44,831 nt of DNA, taken from a virus. Positions 1 through 44,831 of the stretch are shown here, one piece after another. How positions within the stretch are numbered: position 1 is the first letter of the stretch; the number at the start of each line of letters is the position of its first letter. The position numbers and the translations under genes are program-made. The notes under the pieces are model-generated. The model saw only the letters and a program-made list of their open reading frames with translations. It was not told the origin of the DNA and searched no databases. The stretch lies in IMG/VR virus record IMGVR_UViG_3300036940_000089. The stretch is one strand, 5' to 3'.

Positions 1-127
1 TCAAGATGCTGCTTACGCTTGCCGTCTCCAGCCCACACCTGGAATTCTTTGCACTCGCGGCATGTAGACATGCAGAACGCAAACAGTTTAGCGTGGCATC
101 TATGACACGGCGGAAGGTCGTCGTGCC
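1..127. repeat. Terminal overlap: 1-127 identical to 44705-44831
   Basis: Read directly: tcaagatgctgcttacgcttgcc...cggaaggtcgtcgtgcc occurs at both window ends, so the unique length is 44704 bp. A length of exactly 127 nt looks like an assembler k-mer circularisation overlap. A genuine short DTR cannot be excluded. Confidence 0.9.
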
Positions 128-335
128 ACTTGTAAACCCTCGCCATATTGCGGTGGATAATCCTGTCTTCCTCGGCCCATAACCCTTTGATGATCGCCGC
201 CTTTTGTTCGGAGCAGGAAAACCCTTCGTGGCGCATAAGGTCGGCCATCTCTCCGGGGCCTGCGGGGTCTATCGCGCCGCTTAACACTCGTTTTATCATG
301 CGGTAGTGGTGCTTGCGCTGGTTGTCCGATGCCAT
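1..335 (-). CDS. Hypothetical Cys/His-rich protein, 115 aa, spanning the circular junction (complement join 44692..44704,1..335)
   Basis: ATG at 335-333 follows AAGGAGGGG. The frame is open to base 1 (MASDNQRKHHYRMIKRV...CHRCHAKLFAFCMSTCRECKEFQVWAGDGKRKQHL) and finishes DKAG-TAA at 44694-44692. It is absent from the ORF track because it runs off the window edge. Confidence 0.6.
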   Translation of the reverse strand, partial: MASDNQRKHHYRMIKRVLSGAIDPAGPGEMADLMRHEGFSCSEQKAAIIKGLWAEEDRIIHRNMARVYKWHDDLPPCHRCHAKLFAFCMSTCRECKEFQVWAGDGKRKQHL

Positions 336-345
336 GTGCCCCTCC

Positions 346-2592
346 TTATGCAATAAATGACATTTGCTCTGCGGTGTCGGCGTCGGCTTCTTTGAGATTC
401 TTGACTGCCTGCCGCCAGTAACTTTCTTTAAGCTCGGCTCCGACAAACCTCCTACCCATTTTCAAGGACTGATAGCCCTCAGATCCGATGCCGGTAAACG
501 GGGAGAAAACCAAGTCGCCCGGGTTGGTCCACAATTGCAGTGCCCTCTCGATCACGTCCAGTTGCAGCGGGCATATATGCCGTTCGTCCTTGTCTTCTCT
601 GGCGCTGCGTCTCTGCAGAGTGTTCGACGGGTTAATATCCATCCAGACCGGCGAGGCATACCGCTGCCACACGTCTATACTCAGGTTTTTGGTTTGCTGA
701 AATGTCGATTGATCCCCGGCAAAGTGGGTCAATTCTCCCGTAACAGGCTCTGGATTTTCCCCTGGCTTCCTCATTACGACTAAATAATCCGGGACGCCTT
801 GGCGACTCATGCAACTATCTTTTTTAAGTTGTTTGTGGAGTAATCCAAGTGCCTTTGTGCGTTGCATGGCCGTTACCGGGTCCTTCCAAATAACCACTTC
901 GCTGTGATAAATCCACCCGGCGTCCTGAAATGTTTTAATCAGCTGGCCGCGAAAATCCTTTATGCCGATCACCCCGTCACGCGCCTTGGACGTCGGCAGA
1001 TTCATACAGTGAAAGGCGCACAGTCTGCCGGGCTTGGTGATACGTAACAGTTCCGGCACTAGAAAACAGAAGTGGTCGGCAAACTCTTGGTCATTCTTGC
1101 AATTCCCCATGTCCCTGTCGCTTGCCGAGTAGGTGTAGAGCGAGGAAAACGGCGGCGAAAAGATGGAAAAATCAATACTGTCGTCGTTAATCTCGCGGGC
1201 CACGTCCACGCAGTCCCCAAGAAATACTTTCCAGTTTTCTGACTCAGCCACGTCGCGGACATAATCGACCTTTTGACGGACGGTGCCGTGGATATCATTG
1301 CCGTTCAAATCGGCCATGTGTTTAACCATTTCCGAAGCCATCAACTCCGTGTCAGCCTCTTTGCGTTCAATGTTTTTCACAACCGCCCCTTCCGTTTCTG
1401 CGGTCACGACATGGACTGTGACCTTGTTTTTCTGCCCGAACCGCCAGCACCTTCTAACAGCTTGATAAAACTGCTCATAAGAGTCCGACAAGCCTAGGAA
1501 TATCATGGTGTTACAGTGCTGCCAGTTCATACCGAACCCGGCGATACTTGGTTTGCTGACCAAAACCCGGAACCTGCCGTCAGGAAAGCCAAGTAAAGAC
1601 TGCTCCTTATGTTCCGGTTTGTCGGCCCCTTTAACCTCCACAGCACCGTCAATCAGGCTTTTTGCTGCGGCTGATTCGTCATTAAGGTTGCACCACACCA
1701 AGCAGGGCCCGTCCGTTTCGTTGGCGATTTGTGCGGCGAGTTTGGCGCGGTCGTCAATCGTCGCTTTGCGTTCCTGCTGCCGTTCTTGCAACGTCAAGGC
1801 TTCGACCGGGAACAGAAAGCCATCCGGAGCCTCATCCTTTTTGACGACGTGGTGCACAATTTCCATGTCCGGCAGCACAAACCCGCCATCGTCATAGCCC
1901 AGATCGGACGGCTTTCGGACCATCACCGCCCAGGAAGAAACCCATCGCCAGAAGTCGTCTGAAGCATGGCCCTTGAGTCGCCATTTTTGCGTTTCCCCAC
2001 CGTCATGGACAAAAAACATGGAGAGCATTTCAGTGCGGCTCATAGCCCCTAAGAACTCCGCATGGTTGCCTAATTCCATGTGGTCATTCGGTGCAGGGGT
2101 CGCTGTGCAAGCCAGACGGAAACTCGTGTTCCTGAACGACTCGATAATTTGGTTGCGGACTTTCCCCGTATAACTTTTAAGAATTGACGATTCATCCAGC
2201 ACCACCCCGACAAACTCGCTCGGATCGAACTTGCTCAACATTTCATAGTTGGTTATAGTGACCCCCTGCCCAACCTGTTCTTGACTGCGGCAGTAACGCA
2301 CCTCCACGCCAAACTTCTCACCTTCCCGGGCGGTTTGGCTGGATACGGCCAGAGGGGCCAGTATTAGTACATTGCCCCCCGTTTCTTGATGGATGACGCG
2401 GGACCATTCAAGCTGCATGGCGGTCTTGCCCATGCCGCAATCGGCAAACAAGGCTGCTCGGCCTCGTTTCAGGGCCCAACTCACAATGTCCTGCTGGAAG
2501 TCGAAAAGCATATCATTTAGCGGTGGCAGGCTAGATAGACCTGTTGGCCGATCAACAACGGACTTTTTGTGTAGGAAATTTTGATAGTTCAC
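346..2592 (-). CDS. SNF2/SF2 helicase fused to a beta-class N6A/N4C DNA methyltransferase
   Basis: Helicase motifs: ADCGMGKTAMQ (Walker A), VLDESS (DExx), CTATPAPN, QAVRRCWRFGQ (motif VI). In the MTase part, motif IV SPPF (IFSPPFSS) precedes motif I FSPFTGIGSEG. Start moved to GTG 2592, which has GGAGGTGGAG just upstream; the track start 2694 would overlap ssb. Confidence 0.85.
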   Translation of the reverse strand: MNYQNFLHKKSVVDRPTGLSSLPPLNDMLFDFQQDIVSWALKRGRAALFADCGMGKTAMQLEWSRVIHQETGGNVLILAPLAVSSQTAREGEKFGVEVRYCRSQEQVGQGVTITNYEMLSKFDPSEFVGVVLDESSILKSYTGKVRNQIIESFRNTSFRLACTATPAPNDHMELGNHAEFLGAMSRTEMLSMFFVHDGGETQKWRLKGHASDDFWRWVSSWAVMVRKPSDLGYDDGGFVLPDMEIVHHVVKKDEAPDGFLFPVEALTLQERQQERKATIDDRAKLAAQIANETDGPCLVWCNLNDESAAAKSLIDGAVEVKGADKPEHKEQSLLGFPDGRFRVLVSKPSIAGFGMNWQHCNTMIFLGLSDSYEQFYQAVRRCWRFGQKNKVTVHVVTAETEGAVVKNIERKEADTELMASEMVKHMADLNGNDIHGTVRQKVDYVRDVAESENWKVFLGDCVDVAREINDDSIDFSIFSPPFSSLYTYSASDRDMGNCKNDQEFADHFCFLVPELLRITKPGRLCAFHCMNLPTSKARDGVIGIKDFRGQLIKTFQDAGWIYHSEVVIWKDPVTAMQRTKALGLLHKQLKKDSCMSRQGVPDYLVVMRKPGENPEPVTGELTHFAGDQSTFQQTKNLSIDVWQRYASPVWMDINPSNTLQRRSAREDKDERHICPLQLDVIERALQLWTNPGDLVFSPFTGIGSEGYQSLKMGRRFVGAELKESYWRQAVKNLKEADADTAEQMSFIA

Positions 2593-2608
2593 TTCTCCAC
2601 CTCCTATC

Positions 2609-3070
2609 TCAAAACGGGATAGAGTCGGAATCATCAAACGGCGGCTCCTGATACCCACCGCCTGTTCCGCTTCCGTATTCGCTGCGTGAGGCACTTTCTT
2701 GTCGCTGCCCTTGCCATTGGTTGCGCTGGCCGTTGTCGTCGCTTGCGCGGCCTAGCATCTGCATTTGGTCGGCTACTATCTCGGTGGTGTAGCGCTTGTT
2801 ACCGTCACGGTCTTCATAGCTGCGAGTTTGGATTTTGCCCTCGATATACACTTGGCGGCCCTTGCTCAGATACTTGCCGCAGATTTCTGCGATTTGCCGC
2901 CACGCGACGATGTTGTGCCACTCGGTTTTCTCCTGGCTGTTGCCGTCACGGTCTTTGTAGCGCTCCGTGGTAGCAAGCGAGAAATTGCAAACCGCTGTCC
3001 CTGATGCGGTGTAGCGAAGTTCGGGGTCTTTGCCTAAATTGCCAACGAGGATACATTTGTTTACCGCCAT
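2609..3070 (-). CDS. ssb: Single-stranded DNA-binding protein
   Basis: Classic OB-fold SSB N-terminus ([27 protein letters not shown]...EWHNIVAW), a Gly/Gln-rich linker and an acidic C-terminal tip DDSDSIPF. Confidence 0.95.
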
Positions 3071-3105
3071 GTTATGTCTCCAAAGTTAAAGTAAATTGTT
3101 AGATG

Positions 3106-3513
3106 TTATGCAGCTTCGATAATGATTTCAGTTCGCGGCCTGTCACCGTAAATCTTCCGCGCTTCCAACTCGAACACCTGGGAATCATCGCGCCAAGCCA
3201 CCCCGTTAAGACAGTCCTTGGCAAACTTCACAAGATTGTCCAAGTCCGGCTTTTTCGTATGCTGTTGCGGGGCAGAAGGTTTCAGTTTTGCCGCATTCTT
3301 GCCCGTTCCAAAGTGGCCTTTAGGTCGCGGCATGGCAAATAGCATTTTCACTTTCAGCGGCCCTTGAAAAAGGTCTTTAACTTGCCCCTTTGCGAGCAAC
3401 AACCATTTGCCTTCCTCGGTTTCCTGATCGTTGTATGTCTGCACAAATTGACCTCTCCGTGCAAAACGAGGCCTTTTCTTCGCTATAGGTGCGCCTTCAA
3501 TAACAATGTTCAT
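3106..3513 (-). CDS. rusA: RusA-family Holliday junction resolvase
   Basis: 135 aa with the RusA signature KPDLDNLVKFAKDCLNGVAWRDDSQV and an N-terminal KKRPRF segment. Confidence 0.85.
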   Translation of the reverse strand: MNIVIEGAPIAKKRPRFARRGQFVQTYNDQETEEGKWLLLAKGQVKDLFQGPLKVKMLFAMPRPKGHFGTGKNAAKLKPSAPQQHTKKPDLDNLVKFAKDCLNGVAWRDDSQVFELEARKIYGDRPRTEIIIEAA

Positions 3514-3686
3514 GCCGCCTCCTTAAACACTTCCTTGACTCGCTGCCACATGCGCTTGTATTTTCCAAGGCGCGTTTGTAGCTCCCCGATAATTTGCCGA
3601 CACCGCGCAAGCTCAGCGTCTTTCGCGTCGATCATCATGCGCTGCTCGGATACCGCTATTTCCAGGGCCGTGCATCTGTCACACAT
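3510..3686 (-). CDS. Small hypothetical protein (58 aa, coiled-coil-like)
   Basis: ATG 3686 follows AAGGAGC. Sequence MCDRCTALEIAVSEQRMMIDAKDAELARCRQIIGELQTRLGKYKRMWQRVKEVFKEAA. Its TGA overlaps the rusA ATG (ATGA). Below the ORF-track size cutoff. Confidence 0.5.
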   Translation of the reverse strand: MCDRCTALEIAVSEQRMMIDAKDAELARCRQIIGELQTRLGKYKRMWQRVKEVFKEAA

Positions 3687-3737
3687 ATGCGCTCCTTTAA
3701 TTAATTTTCCATGTTTGACGGTCTAATATCTGGATAC

Positions 3738-3753
3738 GTGGAAAATTTTCCAC
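3738..3753. promoter_or_regulatory. 16-bp perfect palindrome GTGGAAAATTTTCCAC (candidate dimeric protein-binding site)
   Basis: Read directly in the 87-nt spacer between two early genes. A half-site-like copy AATTTTCCAT recurs at 3703-3712. Confidence 0.45.
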
Positions 3754-3773
3754 CTATCACTCTGTTGTATTGC

Positions 3774-3995
3774 TTAGTCGATCTCGGTGATAGTTATTTC
3801 CACTCTCCGGCCATGCACTGATTCTGTCGTGTATCCGCAGGCGTTTATTAGTTCGCCAATGGTCATCACATCAAAATCGCTACTTACAAAGCATGTCCTT
3901 ACGCCGCTACTTGTTTGAAGAGGGTTAAAGTGTCCTTCAATCTCTGATTGGAGCTTCTCTTGGCAGTCAGAAATATAAACGGTTTCTTCCACCAT
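3774..3995 (-). CDS. Hypothetical protein (73 aa)
   Basis: ATG 3995 preceded by AAAAGGAGGAA; clean ORF. Confidence 0.6.
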   Translation of the reverse strand: MVEETVYISDCQEKLQSEIEGHFNPLQTSSGVRTCFVSSDFDVMTIGELINACGYTTESVHGRRVEITITEID

Positions 3996-4102
3996 TTCCT
4001 CCTTTTATGACCCAGCGCAATACAACCAGCACCTAAAGCGGATGGAATACGCTGGCTGCTAAATTCTCAAACGGTCACCCGCCACCGCTTAGGCTTATTC
4101 CG

Positions 4103-4390
4103 TTAGAGCCCTAGCTTCCGGATGTTTTGGAGCACTATCCGTAGGGTCGATTTTACCGGCTTGTCCTTAAATGTGGTGATAGGCCACCCGCGCTTATCCT
4201 TCTTCCACCAGGGCAGCATTTGGCGTTTGGTGCGCTCCAGTTCTTTTTGCACTGTCAGGCGCGGGGCCGTCACAGCCTCCTTCAACTCCATAGCTTGCCG
4301 ATGAGTTACGTTAATTTTGTAAAATGATAGCCAAGCATCTACAGCGGTTTGCTCTGGCCATGTGCTGCCGCAACATTGCTGTGTATCCAT
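4103..4390 (-). CDS. Hypothetical protein (95 aa)
   Basis: The track ORF starts at 4402. The second ATG (4390, MDTQQCC...) has GGAGGA 4 nt upstream, while the first has no SD. Confidence 0.55.
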   Translation of the reverse strand: MDTQQCCGSTWPEQTAVDAWLSFYKINVTHRQAMELKEAVTAPRLTVQKELERTKRQMLPWWKKDKRGWPITTFKDKPVKSTLRIVLQNIRKLGL

Positions 4391-4476
4391 ATTTTCCTCC
4401 ATGCTCTAACAAACGCATCGACCCTCGCCTTCTGCTGGACTCGCTACGCTCGCCGGTCATGCTTGATCGTTATGTG

Positions 4477-4650
4477 TCATACCTTTCGGACATACTCGCC
4501 ACTCGGAAGTTGTATATAACCGCCAACAGGCGCTTTCTCGTAGGCTTCGCACGTCCTGCATATGTTTGCAGGCTGCGAATAATGGATGTTTGGGTTACTG
4601 TCATCCTCGCAAAACTCGCGACCGCACTTTTTACAAACACATTTACGCAT
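4477..4650 (-). CDS. Small zinc-ribbon-like protein (57 aa)
   Basis: MRKCVCKKCGREFCEDD...ICRTCEAYEK contains two CxxC pairs. ATG 4650 has AGGTGG 8 nt upstream. Confidence 0.55.
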   Translation of the reverse strand: MRKCVCKKCGREFCEDDSNPNIHYSQPANICRTCEAYEKAPVGGYIQLPSGEYVRKV

Positions 4651-4688
4651 ATATTTGCCACCTAAATTCTGCACATAACCAGCCAGTC

Positions 4689-4759
4689 CAGCGGACGGAA
4701 GACCAGCGGCGGTTCTCGTTTAGGTCATCGCTGCGCCGTTATCGGCACACCGTCCGCTG
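4689..4759. repeat. 71-nt intergenic element bounded by a 10-bp inverted repeat (CAGCGGACGG...CCGTCCGCTG)
   Basis: Read directly. It has the same length and termini as the element at 5323-5393 and contains the small hairpin GCCG-ttat-CGGC. Confidence 0.7.
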
Positions 4760-4775
4760 ACCATGTTCGTTATCT

Positions 4776-5000
4776 TTACTCAGTATCCCATGGCCTATCA
4801 TCCTTACTCTGGCAGATATAGAAATCAAAGTCGCAGTCTGTTCCTTCAGGAGGAACCAGTTTGTACCCTGGCGTACATTGTGAAAAATCGTTACCGCATG
4901 GCACGAGGTCAGTAATATCACACCCGCATTCAGCCCCATTTTGCAGCCCATCAAAGTCATTCTCGTCAAGATAGTTTTTTACTATTCTCAGGCAATCCAT
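4776..5000 (-). CDS. Hypothetical Cys-rich acidic protein (74 aa)
   Basis: ATG 5000 follows GGAGCGCAAA; sequence includes ...GAECGCDITDLVPCGNDFSQCTPGY... Confidence 0.55.
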   Translation of the reverse strand: MDCLRIVKNYLDENDFDGLQNGAECGCDITDLVPCGNDFSQCTPGYKLVPPEGTDCDFDFYICQSKDDRPWDTE

Positions 5001-5038
5001 TTTGCGCTCCTATGAAGTTAAAAGATAACAAGTCCATA

Positions 5039-5073
5039 AACACGGACTCGTTTCACTCGCCGGTTATGTCGGC
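5039..5073. repeat. Intergenic repeat, A-type core AACACGGACTCGTttcACTCGCCGGTTATgtCGGC
   Basis: Near-identical copy at 5578-5609 and a diverged copy at 4437-4460 (GGACTCGCTACGCTCGCCGGTCAT). Confidence 0.7.
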
Positions 5074-5085
5074 GTTGGCTGGCTA

Positions 5086-5283
5086 TCAAGTACGCCTTAT
5101 CAGGTCATCTAATCGGTCAAGTTCTTCGCCGGTTCTGCGCGGCTTCATTGGCACTGTCGGGCCATAGTTTCTACGTTCAACAGCTCCGCAGTTTACGCAT
5201 GTACCAAGGGGTGGCAGTTTTCCTCCCCAAAACTCAGGCACTTCTACAGCGCCGCCGCATTCGCTACAGGTTCCTTTAATCAT
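5086..5283 (-). CDS. Small zinc-ribbon-like protein (65 aa)
   Basis: MIKGTCSECGG...GTCVNCGAVE has two CxxC pairs. ATG 5283 follows GGAGAGCTAA. Confidence 0.55.
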   Translation of the reverse strand: MIKGTCSECGGAVEVPEFWGGKLPPLGTCVNCGAVERRNYGPTVPMKPRRTGEELDRLDDLIRRT

Positions 5284-5322
5284 TTAGCTCTCCGATCCAC
5301 CGCGCCTGCCAACCAGCCACCG

Positions 5323-5393
5323 CAGCGGAAGGAAGACACGGTTCAGGTTTGCGTTAAAATTCGTGGTTCGCGGTCGGCCTCGCGCCTCCGCTG
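5323..5393. repeat. 71-nt intergenic element bounded by an inverted repeat (CAGCGGAAGG...CCTCCGCTG)
   Basis: Read directly. Paralogue of 4689-4759 with the same 71-nt span, the same terminal arms and a shared AAGAC...GGTTC interior start. Confidence 0.65.
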
Positions 5394-5410
5394 GCCTCAT
5401 CGTTGTTTTG

Positions 5411-5536
5411 CTATTCGTTCTCGCAACTTTCGCAGACACACTCAGGGCAGAGAACAGCCCCGCATTTTTCACATTCATGAGCATCTTCTTCCGAGAAATC
5501 GCAGCCACAATTTTCACACAATGTCGTTATGTCCAT
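5411..5536 (-). CDS. Tiny Cys-rich protein (41 aa)
   Basis: MDITTLCENCGCDFSEEDAHECEKCGAVLCPECVCESCENE. ATG 5536 follows GGAGACGAAA. Preferred over the overlapping track ORFs 5284-5517 and 5514-5708, which look non-coding. Confidence 0.45.
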   Translation of the reverse strand: MDITTLCENCGCDFSEEDAHECEKCGAVLCPECVCESCENE

Positions 5537-5577
5537 TTTCGTCTCCGTAGGATGCAGCGCAAAACAACCAGTCAATC

Positions 5578-5609
5578 AACACGGACTCGTAAACTCGCCG
5601 GTTATCGGC
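5578..5609. repeat. Intergenic repeat, A-type core (copy 2)
   Basis: AACACGGACTCGTaaACTCGCCGGTTATCGGC, compare 5039-5073. Confidence 0.7.
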
Positions 5610-5613
5610 ATCG

Positions 5614-5976
5614 TTATATCCCCAGTAGCTCGCCAACTTTTCTCCAGTCCACATATGGCCTCTCGTGTTCACCAGGATCGCGCAGTAGTGGAATACCAAG
5701 TGCAGCATCGTCTATATACATCTGACCATAGGCTTTAGGCGAGTTTGTCCATTCTTTTTGTGTCGGATTCTCGTTTACCCCATAAAGAGGTATGCCGTTT
5801 TCCTTAAACCAACTAACAGCGTCTGCAAGGTGGTCTCCATCCCGCATCGTAAATAAGATAATCTTGTTCCCCAGAACTGAGAGTTTTTTCAAATAAGGCG
5901 CAGCTCCAATATCCGCCCCCACATTTGGGTATTCATGTTTCACACACGTTCCGTCAAAATCTACACATATTTCCAT
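5614..5976 (-). CDS. HAD-superfamily phosphatase-like protein (120 aa)
   Basis: MEICVDFDGTCV carries HAD motif I (DxDxT); KAYGQMYIDD resembles motif III/IV. Start set at ATG 5976, which follows AAAGGAC. The track ORF (TTG 6129) extends through an intergenic repeat. Confidence 0.6.
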   Translation of the reverse strand: MEICVDFDGTCVKHEYPNVGADIGAAPYLKKLSVLGNKIILFTMRDGDHLADAVSWFKENGIPLYGVNENPTQKEWTNSPKAYGQMYIDDAALGIPLLRDPGEHERPYVDWRKVGELLGI

Positions 5977-6022
5977 GTTTAAGTGTCCTTTAATTTTGAT
6001 ATAACAAAACGTTAGAGTCGGA

Positions 6023-6058
6023 TTGCGCAAACTGCCGCGCAACCGGTTACCCTTGTCG
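6023..6058. repeat. Intergenic repeat, B-type: hairpin TTGCGC-AAACTGCC-GCGCAA plus CCGGTTACCCTTGTCG
   Basis: Shares the 8-nt loop and the 16-nt 3' flank exactly with 6246-6287, while the stem sequence differs and still pairs. Confidence 0.7.
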
Positions 6059-6070
6059 CTATATTTTGCT

Positions 6071-6205
6071 TCAACGCCATGCTCTAGGAGAAAGCCCCAG
6101 CAATAAGAACCATCCGAATCCACCAGCAAAAAAAGTCCAGTGTAGGGCAGCGTAGATGCAGAAAAGTATCAGCAAAACGTCAAATCCTGTCGCATATTCC
6201 CTCAT
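6071..6205 (-). CDS. Small hydrophobic (membrane) peptide, 44 aa
   Basis: MREYATGFDVLLILFCIYAALHWTFFAGGFGWFLLLGLSPRAWR. ATG 6205 lies 8 nt after AAGGAG. Confidence 0.4.
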   Translation of the reverse strand: MREYATGFDVLLILFCIYAALHWTFFAGGFGWFLLLGLSPRAWR

Positions 6206-6245
6206 GTTCATATCTCCTTAAAAAATCGGCTAACCAGCGGGTCAA

Positions 6246-6287
6246 CGCGGACCGCCGAAACTGCCCGGCGTCCGGTTACCCTTGTCG
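6246..6287. repeat. Intergenic repeat, B-type (copy 2): CGCGGACCGCCG-AAACTGCC-CGGCGTCCGG plus TTACCCTTGTCG
   Basis: Read directly; see 6023-6058. Confidence 0.7.
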
Positions 6288-6290
6288 TTG

Positions 6291-6593
6291 TCAACTACAC
6301 CGCCATATCCTGACCATACGTGCATGATTTGACGGCCTGTTGCTCTTCCGCATCCCTGCGTATACCCAACTCTTGTTTTTAAAAACAGCTCCGAAAGAGT
6401 TGCTATGAGCAGGCTGTACGCCAAGCAGGTCTAGCACCTCCCGCACTTCGTCCATCGTTACGGTGCCGTTTTTCTTGGCCAGGAGTTCGGCTATAGACCG
6501 TGCCGTGCCGACAAAATCACCTTCTTTGATTTCAATGGCGTCGAGGCCGTGCTGCTTGAGCTTCTCGCCTTTAAAGAGTCCCATCTGGTTCAT
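6291..6593 (-). CDS. Hypothetical protein (100 aa)
   Basis: ATG 6593 preceded by GTAAGGAGGAATC. Confidence 0.6.
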   Translation of the reverse strand: MNQMGLFKGEKLKQHGLDAIEIKEGDFVGTARSIAELLAKKNGTVTMDEVREVLDLLGVQPAHSNSFGAVFKNKSWVYAGMRKSNRPSNHARMVRIWRCS

Positions 6594-6602
6594 GATTCCT
6601 CC

Positions 6603-6800
6603 TTACTTGATAATCCCTCGCTCACGTTGCCGCAGGCGACGAGCCTTTTCCTTCGCACCTTGCGCCGGTCTGGTGGGATATTTGTAATTTCGCCCTGCAA
6701 GCCCTTTTGTTCTGTTGCTAAGTCCTGCGTAAACATCTTCCACTGTAGGGAATCCAAGGCTTTTAAAAACGCTTTGATAGTTCAGTTGATAGTTGTTCAC
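6603..6800 (-). CDS. Hypothetical basic protein (65 aa)
   Basis: GTG start 6800 follows GGGAGG and overlaps the upstream stop (GTGA coupling). Confidence 0.5.
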   Translation of the reverse strand: MNNYQLNYQSVFKSLGFPTVEDVYAGLSNRTKGLAGRNYKYPTRPAQGAKEKARRLRQRERGIIK

Positions 6801-7057
6801 ATTGCCTCCCTGAGTAATTCATTGGTTCGCTGCAAAAGCTCTTCTTCGCTTCCGTACTCCCTGCAAAATGCTTTCTTCCCAAGCGTGTGTATGCCGTCCG
6901 CGCCTTGATGATGCCTATAGCAAAGCGGAATCGTCTTGCTGTGCTTTCGCGTCTCGCCGTACCTGCGGACATGATGCACGTTGCAAGGGGTTGCTCCGCA
7001 TACAGCGCAAGGAAGAGAGGCCACGGCGTTAAGCCTGCGTTTATCTGCTACGGTCAT
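6797..7057 (-). CDS. Ref/DUF968-like HNH nuclease (86 aa)
   Basis: MTVADKRRLNAVASLPCAVCG...NVHHV...IPLCYRHHQGADGIH has the Cys pair plus HH...PLC..HH pattern of P1 Ref-like HNH proteins. ATG 7057 overlaps the ninB stop (ATGA). The track start 7306 lies inside ninB. Confidence 0.6.
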   Translation of the reverse strand: MTVADKRRLNAVASLPCAVCGATPCNVHHVRRYGETRKHSKTIPLCYRHHQGADGIHTLGKKAFCREYGSEEELLQRTNELLREAM

Positions 7058-7437
7058 ACCGCCACCCTCTCTTTCCACTCCACTCCATGCTCTGCGCCAA
7101 AACAGTAGATAAGCTCGATTAGCTCCGAAAACTCCGCCTTGCTCATTTTGGAAGTGTGCGCCCCTATCACCACAAAGCCCCCGTCGATCCCAGGAACGGC
7201 ACGTTGCTTTTTCAGCCCTGCGGTAAGCACGTCCTTCCACTCTTCCTTCGTGAGTTTCTGCCCGTACCATTCGACTTGCGTTGACAATTCGGTGAGCAAG
7301 GGCCACAGCAAAGCGTTCTGATCGAGTGAGCGTGTCGGCGGCTTAATCTCAACCACCATCCCTTCCGGTGCGTTCTGTACTGCTGCCATGGCGCGTTGAC
7401 GGGCGGTTTCGTGAGCGAGGGTAAAGCGTTGTTTCAC
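7054..7437 (-). CDS. ninB: NinB/Orf-family recombination mediator
   Basis: RSLDQNALLWPLLTELSTQVEWYGQKLTKEEWKDVLTAGLKKQ..VPG..GGFVVIG..TS.M...EF.ELIELI..FG...GV.W matches lambda NinB closely. GTG 7437 follows GGAGGTGG. Confidence 0.85.
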   Translation of the reverse strand: MKQRFTLAHETARQRAMAAVQNAPEGMVVEIKPPTRSLDQNALLWPLLTELSTQVEWYGQKLTKEEWKDVLTAGLKKQRAVPGIDGGFVVIGAHTSKMSKAEFSELIELIYCFGAEHGVEWKERVAV

Positions 7438-7607
7438 CGTTCCACCTCCATGCATCCCTCTATCCGCAACTCGGGCCACGCCTGTTCCGCTTGCTGCTTT
7501 GCGTGAGTCGCAGACATGGCAAAGACCCGCAGTTTTATCCCTTCGCTCATTTCAACTGCATAAAGTTCCATGTCTTCACAATTGTTTGTTGTGAGTACGT
7601 CAATCAT
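7434..7607 (-). CDS. Small hypothetical protein (57 aa)
   Basis: MIDVLTTNNCEDMELYAVEMSEGIKLRVFAM... ATG 7607 overlaps the upstream stop (ATGA) and its TGA overlaps the ninB GTG (GTGA). Confidence 0.45.
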   Translation of the reverse strand: MIDVLTTNNCEDMELYAVEMSEGIKLRVFAMSATHAKQQAEQAWPELRIEGCMEVER

Positions 7608-7831
7608 TCCACACCCCCATATGGCATCACGCCTGCCGGTGTCTCTGCCTCGTCGCGCTCCGGCCCTTCGTTGTTAAGAATCGGCGCGAAGCAGCAGTTG
7701 GATATGTACTCAGGGTGCCGCACCTGCGTTCTAACCATCCTGCCACTCGGACCTTCCAGCATTTCCGTTCCTTCATCTGCCAGAATTTCGCAGTGCTCTT
7801 TGCAGTTGCTGCATATTCCAAAGCGTTTCAT
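7604..7831 (-). CDS. Hypothetical Cys-containing protein (75 aa)
   Basis: ATG 7831 follows AAAGGAGGTAGCC. The sequence begins MKRFGICSNCKEHCE... Confidence 0.55.
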   Translation of the reverse strand: MKRFGICSNCKEHCEILADEGTEMLEGPSGRMVRTQVRHPEYISNCCFAPILNNEGPERDEAETPAGVMPYGGVE

Positions 7832-7921
7832 GGCTACCTCCTTTAATTCCCCGCCCCCGACTGCCGAGGGCGGGGTGCCGCAGACCGAAACAGTTTCCTG
7901 CAGAACAGAAAAAATCTGCGG

Positions 7922-8863
7922 CTAGTAAACGATCTTCACGTTATCAATCAGCCCTTTGGCTACGAGCGTGACAATCTGCTTTGCCTGTTCCTTGCCGATG
8001 CCGTTAGCCACGAAAGCCGCCAACACTGCGTTGTTGATTTTCTTCTTGTGCTCAATGTCGGCTTGCCGCGCTTCCTCTTCGGCTTTGCGCTTGGCTTCGG
8101 CTTCCAACCGTTCCCGCTCAATGCGCTCGGCCTCTTCCTTGGCTTTGCGTTCCGCTTCCTTAACGGCCATTTCCCGCTCCACCTTGGCGCGTTCTTCGGC
8201 GGCGACACGATCACGATCTGCCTTCTCTGCCGCTTCCCTGGCTTCGCGTTCCTTGCGTTCCGCTTCAAGGATTTTGGCTTGCGCTTCTTCCTCAGCTTTC
8301 TTACGGGCCGCTCCTTCGGCTTCGCGCCTCAACTGAGCTTCGCGCTCGATGCGTTCCCGTTCCAGCCGTTCAGCCTCTTCTTTCTGCCGCCGTTCTTCTT
8401 CCTGACGGGCAAGTTCAGCTTCCTTCGCTTCGATTTCCTTTTGCCGCAGGTAAAGCGCGTGTTCGGCAAGGGCCGCTTCGTGGGCCTCTTCAATTTCCTT
8501 GGCGAGTTTTTCAGCGGCTTCCCGTGCGGCCTCTGCTTCTTCCCACTCGGTCAACGGCTGGCGTACTTCATCGCGAAGAGCGTCAAGGTGATCTCTGGCT
8601 TTCTTGCGCTCAGAATCAACCTTTTTGACTTTCGCCTTCATGTCTGCAACAAGTTCTTTCCCCAACTTGTCAAGTACCACCTTGGATTGACTGACCTTGT
8701 ACGCCATGGATGCAATCTGTTTGCGCCCCTTGGCATGCTCGACGGTAGGCGTAAAGCCTTTTGCCTTCGCTTCGATTTCGGCAAGCAGCGGGTCAAGGCT
8801 GTTGCCGGTAAATACGTCCATGACGTTTAGTTGTTCGACTACGACCAGTTCAGTGTTTTCCAT
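7922..8863 (-). CDS. DUF1351-like recombination-module protein with a long E/R/A/K coiled-coil insert
   Basis: Sits immediately downstream of the annealase gene, as DUF1351 genes usually do. About 190 residues are almost pure E/A/R/K heptad-like sequence (EAERLERERIEREAQLRREAEG...). ATG follows AAGGAGGAAAGAGG. The family call is by position and composition only. Confidence 0.5.
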   Translation of the reverse strand: MENTELVVVEQLNVMDVFTGNSLDPLLAEIEAKAKGFTPTVEHAKGRKQIASMAYKVSQSKVVLDKLGKELVADMKAKVKKVDSERKKARDHLDALRDEVRQPLTEWEEAEAAREAAEKLAKEIEEAHEAALAEHALYLRQKEIEAKEAELARQEEERRQKEEAERLERERIEREAQLRREAEGAARKKAEEEAQAKILEAERKEREAREAAEKADRDRVAAEERAKVEREMAVKEAERKAKEEAERIERERLEAEAKRKAEEEARQADIEHKKKINNAVLAAFVANGIGKEQAKQIVTLVAKGLIDNVKIVY

Positions 8864-8922
8864 CCTCTTTCCTCCTTATTCGTTAACGACCTCGCCGCCG
8901 AGTTCCACGCGACGGGCCGCTG

Positions 8923-9591
8923 TTATGCTGCGTGTCTCTTGGCTTCCAACGCATTAACCGCCTTGCTGTAATTCTGAGAAGGGATGTCGGCCAGAGTTTT
9001 TACGTCAAGCCACTCGCAAAACCTCTCTTTGTCGGCTCCTGTTTCGGCTATCAGGGCTTCTATGTCGGCAAGCTGGTTGCGGGTAATAAACCCGTTTGGC
9101 CTCGACCCTTTCGGCAGCGCCCATGCTGGAAGTTGCGGCGGATCCCACTTCATTGCGTCAAGGTTTTTCTTCTGATCGCGCCCTGCGTAATTCTTGCCAC
9201 CCGCGTGGATATTCGCCCACCCGCTTTCAAGGTTGTACAGATATCGCCCTACGCCCCATTGCACAGCCGCCCGTTTCATCGCACCGGATATCCCGCCCTT
9301 GGTGGACTCAATTTGGCTTTCCTGCGCCCCGTCCCACTTGGTGATCCACTCGTTATCGATCCGCAGGGACAGGCCACACAGAAATGCGCTGTCGATGTGG
9401 CAAAATTCGTTCTTCCAGTTCTCCGGCCCCATGACTTCATCAAGCCGCTGCATAATGGCGCGGTTGGTGACGTAGGCTAAGACCTTCGCCCACTGTCTGT
9501 TGTTCTTTTGCCCGCGTTCCGCAATGCGCCATTCGATGTCTTCCGCAGGGAAAGGAGCCGCTAGAGCTTCCCAAATCTCCTTTTTATTCAT
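8923..9591 (-). CDS. Rad52/Sak-family single-strand annealing protein
   Basis: FPAEDIEWR...AYVTNRAIMQRLDEVMGPENW...STKGGISGAMKRAAVQWGVGRYLY is the Rad52/22 (phage Sak) signature. Start set at ATG 9591 (MNKKEIWEAL). Confidence 0.8.
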   Translation of the reverse strand: MNKKEIWEALAAPFPAEDIEWRIAERGQKNNRQWAKVLAYVTNRAIMQRLDEVMGPENWKNEFCHIDSAFLCGLSLRIDNEWITKWDGAQESQIESTKGGISGAMKRAAVQWGVGRYLYNLESGWANIHAGGKNYAGRDQKKNLDAMKWDPPQLPAWALPKGSRPNGFITRNQLADIEALIAETGADKERFCEWLDVKTLADIPSQNYSKAVNALEAKRHAA

Positions 9592-9907
9592 TTCCTCTCT
9601 CCCATCCCCAGAGCGCACCGGCTGCCGGTTCCTCCCGGCACGCACGGCACGTCAGGTTTAACCCATGCTCCGATTGATAGCCCTGACCGCAGGTAGGACA
9701 TACGCTGGTGTATTCGCGATAAACCGGCTCCGGCAGTTCTGGTTCAAACGGTTCGCAGACCTCGTGAGGGCAAACGCGGCAGTCCCCGTCGCACTCTTCG
9801 GATTCCGGGGCCTCGCAGTTGCGCTTACGCTCTGCCGCCATTCTCTGTGCGTATGAGATTTTGGCTATGTGGATTTCTCTCCAAAATTGTTTTTCTACCG
9901 CGTTCAT
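9584..9907 (-). CDS. Hypothetical Cys-rich protein (107 aa)
   Basis: ATG 9907 follows GGAGGCAACC. Contains CDGDCRVCPHEVC and CPTCG...CRAC clusters. Confidence 0.55.
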   Translation of the reverse strand: MNAVEKQFWREIHIAKISYAQRMAAERKRNCEAPESEECDGDCRVCPHEVCEPFEPELPEPVYREYTSVCPTCGQGYQSEHGLNLTCRACREEPAAGALWGWERGNE

Positions 9908-9916
9908 GGTTGCCTC

Positions 9917-10180
9917 CTATTTGCTGACTGCTTTCTCAAGACTCTCAACCCGCAACTTGAGACGGCTTAGTTCTTGTGCGCGTTCTTCCGGCAACCTTTC
10001 TTCAAGTTCCGCGATAGCATACTCAAAGGACTTATGCCCGACTGAATAAACCCCGTCTGCCGAGACTGAATACATGCTTGTGATGCTACCGTCAGACCGC
10101 GTGAAGAAAGATTCTTCCGCCCCGCAGTTTTTCGTCAGGCTCAACTCCATAACCTTTTCTATGGCTTGTCTGGTTTCCAT
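9917..10180 (-). CDS. Hypothetical protein (87 aa)
   Basis: METRQAIEKVMELS... ATG 10180 follows GGAGGAGACA. The longer track ORF (10237) lacks an SD. Confidence 0.55.
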   Translation of the reverse strand: METRQAIEKVMELSLTKNCGAEESFFTRSDGSITSMYSVSADGVYSVGHKSFEYAIAELEERLPEERAQELSRLKLRVESLEKAVSK

Positions 10181-10316
10181 TGTCTCCTCCGATTCTCGCT
10201 GCCTCGTCCGGAAAGTAGCTGGCAAGGCAGCGGTCACATATTCCGTGGGTTTCTCCCTCCTGATTGTCGTCAGTAAACCCCATTACCGTTTTGCACCATG
10301 CACATCGGCGCGTCAT
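10092..10316 (-). CDS. Small zinc-ribbon-like protein (74 aa)
   Basis: MTRRCAWCKTVMGF...GICDRCLASYF. The ATG is coupled by ATGA to the upstream peptide. The C-terminal tail overlaps the next gene by 89 nt, so the real end is uncertain. Confidence 0.4.
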   Translation of the reverse strand: MTRRCAWCKTVMGFTDDNQEGETHGICDRCLASYFPDEAARIGGDNGNQTSHRKGYGVEPDEKLRGGRIFLHAV

Positions 10317-10453
10317 CGGCGCGACTCCATCTGCTGTGCGTGTTGCGCCTCCATCTGAGCAATCCTGTCTTCTTTTTCCATGCATTCGTACAGGCTCCAT
10401 ATGCCTACTGCGTACAAAAAGATGATGCCGAGTATTGCTGGCCATGTTTTCAT
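10313..10453 (-). CDS. Small membrane peptide (46 aa)
   Basis: MKTWPAILGIIFLYAVGIWSLYECMEKEDRIAQMEAQHAQQMESRR. ATG follows GGAGGAAAGC. ATGA overlaps at both ends. Confidence 0.45.
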   Translation of the reverse strand: MKTWPAILGIIFLYAVGIWSLYECMEKEDRIAQMEAQHAQQMESRR

Positions 10454-10614
10454 GCTTTCCTCCGCATTAGTCGTTTTGCTTCGTCAATTCTCCCGGCGTC
10501 AAACAGCCGCTTTATTTCATGTACCCTGTCACCTGGGTGGAAAACTGCCGCTGATATCCGGTCAACTTTTGCCTTGAGTTCCGCAACGGTTTTTTCAAGC
10601 TGTGCCAAATCCAT
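10450..10614 (-). CDS. Small hypothetical protein (54 aa)
   Basis: MDLAQLEKTVAELKAKVDRISAAVFHPGDRVHEIKRLFDAGRIDEAKRLMRRKA; its stop overlaps the next ATG. Confidence 0.4.
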   Translation of the reverse strand: MDLAQLEKTVAELKAKVDRISAAVFHPGDRVHEIKRLFDAGRIDEAKRLMRRKA

Positions 10615-10641
10615 TGCTAAAATCCTTCTCGGTGATATCGT

Positions 10642-10803
10642 TTAACTAGCAAGCCGCCTCTTTTCTGCGGCGATAGCTCGTTTTAACAGTCTGTCGGTAA
10701 GGTCGCACAACCTCGTGTTGTGCCCCTTGCGCTGATGCTCCAATTGCAACTCTTTAAGATCGAGCCACGAGTCGGAGCTAACATTGATAGGCTTCCGTTT
10801 CAT
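10642..10803 (-). CDS. First early gene, Cro-like small DNA-binding protein (possible ribbon-helix-helix), 53 aa
   Basis: MKRKPINVSSDSWLDLKELQLEHQRKG... ATG 10803 follows AAAGGAGCAACATC. It is the first ORF downstream of the leftward promoter and is divergent from the repressor gene. The fold assignment is inferential. Confidence 0.5.
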   Translation of the reverse strand: MKRKPINVSSDSWLDLKELQLEHQRKGHNTRLCDLTDRLLKRAIAAEKRRLAS

Positions 10804-10939
10804 GATGTTGCTCCTTTGTTGTTGGTAAATAATTTCCCCGTGTCCGCCACTTAGCCCAAACAGTTTACGAGCGTGCAATAGGCGGGGATAGCGAGGTATT
10901 CGATTTTAAAAGAGCGAAATTTGTTCCCTGTTGAGTTCC

Positions 10940-10967
10940 AGTATAGTTAAAATATTTACCGAGTCAA
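10940..10967 (-). promoter_or_regulatory. Leftward early promoter, TTGACT-16 nt-TATACT
   Basis: The minus-strand sense reads ctgTTGACTcggtaaatattttaacTATACTgg. It is the only strong sigma70-like match in the AT-rich divergent region. Confidence 0.65.
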
Positions 10968-11049
10968 CAGAAAAATAGAGAAAATTTTTAGCTGTTTGCT
11001 CCTGCGAGAAAAATGTCAATGATTACAAAATGTTGCGACATTAAAAAAA

Positions 11050-11078
11050 TTGACATTAATCATTCGACAAGGTAAAAA
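11050..11078 (+). promoter_or_regulatory. Repressor promoter, TTGACA-17 nt-TAAAAA, giving a leaderless or near-leaderless mRNA
   Basis: TTGACA at 11050-11055 and TAAAAA at 11073-11078. The repressor ATG at 11085 has no SD and sits about 7 nt after the -10. Confidence 0.55.
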
Positions 11079-11084
11079 ATAACT

Positions 11085-11468
11085 ATGGAAAAAATCATTG
11101 GGAAAAGAATACTTGAGGTGAGGAAGAGAATTTCCGACCTCAATCAATCGGATTTAGGCGCTCTCTTTGGCGTGAAAAACGTCGCCGTCTCACAATGGGA
11201 GAACGGCGAAACGATGCCAAGCGTTGAGGTGTTAGAAAAGGTCGCCGACATGGCTGGCGAGTCGCTGGACTGGCTTTTCGGGAGAGAGGACAAAACCATT
11301 TCAAACGAAGAGCGCAGGCTTTTGAGGTTTTTCCGAGGAACAAGCGAAGAAGGACAAGAAATAGTGCTGGAGACCGTAGAGGAAGGTGTTAAAGGGGTCG
11401 TCTGCCATCTAAGACAAAAAAGCAAGCCGCCCTCACGCAATGGTCAGAGCGGCTCCGTGAGATATTAG
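11085..11468 (+). CDS. XRE/Cro-CI-type HTH transcriptional repressor (127 aa, no S24 peptidase domain)
   Basis: LNQSDLGALFGVKNVAVSQWENGETMPSVEVLEKVADMAGESLDWLF is a canonical HTH_3 domain. It is one of only four plus-strand genes. Confidence 0.85.
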   Translation: MEKIIGKRILEVRKRISDLNQSDLGALFGVKNVAVSQWENGETMPSVEVLEKVADMAGESLDWLFGREDKTISNEERRLLRFFRGTSEEGQEIVLETVEEGVKGVVCHLRQKSKPPSRNGQSGSVRY

Positions 11469-11559
11469 GTTGGCGGAGTCAGAGTCCTAGCGTCAAACTC
11501 ATTTCCGTTGTTGTCACGGATAGTTACAACTCTTTTGCTTAACTGGTATGGTTAACCGG

Positions 11560-11865
11560 CTAAGAAAGCAAGTTGTCTACCATGGCATAGACGGCCTCTC
11601 GGAATGCCTGATAATCCAGCCATTCCTGCGAGGTACGATCGAGTGCGAGTTTTCCGAGTTGAGATGAATAATCGTGACGCTCCGTGATCAGGGCGTCAAT
11701 CAATGTCCCTCTGTTTATATCCGGCACATTGACATAATCGTATTCATATCCCTGCACAGTTTCGCCATCGACAACCTTCTCCGTTTGCTCAATGTTGTAG
11801 CGGAACTGATAGCCGCCGTTGTGCGGCACGATTGCGTCAGGTTGCTGTGTACTGCTGCCTTTCAT
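11560..11865 (-). CDS. Hypothetical protein, last gene of the late strand (101 aa)
   Basis: MKGSSTQQPDAIVPHNGGYQFRYNIEQ... ATG 11865 follows GAGGAGTTAATT. The track start 12003 lies in repeat-bearing spacer. Confidence 0.55.
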   Translation of the reverse strand: MKGSSTQQPDAIVPHNGGYQFRYNIEQTEKVVDGETVQGYEYDYVNVPDINRGTLIDALITERHDYSSQLGKLALDRTSQEWLDYQAFREAVYAMVDNLLS

Positions 11866-11931
11866 AATTAACTCCTCTGGGGGTATTTTTTGATGCCAGA
11901 AAGACGCGGAGACCTGCTGCGTTGACATCCT

Positions 11932-11956
11932 CCCCGCCGTGAACGACGGGGTTTTA
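11932..11956 (+). terminator. Plus-sense hairpin CCCCGCCG-tgaa-CGACGGGG followed by TTTTA
   Basis: Read directly. It could stop repressor-strand read-through before it runs antisense into the fibre gene. One mismatch in the stem. Confidence 0.4.
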
Positions 11957-12090
11957 CGGAACAAAGGATAAAAAAATACATCCAAAAACAGGAACGACCA
12001 CAAACCTAAACCGCGCTATCCATCCCCACCCAAACTTTGAGGTTCTGGATGGGGAATTCCGCGCATTTCGTTAAAATTTGTGCGGACGCA

Positions 12091-13356
12091 TTACGCTTTC
12101 TTAAAGCAGAGCCGCCCGCCGATACCCGCATTCGCACCCGAAGCCGCGTTAGCCGCACCCCAAGAGAACGGACCCGCACTCGCGCCGCTAGCCGCGCTAC
12201 CGCCCACCCGAAAGACGCGGAGACCCGCCGCTTGGTAGAAATAGTCCGTCATTTTGGTGCTCGAACTGCCAGTTACATCGGCAGGGAGGACAAGCCCAAG
12301 CCCGCTATGAGGTACACCAGCATACCCATTGGTGTCGGGAAGCGTAATACCATCGCCCAAAGCGTCTACGAGGGGTGTCCATCCCATCACAGAACTATAA
12401 TCGAATGGCGGCTGCAGTTTGTAATAGACATCAAGATCACTGATAAGAGAAACCACACGATCCCAGATGTTGCCGTAGGTGTTCTCGATCCCCAGCACCT
12501 GGGCATAGTCGGTAAGATAGCCGTCCGTGCCACCGGCTTGCACAGCACTGTGATAACCGCCTGCTGCATCACCAAGTCCACAACGCCCGATATAGCTATC
12601 GTTGAGCCAATCACCACCAGATAAGGTAGTACGCCCGTTGCCGACCATGCTCTGGAAATTCCATCCTGCAAACCCCACAAGCATCAAGAGGCGTTCCCAA
12701 TGCCGCAGCATAAAGTCGGCTTGCTGCCAGCCAGATCCCCGAGCTTCAGCTAGCGTGTCCGTTGCCTCCGTGGTCAGGCTGGCATGCCCCCAATCGCCTG
12801 TGCGGGTTGTGACGGGCCACACCGGGCTTGTCCCGTCTGCCGGGTCTTTAGCAATGGAGCAGAGCTTGCTGTTATAAACGCTACCCTCGTAAGCCCCGAG
12901 ATAGACTGCGCTGAGGTCGGTAAACACCGGGTGTAAGGCAAACCCGTCGAGCGGCAGGTGACTGAGCAGGATGTAATACCAATCACCCCAGATGCCGGTT
13001 TTGACGTAGGCCGGTAGATACTCCATCATGATCTGACCATTACCGCCGGTAAGATCAACGTCTGTACCATCCTCATGTTTGGTAAAGTCCGCCCAACTAA
13101 TGCCTTTATAGACCGTTCCGTCATCGGCAAGGACAACGCGCCTTAGCTGCTGAAAGATCGGCGATATGTAGGTGCCCGGGAAGCTACCCACGGCAAGGCC
13201 CTGCGCTGAACCGAGGCGTTGCCAAGTATCGGTGGTGATGTTGTAGGCGGCCCCGACATAGTTTGATTGGGTCGCCCCTCCAATATCGCCGGTCATTGCC
13301 AGCATATTGGTGACAGCATCGTTAAGCTGGTCAAACGTATAACTTAAAGTACCCAT
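12091..13356 (-). CDS. Putative receptor-binding / distal tail fibre protein (421 aa)
   Basis: Lies at the distal end of the late strand, is preceded by coupled small ORFs, and has a Gly/Ala/Ser-rich C-terminus (FRVGGSAASGASAGPFSWGAANAASGANAGIGGRLCF). Function inferred from position and composition only. Confidence 0.45.
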   Translation of the reverse strand: MGTLSYTFDQLNDAVTNMLAMTGDIGGATQSNYVGAAYNITTDTWQRLGSAQGLAVGSFPGTYISPIFQQLRRVVLADDGTVYKGISWADFTKHEDGTDVDLTGGNGQIMMEYLPAYVKTGIWGDWYYILLSHLPLDGFALHPVFTDLSAVYLGAYEGSVYNSKLCSIAKDPADGTSPVWPVTTRTGDWGHASLTTEATDTLAEARGSGWQQADFMLRHWERLLMLVGFAGWNFQSMVGNGRTTLSGGDWLNDSYIGRCGLGDAAGGYHSAVQAGGTDGYLTDYAQVLGIENTYGNIWDRVVSLISDLDVYYKLQPPFDYSSVMGWTPLVDALGDGITLPDTNGYAGVPHSGLGLVLPADVTGSSSTKMTDYFYQAAGLRVFRVGGSAASGASAGPFSWGAANAASGANAGIGGRLCFKKA

Positions 13357-13499
13357 TATGCTTCCCTTTTTGTGTAGACAGGTTCGCCGTTTCCGTCAAA
13401 AACGGGTTCTTGTTTCCCTGTTGTGTTGTTGAGAGCGTAGAGCCTCGTTCTGCGGCGGTTGCCACTACCACCGATGCCTAAGCCAAGACCAAGTTTCAT
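13356..13499 (-). CDS. Small hypothetical protein (47 aa)
   Basis: MKLGLGLGIGGSGNRRRTRLYALNNTTGKQEPVFDGNGEPVYTKREA. ATG follows AAAGGAGGGCGAA. ATGA and TAATG overlaps with its neighbours. Confidence 0.45.
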   Translation of the reverse strand: MKLGLGLGIGGSGNRRRTRLYALNNTTGKQEPVFDGNGEPVYTKREA

Positions 13500-13915
13500 T
13501 TCGCCCTCCTTTTATCCACCGTCCGCGCCGCCGAATAACCGACATAGCCGACACCAAACAGCGTATAGAGCGTGTCAGGGATAGCTTGCAGCCACGCTTT
13601 AAACCCTTCCGCGACACCTACCGCTATCGCCGGATAAAACGCGTGCAAAACGCCCATTGGGATACCGGCAAGAATGCAGACATAAATAACGTACATAAAT
13701 GACGGGCGGGCGCGGGAAGTCCACGGGTCTTTGCTGTTGGCCTCCGCGAGAATAGCGGACATGCGCGTTTCCAGTTCTTTCAACTCGCCGTTTTGCTGCA
13801 TCTTTACAAGTTCCGCCTTGGCCTTCATTTTTTCCACAGGGTCAGGTATAAACTTGTCGATCAGCTTACCGCCGATATCTAAAACGCCATCGATAATCGG
13901 TATCATTGGTATCAT
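13496..13915 (-). CDS. GTA-type three-TM holin family protein (DUF3154/PF11351-like)
   Basis: IDKFIPDPVEKMKAKAELVKMQQNGELKELE...AEANSKDPWTSRARPSFMYVIY followed by hydrophobic segments matches that family. ATG 13915 follows ACGGAGGAC and overlaps the upstream stop. Confidence 0.65.
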   Translation of the reverse strand: MIPMIPIIDGVLDIGGKLIDKFIPDPVEKMKAKAELVKMQQNGELKELETRMSAILAEANSKDPWTSRARPSFMYVIYVCILAGIPMGVLHAFYPAIAVGVAEGFKAWLQAIPDTLYTLFGVGYVGYSAARTVDKRRAK

Positions 13916-14427
13916 TTGTCCGCTGTCCTCCGTAGTGTCGCCGATGGGTGCAGATAGACCGCGCCTTCCTCGTCCGGGAATTCGGCCCACTGGCACCGCC
14001 CACTGTCGCTGTCAATGTTGTAAGGCTTGCTGCCGATATAAAACCCTGCGCCGTTGGAGCCCTTGAAACTGATAAACAGCCCCGGCAGCGGAACGAGACA
14101 GCGAAACACGTTGGCGTCCGGGTTGCTCCAGTCGTGCGCCCAAGGCTTTCCGGTCCAGACATACCGCCCAAACGACAAAGCCACGGTTAATCCCCAGGGG
14201 TAGGCAAACAGCCGCTCTTTGCCGCGTTTCTCGTCGTCGTCCGGCCACGGCTCAAACCGGAGCGCAACAATCCACGCCCTGTGCATGGGGTTGAGTTTTG
14301 CAGCCATCTTGACGGTCCACTGCCACGCAAGCAGGGGATAGGAGACGCAAGCGGCAAGAACACGCATGCACCACGTTTTAGTGTCTGCGTACCAACCGGC
14401 GAATAAGTTGTGTAATTTCGTCAGCAT
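13912..14427 (-). CDS. Hypothetical Trp-rich protein (171 aa)
   Basis: Clean ORF with ATG 14427, coupled to the holin-family gene downstream. No motif recognised. Confidence 0.55.
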   Translation of the reverse strand: MLTKLHNLFAGWYADTKTWCMRVLAACVSYPLLAWQWTVKMAAKLNPMHRAWIVALRFEPWPDDDEKRGKERLFAYPWGLTVALSFGRYVWTGKPWAHDWSNPDANVFRCLVPLPGLFISFKGSNGAGFYIGSKPYNIDSDSGRCQWAEFPDEEGAVYLHPSATLRRTADK

Positions 14428-14580
14428 ATTTTTACCTTTTCGTTGATTGCTAATCTACGGACCCGCTCTTGGTGCGCGTAACCTTTTGTTATGCCTAGGA
14501 AAGTTTGCTTGACTGTTGTTTGATACATTGTTGGCAGTGCGGCGTGTAGGCTTTGCCGCAACGCTTGCAATCAGCCCAAG

Positions 14581-15534
14581 TCAATACATGGGTATCCATT
14601 CCGACCGTATCCTTTCTAGCCCGTTATCATTTGGGAACGCTTCGATAATCCAAAAGCCCACATGAGCCGCCAGCTTTTTACCGCGCATGAACTTGGTTTG
14701 TGAGCACCCCGTCCCGACCTCAAACGCCTGCACATTCCGGCAATCGAGTTGCACTGATTTGTGGGCGTGGCCGCTGAGTAAAATATGCGGTTTCTCGCCG
14801 CCAGATAGCCCCTCAATAAACTTTTGCAGCCGGTACGATAAAGCGTATGAAGCCCCGTCTCTGCCGTGCCACAGCATGATTTTAAGGCCGTTAACGGTAA
14901 TGGTCGCTTCGTCTTGTCCAAGGTGCGTGAAGTGCGGCACCATCTTTTCGATTTGCTTGCCGCTGATAAGGCCGATGTTGCCCTTCTCTTGGTACCAAGC
15001 GTCATGATTGCCGTCGATGGCCTTGACAGGGCATGGCGCTTGGTTGAGATAGGAGCAAGCGAGATCCACTTGTGCATCGAACCCAACAGCGTCAAGCTCG
15101 TAAATATGCCCCGGTCTGCCGCTCATGCCTTCCAGAATATCGCCAGCGTGAAGGATGCAAGACACGTTTTCCGATGCCGCCATGTCGCACAGCCTCCACC
15201 AGAAGTCAGGAGAGCTTTTGTTATGGCCCCAATGGGTGTCACCGCAGGCAATGAACTTGACGCTTTCGGTTCCCCACTCGTAATGCTTCGGCTGGCTCTT
15301 TTCCGGCTTCTTGAGGCTGCGAAGGATGACTTCGATTTCCGCATCCCGCAGATTGCTGACCTTTTCCAGCAAAGCTCCGCGCTTTACGTCGCCATTCCCG
15401 GCAAGCTCCCGGCGCTTTCGACGCAAAAAAAGGCGGGCTTTTTTCTCGCCCACCTTCGCTGCCTTCTTCAATCTGTCGCGGCCTATAGTCGGGTCAGCAC
15501 GGAAGGCCGCTTCCATGCGCTGTGTGTCTGTCAA
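14581..15534 (-). CDS. Calcineurin-like metallophosphoesterase with a basic ~90-aa N-terminal extension
   Basis: Motifs in order: ACGDTHWG, HAGDILEG, IDGNHD, SGHAH (D-x-H / GD / GNH / GH-x-H). TTG 15534 follows GGAGGG; an alternative start is ATG 15516. Confidence 0.8.
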   Translation of the reverse strand: MTDTQRMEAAFRADPTIGRDRLKKAAKVGEKKARLFLRRKRRELAGNGDVKRGALLEKVSNLRDAEIEVILRSLKKPEKSQPKHYEWGTESVKFIACGDTHWGHNKSSPDFWWRLCDMAASENVSCILHAGDILEGMSGRPGHIYELDAVGFDAQVDLACSYLNQAPCPVKAIDGNHDAWYQEKGNIGLISGKQIEKMVPHFTHLGQDEATITVNGLKIMLWHGRDGASYALSYRLQKFIEGLSGGEKPHILLSGHAHKSVQLDCRNVQAFEVGTGCSQTKFMRGKKLAAHVGFWIIEAFPNDNGLERIRSEWIPMY

Positions 15535-15596
15535 TTTCCCTCCGTGGGTGCGATTGCACCCTTATAGGGTACGCGGTCTTTGAACTCTTCCTTCTT

Positions 15597-15623
15597 CGCC
15601 CTATTCCACTGAGCTACGGGGCG
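15597..15623 (-). pseudogene. tRNA 5'-half-like fragment (acceptor strand plus D-arm), not a complete tRNA
   Basis: The minus sense reads CGCCCCG-TA-GCTC-AGTGGAATA-GGGC-G, a textbook acceptor/D-arm layout. No anticodon arm, no T-arm and no complementary acceptor 3' strand follow. Confidence 0.4.
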
Positions 15624-15659
15624 GTAAAAGCCGCAGACTCTGGACGCTAAGAATAGACC

Positions 15660-16328
15660 TCAGTTTTTGCATCGCATTTTTTGTGGTCTACCATTGGCAT
15701 CGCCTCCTTTCAAATACCGCTCATATTTCTTGTAGCGGTCAAAGAGTTGTCGTTCACATTTCCCAAAAACCTTTTCTAGCTGCATGTATGTTGATTTTGT
15801 TCTGTTCTTGTATTCGTAAACTTCACGGCATTTCTCTAAATAATTGGTGTTTCTTGTTGCTTTCGCCTTGTCTAGAGTTTTGGCCCATTTTTTTGAATGG
15901 CTTCTTGACAATCCTTTGTTCCATGGGCCTGGGTGTCTACCCTTATCAGCCATGTCCTGCATGTTGTCTGAATGAGTACCGAGAAATAAATGGTCTGGGT
16001 TAACACAATTTCTTACATCGCATTTGTGACAAACAAACATGCCATCTGATATCTCACCTTTAAACGCAATATAAGAAAGTCGATGTGCGGAAATTCTTTT
16101 GTCTTTATGCGTGGTTGAACCATATCCATTTGGAGCGATTGCGCCTTGCCACAGCCAGCAACCATTTTCATCAATAGTTATTTTGCTTTTTAGGCGCTCT
16201 TGTGTTTTCCCATAAATTATGGAAACCTTTTTAGGGTCGCCATATTTCTTAAATCTGTATAAATGTTTTGGACAATACCCGTGGGCGTGCGCTTTCCTAT
16301 CGCATCCGTCAACTTTGCAAATACTCAT
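15660..16328 (-). CDS. HNH homing endonuclease (HNH_3-type, free-standing)
   Basis: ENGCWLWQGAIAPNGYGSTTHKDKRISAHRLSYIAFKGEISDGMFVCHKCDVRNCVNPDHLFLGTHSDNMQD is the canonical phage HNH_3 pattern. The region is visibly more AT-rich than its surroundings. Confidence 0.85.
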   Translation of the reverse strand: MSICKVDGCDRKAHAHGYCPKHLYRFKKYGDPKKVSIIYGKTQERLKSKITIDENGCWLWQGAIAPNGYGSTTHKDKRISAHRLSYIAFKGEISDGMFVCHKCDVRNCVNPDHLFLGTHSDNMQDMADKGRHPGPWNKGLSRSHSKKWAKTLDKAKATRNTNYLEKCREVYEYKNRTKSTYMQLEKVFGKCERQLFDRYKKYERYLKGGDANGRPQKMRCKN

Positions 16329-16411
16329 TGCGTACCCTTCGCGCCCGATATTTAAAAGCGGCGGGATGGTCGGGTTGCCATCTTTTCGGGGATCAGCCTA
16401 GCCGCTCCAAA

Positions 16412-16435
16412 TGAAAAAGGCCGCTATCTGCGGCC
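16412..16435 (-). terminator. Rho-independent terminator after the endolysin gene
   Basis: The minus sense reads GGCCGCagatagCGGCC followed by TTTTTCATTT. Confidence 0.7.
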
Positions 16436-16488
16436 CTATATGCTATTTATTCGGCTATATACCTCCGTTTTTGCATCACACTTTTCCA

Positions 16489-16869
16489 TCAGTACAGCCA
16501 CGCCACTTGCTGGTCCTTGCCTTCGTCATAATCAACGTGGACAAAATCACGACCGACGCCAATGCGCGTAAAGCCTGCCGCGATAAGTGCCGCCAGAACC
16601 AGAAACCTGTGCCTGCTGCCGATGGTGGAAATGTCCGCAGCAAGGCCCTTAATATGTGATGATGTTGGCTTGGAACCGACTGCCGCATTGTGGCTTGGGC
16701 AGCGGTATCCGCTGGTGATTTTAAAGCGCACCCCGGCCATTTCTCGCGCCTCATCCAGTTTGTGCAGGAAAACGCGGTCTACTTTCTCAACTCCGCAGCA
16801 TCTGCACGAAAACTCGCCTGGTACGAAATGCTCAATCTCGTCCCACAGCCCTTTTTCAAACTTCGGCAT
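16489..16869 (-). CDS. Endolysin, peptidase M15A-type (zinc D-Ala-D-Ala carboxypeptidase-like) fold
   Basis: SGYRCPSHNAAVGSKPTSSHIKGLAADI...FVHVDYD contains the H..D..H zinc ligand pattern of M15 cell-wall peptidases. ATG follows GGAGGGTAACGC. Confidence 0.8.
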   Translation of the reverse strand: MPKFEKGLWDEIEHFVPGEFSCRCCGVEKVDRVFLHKLDEAREMAGVRFKITSGYRCPSHNAAVGSKPTSSHIKGLAADISTIGSRHRFLVLAALIAAGFTRIGVGRDFVHVDYDEGKDQQVAWLY

Positions 16870-16872
16870 GCG

Positions 16873-17100
16873 TTACCCTCCGATCTTGGACTTGAAACTC
16901 GCACCGACGATGAACAGAGCCAAAGCACCAAGCAGCACAAGAGCTATAAACCCGCGACGGATTGCGCTTGTTGACTCGCGGTAAATCTTGAGCAGAGTTC
17001 GGATGTCGTGGCGGTCATCTTCGGTAAATGTGCAGTCGTGGTTGATTTGTACCGCATCGGCAATAGCTTTAATGTCTTCGTCGGTAAGAGTCCGTTTCAT
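16873..17100 (-). CDS. Small protein with a C-terminal TM helix (holin/antiholin candidate)
   Basis: 75 aa ending in IRRGFIALVLLGALALFIVGASFKSKIGG, placed directly upstream of the endolysin. Confidence 0.5.
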   Translation of the reverse strand: MKRTLTDEDIKAIADAVQINHDCTFTEDDRHDIRTLLKIYRESTSAIRRGFIALVLLGALALFIVGASFKSKIGG

Positions 17101-17109
17101 TGGCCCACT

Positions 17110-17134
17110 AAAAAGCCCCGATTGACACCGGGGC
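17110..17134 (-). terminator. Rho-independent terminator after the tail fibre gene
   Basis: The minus sense reads GCCCCGgtgtcaatCGGGGC followed by TTTTTAG. It abuts the ATG at 17100. Confidence 0.65.
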
Positions 17135-17228
17135 AGTTGTTGGTTAAATTTCGAATATGAACACGAGATATGCGATATATTTTTATCTTTGCAGGATTTA
17201 CGTTTTAACGTTCCTGTTTTTGGTGCTT

Positions 17229-18335
17229 TTATAGCTTGACCATTACATTCATGAATGCTGTCGGCTGCATGTTATTATGCGCCTGGTCTCCACCTGTGGC
17301 CTCTATGATGTCGTCATTCAATGCCTGCGAATTGTTGAGAGACGCATCCAAAAAGCTCCCGCTATTGTCATCGAAGCCACCTTGGTCTTTAAGTGCATGC
17401 CCGTGGCTTGGCATCTCGTCAATAGTCAACTGGTGTGTTTCTTCCCCAACGATATCACCTAGCGACCTAGTAGTTAGCCCCGAACCAGACCCGACAATGG
17501 CTATTGCTCGCCCAACGATGGTCCCAACCTGGATAGGTTTATGCGCTGACCAGTCTGCGGATGCAGATGCCCCGCGTCCTCCAGCAACAGGGGCAACAGC
17601 GTCAGGTAGGTTGTTCCACAGCAGCGCATATAATAGTTCGCAGTCTGCGTTTGCTCTATTCGACGCGCCAGACGAAGCATCCCCGATAGTCCCGTCATCT
17701 GCCATAATCCAGCCAGAATCCGGCGTTGTCTTAATCGTCAGCTTAGCATCGCCTGTCGTCCAATATTGACCAACTGGAAGTTTTTCAACAGTTACGGCTC
17801 TGTCAGCTATCTTTGGCGCTGTAACAGAGCCATTCTCAAGAATTGTGTGTTGTGGAGTCTCGTTTATAAGAGCACTGCCGTCTTCGTTCCAAGAGAGAAC
17901 CTTCCCGGCTTCAGGTACCGGTATGGTTGTGTCAGCACCTGAAGTATCATAATCTGGCAGCTGGAAAGCGACATCAAGACGCCGCTTGATTTGCTGCACC
18001 TGCATAACAATGCGGTCAAGCTCTTGTTCCAGCGTGTCCGGCCTGAACCCGTCGCCCTGGATTAAGTCAAGCCGTTGCGTGTAATCAACGTTCCGCACGA
18101 CAATCAATTTCCCGTCGCTGTATGTTGCAACCGTAGTAAGCTCACCGCCACTTTCACTGCCCGCTCCCGTTAGGGTATAATCGGTTGTGAGCGTCAGAGG
18201 ATATGAAATGTCACCGGCTGCATCTTCACGATAGACCGTCAAATCTGAGTCTTGGAGGAAATAAAAAGGGACGGTATAAACCGTCCCCCCTGTGCAAACG
18301 AAAATTTGCTTGCTTGTCTCGTTGGATAGTGCCAT
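17229..18335 (-). CDS. Tail fibre protein with a phage tail-collar domain
   Basis: C-terminal GWIMADDGTIG...ELLYALLWNNLP...VGRAIAIVGSGSGLTTRSLGDIVGEETHQLTIDEMPSHGH matches the tail-collar (PF07484-like) pattern. ATG 18335 overlaps the giant-gene TGA (TGATG). Confidence 0.75.
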   Translation of the reverse strand: MALSNETSKQIFVCTGGTVYTVPFYFLQDSDLTVYREDAAGDISYPLTLTTDYTLTGAGSESGGELTTVATYSDGKLIVVRNVDYTQRLDLIQGDGFRPDTLEQELDRIVMQVQQIKRRLDVAFQLPDYDTSGADTTIPVPEAGKVLSWNEDGSALINETPQHTILENGSVTAPKIADRAVTVEKLPVGQYWTTGDAKLTIKTTPDSGWIMADDGTIGDASSGASNRANADCELLYALLWNNLPDAVAPVAGGRGASASADWSAHKPIQVGTIVGRAIAIVGSGSGLTTRSLGDIVGEETHQLTIDEMPSHGHALKDQGGFDDNSGSFLDASLNNSQALNDDIIEATGGDQAHNNMQPTAFMNVMVKL

Positions 18336-21300
18336 CACTCACCCTTTCTTTTTGGCAAGAATATGTTTGCCGCCGTCCCGTTGCCTTCTTCTATCTGGTC
18401 ATAACCTTTTTTCATGCGTCGGTATACTTGGGAGACGGGGACACCAGAAGCAAAGCTTGCGGCCTCCGCAAGCCCAAACATAACCTTTCTTGCATCGTCA
18501 GCGGTCGGGTCTGTAAGCAGATTGGCCGTGCTCCTCCCCGTTCGGCCAACAATGTTGACAAGCTCAAGTGCCGGGGTACTAACAATATCACCGTACCCGC
18601 GCCCCATGGCGTACTCAACCAAGTCGCGTACAATGGGAAGGCCCTGGACACTGCTTCCAATAACTTCTTTTGCAATCTCTTCAGGTTCTGGAGGTTCTCC
18701 AGTCCGCAACATGGCTAAAAAGATGATGGGTACAAGGGGTTGCGCCACCCCCGTTAAAAAGTTATGGAACAAAAACTCATGCAGAGACATTTTACCGGCG
18801 CGCCATGCACCCCAAGTAGCTCTTTGCAGATTACCAAAATTGCCAGCGAAGCCAAAAAATGGAGTAAACAGCCTTCCGATAGCCGACAACCCCTCGGTAG
18901 AGCGTTGCAGGTGCGACAAGTCCAGCGCATTGCCTGACGGCTGGATTTCTTTGATCTTCGTATCGGCATAATCAACGGCTTGCTCCACGTCGCCGTCAAA
19001 CTTGTCAAGCCCATCCCGATACGACCCAAGCCATGTTGGGAGGAAGGACACGGAGTCAGCCGCGACAATCCCAGCATAGCCAACAGCCATAATATCTCCA
19101 CGGCTCATGCCGAAGAATTTCTTTTCCGGCTTGAACTTCATCATCTGACGCCGAAAATCGTTATCATATGCCATATACCGTGACCGCATATATGGCGACA
19201 ATTTCATGATATTGTCAAAAGCTTCTTTCGGTCCTTTGATAAATTGTCCGTACCCGCGCAGCATGGTCGGGAGTCCTACCCTGGCCTGCGCCTGGAAAAA
19301 CCCGCCAAAGTTTTTCATGGCGGTAACAATATTCCATCCCATATAAAATGCGGAACTGCGCTTCATAGCCCATTGAATGGTTTTTTCCCAGCGTGTCCCG
19401 ACCATGCCGTCAGGTCTTATCATGTGCTTCAGGCTTGGCCTAACCATCTTGTAAAGCTCCGGCCCTAATACGCGGATGGCTTCGGCCTGGTAAGTCTTGT
19501 TCTGCGTTACGCGGTCAACGTCTCGCACGGTAGGAGCAAGGTGGATATATCTCAGCGTGTCGCTCAGATGCTCGCTAAGCACAGACATGGACAATTTTAT
19601 CGGAAGCTTAGAACCTGTGGCGGTGCGTTGCTTAGTAAACCCGGACTTTGCCGATGGGGTCTGTAAAACCGCTTCCTGCCGGGATGATAGGTCGCTCATT
19701 TCGTCCCACATTCCAGCCAAAAGCGATAGGCTCCCATCGTACCGGATTGGGAAGTACCCGCCGCGAAGCTCCACCGCCACTCCGTCTTTTGTTTGCACGG
19801 TGATTGGCTTAGCGTCAACCTTCTTGAGCCGGAAGTGGTTAAGCTTTAAGTGTACCTTGTCAACCTGCGGGTAAAGGTCGTTGATGCTGTCCCAAATGCC
19901 CTGTACGGCAGCCCAGTCCTTTTCTGAAAGAATGCTGGTTAGTTCCGCGAACTGCTCAACGGTCATTGGCGTACCGTCCACCGTGAAGCCTGCGGAAAGC
20001 CGTTGCAGGTTGTCGGCGTTGCCCATGTTAAGGGCGACCATAATAATGTGCTCGAAAGTCCAATGCCTGTTGTCCGGCTTGAAGCAGTCCGGCACCGGAA
20101 CGGTCGTGTCAACCTCCTTTCCGTGTTCCTTCCATGACGTAATCAGTTGTTCGAGGTGCGGGGTTATCTTGCCGCCCATCTCTTCGGTAGCCGCGTAGAA
20201 ATTATCCAGCCCCTTGGCGAGGGGGGTCCAAAGTTTGCGCTCGTTGACACCGGCCTTGCCCTTCTTACTGATATTGGCCCACCCGTCCATCTGCCGGAAC
20301 AGCCACAGGGGGATGCGCAGACCGGCAAAATACGACTCTTTCACGTCCTGCAACTTGCGCCGCAGGCTGTCGTGCTTCGCCAGCTTCTTGCCCTTCATCT
20401 TGGCTGCTTCCTGTACGGCTTCGGCTGCAAGGTCGGCAATGGCTGTTTTCTCGTCTGAGAGTAGAGCTTTTTTGACTTCGCGACCACGCCCGACGAGGAA
20501 TTTCAACAGGTCGTCCAGTTCCTGGATTTCGCCCCATGTCATTTCCGATGTGGCGCGAGTGTCGTTGTGCAGCCAATCGGAGAATACCGGAACACCCAGG
20601 GCGGTTATGTCGTCAAGATTGCCTGTTATACCGCTTAAAAACTCGCCAAGCTGTGGCGTGCCTTCGTCAACATTGAGCCTACGTGACACCATCTGGTTGC
20701 GGAGTAAAAGCTGGTTGATCTGCTGCCGGTATTCGTAAGCAACATCGGCCTTTACCGCACGTTTCCACCGTGCTTGCGTCTTGCGATAGGCTTCGTTCGC
20801 CCGATAGTGGGCAGCGATAAGAGATTCGTTAAGCCGCGCCTTTTCATTCAAGTCGAACGCCTTGGTCCAATCCTGCGCCTTGACGGCCTTAATGACCTGC
20901 TGACGCAACCGACGCGAAGCCACCAACAACTTATTGACCTTGATGGCATCGCCTACCTTCTGCCCGCCTGTGGTCTGGTCTGCCCATACGCGCAAGGCTT
21001 TACGGGTCAACGCTGCCCGTCCTTGTGCTTCTTTGCGCGCCAACCATTTGCTTTCAAGCTCCATCTGCTTACGGGCTTTTGCGGTCCTTATCGCTTCTTC
21101 CGTGGTCAGTTCCGCGTCGTGCTCGATGTCTAATTGAGCGACGCGCTGTTCTATCCACTGCGTTTTCGTCTTAGACTTGGATAACTCCTTGACGAATTCC
21201 CGCGCTGACTCGTAACCGGCTTCGATAGCTGCGTGCTCGATGTCGAGGCCGTCTTTTTTAAACAGCCCCTTTACATTCGGAAGCTTCACATCGCCGAACA

Positions 21301-24300
21301 GCCGCTTAACGCTGGACCTATCAATGCCGCCGCGTTCCACAAGCATGGTCATGGCCTTATAGACCGGCACTTCTTCAACTTCCGCCTTCGCCTGTTTGCG
21401 CCATTCCTTCAGTCGCTCGTCGAGTTTTGCGGTGCGCTGCTTGTCCTTCTTTTCTGCCGCTTCGGATTCGGACCCGTCAACGGTTTTTTTGTACTCCGCG
21501 ACCTCTTCCGGCGTCGCTCCGGCTTCCTTTAAAAACGCTTCATCAAAAACGGCGATTTGCGCGGCCATTTCTCGCGCCTGCTTGATTTCCTCGTCGGTGG
21601 CCACGAGCCTATCGAATACGCGCCTAATATCGTCGTTGATCTCCACCTGCAAGGCATCGGCGGTCTTGTAGATGTTTACCAGCCAGCGTTTGAACTGCCG
21701 GAAAGCGCCTATAAGACCTGTGGCCGGGGCTTCCCCTTCGCGTAAGTAAGCCTCAAAACCACGGGCGAATTGCTCGTGCTGTTCCGTGGTCAGCTCACCG
21801 TCAACGCCGAGCCATTCCTTAATGGCTTTCCACTCTTCGACCTGCACGCCGTAGGTTTCGGCTACGTGCTGCAAGTCGCTTAAAAAGAAATGACCAAGTT
21901 CATGCAGAAAGGTGGACAGGTTTGCGCTCTCGAAAAGCGTGATAAGCGTTTTCCCGTCGCCGGTAAGTATTGCACCACGGGGGGCGGTGTCGGTGCGGAA
22001 GAACGTACCTTGTCCTCCACCCTGATAAAGATGGTCTTCTCCAACCTTCTCGGCGACGGAGTTATCAAAAAGCATAGCCCCGTTGCTGGTCTTTATCCCA
22101 ACTATCTCGTTCGGCTCTATGACGTTTTCATAAATCCATTCATCAAATTGGCCGCGATTCCAGTCCCACATATCGGCACTGTCAACAATATCGGCAGGGT
22201 CCAGTGCCGCGACAAAATCATCAACGCTTAACTCTTCGACGGAAGCCGGGAGCCTGCCTTTCTCTTCATCCGCAAGATAAGCATCGCGTGCGAGTTCTTG
22301 GAACTCCGCAACCGGCATCAGCCTACTTATGGGTACGCGCCACGCAGTATCGCCAAAATGCGAGATAGCGTCCTGGTCATCGGCCCACTGCGACCATTCA
22401 TCTTCGTTCAGGGTTTCGCCCTTGAATCGGTAGACATATTCTTTTTTGCTTTGCTGAAACTGCACCTGCCCCAACTGGTGAAGCTCGGCAAACTCGTCAA
22501 AATTCTGCCGCTGAATGGTGATGCCGAATCGTTTTAGATGTTCCGCCGCTTCAATTCCGGTCAGCTTCGCCAAGACGTTGGCGCGGGCGATGATCGGCAT
22601 AATGCTGTACGAGGCGTTGTCACCCTTCACCCCTGCGTCTTCTAGCTGGGCCTTAAGGTCGGCTTCAATTTGATCTACCATGTCAGGAGAAATTAGACGC
22701 CGTTGCTCTTCATCGTACAGCTCTTTAATCCGGACGTTCGCGGCACTTTCGGCTTGCACATCGGCCTCGGCTGCGTTAACCGTGGTTTCCTCTGCGCTGA
22801 TACTCAGATCGTTCTGGAATAACGTCATGGCTTGGTCGGTACCGACGCCCGCAGCAACCTTCCCGAAGTCCATTTCTACTGCGCCACCGGTTTGTAACGC
22901 CGTGATAAGCTCGGTTCGGCTTACACCATACTGCTCCGCCCATGTCGTTACTTCCTGCTGAGTCATGCCCTGTTCATCGACCAGCGTTTCAATGATGCGG
23001 TCTGATTGAAGATATATCTTCTCCACGCCGTTTTTCCGCCCAACGCGGCTCATGAATTCGGCAAACGCTTCTGGCGACCGCTCCTTCAACCGCGACGCCT
23101 CGGCGGATGAGGCAACATCAACCATCTTGTTTTTCCGAACCTCCGCTTCCGTCTTGGCTTTGTGAGCGGCTTGGATGTCTCCGGCAAGGGTAACGCCACC
23201 TCCAGCCATGCCGAGCACCGCCATGCCTTTCCCGACCTTTGCGGCCACCTGTTGCAACTGCTCCATAGTCGCGGGGTCTTTGATCGTCTGCACAATGCCC
23301 TGGTCCTGCAACACCCCGCTGACGACAATGTTAGTCAATTCCTGCGCCATTTCGGTCGTAACTTCGCCGGTCCACGCCATTGCGTAGTTTTTGGCGAAAT
23401 CGAAAAACGCTTTGCGAATTGTCGGGTTGGAAAGCACCAAGCCCTTAACGCCGTTCGACATAACTTTTCGCAACCCAGGAATGACTTTCGCCAGAGCCGA
23501 AAAGCCGACCGTTTCTAGGGTGGCGTTGGCGACACCGACAAGCTCGGCGGCTACGGCGGCTGTTTTGTCGTCTATCTGGTTGCCTTCGCCGTCCTGCAAG
23601 GTGCGAAACTCGCGGAACGCCTGCCCCGCTTCCACGTCGTGCGCATGCTCGAAATACCCAACGCGGAGACCTATCCCAGCACCAGCCAAGGCCCCGGCAG
23701 GGGCGGTAATCGGTGCGGCAATCTCTCCGGTAGGTGTTGCGGCCACAGCTCCGGCACCGGCACCTGTTATAGCACCGGTCAAGCCGCGTTCCATAACTTT
23801 AGGCGACTTCATCGACTCGAACATTTGGCCGACAAGCTCAGACGCTGCCGGGATGAATGATGACAGGCCCGTATCTGTGGTCTCATAATTGCTGGCCGCG
23901 TCGAGCTTGGCGAGGTATTCAAGCTGATCGGGAGGTAAGTCTTTGCCCTGCAATATGAGCCGCCGCCGTTGTTCCCACAGCACCCCGCCCCGGTCCATTG
24001 CTTGTCCGGAAATGAATTCGCGGTATGTGTCGGTGCCCTTGACGAAACCAGGAACGAGAGACGAAGAAAGCCCCTCAATGTTCTTCACGGCCTCCGCGTT
24101 TACAGCTTCCTGCTGCTGCTTTTTCAAAGCGGATGTCTTTTCCTCAATGGTGGCGAGGTTCTCAAGATCGTCCTGTGCCAGCGACATGAACCATGCATCT
24201 CTCGTCTGCCCTACAAGCACGGGGGCGCGATCCCGCAACTTGTCGAAATCAGGCATATTTGCCGCCCTGCGAGCAACGTCAAGGTTGTCCTTGACAGCTT

Positions 24301-24466
24301 TTTGAGACACCCCTAGCTTAGATGATAAATTGTAAAGCTCTGCCGCCTCATCGGGGCTACGGTCGGCCTGCTTATACGCCTGTTGCGGGGTTGGCGGCTT
24401 TTCGACCGTTTCCCAATTTTCGTGCTTCTTCTCGGACCATGTGCCGTCTGCGCGCAAAATTTCCAT
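18335..24466 (-). CDS. Giant 2043-aa virion-associated (ejection/polyvalent-type) protein with a zincin HExxH motif
   Basis: Single uninterrupted ORF covering 14% of the genome. HELGH at 21890-21904 (aa 855-859) is followed by EQFARGFEAYL. Gly/Ala-rich hydrophobic stretch at aa 228-270 and hydrophobic segments near the C-terminus. It sits between the internal virion proteins and the tail fibre. No SD before the ATG. Confidence 0.7.
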   Translation of the reverse strand: MEILRADGTWSEKKHENWETVEKPPTPQQAYKQADRSPDEAAELYNLSSKLGVSQKAVKDNLDVARRAANMPDFDKLRDRAPVLVGQTRDAWFMSLAQDDLENLATIEEKTSALKKQQQEAVNAEAVKNIEGLSSSLVPGFVKGTDTYREFISGQAMDRGGVLWEQRRRLILQGKDLPPDQLEYLAKLDAASNYETTDTGLSSFIPAASELVGQMFESMKSPKVMERGLTGAITGAGAGAVAATPTGEIAAPITAPAGALAGAGIGLRVGYFEHAHDVEAGQAFREFRTLQDGEGNQIDDKTAAVAAELVGVANATLETVGFSALAKVIPGLRKVMSNGVKGLVLSNPTIRKAFFDFAKNYAMAWTGEVTTEMAQELTNIVVSGVLQDQGIVQTIKDPATMEQLQQVAAKVGKGMAVLGMAGGGVTLAGDIQAAHKAKTEAEVRKNKMVDVASSAEASRLKERSPEAFAEFMSRVGRKNGVEKIYLQSDRIIETLVDEQGMTQQEVTTWAEQYGVSRTELITALQTGGAVEMDFGKVAAGVGTDQAMTLFQNDLSISAEETTVNAAEADVQAESAANVRIKELYDEEQRRLISPDMVDQIEADLKAQLEDAGVKGDNASYSIMPIIARANVLAKLTGIEAAEHLKRFGITIQRQNFDEFAELHQLGQVQFQQSKKEYVYRFKGETLNEDEWSQWADDQDAISHFGDTAWRVPISRLMPVAEFQELARDAYLADEEKGRLPASVEELSVDDFVAALDPADIVDSADMWDWNRGQFDEWIYENVIEPNEIVGIKTSNGAMLFDNSVAEKVGEDHLYQGGGQGTFFRTDTAPRGAILTGDGKTLITLFESANLSTFLHELGHFFLSDLQHVAETYGVQVEEWKAIKEWLGVDGELTTEQHEQFARGFEAYLREGEAPATGLIGAFRQFKRWLVNIYKTADALQVEINDDIRRVFDRLVATDEEIKQAREMAAQIAVFDEAFLKEAGATPEEVAEYKKTVDGSESEAAEKKDKQRTAKLDERLKEWRKQAKAEVEEVPVYKAMTMLVERGGIDRSSVKRLFGDVKLPNVKGLFKKDGLDIEHAAIEAGYESAREFVKELSKSKTKTQWIEQRVAQLDIEHDAELTTEEAIRTAKARKQMELESKWLARKEAQGRAALTRKALRVWADQTTGGQKVGDAIKVNKLLVASRRLRQQVIKAVKAQDWTKAFDLNEKARLNESLIAAHYRANEAYRKTQARWKRAVKADVAYEYRQQINQLLLRNQMVSRRLNVDEGTPQLGEFLSGITGNLDDITALGVPVFSDWLHNDTRATSEMTWGEIQELDDLLKFLVGRGREVKKALLSDEKTAIADLAAEAVQEAAKMKGKKLAKHDSLRRKLQDVKESYFAGLRIPLWLFRQMDGWANISKKGKAGVNERKLWTPLAKGLDNFYAATEEMGGKITPHLEQLITSWKEHGKEVDTTVPVPDCFKPDNRHWTFEHIIMVALNMGNADNLQRLSAGFTVDGTPMTVEQFAELTSILSEKDWAAVQGIWDSINDLYPQVDKVHLKLNHFRLKKVDAKPITVQTKDGVAVELRGGYFPIRYDGSLSLLAGMWDEMSDLSSRQEAVLQTPSAKSGFTKQRTATGSKLPIKLSMSVLSEHLSDTLRYIHLAPTVRDVDRVTQNKTYQAEAIRVLGPELYKMVRPSLKHMIRPDGMVGTRWEKTIQWAMKRSSAFYMGWNIVTAMKNFGGFFQAQARVGLPTMLRGYGQFIKGPKEAFDNIMKLSPYMRSRYMAYDNDFRRQMMKFKPEKKFFGMSRGDIMAVGYAGIVAADSVSFLPTWLGSYRDGLDKFDGDVEQAVDYADTKIKEIQPSGNALDLSHLQRSTEGLSAIGRLFTPFFGFAGNFGNLQRATWGAWRAGKMSLHEFLFHNFLTGVAQPLVPIIFLAMLRTGEPPEPEEIAKEVIGSSVQGLPIVRDLVEYAMGRGYGDIVSTPALELVNIVGRTGRSTANLLTDPTADDARKVMFGLAEAASFASGVPVSQVYRRMKKGYDQIEEGNGTAANIFLPKRKGE

Positions 24467-24562
24467 TTTTTTATTGCCTGCCGCCGTGATGGTGGTATAT
24501 TTTAAAAACAGTTATTAACAAACAGCTATAAAGGAGGTTTTATGAGATGGGCCTGTCTGATT

Positions 24563-24760
24563 TTGACCTCCTCCCCTCCCTAAAGGAAGGGGATTCCCGG
24601 CATCGCTGTCGGGAGTTTTCTGCTTCAATGAGAGTTGCCAATGTCTCAAACAGACACCGGGCTTACACTCTCTCCACAGACTGTTGCGGCAAGCCCTGCC
24701 GCCAATATGTTCCTGGCCGCGTTTATATCGCGGTCATGGTTGGTTTCGCACTCCGGACAC
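24563..24760 (-). ncRNA. Predicted TnpB omega-RNA (reRNA) scaffold overlapping the tnpB 3' end and the right end of the IS
   Basis: Position follows the known TnpB rule. The minus sense contains CCCGacagcgatgCCGGG and the 8-bp hairpin CCCCTTCC-ttta-GGGAGGGG. The exact 5' and 3' ends were not determined. Confidence 0.4.
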
Positions 24761-25779
24761 GTCCACTGTCTTTTGGAAAGAGGCATGGAGGTTTCTACGT
24801 GGCCGCAGTTCGAGCAGCGCTTGCTCGATGGATACCATCTGTCGATACCTATCAGATCGCGCCCATACCACAGGGCTTTGTACTCAAGCTGTCTTAGAAA
24901 TTCCGACCAGCTTGCGTCTGAAATGGATTTGGACAGATGGCGGTTTTTCTGCATGTTCTTCACCGACAGTGTTTCAACCGCGATAGCTTGGTTCTCGCGT
25001 ATCAGCCTGGTTGAAAGTTTATGCAGAAAATCCCTGCGCGTGTCTGCGATCTTTGCATGTAAACGCGCTACGTTCTTACGTGCCTTGGCGCGGTTGTTTG
25101 AACCTTTTTGTTTCTTGCTCAGGCGGCGCTGCAAAACACCCAGGCGCTTTTCGTATTTGCGCAGGGTCCTGGGTGCTGCGACCTTTTCACCGTTCGACAG
25201 CACCGCAAAATGGCTCAAACCAAGGTCAATACCGACCTTGTTATCTGCAGCAGGTTTTGCTGCTACGCAGTCATCGCACAGAAGCGATACAAAGTACCTG
25301 CCTGCAGGGTCTTTAGAAACAGTGCAGGTTGTCACCTTGGCCGCTTTGGGGATGGTACGTGACCAGCGGATGTTTAGCGGTTCCTTCATCTTTGCCAGAA
25401 AAAGCGCCTTCCCGTCCCAGCGGAACGCGCTGGCAGCGTAGGTTGCGGACTGCCTACCATGCTTGGACTTGAAGGATGGATACTGCGCTCTTTTAGCAAA
25501 GAAGTTGTTAAATGCTGTGTGCAGATGCCGCAACGCCTGTTGGATCGGAACAGATGAAACGTCACCGAGCCATGCGTACTGCGGATCTTTCTTGAGTGCA
25601 GTGAGTAAAGAGGATGTTTCGTGATATCCGATACGCTCCTGGCGCTTAAACCATGCGTCAGTGCGCACGCGCAGCATGTAGTTATATACAAAGCGAGCAC
25701 ACCCGAACGTCTGTGCAAGAACCTTCTCTTGCTCAGGCGTTGGGTAGAATCGAAACTTATATGCTCGCTTGATATCCAT
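24646..25779 (-). CDS. tnpB: TnpB RNA-guided nuclease (IS605 OrfB)
   Basis: N-terminal YKFRFYPTPEQ. RuvC triad contexts VGIDLGLS, IAVETLSV and NHDRDINAARNI. Zinc finger CSNCGH...CPECE. Confidence 0.95.
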   Translation of the reverse strand: MDIKRAYKFRFYPTPEQEKVLAQTFGCARFVYNYMLRVRTDAWFKRQERIGYHETSSLLTALKKDPQYAWLGDVSSVPIQQALRHLHTAFNNFFAKRAQYPSFKSKHGRQSATYAASAFRWDGKALFLAKMKEPLNIRWSRTIPKAAKVTTCTVSKDPAGRYFVSLLCDDCVAAKPAADNKVGIDLGLSHFAVLSNGEKVAAPRTLRKYEKRLGVLQRRLSKKQKGSNNRAKARKNVARLHAKIADTRRDFLHKLSTRLIRENQAIAVETLSVKNMQKNRHLSKSISDASWSEFLRQLEYKALWYGRDLIGIDRWYPSSKRCSNCGHVETSMPLSKRQWTCPECETNHDRDINAARNILAAGLAATVCGESVSPVSV

Positions 25780-26119
25780 GGTTTACATAGTATGATATTT
25801 ATGCGTAAAATACAAGTGGTTGCTTGCGCAAACCCGAAAAACCATGACTGCATTCGCAGTCAGCGCCTTATATCCCGGCCCTGAAGGACCGGGTTTTACG
25901 GCGCGTGTCGATAAACGCCGTGCTATTTGTTTTCCCAATTAGCCTTATCATCCACGGGAAAGATATAGATTTGGCCTTCGCGGTAGCTGCTCTCATCATT
26001 GGCAACACCATGGCACTGACGGAGTTTGACCCTGTGGTGCCACTTAAGTGCGTGCGGCTTTACTTCCATCGTAAAAAACTTGAAGAGGAGGCTAGAATTG
26101 CCGAACTCAAAAAAACATC

Positions 26120-27841
26120 CTAACGGGCTTTCTCGCGCATCTTCTGCCCATCAACGGTCATATAGTAATGGTACCCACCGCGCCGCCCAAGATAAAAGGC
26201 GCTCTGGTCTTCGTCCCAAATGGCATCCGGCCATTCCCCGGCTTTACGGATTTTACTTACTTCGCGTTGGATGTATGTTTGGCGCTGTTCACGCTTATAC
26301 CTAGCCTTGTCTGCTTCTGGCGTTGTCTTGATAACCGCCTGCTCGCCTGCCGTGTAGTCTTCTAAGTCAAGCGTCCCAAAATCCCACGTTGCTTTTTCTA
26401 CGTCTGGCTGTGCGAGCTCAGTGCCCATTTTCACGATTTCGTTATATGACGGGTTGCGCTTGTGGACGCTACGGAATTCTAAAACGTCCTGATACAAGAC
26501 CTTCATAAACCGCGCCTTGTCCTGGTCGTCTTTGAATATATCGCGAAGATCTCCCTTCAGTGTTTCCACCGCCTTACCTAGGCTCGGAACATCGCGCACG
26601 ATCTCCACTTCGGCCATAAGGCTTTTAGCGTCGGATGGGTCAAGTTGCCCATCGTTCGCCGCTCGCATTAAATCAAGCTCTTGCCATTCGCCAGCCAATA
26701 CTTTCTCGTAAGCAGAAAACCAGAGGTTAAGCCGGTCGACCTTATCTGCGCCTTTACCGCTGGCTGAACGTTTAAGCCAGCTTTTCACCTGAAGCTTTTG
26801 GTTCGGATCGAGCCCCACGTCTCTATCAATAGCTGCAATAGATATATTTTCACCGGCGTTGAAGATGCGGTTGTAATACTGTTCCAGCCGTTCGAACTGT
26901 TTTTCATTGTCGATTTTATCCTGCACTGCGTGTTTGTGCGTCAGGTTTGAAACAACCGCGCCCCTTACCTCGTCGTCTTTAATGTCTTGGGCCAGCTCAA
27001 GTTGCAATGCTGGCGTTTCGGCCATAGATTCAATGCGGTCGGTTTCCTTGTCGGCCTCAAACGGAACACGCTCCTTTTCGGCCAATTCCGTAAGCGCCAC
27101 AAGGTCAGAGGGGGCAAGAATTTTCTTCACCTTGTCGTCCGCTAAAAGCTCCATGGCTCGGGTTGGATCCTCGTGCAACAAGGTGTTTAGTGCCGTCTTG
27201 GTGATTTCCGCTGCTGCGGACCGCTTGCCGCTTTTTACCGCTCGGGCGTCCCCGGTCGGTCCGACGATGAACTCTATCTGCTCATCCATATTTGCAATAG
27301 CAGTGTTGATTTCTTCTATCCCACCGCCTGCCTGCAAGTCGGAAGCAAGTTGTTTTTCTGCAACATCCTGCGTGTCTTGCAGGGTCTGTCTGCGCCATTC
27401 CTGAATTTGCGTAGATTCCCAAGCCGCGAAGTTGCGCCGGTATGAGTTCTCTACATATCCAAGGTGCTCAATGGCCTTGTCGCGGTATCTCTTATTGACA
27501 CCGTGCTTTGATAACAGCTCGTCTTTCCACTTGCGCGAGTTGTCGTTATAGTTCTGATAGACCCCTTTAAATCCGGTCTGCTCGTTCGCAAGTGCGGCCT
27601 GTCCTTGACGTTCCTGTTTAGTCTTTTCCCACTCTTCAAGGGATCTCTGCTGGAACTCGTTTTTTGCCGCGAGGATGGCCGTGCGCTGTTCGCGTTCTTC
27701 CTTCTGCTGCGCGAACTGCATCAACGTGTTGCCGAAGCTTTCCACGGTTCCGGCGACGGCTTCCCCTGCGTCGTTCCGCTTGTATGCGCCCACCGAAGAA
27801 GGAAGGGCGACGCTGCTTTCATAGGTTGGTATTCTAGGCAC
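26120..27841 (-). CDS. Internal virion / structural protein (573 aa), function unknown
   Basis: Located in the virion module. GTG 27841 lies 7 nt after AGGAGG. Helical, charged sequence with no catalytic motif seen. Confidence 0.55.
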   Translation of the reverse strand: MPRIPTYESSVALPSSVGAYKRNDAGEAVAGTVESFGNTLMQFAQQKEEREQRTAILAAKNEFQQRSLEEWEKTKQERQGQAALANEQTGFKGVYQNYNDNSRKWKDELLSKHGVNKRYRDKAIEHLGYVENSYRRNFAAWESTQIQEWRRQTLQDTQDVAEKQLASDLQAGGGIEEINTAIANMDEQIEFIVGPTGDARAVKSGKRSAAAEITKTALNTLLHEDPTRAMELLADDKVKKILAPSDLVALTELAEKERVPFEADKETDRIESMAETPALQLELAQDIKDDEVRGAVVSNLTHKHAVQDKIDNEKQFERLEQYYNRIFNAGENISIAAIDRDVGLDPNQKLQVKSWLKRSASGKGADKVDRLNLWFSAYEKVLAGEWQELDLMRAANDGQLDPSDAKSLMAEVEIVRDVPSLGKAVETLKGDLRDIFKDDQDKARFMKVLYQDVLEFRSVHKRNPSYNEIVKMGTELAQPDVEKATWDFGTLDLEDYTAGEQAVIKTTPEADKARYKREQRQTYIQREVSKIRKAGEWPDAIWDEDQSAFYLGRRGGYHYYMTVDGQKMREKAR

Positions 27842-27843
27842 GA

Positions 27844-28275
27844 TTACGCCTCCTGCTGATAGGCATTATAGGACAGCACAGAAGACCCGACCTCCCCGAC
27901 CGTTGAAACAACCGCTCCGGTAGCCTTGCTGCTGTAGTTCCGCGCCGCTACCTTGGCCTTGTTCGCCTGCGCCTCGCCTCCAACCATAATGGCCGTCATG
28001 TCTTCTGCCGATTCCTGCAAAGTCGAAGCAAACACGTCCTGCACACTGCCAGACATAAGAGAAACGCCAGCCTTAGCGTATCCTACACGCTGCTTGCCCA
28101 TCAGCTTTTGCGTGCGCTCAAATTGCCGTCTTGCCTCAACCGCCGCTTTCTTGCGCTGGTACTCGGCTTCGTTCTCGGCTACTTTTTCGTTGAATTTGGC
28201 CGTTTGATAAGAGGTGTAGCCGCCGTAAGCCGCAGCCGCCACGGTTACAGCCAATGCCGTCGCCGCAAGTCCCAT
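27844..28275 (-). CDS. Internal virion protein with an N-terminal TM segment (143 aa)
   Basis: MGLAATALAVTVAAAAYGGY... then an Ala/Lys/Gln-rich helix. ATG 28275 overlaps the upstream TAA (TAATG). Confidence 0.55.
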   Translation of the reverse strand: MGLAATALAVTVAAAAYGGYTSYQTAKFNEKVAENEAEYQRKKAAVEARRQFERTQKLMGKQRVGYAKAGVSLMSGSVQDVFASTLQESAEDMTAIMVGGEAQANKAKVAARNYSSKATGAVVSTVGEVGSSVLSYNAYQQEA

Positions 28276-28733
28276 TACCAAACCTTCCCCAGCATGTAGG
28301 CATCAACCTTGTCGACCTCATGCTGTTTCATAATACCCTCAACCTCAAACCCAAGTTTTTGCAACCACTTGGCACCGTGCGGGTGGTCGGCTCTCACATG
28401 GGCCTCAAGCCTGTGCAGCCCTATAGCCTCTTGCGCGGATTCAAGCCCTCGCACACACGCCTTCCAAAACTCTTTCGGCATGCACTCAACAGCCGTTCCT
28501 GTCCATGCGCTGCACTGCGCCACCCCGGGCCACTTCTGCAAAAACACCCATATGGCGACCACTTCGTCCTCGCACATAAAGCTGTTGATAATGGCGCATT
28601 TCTCAAGCTTGCCAAACAGTCTGTGCATGCTCCCGAAGCCGCCATGCAGCCTGACAACCATAGCATCATGCTCACGCAACTTTGGCAAAAGCTGTTCCAG
28701 GTGTTCCATTTCGAACGGCACCACTTTAATCAT
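28275..28733 (-). CDS. GNAT-like acetyltransferase-fold protein inside the virion module (152 aa)
   Basis: The C-terminal half AIGLHRLEAHVRADHPHGAKWLQKLGFEVEGIMKQH resembles the GNAT beta4-alpha3/beta5 region. ATG 28733 overlaps the upstream stop (ATGA). The fold call is motif-level only. Confidence 0.5.
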   Translation of the reverse strand: MIKVVPFEMEHLEQLLPKLREHDAMVVRLHGGFGSMHRLFGKLEKCAIINSFMCEDEVVAIWVFLQKWPGVAQCSAWTGTAVECMPKEFWKACVRGLESAQEAIGLHRLEAHVRADHPHGAKWLQKLGFEVEGIMKQHEVDKVDAYMLGKVW

Positions 28734-30853
28734 CGTTGCCAAACCTCATAGTTGACCACCAAGGCGTTTATCGTGACGGGCAACGGCATATCACGCCGCA
28801 AATAAACGCGCTTGTCACTGCTATAAGCCCCCTCAATAAAGATGGACTTTTCGCCACTAAACGGTTCGGGTGCTTCTCCGAACGTTATATTTTCGTTGAA
28901 AATGATTTCGTCAAGGTTGTTGTAGTCAGGGCCAGCCTTAAGGCCGTAAGAGTCTGACAGCCTAACGGCTACATATGGAAGAGATTTTACGCGTCCAATG
29001 CTTGCGCCATCGTTCAACGGTTCTTCAATGGGCAGAGTTTCCAAGTCAGACACATAATGCAGCCCAACAGCCACCTTGCTGGCGGCATAGTCAAGCTCTA
29101 TCTGCCCGCTAGATACCGTTTTGTTTGATACGATGATGCCATCGGCCAACACGTCAACGTCTTCGCCTTCCAAATGGTCAAGACCCGTAATGGTTGTCGT
29201 GGCAACGCCATCATATAGCACGCCGCAATCGACAAGGTACGCATCGGCAAGATCGTCAGAGTTGAACTCATCGGCCATGTATTCGACATACTTCACAGTG
29301 CTGCCGTCAATGGTGCGCTCAACGATGAAATACGGGATATCCCTATCTCCTCCGTTGACACAGGTAACGCTCTTCACGCTCCCTCCGGTCGTGTGCCGGT
29401 GCCACCCGACAACCTTGTCGTCCCGCTTGTAGGTCAATGCCATCAGGGTTCCGTCAGAACGCACGCACCACACGATGGAGCTTGACCGCTGGATATCAAT
29501 ATCAACAATGGTATTGCTGCGAAGCAAGTGCTCTGCAAGAAGCGTCAGGTCCGGAGAACGGTAAGAGTCGTCGTCGTACAAATATGCGAATTCATGCAGG
29601 GCTTTACCGTCTCGCGCCACGAACAACACGGCATTGCCAACCTGTAAAGCCTGGATGTTCGCCCCGCCAACCGTGGTGTGCCGCCTCGCAAGGATCGCAG
29701 ACGGCGTAATAGGCTCGTCCTGCCCCCCGCCGTTCATGAGCCATTCGCCGCCCGTGGTGCCGACGGCAAGCCCACCGCGAGCCGTGGTGAGCCACTTGAT
29801 TTGGTTGACCTCGTTGGAGAGCGTTTTAAACGAGCACGCGTCCGAGTCCGTCACTTCGGCCTGCACCCTGAAGCTTGACAGGGCATCGGTTTCTGACAAA
29901 TCGATATCGCTGTCGTTCGCCACAACAAGACGCGCTTCGTGCAGCGCGCCAACGGCTGGATATCCGGTCGTGTCGCTGTATTTACCGAGTTTCCATTGGG
30001 TGGTTGCCGAGGTCGGGAAACTACCAACCACAACCGTCACAGTGCAGTTCGTTGAGTCGGCAACATCGGTTATCTCGCCCCACTTCCATGCAGCCGAGTT
30101 GTAAATACGAACCAGCCGCCCGACATCGGTTGACAAAAACCCCTGCCCGTCATTAATGCCGTCTGCGGCGCTAGCCGTTACCGTAACGCTGCCAGTCCCC
30201 GCGGATGCGACTAAGGTTGTCGTGGTGCTGTTTAATGGTAAATACGGACCGTCAAGAAAGACCTCGTTGACAAACAACCATTCGGCCTCTCCGTACCGCT
30301 CCAACCTTTTGGTTGGATAGTCGGGGTGAAAGAACCACATAACGTCTGCGCTTTGCGTAATATGCAGATCGAACAGTTCGTCTTCCTGGTACGGGGTTGG
30401 GATTTCAAACACATCGCCGCTAAGCGGATACCACCAATCGGTTTCCGTTGAAGGGTTGTAGTTCAGGTTCGCGTCAGACAGCGAGTAATAATTAACGCCG
30501 CTATAAGATACCAAGGCTCCATGAGCATACGTGGTACCGCTATCCCATGCGTCCAAAGTCCCAACGGTCAACAGTGATCCGTCACGGCCAAGCCTGATAT
30601 ATTCCGGTCCAATTTCCAGAACATAGGAAATATCAGCAGAATACTCGAACGGCAAAAGCCGCTGTACTTTCGTAGCATCCTTTACGGGCCACCCGTAAAA
30701 CGTTCCCGGTCTTGTCGTTGCCCCGCCGTGCGGATGAAGGATGAAGTTTTCAAGACGGGCGAGAGAGTTCTTGTATTGCGGAAGGTCCACGCGCCCGAAT
30801 AGTCGTTCGGAGATTTCCCCGCCTGTGAAGGATGTTTGCCAACGCCAGATCAT
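28730..30853 (-). CDS. Tail tubular protein B / nozzle-like protein (707 aa)
   Basis: N-terminus MIWRWQTSFTGGEISERLFGRVDLPQYKNSLARLENFILHPHGGATTRPG is typical of podovirus nozzle or stabilisation proteins. It follows the adaptor-like gene with an ATGA overlap. Confidence 0.6.
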   Translation of the reverse strand: MIWRWQTSFTGGEISERLFGRVDLPQYKNSLARLENFILHPHGGATTRPGTFYGWPVKDATKVQRLLPFEYSADISYVLEIGPEYIRLGRDGSLLTVGTLDAWDSGTTYAHGALVSYSGVNYYSLSDANLNYNPSTETDWWYPLSGDVFEIPTPYQEDELFDLHITQSADVMWFFHPDYPTKRLERYGEAEWLFVNEVFLDGPYLPLNSTTTTLVASAGTGSVTVTASAADGINDGQGFLSTDVGRLVRIYNSAAWKWGEITDVADSTNCTVTVVVGSFPTSATTQWKLGKYSDTTGYPAVGALHEARLVVANDSDIDLSETDALSSFRVQAEVTDSDACSFKTLSNEVNQIKWLTTARGGLAVGTTGGEWLMNGGGQDEPITPSAILARRHTTVGGANIQALQVGNAVLFVARDGKALHEFAYLYDDDSYRSPDLTLLAEHLLRSNTIVDIDIQRSSSIVWCVRSDGTLMALTYKRDDKVVGWHRHTTGGSVKSVTCVNGGDRDIPYFIVERTIDGSTVKYVEYMADEFNSDDLADAYLVDCGVLYDGVATTTITGLDHLEGEDVDVLADGIIVSNKTVSSGQIELDYAASKVAVGLHYVSDLETLPIEEPLNDGASIGRVKSLPYVAVRLSDSYGLKAGPDYNNLDEIIFNENITFGEAPEPFSGEKSIFIEGAYSSDKRVYLRRDMPLPVTINALVVNYEVWQR

Positions 30854-31461
30854 GTTCTCTCGCTAACGTAGGAGGTTGATTGGTACGGTTCTGTTCGGTC
30901 GGTTTGCGCGTTCAGGGTCTTCATCCGCGCCATGCGGGCATCGTACACGCCTCTAAGAGCGTCAGCCATTTTGTAGCTTTTGGCGACGATCATAGCGAGG
31001 TCAACAGACATCCTTGCGGCGAAGGCCTGCACAAACGATGGTGAAAACTTCGATGGGTCCTCGACACTGGCAATATAGAGGATTTTTACCTCTTCCTCGT
31101 CTGTCAAAAGCTTTTCGCCCTCAACCTCCCACGTTTTCCCAAATGTCGCCACCTGCACACTCTGCGCTGTCGATTGGTCGAGCATGGCATATTCGTCGTC
31201 CTGCATTTCGAGCACTCGCAGGCAATCGGACGGCAAAGCGTAGGCATACAGGTAGCCGTATCCCGGGGTTTCATCAAGCCGCGCCAAAATCGCCCTGCGC
31301 TTGCAGAACGTCCAAGCGTGCGCCTCCTGAATCTCGTCTCGCAACAGGCTATATATGGCCTTACACGCTCTTCCTTCTGCGCTGGCATCATCCATGGTTG
31401 CAATTCTGCCGCCGCCCATCATGCCTAATGCTAGATTGCAAATTTGTACGTCACTGGCCAT
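30850..31461 (-). CDS. Tail tubular protein A / adaptor-like protein (203 aa)
   Basis: ICNLALGMMGGGRIATMDDASAEGRACKAIYSLLRDEIQEAHAWTF is a widespread podovirus gp11-like N-terminal pattern. The position between the capsid genes and the nozzle gene fits. Confidence 0.55.
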   Translation of the reverse strand: MASDVQICNLALGMMGGGRIATMDDASAEGRACKAIYSLLRDEIQEAHAWTFCKRRAILARLDETPGYGYLYAYALPSDCLRVLEMQDDEYAMLDQSTAQSVQVATFGKTWEVEGEKLLTDEEEVKILYIASVEDPSKFSPSFVQAFAARMSVDLAMIVAKSYKMADALRGVYDARMARMKTLNAQTDRTEPYQSTSYVSERT

Positions 31462-31469
31462 GTATCACC

Positions 31470-31494
31470 GAAAAGGGGAGGCCGAAGCCTCCCC
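31470..31494 (-). terminator. Strong rho-independent terminator after the capsid gene block
   Basis: The minus sense reads GGGGAGGC-ttcg-GCCTCCCC followed by TTTTC. The hairpin has 8 G/C-rich pairs and a UUCG tetraloop. Confidence 0.75.
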
Positions 31495-31502
31495 ATTGTG
31501 GG

Positions 31503-31685
31503 TTAACGGATGCCGTCACCAAGGTCTGTCAGGGTTTCCGGCTGTTTGTCTGGCTTATTTTCCTTCTTCTTGGTTTTGGCGGGTTCGCAACATGCGGGGC
31601 ACTTCTTGCCGAGGATGTCGAACTCTTCTCCCGGCCTGCGACGCGCCCCGCCGATAAAGCACATTACCTTAGCTCTTACGCGCAT
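31503..31685 (-). CDS. Small basic hypothetical protein (60 aa)
   Basis: ATG 31685 follows AAGGGGTGACAT. Located between the cement-protein gene and the capsid-block terminator. Confidence 0.5.
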   Translation of the reverse strand: MRVRAKVMCFIGGARRRPGEEFDILGKKCPACCEPAKTKKKENKPDKQPETLTDLGDGIR

Positions 31686-31695
31686 ATGTCACCCC

Positions 31696-32145
31696 TTACA
31701 GAGCGTCAGGATAGGCGACGTTGTACGGCACGTCACTGGTCAGGAAAGCATTGACCTTGCCAGCTGTAACGGCTTCAACCGCAGTGGTCTGCAAAACGCC
31801 GAGATACCGCTCGTAAGTGCCTTGAGGAAGTTTCACGGCGCATACCTGATACCCTTCGACCAAAGTGGCCTGCGCAATGGCTGAGGTGCTGAAATGGTAC
31901 GTTGCGCTGCCGTCTGCGGCAATAGCGGCCTGGGCGTCGGAACACAGATGGAACTGCACGGTAACGCCATCGCCAGCGGAATCGACATCGGTGTCAACCT
32001 CGATGACAAGATACAGGTCTTCCCCAACGCCGGGGTTGCCAGGGACAGCGGTCATGTCAATGACATCGCCGATCAGATACGAGCCAGCCGCCCCCGTATT
32101 GAGGGCGGTGGCATCGCAAAATTCGTTGCGTTCGTCGAGAATCAT
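31696..32145 (-). CDS. Capsid decoration/cement protein (Bbp16-like)
   Basis: 149 aa directly after the major capsid gene. Acidic beta-rich sequence (DLYLVIEVDTDVDSAGDGVTVQFHLCSD...). Assigned by synteny and size relative to BPP-1-like phages. Confidence 0.5.
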   Translation of the reverse strand: MILDERNEFCDATALNTGAAGSYLIGDVIDMTAVPGNPGVGEDLYLVIEVDTDVDSAGDGVTVQFHLCSDAQAAIAADGSATYHFSTSAIAQATLVEGYQVCAVKLPQGTYERYLGVLQTTAVEAVTAGKVNAFLTSDVPYNVAYPDAL

Positions 32146-32160
32146 ATTTGCTCCTTTATC

Positions 32161-33159
32161 TTAAATGCCGGATTCGGTGTTCAGAATGGCGTCACAGCGT
32201 CGTACCGGGATGCCGTCGAACATGGTGACATGCTTGCCTGCTACCTGCTCCATGGTCAGCGTAGACGATGCCACTTTGTTCATGATCTGACGCCGCAGGA
32301 AACTTTTGACGGTGCGATTACAGTAGAAGGCAGGACGGCCCATGGACAGCGAGGGGATAATTTCCACAGCCTGGGTCATCAGGTCGATGAGGTCGGGGCC
32401 GGAAGAGGCGTTTTTAACCAGGTCTTCCTGGTCAATGTTGATACGGCACACATACCGCCAGTCCCGCACAGTCAAGCCGCAGTCCCAACGGTAATGGCTG
32501 CGGTAGGCTTCCATGCGCCCCCCGCTGCCGTCAACGTCCTCGATGGTAACCTGCCCCTTGTCCTCATGTTGCAGACCTGCCTTGGAGCCTTTGGGATAAA
32601 TGCCGTGTATGGTGTTCGGGCCCCAAACGACAAGCCAGATAGAAGTGTTATCGGAGCCGTCAGGGGTGGCGGCAGAGGTCAGGATGTTGTCGCCGTTTTG
32701 TGCGCTCTGATCGTTGAACCGCGGGGAGAAGCCCGTAAAGGCTTCGGGTTCGGTGGACTCATTGCCGTAAAAGAGGGTGGAAGAAAACTCGTTATTCATC
32801 CCCTCGATGTGGGCGCGGTCCTCAGACAGCCGGAATGATGCGGTGTTCCCGTTCAGATCGGCAAGAGCCTTGTCAACTTCGGCATAAGCTTCGAGCATAC
32901 CGCAGGTGTCGGTAATCTGCGCGGTGGTCGATTTTGTCGGCTGCACGCCACCGTACAGCTTACGCCAGGTCGGAGTCGGAAGACCGGTGCGGATGGTGGT
33001 CCGATGGCCGGTTGGGAGGTTGCCTTCAAGCCAGACCATATCCTGCAAAATTTCGTTGGTCTGGTTCAACATTTCGGCAATAGTGTCAATTTTGCCGTTG
33101 GGGTCCAGCCGCTTGGTTATGTCAAGCAGCGTCGGGTGAGTAGTTGCAAGTGTGCTCAT
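32161..33159 (-). CDS. Major capsid protein (HK97-fold, BPP-1/podovirus type)
   Basis: 332 aa following the scaffold gene. LDITKRLDPNGKIDTIAEMLNQTNEILQDMVWLEGNLPTGHRTTIRTGLPTPTWRKLYGGV is a recurrent major capsid N-terminal pattern in this phage group. Confidence 0.8.
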   Translation of the reverse strand: MSTLATTHPTLLDITKRLDPNGKIDTIAEMLNQTNEILQDMVWLEGNLPTGHRTTIRTGLPTPTWRKLYGGVQPTKSTTAQITDTCGMLEAYAEVDKALADLNGNTASFRLSEDRAHIEGMNNEFSSTLFYGNESTEPEAFTGFSPRFNDQSAQNGDNILTSAATPDGSDNTSIWLVVWGPNTIHGIYPKGSKAGLQHEDKGQVTIEDVDGSGGRMEAYRSHYRWDCGLTVRDWRYVCRINIDQEDLVKNASSGPDLIDLMTQAVEIIPSLSMGRPAFYCNRTVKSFLRRQIMNKVASSTLTMEQVAGKHVTMFDGIPVRRCDAILNTESGI

Positions 33160-33233
33160 GTTTTACCTTTCTCTCTGCCATCACGACAGTGAATATATGT
33201 GCGGCCCTGTCTCTCGACGGTCCATGTTCGTTA

Positions 33234-33860
33234 TCAGTTCATGTCCGGATACAAAATGTGTTCTGGGGTCTTCTCGCCCCCGCCGACGCCTCCCTGCGGA
33301 CTGTCCTCAGAGAGCTTCTCGCCGATTTTTGACAATAGCTTGACCAAAACGGGAGAATTCCCCATGCCAGACTCATCAAGCCACTTACCAACTTCCTCAT
33401 CCGCAAAAGTTTTCAACGTCTGGTTGGCAAGCCGCAGGGCCTCATCGTACTTCTCTTTGCCCATCTCCGACGCCATCTGCTTGAGCCCTTCTTGCATCTG
33501 TGCATCGGCTTGTTCCCGCAATTTCTCCGGCAGGTTGCCCATCCGCTCCACGTCGAACTTAACGAGCGCATTCACCTGTTCTTGGGTCAATCCGGCCTCT
33601 TTCGCAACTGGCGCGAAGGCTTCAAAAGTGGTGCTATCAATTTCCACACCTTCGGGGGCCGTGTATTCCTCCGGGGCTTGCGGGCCTTTCAAGGCGTCCT
33701 GCAATGCCTCAAACGAGTCGTAGCCCTTCATCGACTCGCGGTATTCTTCCGGCAATGCGTCTGCCCAATGACTTTGGTTTTCGCCTCCCTGCTCTTGGCT
33801 AACCTCTGTCGCTTCCGTTCCCTGGTCGGTTCCGGTGTCAAGTGCTGATTCTTCGCTCAT
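33234..33860 (-). CDS. Scaffolding protein
   Basis: 208 aa, very acidic and helical (about 25% D/E). Positioned between the portal-proximal genes and the major capsid gene. Confidence 0.65.
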   Translation of the reverse strand: MSEESALDTGTDQGTEATEVSQEQGGENQSHWADALPEEYRESMKGYDSFEALQDALKGPQAPEEYTAPEGVEIDSTTFEAFAPVAKEAGLTQEQVNALVKFDVERMGNLPEKLREQADAQMQEGLKQMASEMGKEKYDEALRLANQTLKTFADEEVGKWLDESGMGNSPVLVKLLSKIGEKLSEDSPQGGVGGGEKTPEHILYPDMN

Positions 33861-34129
33861 TAGTCCTCCATGGATATCTGTGTCAATTCAAGGCCGCGTT
33901 GCTCCAACTCAAGCAAGCCTTGATAGCTTCGTTTGTCCAGTGCGTTGAGGATCTTCAACCCGATAGCGCGCATCCCCTCATTGTAAAACGTCTGGCTGTT
34001 GCCGGTCATGCTCGGCTCAAATACGCCGCACTCACGAAGCAGGTCTTCAAGTACTCTTTGCCCGTGCGGTGTGGCAAGAAATGTGCGTCGGTAATCCTCA
34101 CGCATCCTGCGGATGGCGTCCTTATCCAT
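33860..34129 (-). CDS. Small conserved head-module protein (Bbp19-like), 89 aa
   Basis: Coupled to its neighbours by TGATG and TAATG overlaps. Assigned by position only. Confidence 0.45.
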   Translation of the reverse strand: MDKDAIRRMREDYRRTFLATPHGQRVLEDLLRECGVFEPSMTGNSQTFYNEGMRAIGLKILNALDKRSYQGLLELEQRGLELTQISMED

Positions 34130-34368
34130 CAGTAAAGTGCCACAATATCAGTCGCGGTTGTGCCTGTTGACCACACTCGCGTTACTTCCATGCTGATATA
34201 CCCATCGGTTGCAGGCCAAACAAAGGTGTCGCCCAAGATCGTGGTAATCTTTACCGTCCCGTAACCTCCTACCCATAGCGATCTTGCAGGCCTAGGAAGG
34301 TCGGTGTCGTCGGCAGGTGTTACGAGGAAGCCGCCTGCCCCTGCGGATATCGAGCCATTCGGTTGCAT
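34129..34368 (-). CDS. Hypothetical head-module protein (79 aa)
   Basis: ATG 34368 follows AAGGAGAAGAC. Confidence 0.5.
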   Translation of the reverse strand: MQPNGSISAGAGGFLVTPADDTDLPRPARSLWVGGYGTVKITTILGDTFVWPATDGYISMEVTRVWSTGTTATDIVALY

Positions 34369-34377
34369 GTCTTCTCC

Positions 34378-36042
34378 TTATACTGCTGGCAATTTGTCCA
34401 ACAGACCGTTTAATGCCGTGTCTTCTCCGGTAGGGGTTTGCCCTAAATCCTTCGCCGCTTTTGCCGCCTGTGACGCCTGCTCCATCATCATTTGTTGAGC
34501 CTGCGCTTGCTTGCGTTGCTGCCGCATCTCTGCCGCTTCGTCGTCGCTCCGTAGCATCTTCGGGTCAGCCCCAGCAAGGTCGGCGTATTCTTCCAGCATG
34601 GCATCAAAATTAACGCGGTCGAGAACTTCCGGATTGAAATTCGCAAGGTTCCCGGCAAACATGGCCGTCCTCTCTATCGCTTGCGTTCCGACTGCTTTCT
34701 GCGCCTGGGCGAGCAAAGACGTGTATTCAACCTTGATTTCCTGCCCCTGTATCTCCCTCGGAGGCTCCGGCAGGCGGCCGTTACGCATTAAAATATCGAA
34801 CACGCGGTCTACCAGAGGTGAAAGGAACTCGCTGTTCTGCCGCTCTAGGACAGGCCCGAGAATGGCGAGCTTTTCTTCATGCCTTCGCGCCACCTCCGTG
34901 GCTGTCATGTTTTTGTCTTCGAGGATCATCAGGAACAGATCGTTGAAAAATCCCTGCCTTATCCTGTTTTCTACCTCGCGTATTTCGGAAGCGACCGCGC
35001 CAATGTCCGGCGTAATCTGCACGGTCGACCGTATAATTTCGTTTTCCTTGGCGTTGACATAGTTCTGCGCATTTGGGAGCAGCGACAGCCTGCCTTTAAA
35101 GCTCGATGGTATGTTCATCGGTGGGTTGACAACCTTGTCAATCGACGCGAGCTTGTCACGCTCCAACTTCTGCAGCATCTTTATATCGCCCAACATCTCC
35201 ATGCCGGGGCAATTAGAGCCGTAAGCGTCTTCTCCCACCACCTCCCAACGCGGGAACATGGCAGGCTGGGTATTGAACCCGCTCTCTTTTAGAAACGAGT
35301 CCTCCGGAGCCCCGTCCTCCCAATAGACCGAGGCCCAAGGCATGTTGTCAGACCCGGCTTTGTTGGGGTCGTAGTCCTTGCGCGGAAAGACGGCGTTAAT
35401 TACTCGCACCTGCGCGTCTGGATTCTTTTCTGCAAGGTTGCGCGTATGCGGAGAGCAGTTGTTAAGCCCGAACTGTTCCGCTACCGTCCTTGCGGTCATC
35501 CAGTACCACCTGAAGCCCGTGTCAACACTCCCTGCATGGTCTGTGGCCAGCGTGTAGCTGCCGACCGTCCAAGGTACACAGCGGATCATCTTCTTAGGAT
35601 CTTCGTAGACGGCAAAAGGTCCGGTGCCGAACACTACCTGCTCTAAAAACGGCGTATGCACGGCACTGTAGAAGTTTGACCGCGTAAACACTCCGTACAT
35701 CACCTGTTGCACATCGTGCAGCCACCGCCTAGCGGGCTCCCAATCGTTCATATCCTCGTCCCACAGGCTCAGCTTCAGCCACGGGAGTGAGTGCGGTACC
35801 AGCCCCCCTTTGAGACCAGACACGGCAATGGAAACAGCGCGGGAAGCCGATCCGTTAATGATTTTGCTGTGCTTGTACTTGTCGCCCTTGCCAGCCTGCG
35901 TATTCCGGTCAACAAATCGCCCATGTCGTGGGAGAATAAAATCAGCTAGGTCTTTCCAATGCGAGTGCCAGTCCGCGTCGTCGCTGTCCCTCTTGAGTTT
36001 GTACCGCCGCTTGAGCCGGCGTATGCCTTCGGATGTAATCAT
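34378..36042 (-). CDS. Portal (head-to-tail connector) protein, podovirus type
   Basis: 554 aa downstream of terL. N-terminal HWKDLADFILPRHGRF...INGSASRAVSIAVSGLKGGL and a C-terminal Q/A/K-rich tail are typical of T7-gp8-like connectors. Confidence 0.8.
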   Translation of the reverse strand: MITSEGIRRLKRRYKLKRDSDDADWHSHWKDLADFILPRHGRFVDRNTQAGKGDKYKHSKIINGSASRAVSIAVSGLKGGLVPHSLPWLKLSLWDEDMNDWEPARRWLHDVQQVMYGVFTRSNFYSAVHTPFLEQVVFGTGPFAVYEDPKKMIRCVPWTVGSYTLATDHAGSVDTGFRWYWMTARTVAEQFGLNNCSPHTRNLAEKNPDAQVRVINAVFPRKDYDPNKAGSDNMPWASVYWEDGAPEDSFLKESGFNTQPAMFPRWEVVGEDAYGSNCPGMEMLGDIKMLQKLERDKLASIDKVVNPPMNIPSSFKGRLSLLPNAQNYVNAKENEIIRSTVQITPDIGAVASEIREVENRIRQGFFNDLFLMILEDKNMTATEVARRHEEKLAILGPVLERQNSEFLSPLVDRVFDILMRNGRLPEPPREIQGQEIKVEYTSLLAQAQKAVGTQAIERTAMFAGNLANFNPEVLDRVNFDAMLEEYADLAGADPKMLRSDDEAAEMRQQRKQAQAQQMMMEQASQAAKAAKDLGQTPTGEDTALNGLLDKLPAV

Positions 36043-36491
36043 CCAACCTCCAACGCCTGAGAATTGCGCTTGCGCCGCCGGTAGTTCATCTCCGTCGCCA
36101 GGCGGCTGCGTGCATTTCCTGTCTGTTGCCTATACACAGCGGCAGCTGTCTCCCTATCGCCAGTCTGGGGGACATGCGTTTTCAGACCGCTCAGGGCAGT
36201 TTTTTTCTGCTGCCCTTTGTTGTCGCGAAACGGCTTCAGCGTACCGTCGGACAGGTCTACAAACAATTTTTTAGACCCCCACAACGGGAACGGCGTCTTC
36301 TCTGCTGGTTCCCGATCCACCGGTTGGGCTGCGGTTTCATTGCGCTTCTTGCCGTACAGCTGCGTGCTACTCATCCCTAGCGCCGCTGTTTTTGCCTCAT
36401 ACGCTTGCGACAACGCCAGAGCTTTGCGCTTAGCTTTTTTTTCCTCGACTTCGGGGTCGGATTGTTCTGGAGTGTCCGGCGAACCGCCCAT
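36039..36491 (-). CDS. Hypothetical basic protein between terL and portal (150 aa)
   Basis: ATG 36491 follows AGGAGGCAAC; its stop overlaps the portal ATG. Confidence 0.55.
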   Translation of the reverse strand: MGGSPDTPEQSDPEVEEKKAKRKALALSQAYEAKTAALGMSSTQLYGKKRNETAAQPVDREPAEKTPFPLWGSKKLFVDLSDGTLKPFRDNKGQQKKTALSGLKTHVPQTGDRETAAAVYRQQTGNARSRLATEMNYRRRKRNSQALEVG

Positions 36492-36499
36492 GTTGCCTC

Positions 36500-38050
36500 C
36501 TATAGATTTGCAAACGGGTCGTAGCTCTCCTGACCCTTGTTTAACTCGTCGTAAAACCCGCCGATCGCGTCGGGGTCCGGAAAATCCGCACCTAGATCCG
36601 GGTCAACTATCCGAGCAATATTGTCCAGCATGTCATCATGGATGCAGACCGGGAAACATATGTATTCCTCGTCGACGAAGAGCTTTACATAGTCAGCCAT
36701 CTTCCCATCGTGCAACATAAACGGCAGATGGTGCGGCATCCAAAACCGACCGTTTTCAAATATCGGGATCAGCTTGCGGATGCGGTCGAACTTAGGCATC
36801 GGGCCGCCAAGCGGCGTTATGTCGAAGTGGTAGGTCTCTTGATGCTGCTTATCCTCAATATGCTCAATGTCAGAGTCCTTACCGTATTTCTCATATCCGA
36901 CAGCCAGCGGACGATACTTTTTATGGAACTCAAACAACTTCTTAGTGCGCTCCGTCAAATTAAGACGATCTCGAATGCCGTCAATGAGGTAATAGTTCCG
37001 ATCAGGGCCAAGCCCTATGACCACCATTGAGGTGTAGTCGGAGCCTTTCTTTTTTTCTCCTGCTGGGTCTACCAAAATGTAGCGGTTAAATAGGTCGCTC
37101 TCAATGGACGGATAGAACCGCAACCAATCCAGTTGAAACCCTTGTGCTTCGTCGGCTGTTGGATTTTGCAGCATCTGACACCCGAAAACATACGGCCCCA
37201 TGTCCCGCCGCTTCCCAGCAAGAGACTCGGCAGACAAAAAAACCGGCTTGCCGTCTGGCTTGCCGGTATCTGTTGCCGGATAGATGCGTGGTGTTACCGC
37301 CTCGCGCTCCATCATGGATCTGTATGTGTCGTTAAAGTGGTACCGCGTACCTATATGCCGCCGCCTGCCTCCGTGCGCCCCAAGGTTTAGCGACACCGCC
37401 CACCGCTCTGTGACCTTAGCGATCATTTCGGGAGTTGTTACAGACTCCAGGGTGACAACATCGTCATAGACTAGTAAATTAAAATGCTTCGACGTCGGCT
37501 GCCCGTCCACAAGCCCCCACGCCTCTACTGTGGCCTCTTTTGGATTGCCTTTACGTTTGACGATAATGCCGCTATCTAGAGACCATTTTGGGGCCTCGCG
37601 ACGTGGGTTGTCCCACAACACATCAGGGTAGACCTCCTTGAGCAGGGTGTTATGCTCAAACTCCTGCATGATCTGCGCTAAAAACGCTTTAGCGATAGGA
37701 CGTGTGCAGGAAAATATCCCGGCGGTAACCTCCTGGCTCCAGTGAAACGAGTCCGCGCTGTGTGAGTCGAGAACGTCTTGTATCGTCCGCCCGAACGTTA
37801 TCAGCGTCGATTTATAATGCTCTCGCGCCCACAGATCTAAATAGCCGTCCGGTCTCTGCTGCACCTCACTGCACCGGTCAAACAACCAGTCACGATCGAT
37901 GTCCCGACGATGAAGCAACCTTGTCAGCAGGAAAAACAAATCACGCCGCCCGAGCTCATTCATCGTCTTGACGATGCAGCCGTCCTTTTCCGCATCATGA
38001 AGGATGTCAGCATAAAATTCATTCGCTTGTTTTCTGCTCGTAAATTTCAT
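36500..38050 (-). CDS. terL: Terminase large subunit
   Basis: Deviant Walker A WAREHYKST, Walker B LLVYDDVV, and a C-terminal nuclease-like region with acidic residues (ILVDPAGE..., CIHDDMLD). Start set at ATG 38050, which follows GGCGGAGAAAATGC. Confidence 0.85.
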   Translation of the reverse strand: MKFTSRKQANEFYADILHDAEKDGCIVKTMNELGRRDLFFLLTRLLHRRDIDRDWLFDRCSEVQQRPDGYLDLWAREHYKSTLITFGRTIQDVLDSHSADSFHWSQEVTAGIFSCTRPIAKAFLAQIMQEFEHNTLLKEVYPDVLWDNPRREAPKWSLDSGIIVKRKGNPKEATVEAWGLVDGQPTSKHFNLLVYDDVVTLESVTTPEMIAKVTERWAVSLNLGAHGGRRRHIGTRYHFNDTYRSMMEREAVTPRIYPATDTGKPDGKPVFLSAESLAGKRRDMGPYVFGCQMLQNPTADEAQGFQLDWLRFYPSIESDLFNRYILVDPAGEKKKGSDYTSMVVIGLGPDRNYYLIDGIRDRLNLTERTKKLFEFHKKYRPLAVGYEKYGKDSDIEHIEDKQHQETYHFDITPLGGPMPKFDRIRKLIPIFENGRFWMPHHLPFMLHDGKMADYVKLFVDEEYICFPVCIHDDMLDNIARIVDPDLGADFPDPDAIGGFYDELNKGQESYDPFANL

Positions 38051-38444
38051 GCATTTTCTCCGCCACAGCGGGGGATACCGAGTGATTAACATCTACAGCC
38101 CCGGCCACCTCGTGTTTCTCGGTATACAGCCCCGATGCTTTACCTCTGTTGACCTCTGCCGCGATGGCCGCTTGCCATTTCTGATCAGATTCGGCCAGGT
38201 CACGCAGGCGCTTTAAATCGTTTAGATGCTGCTCAAGGGTGACTTGCGCCTTCTCGGCAGCGGGGGCCTGCAGCTCTTTGACCCTTGAGGCGATCTTGGG
38301 GTTATCCATTAACTCCTTGGCCGTGCGATTGATACTCGCCGCTGACATTTTCCCAGCACTGTACGCCTGCCGGTAGGCCTCACTGGCGTTACCTGTCTCT
38401 ATATAGACAAGACAAAATTTTTCCTGTTTCGGCGTCAGTGCCAT
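38019..38444 (-). CDS. terS: Terminase small subunit (Terminase_2-like)
   Basis: MALTPKQEKFCLVYIETGNASEAYRQAYSAGKMSAASINRTAKELMDNPKIASRV is the classic TerS HTH N-terminus. Confidence 0.85.
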   Translation of the reverse strand: MALTPKQEKFCLVYIETGNASEAYRQAYSAGKMSAASINRTAKELMDNPKIASRVKELQAPAAEKAQVTLEQHLNDLKRLRDLAESDQKWQAAIAAEVNRGKASGLYTEKHEVAGAVDVNHSVSPAVAEKMHEIYEQKTSE

Positions 38445-38447
38445 AAC

Positions 38448-38621
38448 TCAATTCTTTCTTGCCTTCCGCGCCATCTTGTTCCCGCACTCGCCGCCGCGAC
38501 ACATGCACCGCCGCCCCTTATCCATAAACCGTCCCGCTGTGCAGTAGGCGCGGCAGTAAGCGGGATCAATGTCGGATTGATTCAAAATATTTTTCACTTT
38601 TTTTATTTTTCTTGTTGACAT
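38448..38621 (-). CDS. Possible small basic Cys-rich protein upstream of terS (57 aa)
   Basis: MSTRKIKKVKNILNQSDIDPAYCRAYCTAGRFMDKGRRCMCRGGECGNKMARKARKN. There is no clear SD and its ATG sits inside the -35 of the plus-strand promoter. The 155-aa track ORF is not credible. Confidence 0.3.
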   Translation of the reverse strand: MSTRKIKKVKNILNQSDIDPAYCRAYCTAGRFMDKGRRCMCRGGECGNKMARKARKN

Positions 38622-38643
38622 GCCGAACGGTGCGCGGTATAGT
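38615..38643 (+). promoter_or_regulatory. Near-perfect sigma70 promoter TTGACA-17 nt-TATAGT driving the plus-strand cassette
   Basis: Read directly: cttgTTGACAtgccgaacggtgcgcggTATAGTtt. The inverted repeat TAGTTT (38640-38645) / AAACTA (38662-38667) brackets the predicted start site. Confidence 0.75.
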
Positions 38644-38684
38644 TTAATCACAGTGAGGGACAAACTAACTAACAGGAGGACAAC

Positions 38685-38993
38685 ATGACTATCAGGGAAA
38701 TCATCACTAACAAAATCGCCGCTTCGAAACTCACGGACAGCGAGATCGCAGAAATGGCCTATGGTATCAACTATTTCTACCCGTTGGACTGCGGCATGAG
38801 CCGCGAGGACGCAATATGGTGGCGAGACAACCAGCAGGAATTTGTTGATCGTCTGGACGCCATCAAAAACCAAACCGCCAGCCGAGGCGAAATGGTTACG
38901 TGTTCCTGCGGTCACACCATCCCTAAAAATTTGGTTATGTCCACCAGCCTCGGGACCTCGTGCCAGGACTGCTACGACAAAATGAGCGTATAA
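38685..38993 (+). CDS. Hypothetical protein, cassette gene 1 (102 aa, C-terminal CxC...CxxC)
   Basis: ATG follows AACAGGAGGACAAC. No motif recognised apart from CSCGH...CQDC. Confidence 0.7.
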   Translation: MTIREIITNKIAASKLTDSEIAEMAYGINYFYPLDCGMSREDAIWWRDNQQEFVDRLDAIKNQTASRGEMVTCSCGHTIPKNLVMSTSLGTSCQDCYDKMSV

Positions 38994-39018
38994 TTACACA
39001 CCAACAGAGGAGGAAAGC

Positions 39019-39231
39019 ATGAATATCGAGTTTGTCGAAAAAGAACAAATCTGGCAAGAAGAGCAAACCCGCTATTGGTTTTCTGTCGACGGCGAAGAGT
39101 TCTGCATCGCCGACACAAACGGAGAAACTCAATTGCTCGACAGCGCCGGGTGCCCCATTGAGGACTGCAATGACCACAATAGGGTTAAAGCCGCCCTGAT
39201 TCCCGAATACAAAAAAAGGACCATGGATTAA
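39019..39231 (+). CDS. Hypothetical small acidic protein, cassette gene 2 (70 aa)
   Basis: ATG follows AGAGGAGGAAAGC. By my count about 16 D/E against 7 K/R. Confidence 0.7.
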   Translation: MNIEFVEKEQIWQEEQTRYWFSVDGEEFCIADTNGETQLLDSAGCPIEDCNDHNRVKAALIPEYKKRTMD

Positions 39232-39404
39232 TGACAAATTACGAATTTAAACAGGCCCAACTCCGGTTGGGCCTCACCAACCAGCAATTAGCCGACACTC
39301 TCAAGGTCTCCCTCCGTGCCGTCGAAATGTGGCGGCAGGGGGCTAGGCCAATTCCTGGCCCGGTAGAAGTTGCGATTAATCTAATGCTTAATCAGCCCCG
39401 CTAG
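39231..39404 (+). CDS. Small HTH (XRE/Cro-like) protein, cassette gene 3 (57 aa)
   Basis: MTNYEFKQAQLRLGLTNQQLADTLKVSLRAVEMWRQGARPIPGPVEVAINLMLNQPR. The ATG overlaps the upstream TAA. Below the ORF-track cutoff. Confidence 0.65.
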   Translation: MTNYEFKQAQLRLGLTNQQLADTLKVSLRAVEMWRQGARPIPGPVEVAINLMLNQPR

Positions 39405-39418
39405 TTCGGGGCTTTTTC
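39394..39418 (+). terminator. Rho-independent terminator closing the plus-strand cassette
   Basis: AGCCCCG-ctagtt-CGGGGCT followed by TTTTTC. In the opposite sense no U-tract follows the hairpin. Confidence 0.8.
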
Positions 39419-39430
39419 ATGCCGCGTCAT

Positions 39431-39535
39431 CTACACGCCACCGCCCTTTTTGCGTTGTGCGCACTGTTGGCACGCCTCAAAATCCAGCGGCTTGTCGCTC
39501 CATCGGCAGGTTTTGCAGTCCCGAGTTATCCCCAT
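39431..39535 (-). CDS. Possible tiny zinc-ribbon peptide (34 aa)
   Basis: MGITRDCKTCRWSDKPLDFEACQQCAQRKKGGGV, the plausible part of the 78-aa track ORF. Confidence 0.25.
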   Translation of the reverse strand: MGITRDCKTCRWSDKPLDFEACQQCAQRKKGGGV

Positions 39536-39639
39536 AGGACACACGCCATAATAACGCCGGAGGTTAGCCCAAACCCGCAGGCGGCAGATAAGGCCGCGAC
39601 ATGGGCCAAGGTGACGGCTATTTCGTAAACTATTTTCAT
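39526..39639 (-). CDS. Possible small hydrophobic peptide (37 aa)
   Basis: MKIVYEIAVTLAHVAALSAACGFGLTSGVIMACVLWG. The ATG overlaps the upstream stop (ATGA). Confidence 0.3.
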   Translation of the reverse strand: MKIVYEIAVTLAHVAALSAACGFGLTSGVIMACVLWG

Positions 39640-39980
39640 TCGCCCAGCCTCTCGATTTCAAAGTCAATGTATCGCCGCGCCTTTTTCAGATCCTCGATAG
39701 CGGCACCTTTTTTCCCAGCCCTTAGCACATACTTGACCACGTTGCCGAGGCAAAAATTTAACTCCCGCGTGATTTGAATAGCCTCGACCGGCTCCCCGCA
39801 TTTGCACCTGACTCCGGTATCCGTGTAGTGTGCTGGGTGGTTAACCATGTCGGCCAACTCGCCTTGCTTGTCGTGCGCCACTGTTGGCTGTCTTGATACG
39901 CAACCCTCATTACTGCACTGCAAAAAATTCCCGCTCCTCTCCAGTTCACTGCCGCAATAGCCACAACAAACAGCACCCAT
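39636..39980 (-). CDS. DUF3310-family phage protein with an N-terminal zinc ribbon (114 aa)
   Basis: VNHPAHYT...GVRCKCGEPVEAIQITRELNFCLGNVVKYVLRAGKKGAAIEDLKKARRYIDFEI matches the DUF3310 core. ATG 39980 follows GGGGAGGTGGAG. Confidence 0.65.
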   Translation of the reverse strand: MGAVCCGYCGSELERSGNFLQCSNEGCVSRQPTVAHDKQGELADMVNHPAHYTDTGVRCKCGEPVEAIQITRELNFCLGNVVKYVLRAGKKGAAIEDLKKARRYIDFEIERLGE

Positions 39981-40138
39981 CACTCCACCTCCCCGTAAAT
40001 ATCCCCGCCTCTGCACTCGCTCTGCGGCAACTCGCCACTCGCGATGAGGCACGCCTGCGGACATTTATGCCGGTCTTGGCATCCCCGGCAGCATGCGCCG
40101 TCTTTTCCCCTTATTTCGCAGCGGCAGCGTGTTTTCAT
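39980..40138 (-). CDS. Tiny Cys-rich protein (52 aa)
   Basis: MKTRCRCEIRGKDGACCRGCQDRHKCPQACLIASGELPQSECRGGDIYGEVE. ATGA and TGATG overlaps at its two ends. Confidence 0.4.
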   Translation of the reverse strand: MKTRCRCEIRGKDGACCRGCQDRHKCPQACLIASGELPQSECRGGDIYGEVE

Positions 40139-40341
40139 TTAATCCTCAAAATGTGACAGGCCTTGTTCGTGCATCTTCTGCGCTCTCCCTCCACCGTGGC
40201 GTTGTCCGTCCCGCACTCGCATACCCACTGGATAATTAGCAGGTAGCCGATAGGCACCTCGCCACCGCATTGTGCAGCTAGGTCGATGTAGTATTGCCGC
40301 CATTGTTCCGGTGTGGGCCATACGTCCATGCGCTGCTCCAT
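40135..40341 (-). CDS. Hypothetical protein (68 aa)
   Basis: Clean ORF containing CECG...C..KAC. The ATG directly follows a hairpin plus T-run. Confidence 0.5.
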   Translation of the reverse strand: MEQRMDVWPTPEQWRQYYIDLAAQCGGEVPIGYLLIIQWVCECGTDNATVEGERRRCTNKACHILRIK

Positions 40342-40378
40342 AAAAAGTGCCGCTGCTACTTTGGAGAGTAACAGCGGC
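40342..40378 (-). terminator. Terminator-like hairpin abutting the next start codon
   Basis: The minus sense reads GCCGCTGTTAC-tctccaaa-GTAGCAGCGGC, then acTTTTT, then ATG. The stem is 11 bp with one G.U pair. Confidence 0.45.
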
Positions 40379-40480
40379 TACAGGAGGAGGAGGGCCAGTG
40401 CTTACGCGCCACTGGCAGACGCCGCACGGCTAACACGGGTTGTCGCCGTTATATGCCCGTAGGCAGGATGTAACTGTCCA

Positions 40481-40509
40481 GAAAAGCAAAAGCCGCGCTT
40501 TCGCACGGC
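40481..40509 (-). terminator. Rho-independent terminator-like hairpin
   Basis: The minus sense reads GCCGTGC-gaaa-GCGCGGC followed by TTTTGCTTTTC. One mismatch in the stem. Confidence 0.5.
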
Positions 40510-40563
40510 CCCGCCTGTCAAATCGACCAGCTAGTGGTCAATGTGCGCAACCCCCATGTCGCG

Positions 40564-40809
40564 CTAAAAATTGTCTTCCCGTCTCAGTGTGTCAGCCATT
40601 GCGTGATACGGTGCGAGGTCGTCAAAGTCGTCGGTGTCGAAATCGCTCCACTCGCACTTGGCGTCGTCCCAACTTGACGCAGGGCCGAGACACAGCCGTG
40701 CTAATTGTCGTTTCAATAAGAGGCAGCGGTCCCTATCCTCTCGGTTGTTGCTCCAGGCAATGCGCTGGATCTCCGATTTGAGGATGGTGGTACGCTGCTC
40801 TTTGCCCAT
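40564..40809 (-). CDS. Hypothetical acidic protein (81 aa)
   Basis: ATG 40809 follows ATGGAGGACGC. Confidence 0.55.
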   Translation of the reverse strand: MGKEQRTTILKSEIQRIAWSNNREDRDRCLLLKRQLARLCLGPASSWDDAKCEWSDFDTDDFDDLAPYHAMADTLRREDNF

Positions 40810-40979
40810 GCGTCCTCCATTGACTACTCCCCACGCCTGAAGGCGGGGGATTCCTAATTCGCTGAGGATTGCGTTCCGTACTGGCTACGTCTTAAATCCT
40901 CTCCAAAGGCTTAAAATTCCGCATGCCCTGCGGTATTTAGTTCTTTTGTCAACGATCTTGGTTTTCGATCATTGGTAAT

Positions 40980-41007
40980 ATTATACTACATTTCACTGAG
41001 ATGACAA
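40980..41007 (-). promoter_or_regulatory. Near-consensus promoter TTGTCA-16 nt-TATAAT (minus strand)
   Basis: The minus sense reads ctcTTGTCAtctcagtgaaatgtagTATAATatt. It is followed by a leader of about 165 nt with several hairpins before the ATG at 40809. Confidence 0.6.
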
Positions 41008-41067
41008 GAGAAAAACCGCATCCTTATATCCACACGGATAAATCCGGTGGTCTTACGGATGCATCGA

Positions 41068-41103
41068 TAAAAAAGGCCCCCAGGCTCGGGGGCCTTGCTT
41101 TTT
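41068..41103. terminator. Bidirectional rho-independent terminator
   Basis: ataaaaaaGGCCCCCaggctcGGGGGCCttgcttttt: a 7-bp G/C stem with an A-run upstream and a T-run downstream. Confidence 0.75.
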
Positions 41104-41122
41104 GGGAACTTTGCGATCCTAC
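41068..41122 (-). ncRNA. Candidate ~55-nt small RNA (promoter-to-terminator unit with no ORF)
   Basis: The promoter at 41129-41158 fires toward the terminator hairpin at 41075-41094, only about 30 nt away. No start codon or SD lies between them. The ends are predicted, not measured. Confidence 0.35.
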
Positions 41123-41128
41123 TTTTCA

Positions 41129-41158
41129 AGTATAGCGAATAGGGGTAGCGAATGTCAA
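41129..41158 (-). promoter_or_regulatory. Promoter TTGACA-18 nt-TATACT (minus strand) flanked by inverted repeat GGGGTAG/CTACCCC
   Basis: The minus sense reads ttaTTGACAttcgctacccctattcgcTATACTtg. The 7-bp arms at 41142-41148 and 41172-41178 bracket the -35. Confidence 0.55.
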
Positions 41159-41198
41159 TAAAAAATTTACACTACCCCATTTTTAGCATACTGTTTTT

Positions 41199-41642
41199 TT
41201 AAAAATTGGCAACTTTTCTTTTTGGCCAGATCCCGCGCTTCTTCGCTCGCTTCCAAAACGACCGGCAATAACTCCCAGCTGCGAGGCTGAGACTCTTTGA
41301 CCATTGCCACTCATTGTATTTCGGTTTCAACCCGTATTCTCTCAACGCCTTGCAAACTTCGGGGTACTGGTCAAGCATGTACGGGGTGCAATATTGCGCA
41401 ACGACAATCAGCGCCCCTCGCTCTGTGCCCGGCAGACACGACATAAGGTCAATCGCGTATTCCAGCCGGTAATCGGTCTTTCTCTCGCTCTGCACCATGT
41501 AACACGGCCCTTTTTCTACACCGCCGTTGGCAACATGGCTTTCAACTTCGCTGAACTTTCTCGTTATACCGCCTAGTGTTGGGTGCTGCGCCAGGTCGAT
41601 AAGTTGGAATGCGTCCTGAAATGCTCGCTCCCGTTCGTCCAT
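41199..41642 (-). CDS. Hypothetical protein (147 aa), possible regulator by position
   Basis: Start reset to ATG 41642, which follows AAAGGGGAGCAC. The 182-aa track ORF overlaps a better-supported 53-aa ORF in another frame. No motif recognised. Confidence 0.5.
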   Translation of the reverse strand: MDERERAFQDAFQLIDLAQHPTLGGITRKFSEVESHVANGGVEKGPCYMVQSERKTDYRLEYAIDLMSCLPGTERGALIVVAQYCTPYMLDQYPEVCKALREYGLKPKYNEWQWSKSLSLAAGSYCRSFWKRAKKRGIWPKRKVANF

Positions 41643-41656
41643 GTGCTCCCCTTTAG

Positions 41657-41818
41657 CTAAGGTAACGTAATCCACAAAGCCTCGCCTCCTGGCGTCGGGA
41701 ATGTCGCGCCAGTGCACCACTTCCAGCCTCCCTCCGTTTTTATCCAATGCCCTCCGTTAATTGCGTGCGCTTTTGTACCGATAGGGTAATCGCGCCACGG
41801 CCTGTCCACCCGTTCCAT
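41657..41818 (-). CDS. Small Trp/Gly-rich protein (53 aa)
   Basis: MERVDRPWRDYPIGTKAHAINGGHWIKTEGGWKWCTGATFPTPGGEALWITLP. ATG lies 9 nt after AAGGAGGG and the stop lies just before the SD of the next gene. Confidence 0.45.
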   Translation of the reverse strand: MERVDRPWRDYPIGTKAHAINGGHWIKTEGGWKWCTGATFPTPGGEALWITLP

Positions 41819-41823
41819 GCTCA

Positions 41824-42021
41824 TCATCCCTCCTTGAGGTAGTCAGTTAATCTCTCGCCCCTGCCCCACATCTCCCGCAGCACCGCCAAGTCCTCGGCCA
41901 TCCATGACGTTCTCGACGTTGCCTGCCCGTTGTGTATCAGCCATGTGGATTGAGGTATTTTCGCGCCGTTGCAGCGAGGGCAGTAGCAATCTACGAGGTA
42001 GTCTTGTTTAGGCCCGGCCAT
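41824..42021 (-). CDS. Small protein with a zinc ribbon and a Myb/SANT-like tail (65 aa)
   Basis: MAGPKQDYLVDCYCPRCNG...SWMAEDLAVLREMWGRGERLTDYLKEG. ATG 42021 follows AAGGAGGCTAGGA. Confidence 0.5.
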   Translation of the reverse strand: MAGPKQDYLVDCYCPRCNGAKIPQSTWLIHNGQATSRTSWMAEDLAVLREMWGRGERLTDYLKEG

Positions 42022-42346
42022 TCCTAGCCTCCTTACCGTCATGCTCGATGCACAGCAGGAGTTTATCCAGGCTGTCCACATCAAGACGGTCCTCGCCTAA
42101 AATAGCGGCCATCGGAGATGATCCCATACCGCACTCCCAGCAATACCAATCTAGCCATCCGTTATTGTCATCAACCAGGGCAGCGACGCTATTTGTGTAA
42201 CGCTCGAACATCCCCCAAACTGGCTTAAACAAGGGTGCCTCTGGCCCCGCCCCTGTGAGTTGGCAAAAAGCATCATAGTTTTTTTGCAACGCCCTGTACG
42301 CTGCCTCCCATCGTTTTAGTTGTACTATTTTTTGTTCAGTTGTCAT
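42008..42346 (-). CDS. Hypothetical protein (112 aa)
   Basis: The ATG overlaps the dnaB stop (ATGA). Confidence 0.55.
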   Translation of the reverse strand: MTTEQKIVQLKRWEAAYRALQKNYDAFCQLTGAGPEAPLFKPVWGMFERYTNSVAALVDDNNGWLDWYCWECGMGSSPMAAILGEDRLDVDSLDKLLLCIEHDGKEARNGRA

Positions 42347-43626
42347 CTCGCCTCCCTGAATGTCGTATGTTCCCCGATATATTCACAATTCACAGTCCCA
42401 ACCGGGCCACCTCTGTGCTTGCCGATAATAATCTGCGCCTTGCGTCTGTGGTTTTTCTCGCACTCTGCAACGCCCTTGCAATCACAATAAATGGCCTCCC
42501 GATAGCAAAACATAATCACGTCGGCGTCCTGCTCTAATGCCCCCGACTCTCTCAGATCAGCCATTTTCGGGCGTTTGTCGTCGCGGTTTTCCAAACCCCT
42601 GTTAAGCTGGCAAAGGGCGATGACAGGCGCTTCGATTTCCTTGCTCAACAGCTTTAATTGACGGCTTGCGTCCGTAACAATGTCATACCGCGTCCCGGTC
42701 CCGTCGATCAGTTGCAGGTAGTCTACGATAACGGCCCCTATCCCATGCTTGCGTTTTATCTGCTTGGCGCGTGAGCGGATTTCTGAGGCCGTCAATACCG
42801 GCGTATCGTCTATCCACAGTTGACTTTTGTGCAATCTGTCTGCCGCATCGTTGAGCTTTGAAAAGTCGGCACCTTCAAGCATCCCAAACCGCATTTTCCC
42901 GTTGTCAATTTTACCCTCGGAGGATAAGGCGCGTTCGCCTAATTCCGCTTCGTCCATTTCCATGCTAAACAGGAGTGTAGGCTTTCCGCTTTTTCCTACA
43001 TGCCGCGCTATGTCCATCGCCAGCGCCGTTTTCCCCATCCCTGGACGCCCGGCAACAATGTAAAACTTGCTAGGCTGGATTCCACCAAGCATTCGGTCAA
43101 GCGGTGTTAAGCCCGTCGGCGCTCCTGGTATTTGCCCCTTATGTTCCCTTCGCGCCTCAAGCACATTCAGAGCTTTTAAAAGGGCCTCGCTTATTTTTTT
43201 CGGGCCCCCTTCGGATTTTCCGCGAATGCCGTCTATCGTCGCTTCGATCTTTTCCAGAATTTCGGCAACTGGCATCTTATCCGCGTTTTGCTGTATAGCT
43301 TCGGCAATACCGCGAATCTTTCGACGCTGGCTTTTCTCCCGAACCTGCTTGACGTAATAGCCGACATTGACGGCGGTCGGGGAAAACTCCATAAGCTCGT
43401 TTAGATACGTGACACCGCCGACCTCTTGTAGTTTTTTTATACGCACAAGTTCGTTTGTAAGGGCGACAAGCTCCGGCTTAATCCCTTGGCAATGGAGGTC
43501 AAGCATAACGCGGTAAATCTCGCGGTGTGCTCCGGTAAAATCGTCGGCGGCTAGATTGATACGGTCAAGAGCTTCGTCGGGATCAAGGCAGATCGCGCCG
43601 AGTATGGCTTTTTCGTTATCCAGCAT
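42343..43626 (-). CDS. dnaB: Replicative DNA helicase, DnaB family
   Basis: N-terminal EKAILGAICLDPD, Walker A GRPGMGKTALAMDIA, Walker B GAVIVDYLQL and LSKEIEAPVIALCQLNR. Start set at ATG 43626, which follows GGGAGGGCGCGGCCA. Confidence 0.9.
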   Translation of the reverse strand: MLDNEKAILGAICLDPDEALDRINLAADDFTGAHREIYRVMLDLHCQGIKPELVALTNELVRIKKLQEVGGVTYLNELMEFSPTAVNVGYYVKQVREKSQRRKIRGIAEAIQQNADKMPVAEILEKIEATIDGIRGKSEGGPKKISEALLKALNVLEARREHKGQIPGAPTGLTPLDRMLGGIQPSKFYIVAGRPGMGKTALAMDIARHVGKSGKPTLLFSMEMDEAELGERALSSEGKIDNGKMRFGMLEGADFSKLNDAADRLHKSQLWIDDTPVLTASEIRSRAKQIKRKHGIGAVIVDYLQLIDGTGTRYDIVTDASRQLKLLSKEIEAPVIALCQLNRGLENRDDKRPKMADLRESGALEQDADVIMFCYREAIYCDCKGVAECEKNHRRKAQIIIGKHRGGPVGTVNCEYIGEHTTFREAR

Positions 43627-44497
43627 TGGCCGCGCCCTCCCTCGCAAGCCGTTCAAGCTCTAAGACGTGTGGCGGTTTCCATCCGTCTAGTTGGCTTTTA
43701 GGTGTCTCATACAGCCCACCTTCCGGTTGTTTTTTCTTACCCTTGCCTTCGAGAACGGCCAACACATATTTCAGGTTGGCCCCCGCATTCCCTGCTTCGG
43801 AGAATGCGTATTCGATTCTGTCTTGCGGATACTTGTTCTTAATCTCCACAAGCGTTTTTGCTTCGTAGGAGTTTGGCTGCTTTCCCTTGAGCGCAAAAAA
43901 GAGGGCGTTGACGTTTGTATTCTGCCCGGTATGCGGTATGATTTTCTGTTGTGGTTGATTTGTTTCCTCTACTTTCCTTTCCTTTCCTTTCCTTTGTGGT
44001 TCCGCCGCCCCCTTTTTTGCTGTTTCGGATTCCGTTGACACACTTTCGGATTCCTTAAGGCCACTTCCGGATTCCTTAAGTTTTTCTATTGTTATTGTCG
44101 CTCTTGATGACGCGGGTAATTTTGGGTTTATCAATAAATATTCTTCTTGGAAAACAATCTCGCTGCGCTTCAAGCACGCTTCAAGATACCGTTTTTGAAT
44201 CCCGTGCGATGTCAACACGACATGGGCGTCAAATATGTCTTTATCAAAAATTCCCTTATTCATAGAAAAGGAAACCATTTCCTCTGTTTCGGATTCCGAA
44301 AGCCCATTTTCGGAAGAAAAAAGCAATTGCTCATCTTCTCCCCATTTTGCGAAATACCCTTCTGCATAAATCGCCTGCCATATTGACAATAAAAACCCTA
44401 TACCTTTTAGCCCATATTTTGCTTTAAGGATTTTTACAGATTGATCCCACGAGACATCTACCGGAAAGTAATCCAACCCTATTTTTCTTCGTGCCAA
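43616..44497 (-). CDS. Replication initiator / replisome organiser (DUF4373-like N-domain, DnaD-like C-region)
   Basis: LDYFPVDVSWDQSVKILKAKYGLKGIGFLLSIWQAIYAEGYF is the Lin1244/DUF4373 pattern. It lies directly upstream of dnaB. Start set at TTG 44497 (GGAGGG then AAAT). The central linker carries iterons. Confidence 0.65.
   Translation of the reverse strand: MARRKIGLDYFPVDVSWDQSVKILKAKYGLKGIGFLLSIWQAIYAEGYFAKWGEDEQLLFSSENGLSESETEEMVSFSMNKGIFDKDIFDAHVVLTSHGIQKRYLEACLKRSEIVFQEEYLLINPKLPASSRATITIEKLKESGSGLKESESVSTESETAKKGAAEPQRKGKERKVEETNQPQQKIIPHTGQNTNVNALFFALKGKQPNSYEAKTLVEIKNKYPQDRIEYAFSEAGNAGANLKYVLAVLEGKGKKKQPEGGLYETPKSQLDGWKPPHVLELERLAREGAANAG
43973..43992. repeat. Tandem pentanucleotide (TTTCC)x4 inside the initiator gene
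   Basis: Read directly: ac-tttcc-tttcc-tttcc-tttcc-tttg. It encodes ...RKGKERKVE... Confidence 0.8.
44024..44075. repeat. Three iterons T(T/C)CGGATTCC at 21-bp spacing (putative origin), with a fourth copy at 44288-44297
   Basis: Copies at 44024-44033, 44045-44054 and 44066-44075. The last two extend to CGGATTCCTTAAG. An AT-rich stretch follows at 44081-44150. Confidence 0.6.
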
Positions 44498-44691
44498 ATT
44501 TCCCTCCAGAACGTAAAAAAGCCCACCGCAATGGCCATTGTCACGACTGTCGAGGAAGTGGCAACGGTTTAAACCATCACGGCGGGCTACTATGATGCTC
44601 GGAAAACAAACCCCCGGCACTCTTAACCTGCTATGTAGGTGACAATTAAAAACCGCTGCTACACTTCCTCGACGCTTCCAATTTACTCCTT

Positions 44692-44831
44692 TTACCCCGC
44701 TTTATCAAGATGCTGCTTACGCTTGCCGTCTCCAGCCCACACCTGGAATTCTTTGCACTCGCGGCATGTAGACATGCAGAACGCAAACAGTTTAGCGTGG
44801 CATCTATGACACGGCGGAAGGTCGTCGTGCC
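44692..44831 (-). CDS. 3' end of the junction-spanning gene (duplicate copy of 1-127 plus the last 13 nt)
   Basis: Same frame as feature 1-335. It reads ...KRKQHLDKAG and stops at TAA 44694-44692. Confidence 0.6.
   Translation of the reverse strand, partial: HDDLPPCHRCHAKLFAFCMSTCRECKEFQVWAGDGKRKQHLDKAG
44705..44831. repeat. Terminal overlap copy (identical to 1-127)
   Basis: Direct comparison of the two window ends. Confidence 0.9.

What the first reader, a model, noticed from the sequence alone, without database searches (positions are those of the whole stretch)
3996..6290. Family of structured intergenic repeats punctuating the small early genes
Almost every spacer between the tiny early ORFs carries a related element. 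(a) Two 71-nt units are bounded by 10-bp inverted repeats: CAGCGGACGG...CCGTCCGCTG at 4689-4759 and CAGCGGAAGG...CCTCCGCTG at 5323-5393. (b) Three copies share the core GGACTCG-N4-5-CTCGCCGGT(T/C)AT (4437-4460, 5039-5073, 5578-5609), which includes a GCCG-ttat-CGGC mini-hairpin. (c) Two hairpins (6023-6058, 6246-6287) share an identical 8-nt loop AAACTGCC and an identical 16-nt flank CCGGTTACCCTTGTCG. Their stems differ in sequence but both still pair, which is compensatory-looking change. (d) The motif AACCAG (CTGGTT in mRNA sense) recurs at 4024, 4677, 5311, 5566 and 6232, about 20-40 nt upstream of the next start codon. None of these elements has a U-tract, so they are not ordinary terminators. 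They could be RNA processing or stability elements, binding sites for a phage regulator, or miniature mobile repeats.
Basis: seen in the sequence. Interest (0 to 1): 0.65.

Follow-up and report, generated by a model that had tools for sequence, protein, structure and literature searches.

The report
Integron gene-cassette array inside a phage
The repeated hairpins between the small early genes are integron attC recombination sites, so this complete phage genome carries eight swappable one-gene cassettes, each gene reading in the opposite direction to a classical bacterial cassette.

Summary
All four motif groups sit at the stated coordinates and exceed chance. They are one family, not four.

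Eight consecutive spacers (window 4020-6293, minus strand) are integron attC sites. Each has the standard layout: R box RYYYAAC, 5-6 nt unpaired spacer, L box, variable loop, L box with an extra-helical G, spacer, GTTRRRY.

- A covariance model built only from bacterial integron attC sites finds three of them (E 9e-6 to 7e-4). A second-round model finds all eight and nothing else in 44.8 kb.
- Homology with other viral contigs switches exactly at the AAC triplet.
- Contigs from other metagenomes carry deletions of 338, 1005, 1638 and 1956 nt. Each equals a whole number of cassettes.
- The genome is circular and complete and has no integrase, so it is a CALIN. Related phage contigs, one from the same sample, encode integron integrases just downstream of such arrays.

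Unlike classical cassettes, the genes lie on the attC bottom strand, with each attC upstream of its gene.

attC clusters in phages are already published (Qi et al. 2023). This is therefore a new variant of a known kind.

The parts
Sense-strand parse: UGACAAC-GACAAG-GGUAACC-[variable loop]-GcGUUgACC-CGCUG-GUUAGCC. The stop codon TGA of the upstream gene lies inside the R box. The crossover AA|C is at 6289,6288|6287.
   Evidence: R1 (bacterial attC model) gives E 7e-4; R2 gives E 6.7e-12. Homology with L016, L013, L012 and L075 begins at the AAC.
5999..6064 (-). attC site S2 (type c). It is degenerate: the R box reads AUAUAGC and the 3' L-box half is replaced. The crossover position is 6060,6059|6058.
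   Evidence: R2 gives E 1e-5; R1 gives E 1.5. The metagenome joint 4100>6057 ends here.
5562..5619 (-). attC site S3 (type b). Parse: AUAUAAC-GAUGCC-GAUAACC-[GGCGAGUUUACGAGUCC]-GuGUUgAUU-GACUG-GUUGUUU. AA|C is at 5615,5614|5613.
   Evidence: R1 gives E 9.3e-6; R2 gives E 6.1e-12. Junction J1 is shown.
5307..5408 (-). attC site S4 (type a, long variable loop). The R box is AAACAAC, with AA|C at 5404,5403|5402.
   Evidence: R2 gives E 3.4e-7. The joint 3763>5402 is.
5023..5080 (-). attC site S5 (type b). The R box is AGCCAAC, with AA|C at 5076,5075|5074.
   Evidence: R1 gives E 2.9e-5; R2 gives E 1.6e-11. Contig ends fall at 5076.
4673..4775 (-). attC site S6 (type a, 71-nt unit plus boxes). Parse: AGAUAAC-GAACAU-GGUCAGC-[long loop]-GCUGgACU-GGCUG-GUUAUGU. 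AA|C is at 4771,4770|4769.
   Evidence: R2 gives E 1.6e-10. Joints at 4768/4769 appear.
4404..4475 (-). attC site S7 (type b, the most divergent). The R box is ACAUAAC, with AA|C at 4471,4470|4469.
   Evidence: R2 gives E 7.4e-4. Contig pieces break at 4466-4472.
The stem is AAGCGG/CCGCUU. The R box is CUCUAAC, with AA|C at 4104,4103|4102.
   Evidence: R2 gives E 2.2e-8; R1 gives a partial match at E 0.67. The joints 3763>4102 and 4100>6057 are.
3687..3773 (-). Terminal site S9. It consists of AUACAAC (AA|C at 3766,3765|3764), the palindrome GAUAGGUGGAAAAUUUUCCACGUAUC, then AUUAGAC..AUGG..UAAUU. It is not an attC by the models. It acts as the fixed end of the array and may be an attI-like relic.
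   Evidence: Neither R1 nor R2 hits it. Four different cassettes abut it at the AAC (window, L010, L019, L003). All deletion joints start at 3763-3766. It resembles the motif upstream of phage intI genes.
6059..6287 (-). Cassette 1: attC S1 plus a 46-aa gene (6071-6211).
   Evidence: Gene map. Boundaries.
5614..6058 (-). Cassette 2: attC S2 plus a 120-aa gene (5614-5976). The gene matches PHROG 1238, annotated 'phosphoheptose isomerase'.
   Evidence: PHROG match. Homology with L003 ends exactly at 5613.
5403..5613 (-). Cassette 3: attC S3 plus a 41-aa Cys-rich gene (5411-5536).
   Evidence: Found at 99.5-100% identity behind three different upstream genes (window, L019/L029, L028). Both ends fall at AAC.
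5075..5402 (-). Cassette 4: attC S4 plus a 65-aa Cys-rich gene (5086-5283).
   Evidence: L010 holds it at 99.7% identity between other neighbours.
4770..5074 (-). Cassette 5: attC S5 plus a 74-aa gene (4776-5000).
   Evidence: The gene matches L012 at 84% identity, ending at the AAC.
4470..4769 (-). Cassette 6: attC S6 plus a ~57-aa Cys-rich gene (4477-4650).
   Evidence: In run X9 this cassette follows the 73-aa gene directly (joint 4768>3764). A homologue of the gene is present in L079.
4103..4469 (-). Cassette 7: attC S7 plus a 95-aa gene (4103-4390).
   Evidence: Assembly unitigs 4102-4472 in X21, X22 and X23, and 4102-4457 in X4, correspond to this one cassette.
3765..4102 (-). Cassette 8: attC S8 plus a 73-aa gene (3774-3995). 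Its length is 338 nt.
   Evidence: It is deleted to the nucleotide (338 nt) in X4 and X21-X23.

Best explanation
The eight spacers from 6293 to 4020 are attC recombination sites of integron gene cassettes. The ninth (3687-3773) is the fixed end of the array. The phage carries an array of eight one-gene cassettes and no integrase of its own, which makes it a CALIN (cluster of attC sites lacking an integrase).

How it works:
- When the DNA is single-stranded, one strand of each attC (the 'bottom' strand) folds into a hairpin.
- The hairpin has two paired boxes (R: RYYYAAC/GTTRRRY; L: for example GGTAACC/GTTgACC), an unpaired central spacer, extra-helical bases and a variable loop.
- An integron integrase (IntI), supplied by the host or by a related phage, cuts between A and C of the AAC triplet and exchanges strands with another attC or an attI.
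- This excises, inserts or reorders whole cassettes.

Here the bottom strand is also the coding strand. Each cassette therefore reads, in the gene's sense, C-attC-SD-gene-...AA. The attC precedes its gene, and the array is read through by the phage's single-direction early transcription.

Shown: the architecture and its covariation, membership by a model built from bacterial attC sites, the strand, the cassette boundaries, nucleotide-precise cassette deletions and reorderings in natural populations, absence of intI here, and its presence in relatives.

Inferred: which integrase acts, when the DNA is single-stranded, that the genes are expressed by read-through, and any extra effect of the transcribed hairpins on translation or mRNA stability.
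For: 1. Architecture. Manual parses and model alignments give R(7)-spacer(5-6)-L(7)-loop-L(8, extra G)-spacer(5)-R(7) for S1-S8.

2. Membership.
- Model R1 was built from 54 attC sites of bacterial genomes.
- Four loci hit by the same pattern scan lie next to an IntI-like gene: L221, L235, L250 and L253. L221 and L235 were scored against TIGR02249 at 461.9 and 456.5 bits (cutoff 265).
- Dense arrays such as Silanimonas, with 11 copies in 4.8 kb, are also present.
- R1 hits S3, S5 and S1 full-length at E 9e-6, 3e-5 and 7e-4, all on the minus strand.
- R2, built from R1 hits in other viral contigs, finds eight full-length sites, all minus strand and all within 4020-6293. The next best match has E 3.9.

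3. Covariation.
- 88.2% of cells are paired against 70.7% in shuffles.
- 18 of 21 pairs carry double changes.
- Slid controls give 26-42%. The bacterial set gives 90.9% against 78.4%.

4. Boundaries. Identity with other contigs switches exactly at xAAC in six junctions. Cassette S3 plus its 41-aa gene is 99.5-100% identical behind three different genes.

5. Population data. Contig joints 3763>4102, 3763>4769, 3763>5402 and 4100>6057 skip 338, 1005, 1638 and 1956 nt. These equal 1, 3, 5 and 6 cassettes. A reordering (4768>3764) is also seen. The joints occur in aquatic and subsurface metagenomes and in metatranscriptome assemblies.

6. Integrase context.
- No tyrosine recombinase is found in the circular 44,704-bp genome.
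- L079, from the same metagenome, has an attC array followed by intI (294.9 bits).
- Ten further viral contigs hold IntI at 59-71% identity. Nine of the ten have attC sites upstream on the same strand.
- Four of these contigs were scanned: L323, L329 and L332 carry terminase, portal or capsid genes, and L324 a primase.

7. Strand.
- The extra-helical G sits on the 3' arm of the sense strand.
- The crossover is in the 5' box of the sense strand.
- In bacterial integrons the same strand is the intI-sense strand, and ORFs are mostly antisense to it (94 against 16). In viral loci ORFs are sense (30 against 9; 23 against 6 intervals).
- G.T outnumbers A.C by 39 to 13 on this strand.

8. Literature. 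The attC features and bottom-strand selectivity are described in PMC8946536. attC clusters in phages recombined by IntI1 are reported in PMC9892861.
Against: - No integrase is encoded in this genome, and none was shown to act on these sites. Recombination is inferred from its products.
- IntegronFinder and HattCI, the field's standard detectors, were not available. My models are surrogates.
- R2 includes near-identical copies of S1, S3 and S4 from related contigs, so its E-values for those three are not independent. R1's are independent.
- With R1, only three of the eight sites reach significance.
- S2 has AGC instead of AAC and a replaced 3' half. S7 is weak. S9 does not fit.
- The L boxes (AACCGG, CAGCGG) differ from the TAAGCGG type that dominates the bacterial set.
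- The joints come from assembled contigs (Logan), not raw reads. Chimeric assembly at repeats could create some of them, although it would not make deletion lengths equal to whole cassettes at non-identical attC sites.
- The gene orientation is opposite to the classical cassette.
Confidence: 0.88

Rival explanations
1. The hairpins are primarily RNA elements in the polycistronic early mRNA. They would act as RNase III/E processing sites, 3' stabilisers or translational operators, as in the T7 early region. Their resemblance to attC would be incidental.
For: - They lie on the transcribed strand, directly between a stop codon and the next Shine-Dalgarno sequence.
- G.U-compatible changes outnumber A.C by 39 to 13 on that strand.
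- The region is present in metatranscriptome assemblies.
- S5 resembles a weak terminator.
Against: - The same architecture and box sequences occur in bacterial integrons, where they are antisense to the cassette genes and sit beside IntI.
- The conserved primary sequence (AAC, GTT, extra-helical G) has no RNA rationale.
- Homology and deletion breakpoints fall on the AAC to the nucleotide.
- Folding energies are not better than shuffles for most spacers, and there is no Rfam match.

A secondary RNA effect is not excluded.
Confidence: 0.04
2. They are conserved linker sequences that promote gene shuffling by homologous recombination through the phage's own Rad52-like annealing protein, as proposed for the PeSL elements of T4-type phages. 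No site-specific recombinase would be involved.
For: - The phage encodes a Rad52-family protein, NinB and RusA next to the array.
- Parts of the elements are shared between spacers and between phages.
- S2 looks like a hybrid with a replaced 3' half.
Against: - At junctions J1-J6 there is no shared sequence upstream of the AAC, so no homology is available to recombine.
- The attC sites joined by the deletions belong to different types, for example S9 with S8, S6 or S4, and S8 with S2. The joints still fall within the 2-5 shared letters at AAC/GTT.
- The extra-helical bases, unpaired spacer and covarying stems are unexplained by this model.
- Relatives carry IntI.
Confidence: 0.05
3. The sites are real attC sites, but the array is an inert relic. 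It would be a fragment of an integron captured once, for example by illegitimate recombination, and no longer recombining in this phage lineage.
For: - The complete genome has no intI.
- S2, S7 and S9 are degenerate.
- The near-identical arrays in the window and in L001, from two samples, show no rearrangement.
Against: - Several different cassette orders and precise deletions coexist in other communities.
- The same cassettes sit in different neighbourhoods in related contigs at 99-100% identity, which implies recent movement.
- A contig from the same sample carries shared cassettes together with intI.
Confidence: 0.08

Closest known systems
Integron attC sites and gene cassettes; clusters of attC sites lacking an integrase (CALIN)
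   Same: - R boxes RYYYAAC/GTTRRRY, an L box with an extra-helical G, an unpaired central spacer, and a variable terminal loop of very different lengths (here about 17-60 nt).
- One ORF per interval, and all sites in one orientation.
- Crossover at AA|C (= G|TT).
- Strong structural covariation with little sequence conservation outside the boxes.
- The same strand relation to intI in relatives (features as described in PMC8946536).
   Different: - The cassette genes are on the attC bottom strand, so each attC lies upstream of its gene. The genes run the same way as intI in relatives.
- In classical integrons the genes are on the top strand, downstream of Pc (bacterial loci 94 antisense against 16 sense; viral 30 sense against 9 antisense).
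- There is no intI and no recognisable Pc/attI platform in this genome.
- The L-box sequences are AACCGG or CAGCGG rather than TAAGCGG.
attC clusters and integrons reported in phage genomes (Qi et al. 2023, Front Microbiol, PMC9892861)
   Same: A phage genome carrying several attC sites without an integrase. That study showed that five of six phage attC sites tested are recombined by IntI1 at G|TT.
   Different: - That survey found 3 complete integrons, 1 In0 and 17 CALINs in 10,705 isolate phage genomes, and its minimum was two attC sites per cluster.
- I found no discussion there of genes lying on the bottom strand.
- This case has eight sites in a complete environmental podovirus-like genome.
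- It also has population-level cassette deletions and relatives with a distinct phage-borne IntI group.
PeSL (promoter-early stem-loop) cassettes of T4-type phages. This comparison rests on my own knowledge and was not checked in the paper library.
   Same: Repeated stem-loop-containing intergenic elements flank small early genes of unknown function. They are associated with modular shuffling of those genes between related phages.
   Different: - PeSLs carry an early promoter and are thought to act through homologous recombination.
- Here no promoter consensus is found.
- Breakpoints are site-specific, at a 3-nt core without flanking homology.
- The elements match integron attC models.
RNase III processing hairpins between T7 early genes. 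This comparison rests on my own knowledge.
   Same: Hairpins of about 60 nt with internal loops lie between consecutive early genes on the transcribed strand.
   Different: There is no conserved AAC/GTT core, no association with an integrase, and no cassette mobility in T7. There is no evidence of RNA cleavage here.

Membership tests
Integron attC site | An imperfect palindrome bounded by the R boxes RYYYAAC ... GTTRRRY, with invariant AAC and GTT triplets. | tested here: met
   AAC and GTT are present in 7 of the 8 sites; S2 has AGC. AAC/GTT are invariant in 54 bacterial and 87 viral relatives, apart from 3 U.G pairs at the C-G position. The purine/pyrimidine pattern of the outer four bases is only loosely kept.
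Integron attC site | L boxes with extra-helical base(s) on one strand, an unpaired central spacer of about 5-6 nt, and a variable terminal structure. | tested here: met
   The model alignments place an unpaired G between the L-box half-stems, spacers of 5-6 nt, and loops of very different lengths. These features are defined in PMC8946536.
Integron attC site | Recognised by an attC covariance model. | tested here: met
   A surrogate model R1, built from bacterial integron attC sites only, gives S3 at 9.3e-6, S5 at 2.9e-5 and S1 at 6.7e-4. S8 and S2 are below significance. The second-round model R2 finds 8 of 8. The IntegronFinder/HattCI models themselves were not available.
Integron gene cassette array | Sites in one orientation, separated by single ORFs. 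Cassette boundaries at G|TT (AA|C on the bottom strand). | tested here: met
   Eight sites lie on one strand with one gene each. Six comparative junctions fall at the AAC. Deletions of exactly 1, 3, 5 and 6 cassettes are seen.
Integron gene cassette array | Cassette ORF on the attC top strand, with the attC downstream of its ORF (classical orientation, expressed from Pc). | tested here: not met
   ORFs are on the bottom-strand side and the attC is upstream of its gene.
Complete integron | An integron integrase gene (TIGR02249) with attI adjacent to the array. | tested here: not met
   No tyrosine recombinase was found by Pfam scans of the unknown ORFs of 250 aa or more, a six-frame motif scan, or tblastn with the L079 IntI. 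The array is therefore a CALIN. Relatives L079, L031 and L139 do carry IntI above the cutoff.
Integron attC site | Recombined as folded single-stranded DNA by IntI, with the bottom strand far more active than the top strand. | not testable with these tools
   This needs an attC x attI conjugation assay. The only indirect support is the G.T over A.C excess on the predicted bottom strand and the recombination products.
Intrinsic terminators / sigma-70 promoters | A GC-rich hairpin plus a U tract, or -35/-10 hexamers with 16-18 nt spacing. | tested here: not met
   No minus-strand promoter-like site falls in any spacer. The scan found 4 sites against 3.8 expected. Only S5 and S1 give weak terminator-like matches (9 found against 4.8 expected).
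Known RNA families (Rfam 15), tRNA/tmRNA | A match at or near the family's gathering score. | tested here: not met
   There are no matches at gathering score in the window. The only match at E<=5 in 3500-6700 is a chance snoRNA hit inside a gene. No tRNA was found.

The most novel reading that the evidence does not exclude
Environmental phages may carry their own lineage of integrons, adapted to phage genome architecture. Its features would be:
- a distinct IntI group encoded next to replication or packaging genes;
- a conserved attI-like site (xAAC|AT..TTA..GCCAC.ATGGC..TAA) 40-75 nt upstream of intI;
- a pool of cassettes whose genes lie on the attC bottom strand.

With that arrangement, arrays are expressed by read-through of the phage's one-directional early transcription, and the recombinogenic strand sits on the G-rich (putative lagging-template) side.

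The window phage would be an intI-less member that trades accessory early genes in trans. A further, less likely extension is this: because the phage looks temperate (it has a cI-like repressor) yet has no integrase, its attC sites might also let a host integron integrase capture the whole genome as a giant cassette.
Probability: 0.4. Interest if true: 0.8.

Novelty: new variant of a known kind. Interest (0 to 1): 0.7.

Why it matters
Integrons are known as bacterial devices for capturing and shuffling genes, and phages have been only a marginal footnote (21 of 10,705 genomes in the one survey found).

In this case a complete phage genome devotes about 2.5 kb of its early region to eight attC-bounded cassettes. 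The same cassettes are found reshuffled, to the nucleotide, in several environments. Relatives encode the integrase themselves.

This offers a concrete site-specific mechanism for part of the mosaicism of small, fast-evolving early genes. These are the class that often encodes host-takeover and anti-defence functions.

The opposite gene orientation implies that phage and bacterial cassette pools are linked by the same recombination chemistry but differ in expression: a cassette moved between the two would arrive antisense. The orientation also matters for annotation. Integron finders that expect genes on the top strand, and gene callers that skip 40-70-aa ORFs, will misread such arrays.

Tried and rejected
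- **Rfam** at gathering and permissive thresholds, and ARAGORN, found nothing relevant.
- **The sigma-70 promoter and terminator scan** showed no enrichment and no promoter in the spacers.
- **Single-sequence RNA folding of the nine spacers** mostly gave energies not better than shuffles, so folding energy is not used as evidence.
- **Megablast and blastn of the region against 50,697 phage records** found no relative. The only match was the 120-aa gene, at about 72% identity, to Klebsiella and Aeromonas jumbo-phage genes.
- **BLAST of a 59-nt consensus attC against the same collection** gave only chance hits.
- **Ideas considered and dropped:**
  - Phage-RNA-polymerase or N4-type hairpin promoters: no RNA polymerase gene was seen among the large ORFs scanned.
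  - sigma-54 promoters: the spacing is wrong.
  - nut/boxB-like antitermination sites, IHF sites, REP/BIME and MITEs: none explains the AAC/GTT cores or the integrase linkage.
- **ORFs next to two bacterial arrays (L243, L245, L230)** gave no IntI within the 8-kb loci. IntI was then found in other loci by a motif scan.
- **The exact-16-mer scan** returned 5 chance matches among its 13 hits.
- **Three joints do not fall on an AAC** (3766>6000, 5404>5034, 6194>6293) and remain unexplained. They may reflect cassettes absent from the window.

Full report
**Observation.**
- The composite motifs exceed chance. AACCGGCGAG-N5-CGAGTCC has 2 matches, and 0 of 100 shuffles reached 2. TCCGCTG-N3-TGGCTGGTT has 4 matches, and 0 of 100 shuffles reached 4.
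- The genes here are on the minus strand. A simple SD-aware ORF map gives ten small genes between 6593 and 3510.
- These genes are separated by nine consecutive spacers of 77-127 nt: S1 6212-6290, S2 5977-6070, S3 5537-5613, S4 5284-5410, S5 5001-5085, S6 4652-4775, S7 4391-4476, S8 3996-4102 and S9 3687-3773.
- Neighbouring genes outside this stretch overlap or abut.

**The genome.**
- The window is a JGI metagenome contig. Its first and last 127 nt are identical, so it is a circular, complete genome of 44,704 bp.
- It is a podovirus-like phage with portal, terminase, capsid GP7 and tail proteins. It has no close relative among 50,697 deposited phages.
- Its early region encodes a cI-like HTH repressor, Rad52-like protein, NinB, RecA-dependent nuclease, RusA, SSB, a helicase-methyltransferase and DnaB.
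- It occurs in oil-field metagenomes. Parts of the region also occur in aquatic, subsurface and wastewater metagenomes.

**What the elements are not.**
- There is no Rfam family and no tRNA.
- No sigma-70-type promoter falls in any spacer, and terminator-like sites are only marginally enriched.
- Folding energies of the spacers as RNA are mostly no better than shuffles.

**One family.** Exact-pattern scans of IMG/VR with the three motif types returned many contigs. Read in the gene's sense, all copies share one formula:
- a stop codon inside xYYTAAC;
- 5-6 variable bases;
- a 7-nt box (TTAAGCG, GGTAACC or GGTCAGC);
- a variable hairpin;
- the complementary box interrupted by one extra G (CGCTTgAA, GTTgACC or GCTGgAC);
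- 5 bases, often ending CTG;
- GTTAGGC or GTTATGC;
- then 10-25 nt, a Shine-Dalgarno sequence and the next ATG.

**Link to integrons.**
- The commonest variant (TAACG-N6-8-TAAGCGG...TCCGCTTGA) is also abundant in bacterial genomes. These are mainly Xanthomonadales, Burkholderiales and Rhodocyclales.
- There it forms dense arrays, for example 11 copies in 4.8 kb of a Silanimonas contig.
- It also lies next to integron integrases. L221 scores 461.9 bits and L235 456.5 bits on TIGR02249 (cutoff 265).
- R/L boxes, an unpaired central spacer, extra-helical bases and a variable terminal structure are the defining features of attC sites (PMC8946536).

**Model searches.**
- I built covariance model R1 from 54 non-redundant bacterial copies only. 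In that set, 90.9% of cells are paired against 78.4% in shuffles.
- Searched over the whole window without filters, R1 finds S3 (E 9.3e-6), S5 (2.9e-5) and S1 (6.7e-4). All are full-length and on the minus strand. S8 and S2 come next, at E 0.67 and 1.5.
- R1 finds 89 sites in 81 viral loci, often as same-strand arrays of up to 13.
- Model R2, built from those 89 sites, finds eight full-length sites in the window. All are on the minus strand, all lie within 4020-6293, and their E-values run from 6e-12 to 7e-4. The next best match anywhere has E 3.9.
- R2 is not independent for S1, S3 and S4, because near-identical copies are in its seed.
- In the viral alignment, 18 of 21 pairs show changes on both sides. 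Pairing is 88.2%, against 70.7% in shuffles and 26-42% with slid partners.

**Cassette boundaries.**
- BLAST of the region against all fetched loci shows blocks of 84-100% identity that begin and end at the AAC triplet of the 5' R box.
- The aligned junctions make this explicit. S3 plus the 41-aa gene (5613-5403) is 99.5-100% identical in the window, L019/L029 and L028. It is preceded by three unrelated genes, and identity starts at TAA|C.
- L003 shares the upstream 120-aa gene up to ...ATATAAC and then continues with an S9-type site.
- L010 shares S4 plus the 65-aa gene (5402-5075) and then continues with a type-c attC instead of S5.
- No sequence is shared on the far side of any junction, which argues against homologous recombination.

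**Independent population evidence.**
- In the aquatic run X4, contigs join 3763 to 4102, 3763 to 5402, and 4100 to 6057. A subsurface run (X9) places cassette 6 directly after the 73-aa gene (4768>3764).
- Two of these joints (3763>4102, 4100>6057) recur in metatranscriptome assemblies of the same study, together with a further joint, 3763 to 4769.
- The skipped lengths are 338, 1005, 1638 and 1956 nt. These equal cassette 8, cassettes 6-8, cassettes 4-8 and cassettes 2-7, computed from the AA|C positions.
- The 2-5 ambiguous letters at each joint are the shared AAC/GTT core.
- Contig ends cluster at 3766, 4102, 4768-4772, 5076, 5404, 5613-5618 and 6293.
- Three other joints (3766>6000, 5404>5034, 6194>6293) do not fit and are unexplained.
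- These data come from assembled contigs, not raw reads.

**Strand and orientation.** Three lines of evidence agree that the gene-sense strand is the attC bottom (recombinogenic) strand.
- The extra-helical G is on the 3' arm of the sense strand. From my recollection of the aadA1 and VCR sites, that is where it sits in bottom strands. The recollection was not checked against a sequence here.
- The crossover lies in the 5' box of the sense strand. This corresponds to G|TT of R' on the other strand.
- In bacterial integrons the same strand is the intI-sense strand, upstream of intI (L221, L235, L250, L253). ORFs there are mostly antisense to it (94 against 16). In viral loci they are mostly sense (30 against 9). 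In seven viral arrays the longest inter-attC ORF is on the attC strand in 23 intervals against 6.

G.T mismatches outnumber A.C by 39 to 13 on this strand, and by 23 to 6 in the bacterial set. A phage cassette therefore reads C-attC-SD-gene-AA, with the attC upstream of its gene. This is the reverse of the classical cassette.

**Integrase.**
- The window has none. Pfam scans of the unknown ORFs of 250 aa or more, a six-frame scan for the HxLRHxxAT motif, and tblastn with the L079 IntI are all negative.
- The only oddity found is a TnpB-like gene.
- Relatives do have an integrase. L079 is a 5.6-kb contig from the same metagenome. It shares the S1 attC with the window, followed there by a different, longer gene. 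In gene direction it carries four attC-type sites and then an integron integrase (294.9 bits), followed by a DnaC-like loader.
- Ten further viral contigs of 4-52 kb encode IntI at 59-71% identity. In nine of the ten, attC sites were found on the same strand, upstream of intI.
- Four of these contigs were scanned. L323, L329 and L332 carry terminase, portal or capsid genes, and L324 a primase, within the fetched loci.
- Every one of these intI genes is preceded, 40-75 nt upstream, by a conserved xAAC|AT..TTA..GCCAC.ATGGC..TAA motif. I take this as a candidate attI.
- The window's S9 has the AAC, a palindrome and then ATTAGAC-N8-ATGG-N6-TAATT. It acts as the fixed end of the array and partly resembles that motif, so it may be a relic. 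This point is weak.

**Mechanism.**
- Shown: the architecture, covariation, strand, boundaries, precise deletions and reorderings, and the integrase context.
- Inferred, by analogy with studied integrons (PMC8946536):
  - the folded bottom strand is bound by IntI supplied in trans and cut between A and C of AAC;
  - attC x attC exchange excises or inserts cassettes;
  - resolution needs replication.
- Also inferred: the genes are expressed by read-through of early transcription, since each cassette brings its own SD but no promoter.
- The minus strand is G-rich throughout. If that reflects the leading strand, the bottom strands sit on the lagging-strand template. In Vibrio cholerae this arrangement greatly raises cassette excision (PMC13108822). 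This is speculation for a phage.

**Cassette content.** The genes are tiny (41-120 aa). Three are Cys-rich zinc-ribbon-like, one is a probable membrane peptide, and one belongs to PHROG 1238. The rest have no family. This is typical of both integron cassettes and phage early genes.

**Comparison and novelty.**
- The only paper found on the topic (Qi et al. 2023, PMC9892861) reports 3 integrons, 1 In0 and 17 CALINs among 10,705 phage genomes. It shows that IntI1 recombines phage attC sites. The kind is therefore known.
- Four things go beyond it:
  - the size and regularity of this array in a complete genome;
  - the consistent placement of genes on the bottom strand;
  - the direct population evidence of cassette turnover;
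  - the group of phage-encoded IntI genes with a shared upstream site.

I rate it a new variant of a known kind.

Noticed in passing
window 24646-25779 (-): A 377-aa TnpB-like protein (HTH_OrfB_IS605 + OrfB_IS605 + Cas12f1-like TNB domain) sits among the structural genes of the phage. No TnpA partner was identified.
   Followed up: partly
window 1-127 and 44705-44831: The first and last 127 nt are identical. The contig is therefore a circular assembly and the genome (44,704 bp) is complete.
   Followed up: yes
window 11085-11468 (+): The only clear plus-strand gene is a 127-aa HTH_3 (cI-like) repressor. No integrase, serine recombinase or partition gene was seen, so this is a temperate-looking phage without an obvious way to lysogenise.
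   Followed up: partly
window 3687-3773; L322 (=L079), L323-L332, 40-140 nt upstream of intI: Ten phage intI genes share an upstream motif, xAAC|AT..(A/C)TTA..GCCAC.ATGGC.GT.TAA, which is a candidate attI. The window's last spacer S9 has an AAC, a 26-nt palindrome (GATAGGTGGAAAATTTTCCACGTATC) and a partial match to that motif, but no intI follows.
   Followed up: partly
L079 (IMGVR_UViG_3300043112_000046), whole 5582 nt: This contig comes from the same metagenome as the window. It carries the window's S1 attC followed by a different, longer gene, a homologue of the 57-aa Cys-rich gene, a 239-aa protein that looks PP-loop-like by eye (no NCBIfam match; not tested further), and then an integron integrase and a DnaC-like loader.
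   Followed up: partly
L334 11589-12427 and L336 13045-13749: Two viral contigs carry an IntI about 40% identical to the L079 IntI. Their attC arrays lie on the opposite strand, beyond the 3' end of intI, which is a different topology from the other phage integrons.
   Followed up: no
window 5578-5598, 5044-5065, 4437-4458; also bacterial attC: The loop of the type-b sites is CGAG-N4-5-CGAG. It could close with tandem G.A pairs. The same motif (GAGCGAAGCGAG) recurs in bacterial and other viral attC loops. Its significance is unknown.
   Followed up: no
L326 3812-3942: One attC in an intI-bearing phage contig has a 131-nt span whose variable loop contains a Shine-Dalgarno sequence and an ATG. 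An ORF therefore seems to start inside the attC.
   Followed up: no
window 5974-6090 and 6208-6324, run X1: In the run that holds the whole region, assembly depth over the S2 and S1 attC sites (884 and 680) is 2-2.6 times that of the flanks (339-389). In X4 the 120-aa gene is absent while S1 reaches 1732. The same attC types sit in other contexts in these communities.
   Followed up: no
window 3766>6000, 5404>5034, 6194>6293 (runs X4, X21-X23): Three contig joints do not fall on an AAC crossover and are unexplained. They may reflect cassettes or gene variants that are not in the window (the L016/L079-type gene diverges at 6193), or assembly artefacts.
   Followed up: no

Follow-up and report, generated by a model that had tools for sequence, protein, structure and literature searches.

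The window (the whole stretch of phage DNA that was analysed, 44,831 nucleotides) carries an insertion that we consider, with a probability of about 0.8, to be a recent, non-autonomous and tnpB-only (IS1341-like) element of the IS200/IS605 family, for which we infer mobilization by a TnpA acting in trans and guided cutting of sibling genomes. The type of element is itself well known, and the insertion is a textbook case of an IS200/IS605 element with tnpB alone. Its limits were established by comparison with relatives drawn from IMG/VR. Four sibling phage contigs (L001, L002, L003, and L005) join position 25911 directly to 24562, and since their empty sites, which read ...GTTTAT/AATCAGACAGG... 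(the slash marks the insertion point) without target duplication, fix both ends, the right one could be set exactly at 24563 and the left one at 25910. The same 1,348 bp are missing from metagenome contigs of runs X3 and X4, which skip from 24562 to 25911. TTAT is found 5' of the left end at five of five junctions (those of the window, L006, L145, L197, and L102), and the element is inserted 3' of this tetranucleotide without target-site duplication or terminal inverted repeats (empty sites TTAT/AATCAG), as IS200/IS605 elements are. It is oriented in the same direction as the late virion operon around it. Almost all that the preliminary description had listed is borne out by the sequence, but the extent that it gave, 24480-25915, was replaced on the basis of the empty sites by the bounds listed in Table 1. 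Among GenBank phages, neither megablast of the locus nor tblastn of a neighboring 573-aa protein gave any match.

Both ends of the element contain a subterminal hairpin, CCCGGTCC-ttca-GGGCCGGG in the left end (25893..25874, minus strand) and CCCCTTCC-ttta-GGGAGGGG in the right end (24592..24573, minus strand), each with a T.G pair at stem position 6. The left hairpin is preceded by the first 17 nt of the element, and the right one is followed by its last 10 nt, AGGAGGTCAA (24572..24563), which terminate in the right cleavage site TCAA. Since the ends sit at this fixed spacing and the hairpins are kept in copies that are 85% identical, the hairpins are not due to chance. Guide tetranucleotides are located 5' of each foot, the putative left guide being AAAA, the last four nucleotides of CGACACGCGCCGTAAAA (25897..25894), and the cleavage distances are IS608-like; the ends follow IS608-type grammar in full, as suited to a Y1 (HUH) TnpA. 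A second small hairpin in the left end (25862..25845) was terminator-like in a scan. The preliminary description had recognized a TnpB-only IS200/IS605 element with TnpA-type ends, formed by two subterminal hairpins of the same design with T.G at the same stem position, and this was borne out by the empty sites, the hairpins and the copies at other loci. The right end that it had placed at 24563 by analogy to IS608, with a guide reading into aatcagacaggcccatct, proved exact at the empty-site junctions. It had also proposed alignment to insertion-free relatives, which defined the ends and the TAM (TTAT), and had considered that related phages might carry the same sequence without hairpin-defined ends; this is contradicted by ends that are defined by hairpins and by the existence of empty sites.

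Table 1. Position of the element, its parts and the neighboring features in the window.
Feature	Coordinates	Strand	Description
tnpB-only IS200/IS605-family element	24563..25910	minus	1,348 bp; lacks tnpA; made up of left end, tnpB, omega-RNA and right end
TTAT target tetranucleotide / left cleavage site / TAM	25911..25914	minus	flanks the left end, outside the element
Left end	25780..25910	minus	17 nt CGACACGCGCCGTAAAA; imperfect palindrome 25893..25874; second small hairpin 25862..25845
tnpB	24646..25779	minus	377 aa; RuvC triad and zinc finger intact
Omega-RNA scaffold	24563..24679	minus	117 nt, modelled; overlaps the last 11 tnpB codons and stops at the right-end boundary
Right-end core	24563..24596	minus	right guide GAAT 24596..24593; palindrome 24592..24573; AGGAGGTCAA 24572..24563
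Predicted omega-RNA guide	24543..24562	minus	20 nt AATCAGACAGGCCCATCTCA; directly 3' of the right end
Severed 5' end of the small gene	24542..24562	plus	codons 1-7, MRWACLI; membrane-like; Shine-Dalgarno AAGGAGG 24531..24537
Severed 3' part of the small gene	25911..26123	plus	codons 8-77
Giant virion (internal or ejection-type) protein gene	18335..24466	minus	2,043 aa; phrog_9880, LPD22; downstream of the element
tnpB-less mini element	40820..41066	minus	247 bp; left end, TTGTCA-16-TATAAT, omega-RNA-like scaffold, right end ...GTAGTCAA
Micro element	11922..11967	minus	46 bp, single hairpin; TTAT/CCTTTGTTCCGTAAAA-CCCCGTCGttcaCGGCGGGG-AGGATGTCAA

The TnpB protein matched the Pfam families HTH_OrfB_IS605 (1.5e-21), OrfB_IS605 (2.2e-32), and Cas12f1-like_TNB (3e-26), all of them above the cut-offs. 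Its residues D185, E269, and D351 align with D191, E278, and D361 of ISDra2 TnpB (8H1J/8EXA, E=5e-74), and a CxxC...CxxC zinc finger is present (CSNC...CPEC, region C320/C323...C340/C343). The full-length TnpB with a RuvC D/E/D triad and zinc finger that had been described earlier was in this way confirmed, and the possibility raised at that time that the RuvC residues were substituted is contradicted by this careful alignment. The dN/dS of tnpB, calculated against three copies about 91% identical in protein, was about 0.10. Judged by its residues, TnpB is catalytically intact, and it is under purifying selection. The gene lacks a Shine-Dalgarno sequence, and a consensus scan of the left end on the minus strand found no promoter. 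By eye, a promoter-like TTGTAT-17-TACTAT (3/6 and 4/6) can be seen in the left end, too weak to be claimed as such.

As modelled, the 3' region of tnpB behaves as an omega-RNA. The scaffold showed a minimum free energy of -47.2 kcal/mol (z = -3.05), and its matches in Rfam were HgcC with 26.8 bits and sot0042 with 21.8 bits, under gathering thresholds of 50 and 88, respectively. Since these matches were only sub-threshold, a dedicated covariance model (R1) was built on an alignment of 10 sequences of similar length; an earlier MAFFT alignment of 23 sequences had been dropped because variable inner hairpins were misaligned and the consensus fold was poor. In the resulting 35-pair model 79.9% of the cells are paired, vs 42-56% in slid controls, 18 of the 35 modelled pairs change on both sides, and R1 recovered this RNA at 30 further loci, again 3' of tnpB. 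The covariance-model fold that had been suggested for this region thus yielded a covarying scaffold ending at 24563, and, together with the Rfam matches, it agrees with the omega-RNA proposed in the preliminary description. A 218-nt contig from an RNA run covers 24569..24786 and is attributed to a relative because it is only about 92% identical; the RNA runs hold related family members only, and DNA carry-over into these libraries is possible. The predicted guide has a single occurrence in the window and runs antisense to the first seven codons of a small gene, start codon included (see below); its sequence directly follows TTAT, with a 100% match, in the insertion-free relatives L001, L002, L003, and L005. 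In IS605-family elements, TnpB homing and omega-RNA processing are established (PMC10690162, PMC10278001).

The element contains no tnpA and is thus non-autonomous. The absence of tnpA from the genome, as first described, also held: Y1_Tnp does not appear among the best 25 of the 35 Pfam families matched by 101 ORFs of at least 100 aa, and tblastn with the presumed cognate TnpA gave nothing in the window below E=0.17. Copies of the element were found in other flanks in L006 and L183 (99.85-100% identical) and in L102, L145, and L197 (85% identical); near-identical copies occupy other TTAT sites within the same communities, and the occurrence of several copies at different genomic sites identifies the element as mobile. 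In run X3, its depth was 76x vs about 5x for the phage, which makes it multicopy relative to the phage; X1 and X3 derive from oil-field and subsurface studies. Contig L006 contains a copy of the element followed by 45 nt, a Y1 tnpA and, at the contig end, an inverted left-end-like sequence; this TnpA is a candidate for the cognate transposase. Entry of the element into single-stranded phage DNA would have taken place via TnpA supplied in trans by the host or by another replicon. No copy was present in E. coli genomes. The closest genomic copies of TnpB were found in Geobacteraceae MAGs (92% over a partial ORF, and 68%), a weak pointer that does not amount to a host assignment.

The same genome contains two smaller IS605-derived elements, and with them three tiers of 1,348, 247, and 46 bp. 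The mini element follows TTAT at the T-tract of a terminator, was matched by R1 with 37.3 bits (E about 6.5e-7), and is absent from the relative L209; members of its family occur in other flanks in L220 and L221. With its scaffold at 40820..40908, it could supply a second omega-RNA-like guide in trans. The micro element, matched by R1 with 19.2 bits, lies inside a 184-bp segment (11893..12076) that is absent from L210 and L217, and the 5' half of the micro element is the same as the left end of the mini element in L221.

Both alleles of the locus are known: the insertion is carried by the window, L207, and X1, and L001, L002, L003, L005, X3, and X4 are insertion-free, their allele holding TTAT and a 100% match to the guide. 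The preliminary description had proposed that TnpB could act in homing or retention against insertion-free siblings. One role for TnpB and its omega-RNA, which we regard as doubtful, would be that of an RNA-guided gene drive between coinfecting phages that cuts at TTAT+AATCAGACAGGCCCATCT and is copied by a Rad52-type system. The steps that lead to cutting and copying belong to our main reading: TnpB would bind the omega-RNA and use as guide the 16-20 nt on the right-hand side of the element (AATCAGACAGGCCCATCT...), and the insertion-bearing genome would be immune to its own TnpB because TCAA, and not TTAT, now precedes the guide sequence. An insertion-free sibling in the same cell, with TTAT and a perfect target, would be cut, and the element would be copied into it during repair, with the insertion-bearing genome as template, by means of the near-identical flanks and the phage recombination proteins; a sibling that was cut and not repaired would be a competitor removed. 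The phage encodes a Rad52-family annealing protein (Rad52_Rad22; gene at 8923..9645), RusA, NinB, and SSB, and the two alleles share flanks of at least 600 bp at 96-100% identity, enough to permit homing but not to show it. The guide match to the empty site is not evidence of selection, since it is automatic for any recent IS605-family insertion. Homing into coinfecting phages ("non-restorative homing") is theoretical only (PMC13565253), and the literature searched contains no demonstration of RNA-guided homing by a phage.

Alternatively, and this we hold as a possible though tentative reading, the element would be a passive passenger that jumped a single time, in a host that had TnpA, and was then carried along by a successful clone, with TnpB and omega-RNA idle in infection and no drive. 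The insertion-bearing allele is confined to a single clonal background (L207 shows 100% identity over 13 kb), so that there is no sign of spread between diverged genomes, no co-conversion tract and no population evidence of drive. Insertion-free phage persists in element-rich communities: in X3 and X4 it coexists with copies of the element located elsewhere, which have different guides, and stays insertion-free. TnpB genes are common in phage records (a homologue was found in 422 of 50,697) with no demonstrated phage function, and tnpB has no obvious strong expression signals. These points have to be weighed against an intact TnpB on which purifying selection is strong throughout the family, a conserved omega-RNA structure, and a likely read-through transcription, deduced from the position of the element in the late virion operon, with which it is co-oriented. 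The phage that carries the insertion is viable and, at about 400x in X1, abundant; it is also seen on an 81.6-kb contig.

The insertion had initially been placed in the spacer between two essential virion genes. Instead, the site lies inside a conserved 77-aa gene of the opposite (plus) strand, which is situated between two internal-virion-protein genes of a podovirus-like phage and is split by the element after codon 7. This gene is whole in L001, L002, L003, and L005, and L004 carries a diverged 81-aa homologue in the same place. Homologues in the database share 99, 77, and 62% identity with it, the 99% one occurring on 24 contigs, and no Pfam or PHROG family was matched. A promoter-like TTGCCT-16-TATATT at 24474..24501 precedes the small gene, which also has a strong Shine-Dalgarno sequence, and a hybrid ORF of 72 aa without such a sequence starts at a GTG in the left end (25905). 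The preliminary description had further suggested that the translation signals of the giant gene were displaced; however, the 96 nt upstream of its ATG are identical (96/96) in four insertion-free relatives, and its weak Shine-Dalgarno sequence is therefore native. The annotation is corrected accordingly: the small opposite-strand gene is inactivated and the giant virion gene is undisturbed. The interrupted gene would be dispensable for lytic growth. Its assignment as a moron or to superinfection exclusion is only an analogy, and its knockout might alter superinfection behavior.

It could be argued that the selected trait is precisely this knockout of a 77-aa membrane protein, or an altered transcription into the giant gene, the element being a mere mutagen, which we find improbable. 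The cut deprives the gene of its Shine-Dalgarno sequence and ATG, the mutant clone reached about 400x in one metagenome, and the gene resembles an independently expressed moron by its promoter-like site and ribosome-binding signal; but the lack of a Pfam or PHROG match gives no help to this idea, conservation on 24 contigs argues that the gene is usually useful, and no second independent knockout was seen. Far less probable is that TnpB has been domesticated, either as a nuclease-dead, guide-RNA-directed repressor (TldR-like) or as a fixed phage weapon that is no longer mobile. The position directly upstream of a major virion gene and a guide that lies antisense to the start of the small gene would suit such a function, but TnpB retains its catalytic D/E/D triad, the element retains both transposon ends and has near-identical copies at other sites, and most relatives lack it; a TldR-type repressor was rejected, with the RuvC residues kept and the ends intact and mobile. 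An assembly chimera fusing a bacterial insertion sequence to the phage was also rejected, its probability being negligible: the presence of the element in several copies does break assemblies in some runs (X3), but independent X1 contigs cross both junctions at about 360-400x with zero mismatches, the 81.6-kb JGI contig and three more contigs show the same arrangement, and the junctions follow the TTAT/TCAA rule to the base.

A recent, non-autonomous IS200/IS605-family insertion remains our preferred reading. The value of this locus resides in its completeness, since ends, TAM, guide, uncut sibling target, candidate TnpA, and recombination system all come from natural sequences, and it thus provides a ready-made natural system in which to test RNA-guided homing or competition between phages. 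Full-length TnpB proteins 57-60% identical to this one are also present in phage genomes in Gifsy-1 (GipA) and in Klebsiella phage vB_Kpn_ZCKp20p, none of these cited cases having a demonstrated nuclease role in phage; in comparison with them, here the empty site, TAM, both ends and insertion-free siblings are all defined.

IS608 of Helicobacter pylori, the paradigm of single-strand transposition by a Y1 TnpA, also has subterminal imperfect palindromes instead of terminal inverted repeats and inserts 3' of a tetranucleotide without duplication. The left guide of IS608 is AAAG, and its TTAC is found 19 nt upstream of the left hairpin; on the right, the guide is GAAT, and the cleavage site TCAA follows the hairpin at a distance of 10 nt (PMC3201880, PMC5934647). 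The right guide and the position of TCAA are identical in the phage element, and on the left there is a matched change, AAAG/TTAC in IS608 and AAAA/TTAT here. The phage element differs in lacking tnpA, in its left spacing (17 vs 19 nt), in its target (TTAT vs TTAC), in the T.G mismatch of its hairpins, and in having a phage as host replicon. Gene-less derivatives of IS200/IS605 elements are known as PATEs (palindrome-associated transposable elements), and the 247- and 46-bp elements likewise keep end features and TTAT with no protein gene; in contrast to PATEs, the larger of the two still has a near-consensus promoter and an omega-RNA-like scaffold, and the 46-bp form has a single hybrid hairpin.

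The TAM of ISDra2 is TTGAT, and that predicted for this element is TTAT. ISDra2 TnpB (Deinococcus radiodurans; PDB 8EXA, 8H1J, 8BF8) has 408 aa as opposed to 377, but the whole protein aligns, with the D/E/D residues and the zinc finger conserved, and ISDra2 likewise has an omega/reRNA at the 3' end of tnpB that extends to the right-end boundary, its guide being supplied by the flank. IS1341-type tnpB-only elements with sotRNA/HgcC RNAs (Rfam RF02656, RF00062) also have a structured 3' RNA overlapping the gene in sense, and the terminal hairpin and GAGGAGGUCA motif found here align to both Rfam models; however, the scores stayed far under gathering, and those families were built from archaeal sequences. 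Finally, the logic proposed for the phage element, in which a sibling would be cut and the element copied by repair, is the same as that of the free-standing homing endonucleases of T-even phages (SegF and others) and of "transposon non-restorative homing" (PMC13565253), and, as in T-even homing, the self allele would be protected because the insertion disrupts the recognition site. Recognition is protein-based in the T-even systems, whereas here it is predicted to be RNA-guided, through the TAM and 16-20 nt of guide.

The tnpB-only IS200/IS605-family element was confirmed as real, with its earlier coordinates corrected and two subsidiary claims (on its site and on the translation signals of the giant virion protein gene) revised. 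Relatives came from five IMG/VR contigs whose versions of the adjacent 573-aa protein are 84-90% identical; a search of GenBank phages retrieved no relative of the window phage. In four of these five contigs (L001, L002, L003 and L005), position 25911 directly abuts 24562 (...GGCGTTTAT|AATCAGACAGGCCCATCT...), with zero bases duplicated or lost, and therefore the insertion corresponds to 24563..25910. The identical 1,348-bp skip was found in metagenome contigs of two additional sequencing runs (X3 and X4). An assembly artefact was rejected, since both junctions of the insertion-bearing form are crossed by contigs of run X1 and by the 81.6-kb JGI contig L207. Alignment to insertion-free relatives, a check proposed in the preliminary description, thus defined the exact ends. 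The empty-site junctions agreed exactly with the predicted right end (24563, ...GGAGGTCAA) and guide, and both quoted hairpins exist, while the true left end lies 5 nt inside the coordinate first proposed. TTAT precedes every readable left end (the window and contigs L006, L145, L197 and L102, which hold other copies), and is the target of the element.

Features of the window (R1, covariance model of the omega-RNA built in this analysis)
Feature	Coordinates	Strand	Remarks
Whole element	24563..25910	minus	1,348 bp; empty sites in four relatives
Left-end hairpin	25893..25874	minus	T.G at stem position 6
Right-end hairpin	24592..24573	minus	T.G at stem position 6
tnpB	24646..25779	minus	377 aa; Pfam HTH_OrfB_IS605, OrfB_IS605, Cas12f1-like_TNB
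Promoter-like TTGCCT-16-TATATT	24474..24501	plus	serves small gene; divergent from giant gene
Strong Shine-Dalgarno of small gene	24531..24537	plus	AAGGAGG
SNF2-type helicase (Helicase_C, SNF2-rel_dom) fused to N6/N4 DNA methylase domain	346..2694	minus	782 aa
HTH_3 (Cro/CI-type) protein	11085..11468	plus	among few plus-strand genes; adjoins micro-element region
Micro element, single hairpin	11922..11967	minus	46 bp; follows TTAT, ends AGGATGTCAA
HNH_3 endonuclease gene, free-standing	15660..16328	minus	222 aa; between virion-module genes
Mini element, gene-less (tnpB-less), PATE-like	40820..41066	minus	247 bp; R1 37.3 bits

The site had been described as a spacer between virion genes; instead, the element lies inside a plus-strand gene of the insertion-free relatives. 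This ORF begins AAGGAGG-TTTT-ATG (window 24531..24544), contains 77 codons, overlaps at its end the stop codon of the 573-aa gene, and is separated by the element between codons 7 and 8. The predicted omega-RNA guide is antisense to its start codon and codons 1-7. The fifth relative, L004, encodes at the same place, after the same Shine-Dalgarno sequence, a diverged 81-aa homologue that shares with the 77-aa protein two hydrophobic segments followed by RLYxRRKxLEExARI. Database homologues were 99% (on 24 contigs), 77% and 62% identical, and searches of Pfam and PHROG gave no family match. The promoter-like site suggests, by analogy only, an independently expressed, moron-like gene inside the virion module.

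It had also been proposed that the insertion displaced the translation signals of the giant gene (18335..24466, minus strand, 2,043 aa). The 96 nt from the right end to its ATG at 24466 are identical (96/96) in all four insertion-free relatives, and its weak Shine-Dalgarno sequence (GGCAGG, ~10 nt upstream) is native. The insertion-bearing phage reached a depth of ~360-400x in one oil-field metagenome, and therefore the insertion is compatible with growth. This phage is podovirus-like. Besides a T7-type head-tail connector, it has a phrog_376 tail protein and a phrog_418 internal virion protein; the matches of the giant protein were to phrog_9880 and LPD22, and the HTH_3 protein may be a regulatory switch.

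The 377-aa TnpB scored far over the cut-offs of its three Pfam families and aligned end to end with the ISDra2 TnpB structures 8H1J, 8EXA and 8BF8 (E=5e-74). The alignment placed D185, E269 and D351 at the catalytic D/E/D, and a zinc finger (CSNC...CPEC) was found, in agreement with the full-length, intact protein initially described. Comparison with three copies ~91% identical in protein gave dS ~0.60-0.63 and dN ~0.06, and therefore dN/dS ~0.10; TnpB is under selection.

A structured omega-RNA is predicted 3' of tnpB in the window copy. Rfam gave only sub-threshold minus-strand matches, to HgcC over 24550..24674 (26.8 bits, E=0.0015) and to sot0042 over 24572..24625. For the 117-nt segment between 24679 and 24563, the folding energy was -47.2 kcal/mol (z = -3.05). 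Ten homologous 3' regions, aligned by sequence only, were used to test the pairing, with slid partners as controls: in a 35-pair structure 79.9% of cells were paired versus 42-56% in the controls, with two-sided changes in 18 of the 35 pairs. The covariance model built from this structure, a kind of check suggested at the outset, located the RNA directly 3' of tnpB in 30 further loci, which come from cyanobacteria, gammaproteobacteria, actinobacteria and other groups. RNA-type runs yielded only a 218-nt contig from a ~92% identical relative, covering 24569..24786, for which DNA carry-over is possible.

Several copies in other contexts show that the element is mobile. Contig L006 holds a 99.85% identical copy in a Mu-like baseplate region (GP46, Baseplate_J); L183 holds a copy, truncated by the contig start, whose assembled last 123 nt show 100% identity and which adjoins a Mu GpP-like gene; and L102, L145 and L197 hold ~85% identical copies. 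In run X3 the depth of the element was 76x versus ~5x for the insertion-free phage, and therefore it is multicopy elsewhere in that community. As initially noted, no tnpA was found in the genome: Y1_Tnp was absent among the best 25 of 35 Pfam families matched by the 101 window ORFs that are 100 aa or longer, and tblastn of the L006 TnpA against the window gave no match below E=0.17. This Y1 TnpA gene (135 aa, PF01797, E=2.6e-44) begins 45 nt past the right end of the near-identical copy and is followed, at the contig end, by an inverted left-end-like sequence; these observations concern L006 1..486 and 1835..4699. TnpAs 60-66% identical to it were found by tblastn in many metagenome loci with the same 35-nt right-end core, which makes mobilisation in trans plausible. 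Over the right-end hairpin region (window 24562..24615), contigs of the wastewater RNA-type runs X21, X23 and X26 had very high depths (1,700-4,200) and a wide variety of flanks. Related elements that have this core in common therefore form a large and abundant set.

R1 also exposed two further IS605-derived insertions on the same strand. The mini element (TTAT|CGATGCATCCGTAAGA-hairpin...GGAAT-hairpin-GTAGTCAA|) comprises a left end, a near-consensus promoter (TTGTCA-16-TATAAT), an omega-RNA-like scaffold without one stem, and a right end. It is inserted at a terminator T-tract directly upstream of the next gene's Shine-Dalgarno sequence, is absent from the relative L209, and has family members in other flanks (L220 and L221). 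The 5' half of the micro element is identical to the left end of the mini element in L221. It sits in a 184-bp window-specific segment (11893..12076), missing from L210 and L217, which has another GGAAT-CCCCATCC...GGGTGGGG hairpin. Other 48-49-bp micro elements of this family occur in IMG/VR relatives (L222-L229) at two further sites, both following TTAT at terminator-like T-tracts, one contig having two copies.

The prerequisites for phage-to-phage homing are in place. In alleles without the element, TTAT is followed by 40 nt or more that perfectly match the sequence after the right end; the guide sequence is single-copy in the insertion-bearing genome, preceded by TCAA, not TTAT; identity of the flanks is 96-100% over 600 bp or more to the left and over 600 to 2,400 bp to the right; and the phage encodes a Rad52-family protein, RusA, NinB and SSB. 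As a caution, any fresh insertion automatically yields a match between guide and target. It also calls for caution that the allele with the insertion was found in one clonal background only, as L207 shows 100% identity over 13 kb. Against L001-L005, sharp mosaicism was observed over window 26700..27500 and 18335..23400: within the 573-aa gene, identity drops to 70-82% in a patch whose surroundings are 96-100% identical, and the giant gene in L001 and L003 is ~100% identical over its first 2.4 kb and 81% overall. This places recombination breakpoints near the insertion site. The HNH_3 gene product would add a second candidate homing nuclease, this one protein-based. In bacteria, homing by TnpB of the IS605 family is established (PMC10690162); homing into coinfecting phages is theoretical according to a 2026 review (PMC13565253), and our search of the literature on phage TnpBs found only speculation.

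The element belongs to a well-known kind, and phage-borne TnpB is common (a homologue in 422 of 50,697 phage records); this locus is of value because it offers an unusually complete natural system in which to test RNA-guided homing between phages. In IS608, the left cleavage site TTAC lies 19 nt 5' of the left hairpin, whose foot is directly preceded by the left guide AAAG, and on the right the guide is GAAT and the cleavage site, 10 nt 3' of the hairpin, is TCAA (PMC3201880, PMC5934647). The element reads TTAT | 17 nt ending AAAA | hairpin ... GAAT | hairpin | AGGAGGTCAA. Its right-end grammar is identical to that of IS608, whereas its left guide (G to A) and target (C to T) are changed at matching positions, as would follow from the guide/cleavage-site pairing rule of IS608 (PMC3201880, PMC5934647) if it applies to this element.

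Follow-up and report, generated by a model that had tools for sequence, protein, structure and literature searches.

The closest described systems are acr-aca operons and the mobile regulatory cassettes of T4-like phages. Published Aca layouts feature an inverted repeat in the promoter, control of several operons by a single Aca and Acr-Aca fusions (PMC13551039, PMC9410881, PMC12658196). The operons acrIF1-aca1 of JBD30, acrIF8-aca2 of ZF40, acrIC7-acrIC6-aca10 and acrIF11-aca7 are used here for comparison. The cassettes of T4-like phages are known as PeSL (promoter-early stem-loop) elements (PMC2839356, PMC4122927). The locus analysed here is found in a window of 44,831 nucleotides, which is the whole stretch of DNA under study (IMG/VR virus record IMGVR_UViG_3300036940_000089) and holds a complete podophage-like genome of ~44.7 kb. 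It is a cassette of three genes that, on comparison of related sequences, is probably an early counter-defence operon of acr-aca type driven by the host RNA polymerase.

The cassette is antisense to the genome and flanked by terS and by a DUF3310 gene. Its elements follow the order promoter, g1, g2, g3 (coding the HTH protein) and terminator, all on the + strand (Table 1). The preliminary description had reported such an antisense three-gene unit, ending with a gene for a 57-aa HTH protein and a strong terminator, as the only multi-gene unit of the + strand. Promoter, ORFs and terminator were all located and no second supported unit of this kind was seen on that strand within the window. Purifying selection acts on each of the three genes (pN/pS 0.14-0.32; 0.14-0.30 for g2). 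No tRNAs were found. A nucleotide search of 50,697 phage records retrieved no annotated relative of the region, the matches being short and limited to terS or WhiB-like sequences.

Table 1. Features of the cassette and of its borders, with positions in the window.
Feature	Position	Strand	Remarks
terS	38019-38444	-	flanks the cassette
T-rich UP-element-like tract TTTTCACTTTTTTTATTTTTCTTG	38591-38614	+	directly 5' of the -35 hexamer; found in 27/27 promoter versions
sigma70-type promoter TTGACA-17-TATAGT	38615-38643	+	score 11/12
candidate operator dyad CCGAAC-GGT-GCGCGG	38623-38637		within the -35/-10 spacer; abuts the -10 hexamer
inverted repeat TAGTTT-N16-AAACTA	38640-38667		arms 38640-38645 and 38662-38667
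leader, ~35 nt of 5' UTR	38644-38684	+	conserved ahead of unrelated cargo
leader core CACAGTGAGGGACAAAC	38649-38665		
Shine-Dalgarno AGGAGG	38674-38679		
g1, 102 aa	38685-38993	+	AGGAGG 5 nt upstream of the ATG
g2, 70 aa	39019-39231	+	preceded by GAGGAGG
g3 (HTH-A), 57-aa XRE-type HTH protein	39231-39404	+	ATG overlaps the g2 stop (TAATG)
terminator-like hairpin inside g3	39253-39274	-	poor U-tract
intrinsic terminator	39394-39413	+	seven-pair stem with 6 GC pairs, then TTTTT; scores on the + strand only
DUF3310 gene	39636-40064	-	flanks the cassette

Promoter and leader are conserved over ~85 bp among the related loci, of which ~35 were compared. Identical hexamers with the same 17-nt spacing precede unrelated cargo in 27 distinct promoter versions, and the T-rich tract upstream of them may act as an UP element. 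From the position of the -10 hexamer, transcription is predicted to start near 38650. The leader carries CACAGTGAGGGAC; it has no match in Rfam and no stable hairpin is visible in it by eye. Up to three copies of the promoter are found per locus while the HTH is encoded by the last operon only. The description of this promoter as the best sigma70 promoter of the window is to be nuanced: it is the sole top-scoring site with a 17-bp spacing, but its score is shared with sites at 41158 (-) and 41007 (-).

The promoter spacer holds a dyad of the family CCGnAC-N3-GTnCGG, which is likely the operator of the cassette. In 221 kb of related loci there are 21 sites of this family, all within cassette promoters, against 0.5 expected from shuffled sequence; note that the promoter copies are homologous and their dyads are therefore not independent observations. 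The site listed in Table 1 is the sole relaxed one in the window. Complementarity between the arms amounts to four of six positions in the window, five of six in most relatives and six of six in loci L012 and L032, and the half-sites vary together with the recognition helix of the HTH. Since the dyad is confined to the cassette's own promoters, the HTH looks like a local rather than a global regulator. The inverted repeat TAGTTT-N16-AAACTA, proposed earlier as the operator, is present in the window. It is probably not the operator, as relatives have not maintained it: sister promoters carry TAGTAT and AAACCA, changes that do not compensate each other. In addition, transcription is predicted to start downstream of its left arm.

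The composition of the cassette varies extensively between its two conserved ends. Upstream of the same HTH, operons follow 11 architectures and encode small proteins of at least 25 unrelated families, most of them acidic (pI below 6 in 21/27). The g3 product is 79-95% identical in most relatives and its gene is always the last of the cassette. In comparison with close relatives whose flanks have ~90% nucleotide identity, homology is lost at 38689 and regained at 39231-39243. These breakpoints coincide with the initiation codons of g1 and g3, even where portals and terminases are unrelated. Six phages with unrelated portals of SU10 type or P22 type have only the promoter/leader, the HTH gene and the terminator in common, together with part of the DUF3310 gene in four of them. 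Cargo and HTH are fused in frame in one cassette type at four loci and in a second type at two.

All cargo of the sister cassettes was compared with Pfam, PHROGs and PDB. The only proteins recognised were homologues of AcrIE9 (E 4.9e-28, locus L030; PDB 9WDL) and of AcrIF11_Pae2 (E 2e-56, locus L033; PDB 8DWQ). Both are encoded on the + strand in tandem operons belonging to the same array, and the promoters ahead of them have the same build. They adjoin the HTH-A operons of these two loci, none being inside an HTH-A operon and none in the window. Their presence in sister arrays ties this type of locus to anti-CRISPR function. An RHH-like ORF of L033 had no match in PDB. The proteins g1 and g2 are not similar to these two Acr proteins; at the level of sequence and of predicted fold they matched none of the known Acr, defence or anti-defence families. 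Searches of Pfam, PHROGs, PADLOC and, with Foldseek, PDB yielded for them no homologue of known unrelated function. The acr-aca-like reading of the preliminary description thus keeps its core: a conserved HTH gene in last position, hypervariable cargo, Acr homologues in sister arrays and a g2 gene whose partners change.

The g2 protein appears to be the best candidate effector of the cassette. It is strongly acidic, as first reported (pI 4.37, net charge -9.4), and is predicted to fold as a four-strand beta meander followed by a carboxyl-terminal helix (AF2, pLDDT 91.6). This fold has no significant Foldseek match in PDB, matches in BFVD are to uncharacterised viral proteins only, and the sequence has no match in Pfam, PHROGs, NCBIfam, PADLOC or PDB sequences. 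Homologues are encoded in a phage-plasmid-like contig (L003, 74% identity) and in a Shewanella plasmid (L040, 59%), where the promoter spacer ahead of the gene contains a palindrome. A different small ORF lies downstream of the g2 homologue in each of them. Neither ORF has a PDB match, the one of the plasmid corresponding to phrog_18848, whose function is uncharacterised.

A sequence of events can be proposed for the counter-defence operon. Upon infection, the near-consensus sigma70 promoter and the strong ribosome-binding site would give a burst of g1 and g2, small cargo proteins that may neutralise host immunity or another host function. The last and translationally coupled gene, g3, would yield a small HTH protein that accumulates and binds, presumably as a dimer, CCGnAC-N3-GTnCGG between the -35 and -10 hexamers, blocking RNA polymerase and switching the operon off. 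In relatives, the same repressor may also silence the adjoining operons that have the same promoter. Two homology arms, the promoter/leader and, at the opposite end, the HTH gene with its terminator, would let co-infecting phages swap cargo by recombination.

The g1 protein is a member of a large uncharacterised zinc-ribbon family and opens the main alternative. It features a helical amino terminus domain and a carboxyl-terminal CxCGH...CxxC zinc ribbon. The Cys cluster noticed initially at this end (C73, C75, C93, C96) is a family trait: among 46 homologues C75, C93 and C96 never vary and C73 hardly does. The motifs YGIxYF and CxCGH-x8-VMSxSxGTSCPDCYDRMS are conserved in the family. No match was obtained with the single sequence in Pfam, PHROGs, NCBIfam, PADLOC or PDB sequences, nor with the 46-member alignment in Pfam, PHROG or PDB families, nor with the AF2 model (pLDDT 79.5) among PDB folds searched with Foldseek. 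Initially qualified as unrecognisable, g1 is not an orphan, its family comprising 517 cluster representatives at E <= 1e-3 in an exhaustive search. Sister cassettes L096 and L099 also begin with a gene for a protein of g1 type. The family is widespread in other phages, in small-gene arrays that lack an HTH of g3 type; at 53 IMG/VR loci its neighbours vary without a fixed partner, and a Pfam scan of ten of them gave NikA-like and SNF2 matches only.

As the g1 family is common without this HTH, an ordinary early function is possible for g1. The cassette could then be a generic early host-takeover or accessory unit whose g1 and g2 proteins target host metabolism, transcription or competing phages, the HTH acting as a Cro-like early-to-late switch. 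The host sigma70 consensus promoter and the unannotated cargo suit this explanation, as do the conserved leader, which is common to cassettes with different HTH types, and the precedent of T4-like promoter cassettes that flank ORFans without a link to anti-defence (PMC2839356). It is nevertheless rather unlikely in view of the bona fide Acr homologues in two sister arrays, of the extreme turnover of mostly acidic cargo, as found in anti-defence loci, and of a dyad whose restriction to cassette promoters points to local control.

Within the preferred counter-defence operon, g3 is a putative Aca-like autorepressor. It matches phrog_7950, annotated as 'transcriptional repressor' (E 6.6e-7), and its profile matches XRE-type HTH structures with weak likeness to those of Cro, CI and the 434 repressor. 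The HTH-A profile has no Aca match at E < 0.6 among PDB sequences. A broadened profile including HTH-B matches Aca7 (E 0.0015), Aca10 (7XI5, E 0.013) and Aca3 (E 0.09), scores that are no better than those of generic XRE, HipB or Cro matches. By these profile comparisons g3 is outside the structurally solved Aca families Aca1, Aca2, Aca3, Aca7 and Aca10. The g3 stop codon lies inside the loop of the terminator, which is conserved together with the HTH gene, unrelated phages included.

The location of the cassette has led to the suggestion that it works as a convergent-transcription gate, blocking or timing leftward read-through from the early genes to terS and the packaging genes. Its position is constant, between the DUF3310 side and terS and antisense to both, and no sigma70-like - strand promoter was found before terS. 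The earlier claim that no - strand terminator exists at the replication-side edge of the cassette holds for the cassette terminator, which is unidirectional, but has to accommodate the - strand hairpin inside g3. Pairing of this hairpin is kept in some relatives through synonymous, compensatory changes (CAA/TTG to CAG/CTG). It is lost in many others, its U-tract is poor, and a gate does not need a hypervariable protein cargo under selection, so that such a role is very improbable as the explanation of the cassette. It is compatible with the counter-defence operon, from which it might arise secondarily.

Equally improbable is a toxin-antitoxin, abortive-infection or superinfection-exclusion module in which the HTH is a DNA-binding antitoxin or regulator. 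Small autoregulated operons of two to three genes have this build, the HTH shows weak matches to YdaS_toxin (E 0.028) and to the MqsA-family carboxyl terminus (E 0.19), and its profile matches an Xre/MbcA antitoxin structure (E 4.6e-4). Against this, g1 and g2 showed no toxin domain and no match in PADLOC, where the HTH obtained only weak scores (E 0.006 or worse), and the HTH gene is last instead of first. The HTH family is moreover essentially absent, with one weak match, from 185,579 bacterial and archaeal genomes, and replacement of the 'toxin' by at least 25 unrelated proteins while the antitoxin is kept is not expected. A further alternative, in which g3 is a repressor of CI or Cro type governing lytic genes in a switch for lysogeny or immunity, finds some echo in the small XRE-type HTH with its weak Cro/CI/434 likeness and in transcription opposite to the rest of the genome, but is very improbable as well and was rejected. 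A scan of ten large ORFs gave no integrase, and the same genome collection did not show the HTH as part of a prophage; the candidate operator occurs in the window only at the cassette's own promoter, and the same HTH accompanies unrelated replication and packaging modules.

A broader extension of the counter-defence operon can be put forward tentatively, and is for the moment more doubtful than the operon itself. The conserved ends of the cassette, promoter/leader on the left and HTH gene with terminator on the right, might form a portable 'socket', integron-like without an integrase, that operates across unrelated phage lineages and exchanges at least 25 uncharacterised counter-defence proteins by homologous recombination. 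In such a scheme g2, and possibly the g1 family, might represent anti-CRISPR or anti-defence families not yet described, HTH-A and HTH-B, which are paralogues, might be new Aca families, and the cargo-HTH fusions might be bifunctional Acr-Aca proteins. If the counter-defence reading holds, the HTH and the promoter would provide a new anchor for discovery through guilt by association, a single search with both having already delivered at least 25 unannotated candidate anti-defence families. These candidates include the zinc-ribbon proteins of g1 type, a family of more than 500 cluster representatives, and g2, which moves among a podophage-like phage, a phage-plasmid-like contig and a Shewanella plasmid. 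Aca-type regulation would be extended to apparently virulent, uncultivated phages, and the exact breakpoints would reveal conserved regulatory ends that enable unrelated phages to share counter-defence cargo.

The cassette can be placed among known systems as follows. With small phage repressors of the Cro/CI and XRE types it shares the XRE-type HTH signature and a predicted repression through a promoter dyad; unlike in Cro/CI systems, no lysogeny module was seen and the candidate operator does not occur outside the cassette promoter. The resemblance to PeSL elements is functional only, the sequences being unrelated. In both cases conserved early promoter motifs are repeated and flank ORFan genes in a hyperplastic region, and gene replacements break exactly at the motifs (here up to 3 promoter copies per locus, in 27 versions), which implies recombination between repeats. 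The right-hand arm is here a regulator gene with its terminator, whereas in PeSL it is a second promoter/stem-loop motif, and the element described here, unlike PeSL, is common to phages with unrelated structural modules.

Differences to acr-aca operons are that the HTH cannot be assigned to Aca1, Aca2, Aca3, Aca7 or Aca10 and that the operon of the window carries no verified Acr. With its 6-3-6 build, the candidate operator dyad in the spacer is shorter than the 19-22 bp described for the sites of Aca7, Aca10 and Aca11, and the conserved 5' UTR has no inverted repeat or hairpin resembling the Aca1/Aca2 RNA motifs. The hosts of the cassette are uncultivated, apparently non-temperate phages in which it lies antisense between terS and early genes, unlike acr-aca operons. 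Traits common to both are a strong promoter, one to three genes for small, mostly acidic and unrelated effectors, and a last gene coding for a small HTH protein. The inverted repeat within the promoter may be a further one, the dyad having only 4/6 complementarity in the window and its copies being homologous and therefore not independent. Also as in acr-aca operons, one regulator is paired with many different upstream genes and the motif precedes up to three adjoining operons. The cargo-HTH fusions of relatives are comparable to AcrIF24 or AcrIIA1.

The cassette is formed by three plus-strand genes, g1, g2 and g3, bounded by a promoter and a terminator and flanked by terS and a DUF3310 gene. 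This layout agrees with the preliminary description, as do the acidic g2 product, the Cys cluster of g1 and the HTH of g3. Purifying selection acts on each of the three (pN/pS 0.14–0.32). Their promoter, previously considered the best of the window, shares its score of 11/12 with two other sites. Since bases 1–127 recur at the other end, the window represents a complete genome of ~44.7 kb, the 127-base repeat being either an assembly overlap or a terminal repeat. It has a GC content of 52.5%, a T7-type portal with ~40% identity to portals of podophages of Proteobacteria, and a DnaB helicase gene. Neither tRNAs nor Rfam families were found in the window, and no close relative is present among 50,697 phage records.

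Features of the window and of related loci (L numbers)
Sequence	Feature	Coordinates	Strand
Window	End repeat	1-127 = 44705-44831	
Window	SNF2-type helicase fused to N6/N4 DNA methylase, 782 aa	346-2694	-
Window	TnpB / IS605 OrfB-type gene	24646-25779	-
Window	terS	38019-38444	-
Window	Small Cys-rich ORF	~38448-38582	-
Window	Cassette promoter TTGACA-17-TATAGT	38615-38643	+
Window	Dyad CCGAAC-GGT-GCGCGG	38623-38637	
Window	g1, 102 aa	38685-38993	+
Window	g2, 70 aa	39019-39231	+
Window	g3, 57 aa, ATG overlapping g2 stop (TAATG)	39231-39404	+
Window	Hairpin followed by TTTTT	39394-39413	+
Window	DUF3310 gene	39636-40064	-
Window	81-aa ORF	40809-40564	-
Window	Promoter TTGTCA-16-TATAAT (11/12) and ~170-nt leader	41007-40810	-
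Window	Promoter TTGACA-18-TATACT (11/12) and predicted transcript	41158-41065	-
Window	Strong bidirectional terminator hairpin	41096-41073	
L008	HTH-B mini-cassette	3964-4388	
L025	Promoter 3' of HTH-A3 gene	483	
L030	AcrIE9 homologue	1707-1946	
L033	acrIF11-like operon	18-870	
L033	AcrIF11_Pae2 homologue	82-528	
L033	RHH-like ORF, 69 aa	552-761	
L035	Promoter 3' of HTH-A3 gene	1424	

The two other high-scoring promoters are on the minus strand. The one at 41007 is probably an early leftward promoter, directed toward the cassette. The one at 41158 is followed ~35 nt on by a hairpin; the predicted ~65-nt transcript, possibly a small RNA, has no Rfam match. The Cys-rich ORF ends with CRAYCTAGRFMDKGRRCMCRGGECGNKMARKARKN and a stop codon 4 nt before the terS ATG; its region is conserved in sister loci and may thus code an unannotated small zinc-binding protein. 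The TnpB-type gene (HTH_OrfB_IS605, OrfB_IS605 and Cas12f1-like TNB domains) lies amid the structural/tail gene block, and contig L003 carries one too. Sister phage L013 has the same SNF2 and methylase domain combination in 729 aa.

The HTH gene occupies the last position of the plus-strand cassette at every locus compared, and phages with T7-type, SU10-type and P22-type portals share this arrangement. All longer contigs except one have the cassette between terS and the DUF3310 side. Upstream of the HTH are found g1 and g2, a g1-like gene and a 93-aa gene, pairs coding 102 + 61, 95 + 86, 92 + 77 or 87 + 112 aa, three genes, or a single gene of 127 or 120 aa. In two further architectures a 96-aa or a 154-aa protein precedes, respectively, a 75-aa protein joined in frame to the HTH and a 72-aa protein joined to it. 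Just two pairs among the 27 proteins compared from these positions (cargo) are even weakly related; 21 have a pI below 6. Pfam has no family for any of them, and a single one could be matched in PHROGs, to an entry without known function. In BLASTN comparisons with relatives whose flanks are ~90% identical, homology stops at 38689 and resumes at 39231–39243. Six phages of unrelated backbones share the promoter/leader (38573–38688) and the HTH gene with its terminator (39243–39473); part of the DUF3310 gene is common to four of them and there are no further shared segments. Fusions of cargo to HTH, with no intervening stop codon, yield proteins of 129–132 aa in several independent contigs (~75 aa fused in L017, L018, L019/L028 and L031; 72 aa in L020 and L030), which could be bifunctional Acr-Aca proteins.

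Unrelated cargo is preceded by 27 versions of the promoter and leader (~85 bp), with at most three copies per locus; at L019 only the last operon codes the HTH. The −35/−10 spacer is occupied by a dyad, CCGnAC-N3-GTnCGG, a candidate operator whose arm complementarity is 4/6 in the window, 5/6 in most relatives and 6/6 in L012 and L032. All 21 dyad sites in 221 kb of family loci fall within cassette promoters; shuffled sequence would yield 0.5 sites. Judged from sequence, the dyad tracks the HTH variant: variants with recognition helix SLRAVEMWRQG go with one half-site pair, CCGAAC and CCGCAC, which occurs both ways round, the SLRLVEKMRQG variant goes with CCGTAC and CCGGAC, and spacers differ in cassettes of HTH-B, a 65–66-aa paralogue of the g3-type family (HTH-A). 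The inverted repeat TAGTTT-N16-AAACTA, proposed earlier as operator, is not preserved across the 27 versions and was dropped. Cassettes of different HTH types share the leader core CACAGTGAGGGACAAAC, in which neither a hairpin nor an Rfam family was recognized. Another promoter of the same build is found immediately 3' of the diverged HTH-A3 gene in L025 and L035, which implies a further operon beyond the regulator in this lineage.

Gp3 is an XRE-type HTH protein with 16 homologue clusters, most at 79–95% identity. Gp2 (pI 4.37, net charge −9.4; four homologue clusters) has a confident AF2 model (pLDDT 91.6), a beta meander plus helix with no characterised match. Gp1, described as an orphan, appeared so in a word-indexed search; exhaustive HMMER search revealed a family of 517 cluster representatives (72 with E ≤ 1e-10) of about 100–130 aa, with motifs YGIxYF and CxCGH-x8-VMSxSxGTSCPDCYDRMS, conserved C-terminal C73, C75, C93 and C96, and no matching entry in Pfam, PHROGs or PDB. 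Between the window and the near-identical phage L001 (38685–38870 versus 4546–4731), pS is 0.78 in the g1 amino-terminal half versus 0.14 in adjoining g2, which suggests allele replacement or rapid diversification. The two genes are independent cargo modules. A g2 homologue (74% identity) in a phage-plasmid-like contig has a different 61-aa ORF directly 3'; another (59%), in Shewanella plasmid pSH190041-1, lies between a promoter with a 7-1-7 palindrome in its spacer and an unannotated 66-aa ORF (phrog_18848) followed by a terminator. G1-type genes come first in HTH-A cassettes of L096 and L099, with different partners, and are also present in many phages without HTH-A.

All cargo proteins were concatenated and searched against PDB sequences, strong matches being confirmed protein by protein. 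Two were strong: an L030 protein is homologous to AcrIE9 (9WDL, E 4.9e-28), a verified type I-E inhibitor (PMC12248084, PMC12740422), and an L033 protein to AcrIF11_Pae2 (8DWQ, E 2e-56) and AcrIF11 (6KYF), an ADP-ribosyltransferase acting on type I-F (10.1101/2024.08.26.609590). L030 is organized as promoter, 141 aa, HTH-B, acrIE9-like gene, promoter, 154 aa, and 72 aa fused to HTH-A. L033 has three tandem operons, each with its promoter: the acrIF11-like gene, RHH-like ORF and terminator; 52 aa and HTH-B; 102 aa, 61 aa and HTH-A. The first has palindrome GTCATGAC in its promoter spacer, and its RHH-like product may be a regulator comparable to Aca14. HTH-B (Pfam HTH_3) closes its own variable-cargo mini-cassette, with a different promoter spacer, in L008, L015, L017, L019, L021 and L033 (variants in L013, L020, L030 and L099); it directly precedes the cassette of HTH-A in many relatives and is absent from the window.

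Comparative genomics seems to decide how the cassette is read. The acr-aca-like interpretation stands in its working and its setting in an Acr-bearing locus type, without the initial operator placement and the orphan status of g1. As the HTH of g3 was assigned to none of Aca1, Aca2, Aca3, Aca7 and Aca10 and the window operon holds no verified Acr, the cassette is a candidate member. The foremost alternative is an early or accessory cassette of generic kind, whose cargo would be non-immune; it is plausible but less likely. A toxin-antitoxin module fits poorly, as does a lysogeny switch, against which no integrase was found in the ten large ORFs scanned; a convergent-transcription gate is improbable as the main role of the cassette but might accompany the acr-aca-like one. 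In the acr-aca-like reading the cassette would be an early operon transcribed by the host polymerase, yielding a burst of cargo until the HTH, occupying the spacer dyad, switches it off; the conserved cassette ends would act as recombination arms in cargo exchange. DNA binding and repression by gp3, early timing and cargo activity are what we infer here. With this cassette type as anchor, numerous candidate anti-defence proteins could be discovered. The cassette model agrees with published Aca systems, for which promoter inverted repeats, up to three neighbouring operons under one Aca, and Acr-Aca fusions are described (PMC13551039, PMC9410881, PMC12658196); PeSL cassettes, known from T4-like phages (PMC2839356, PMC4122927), are also similar to it.
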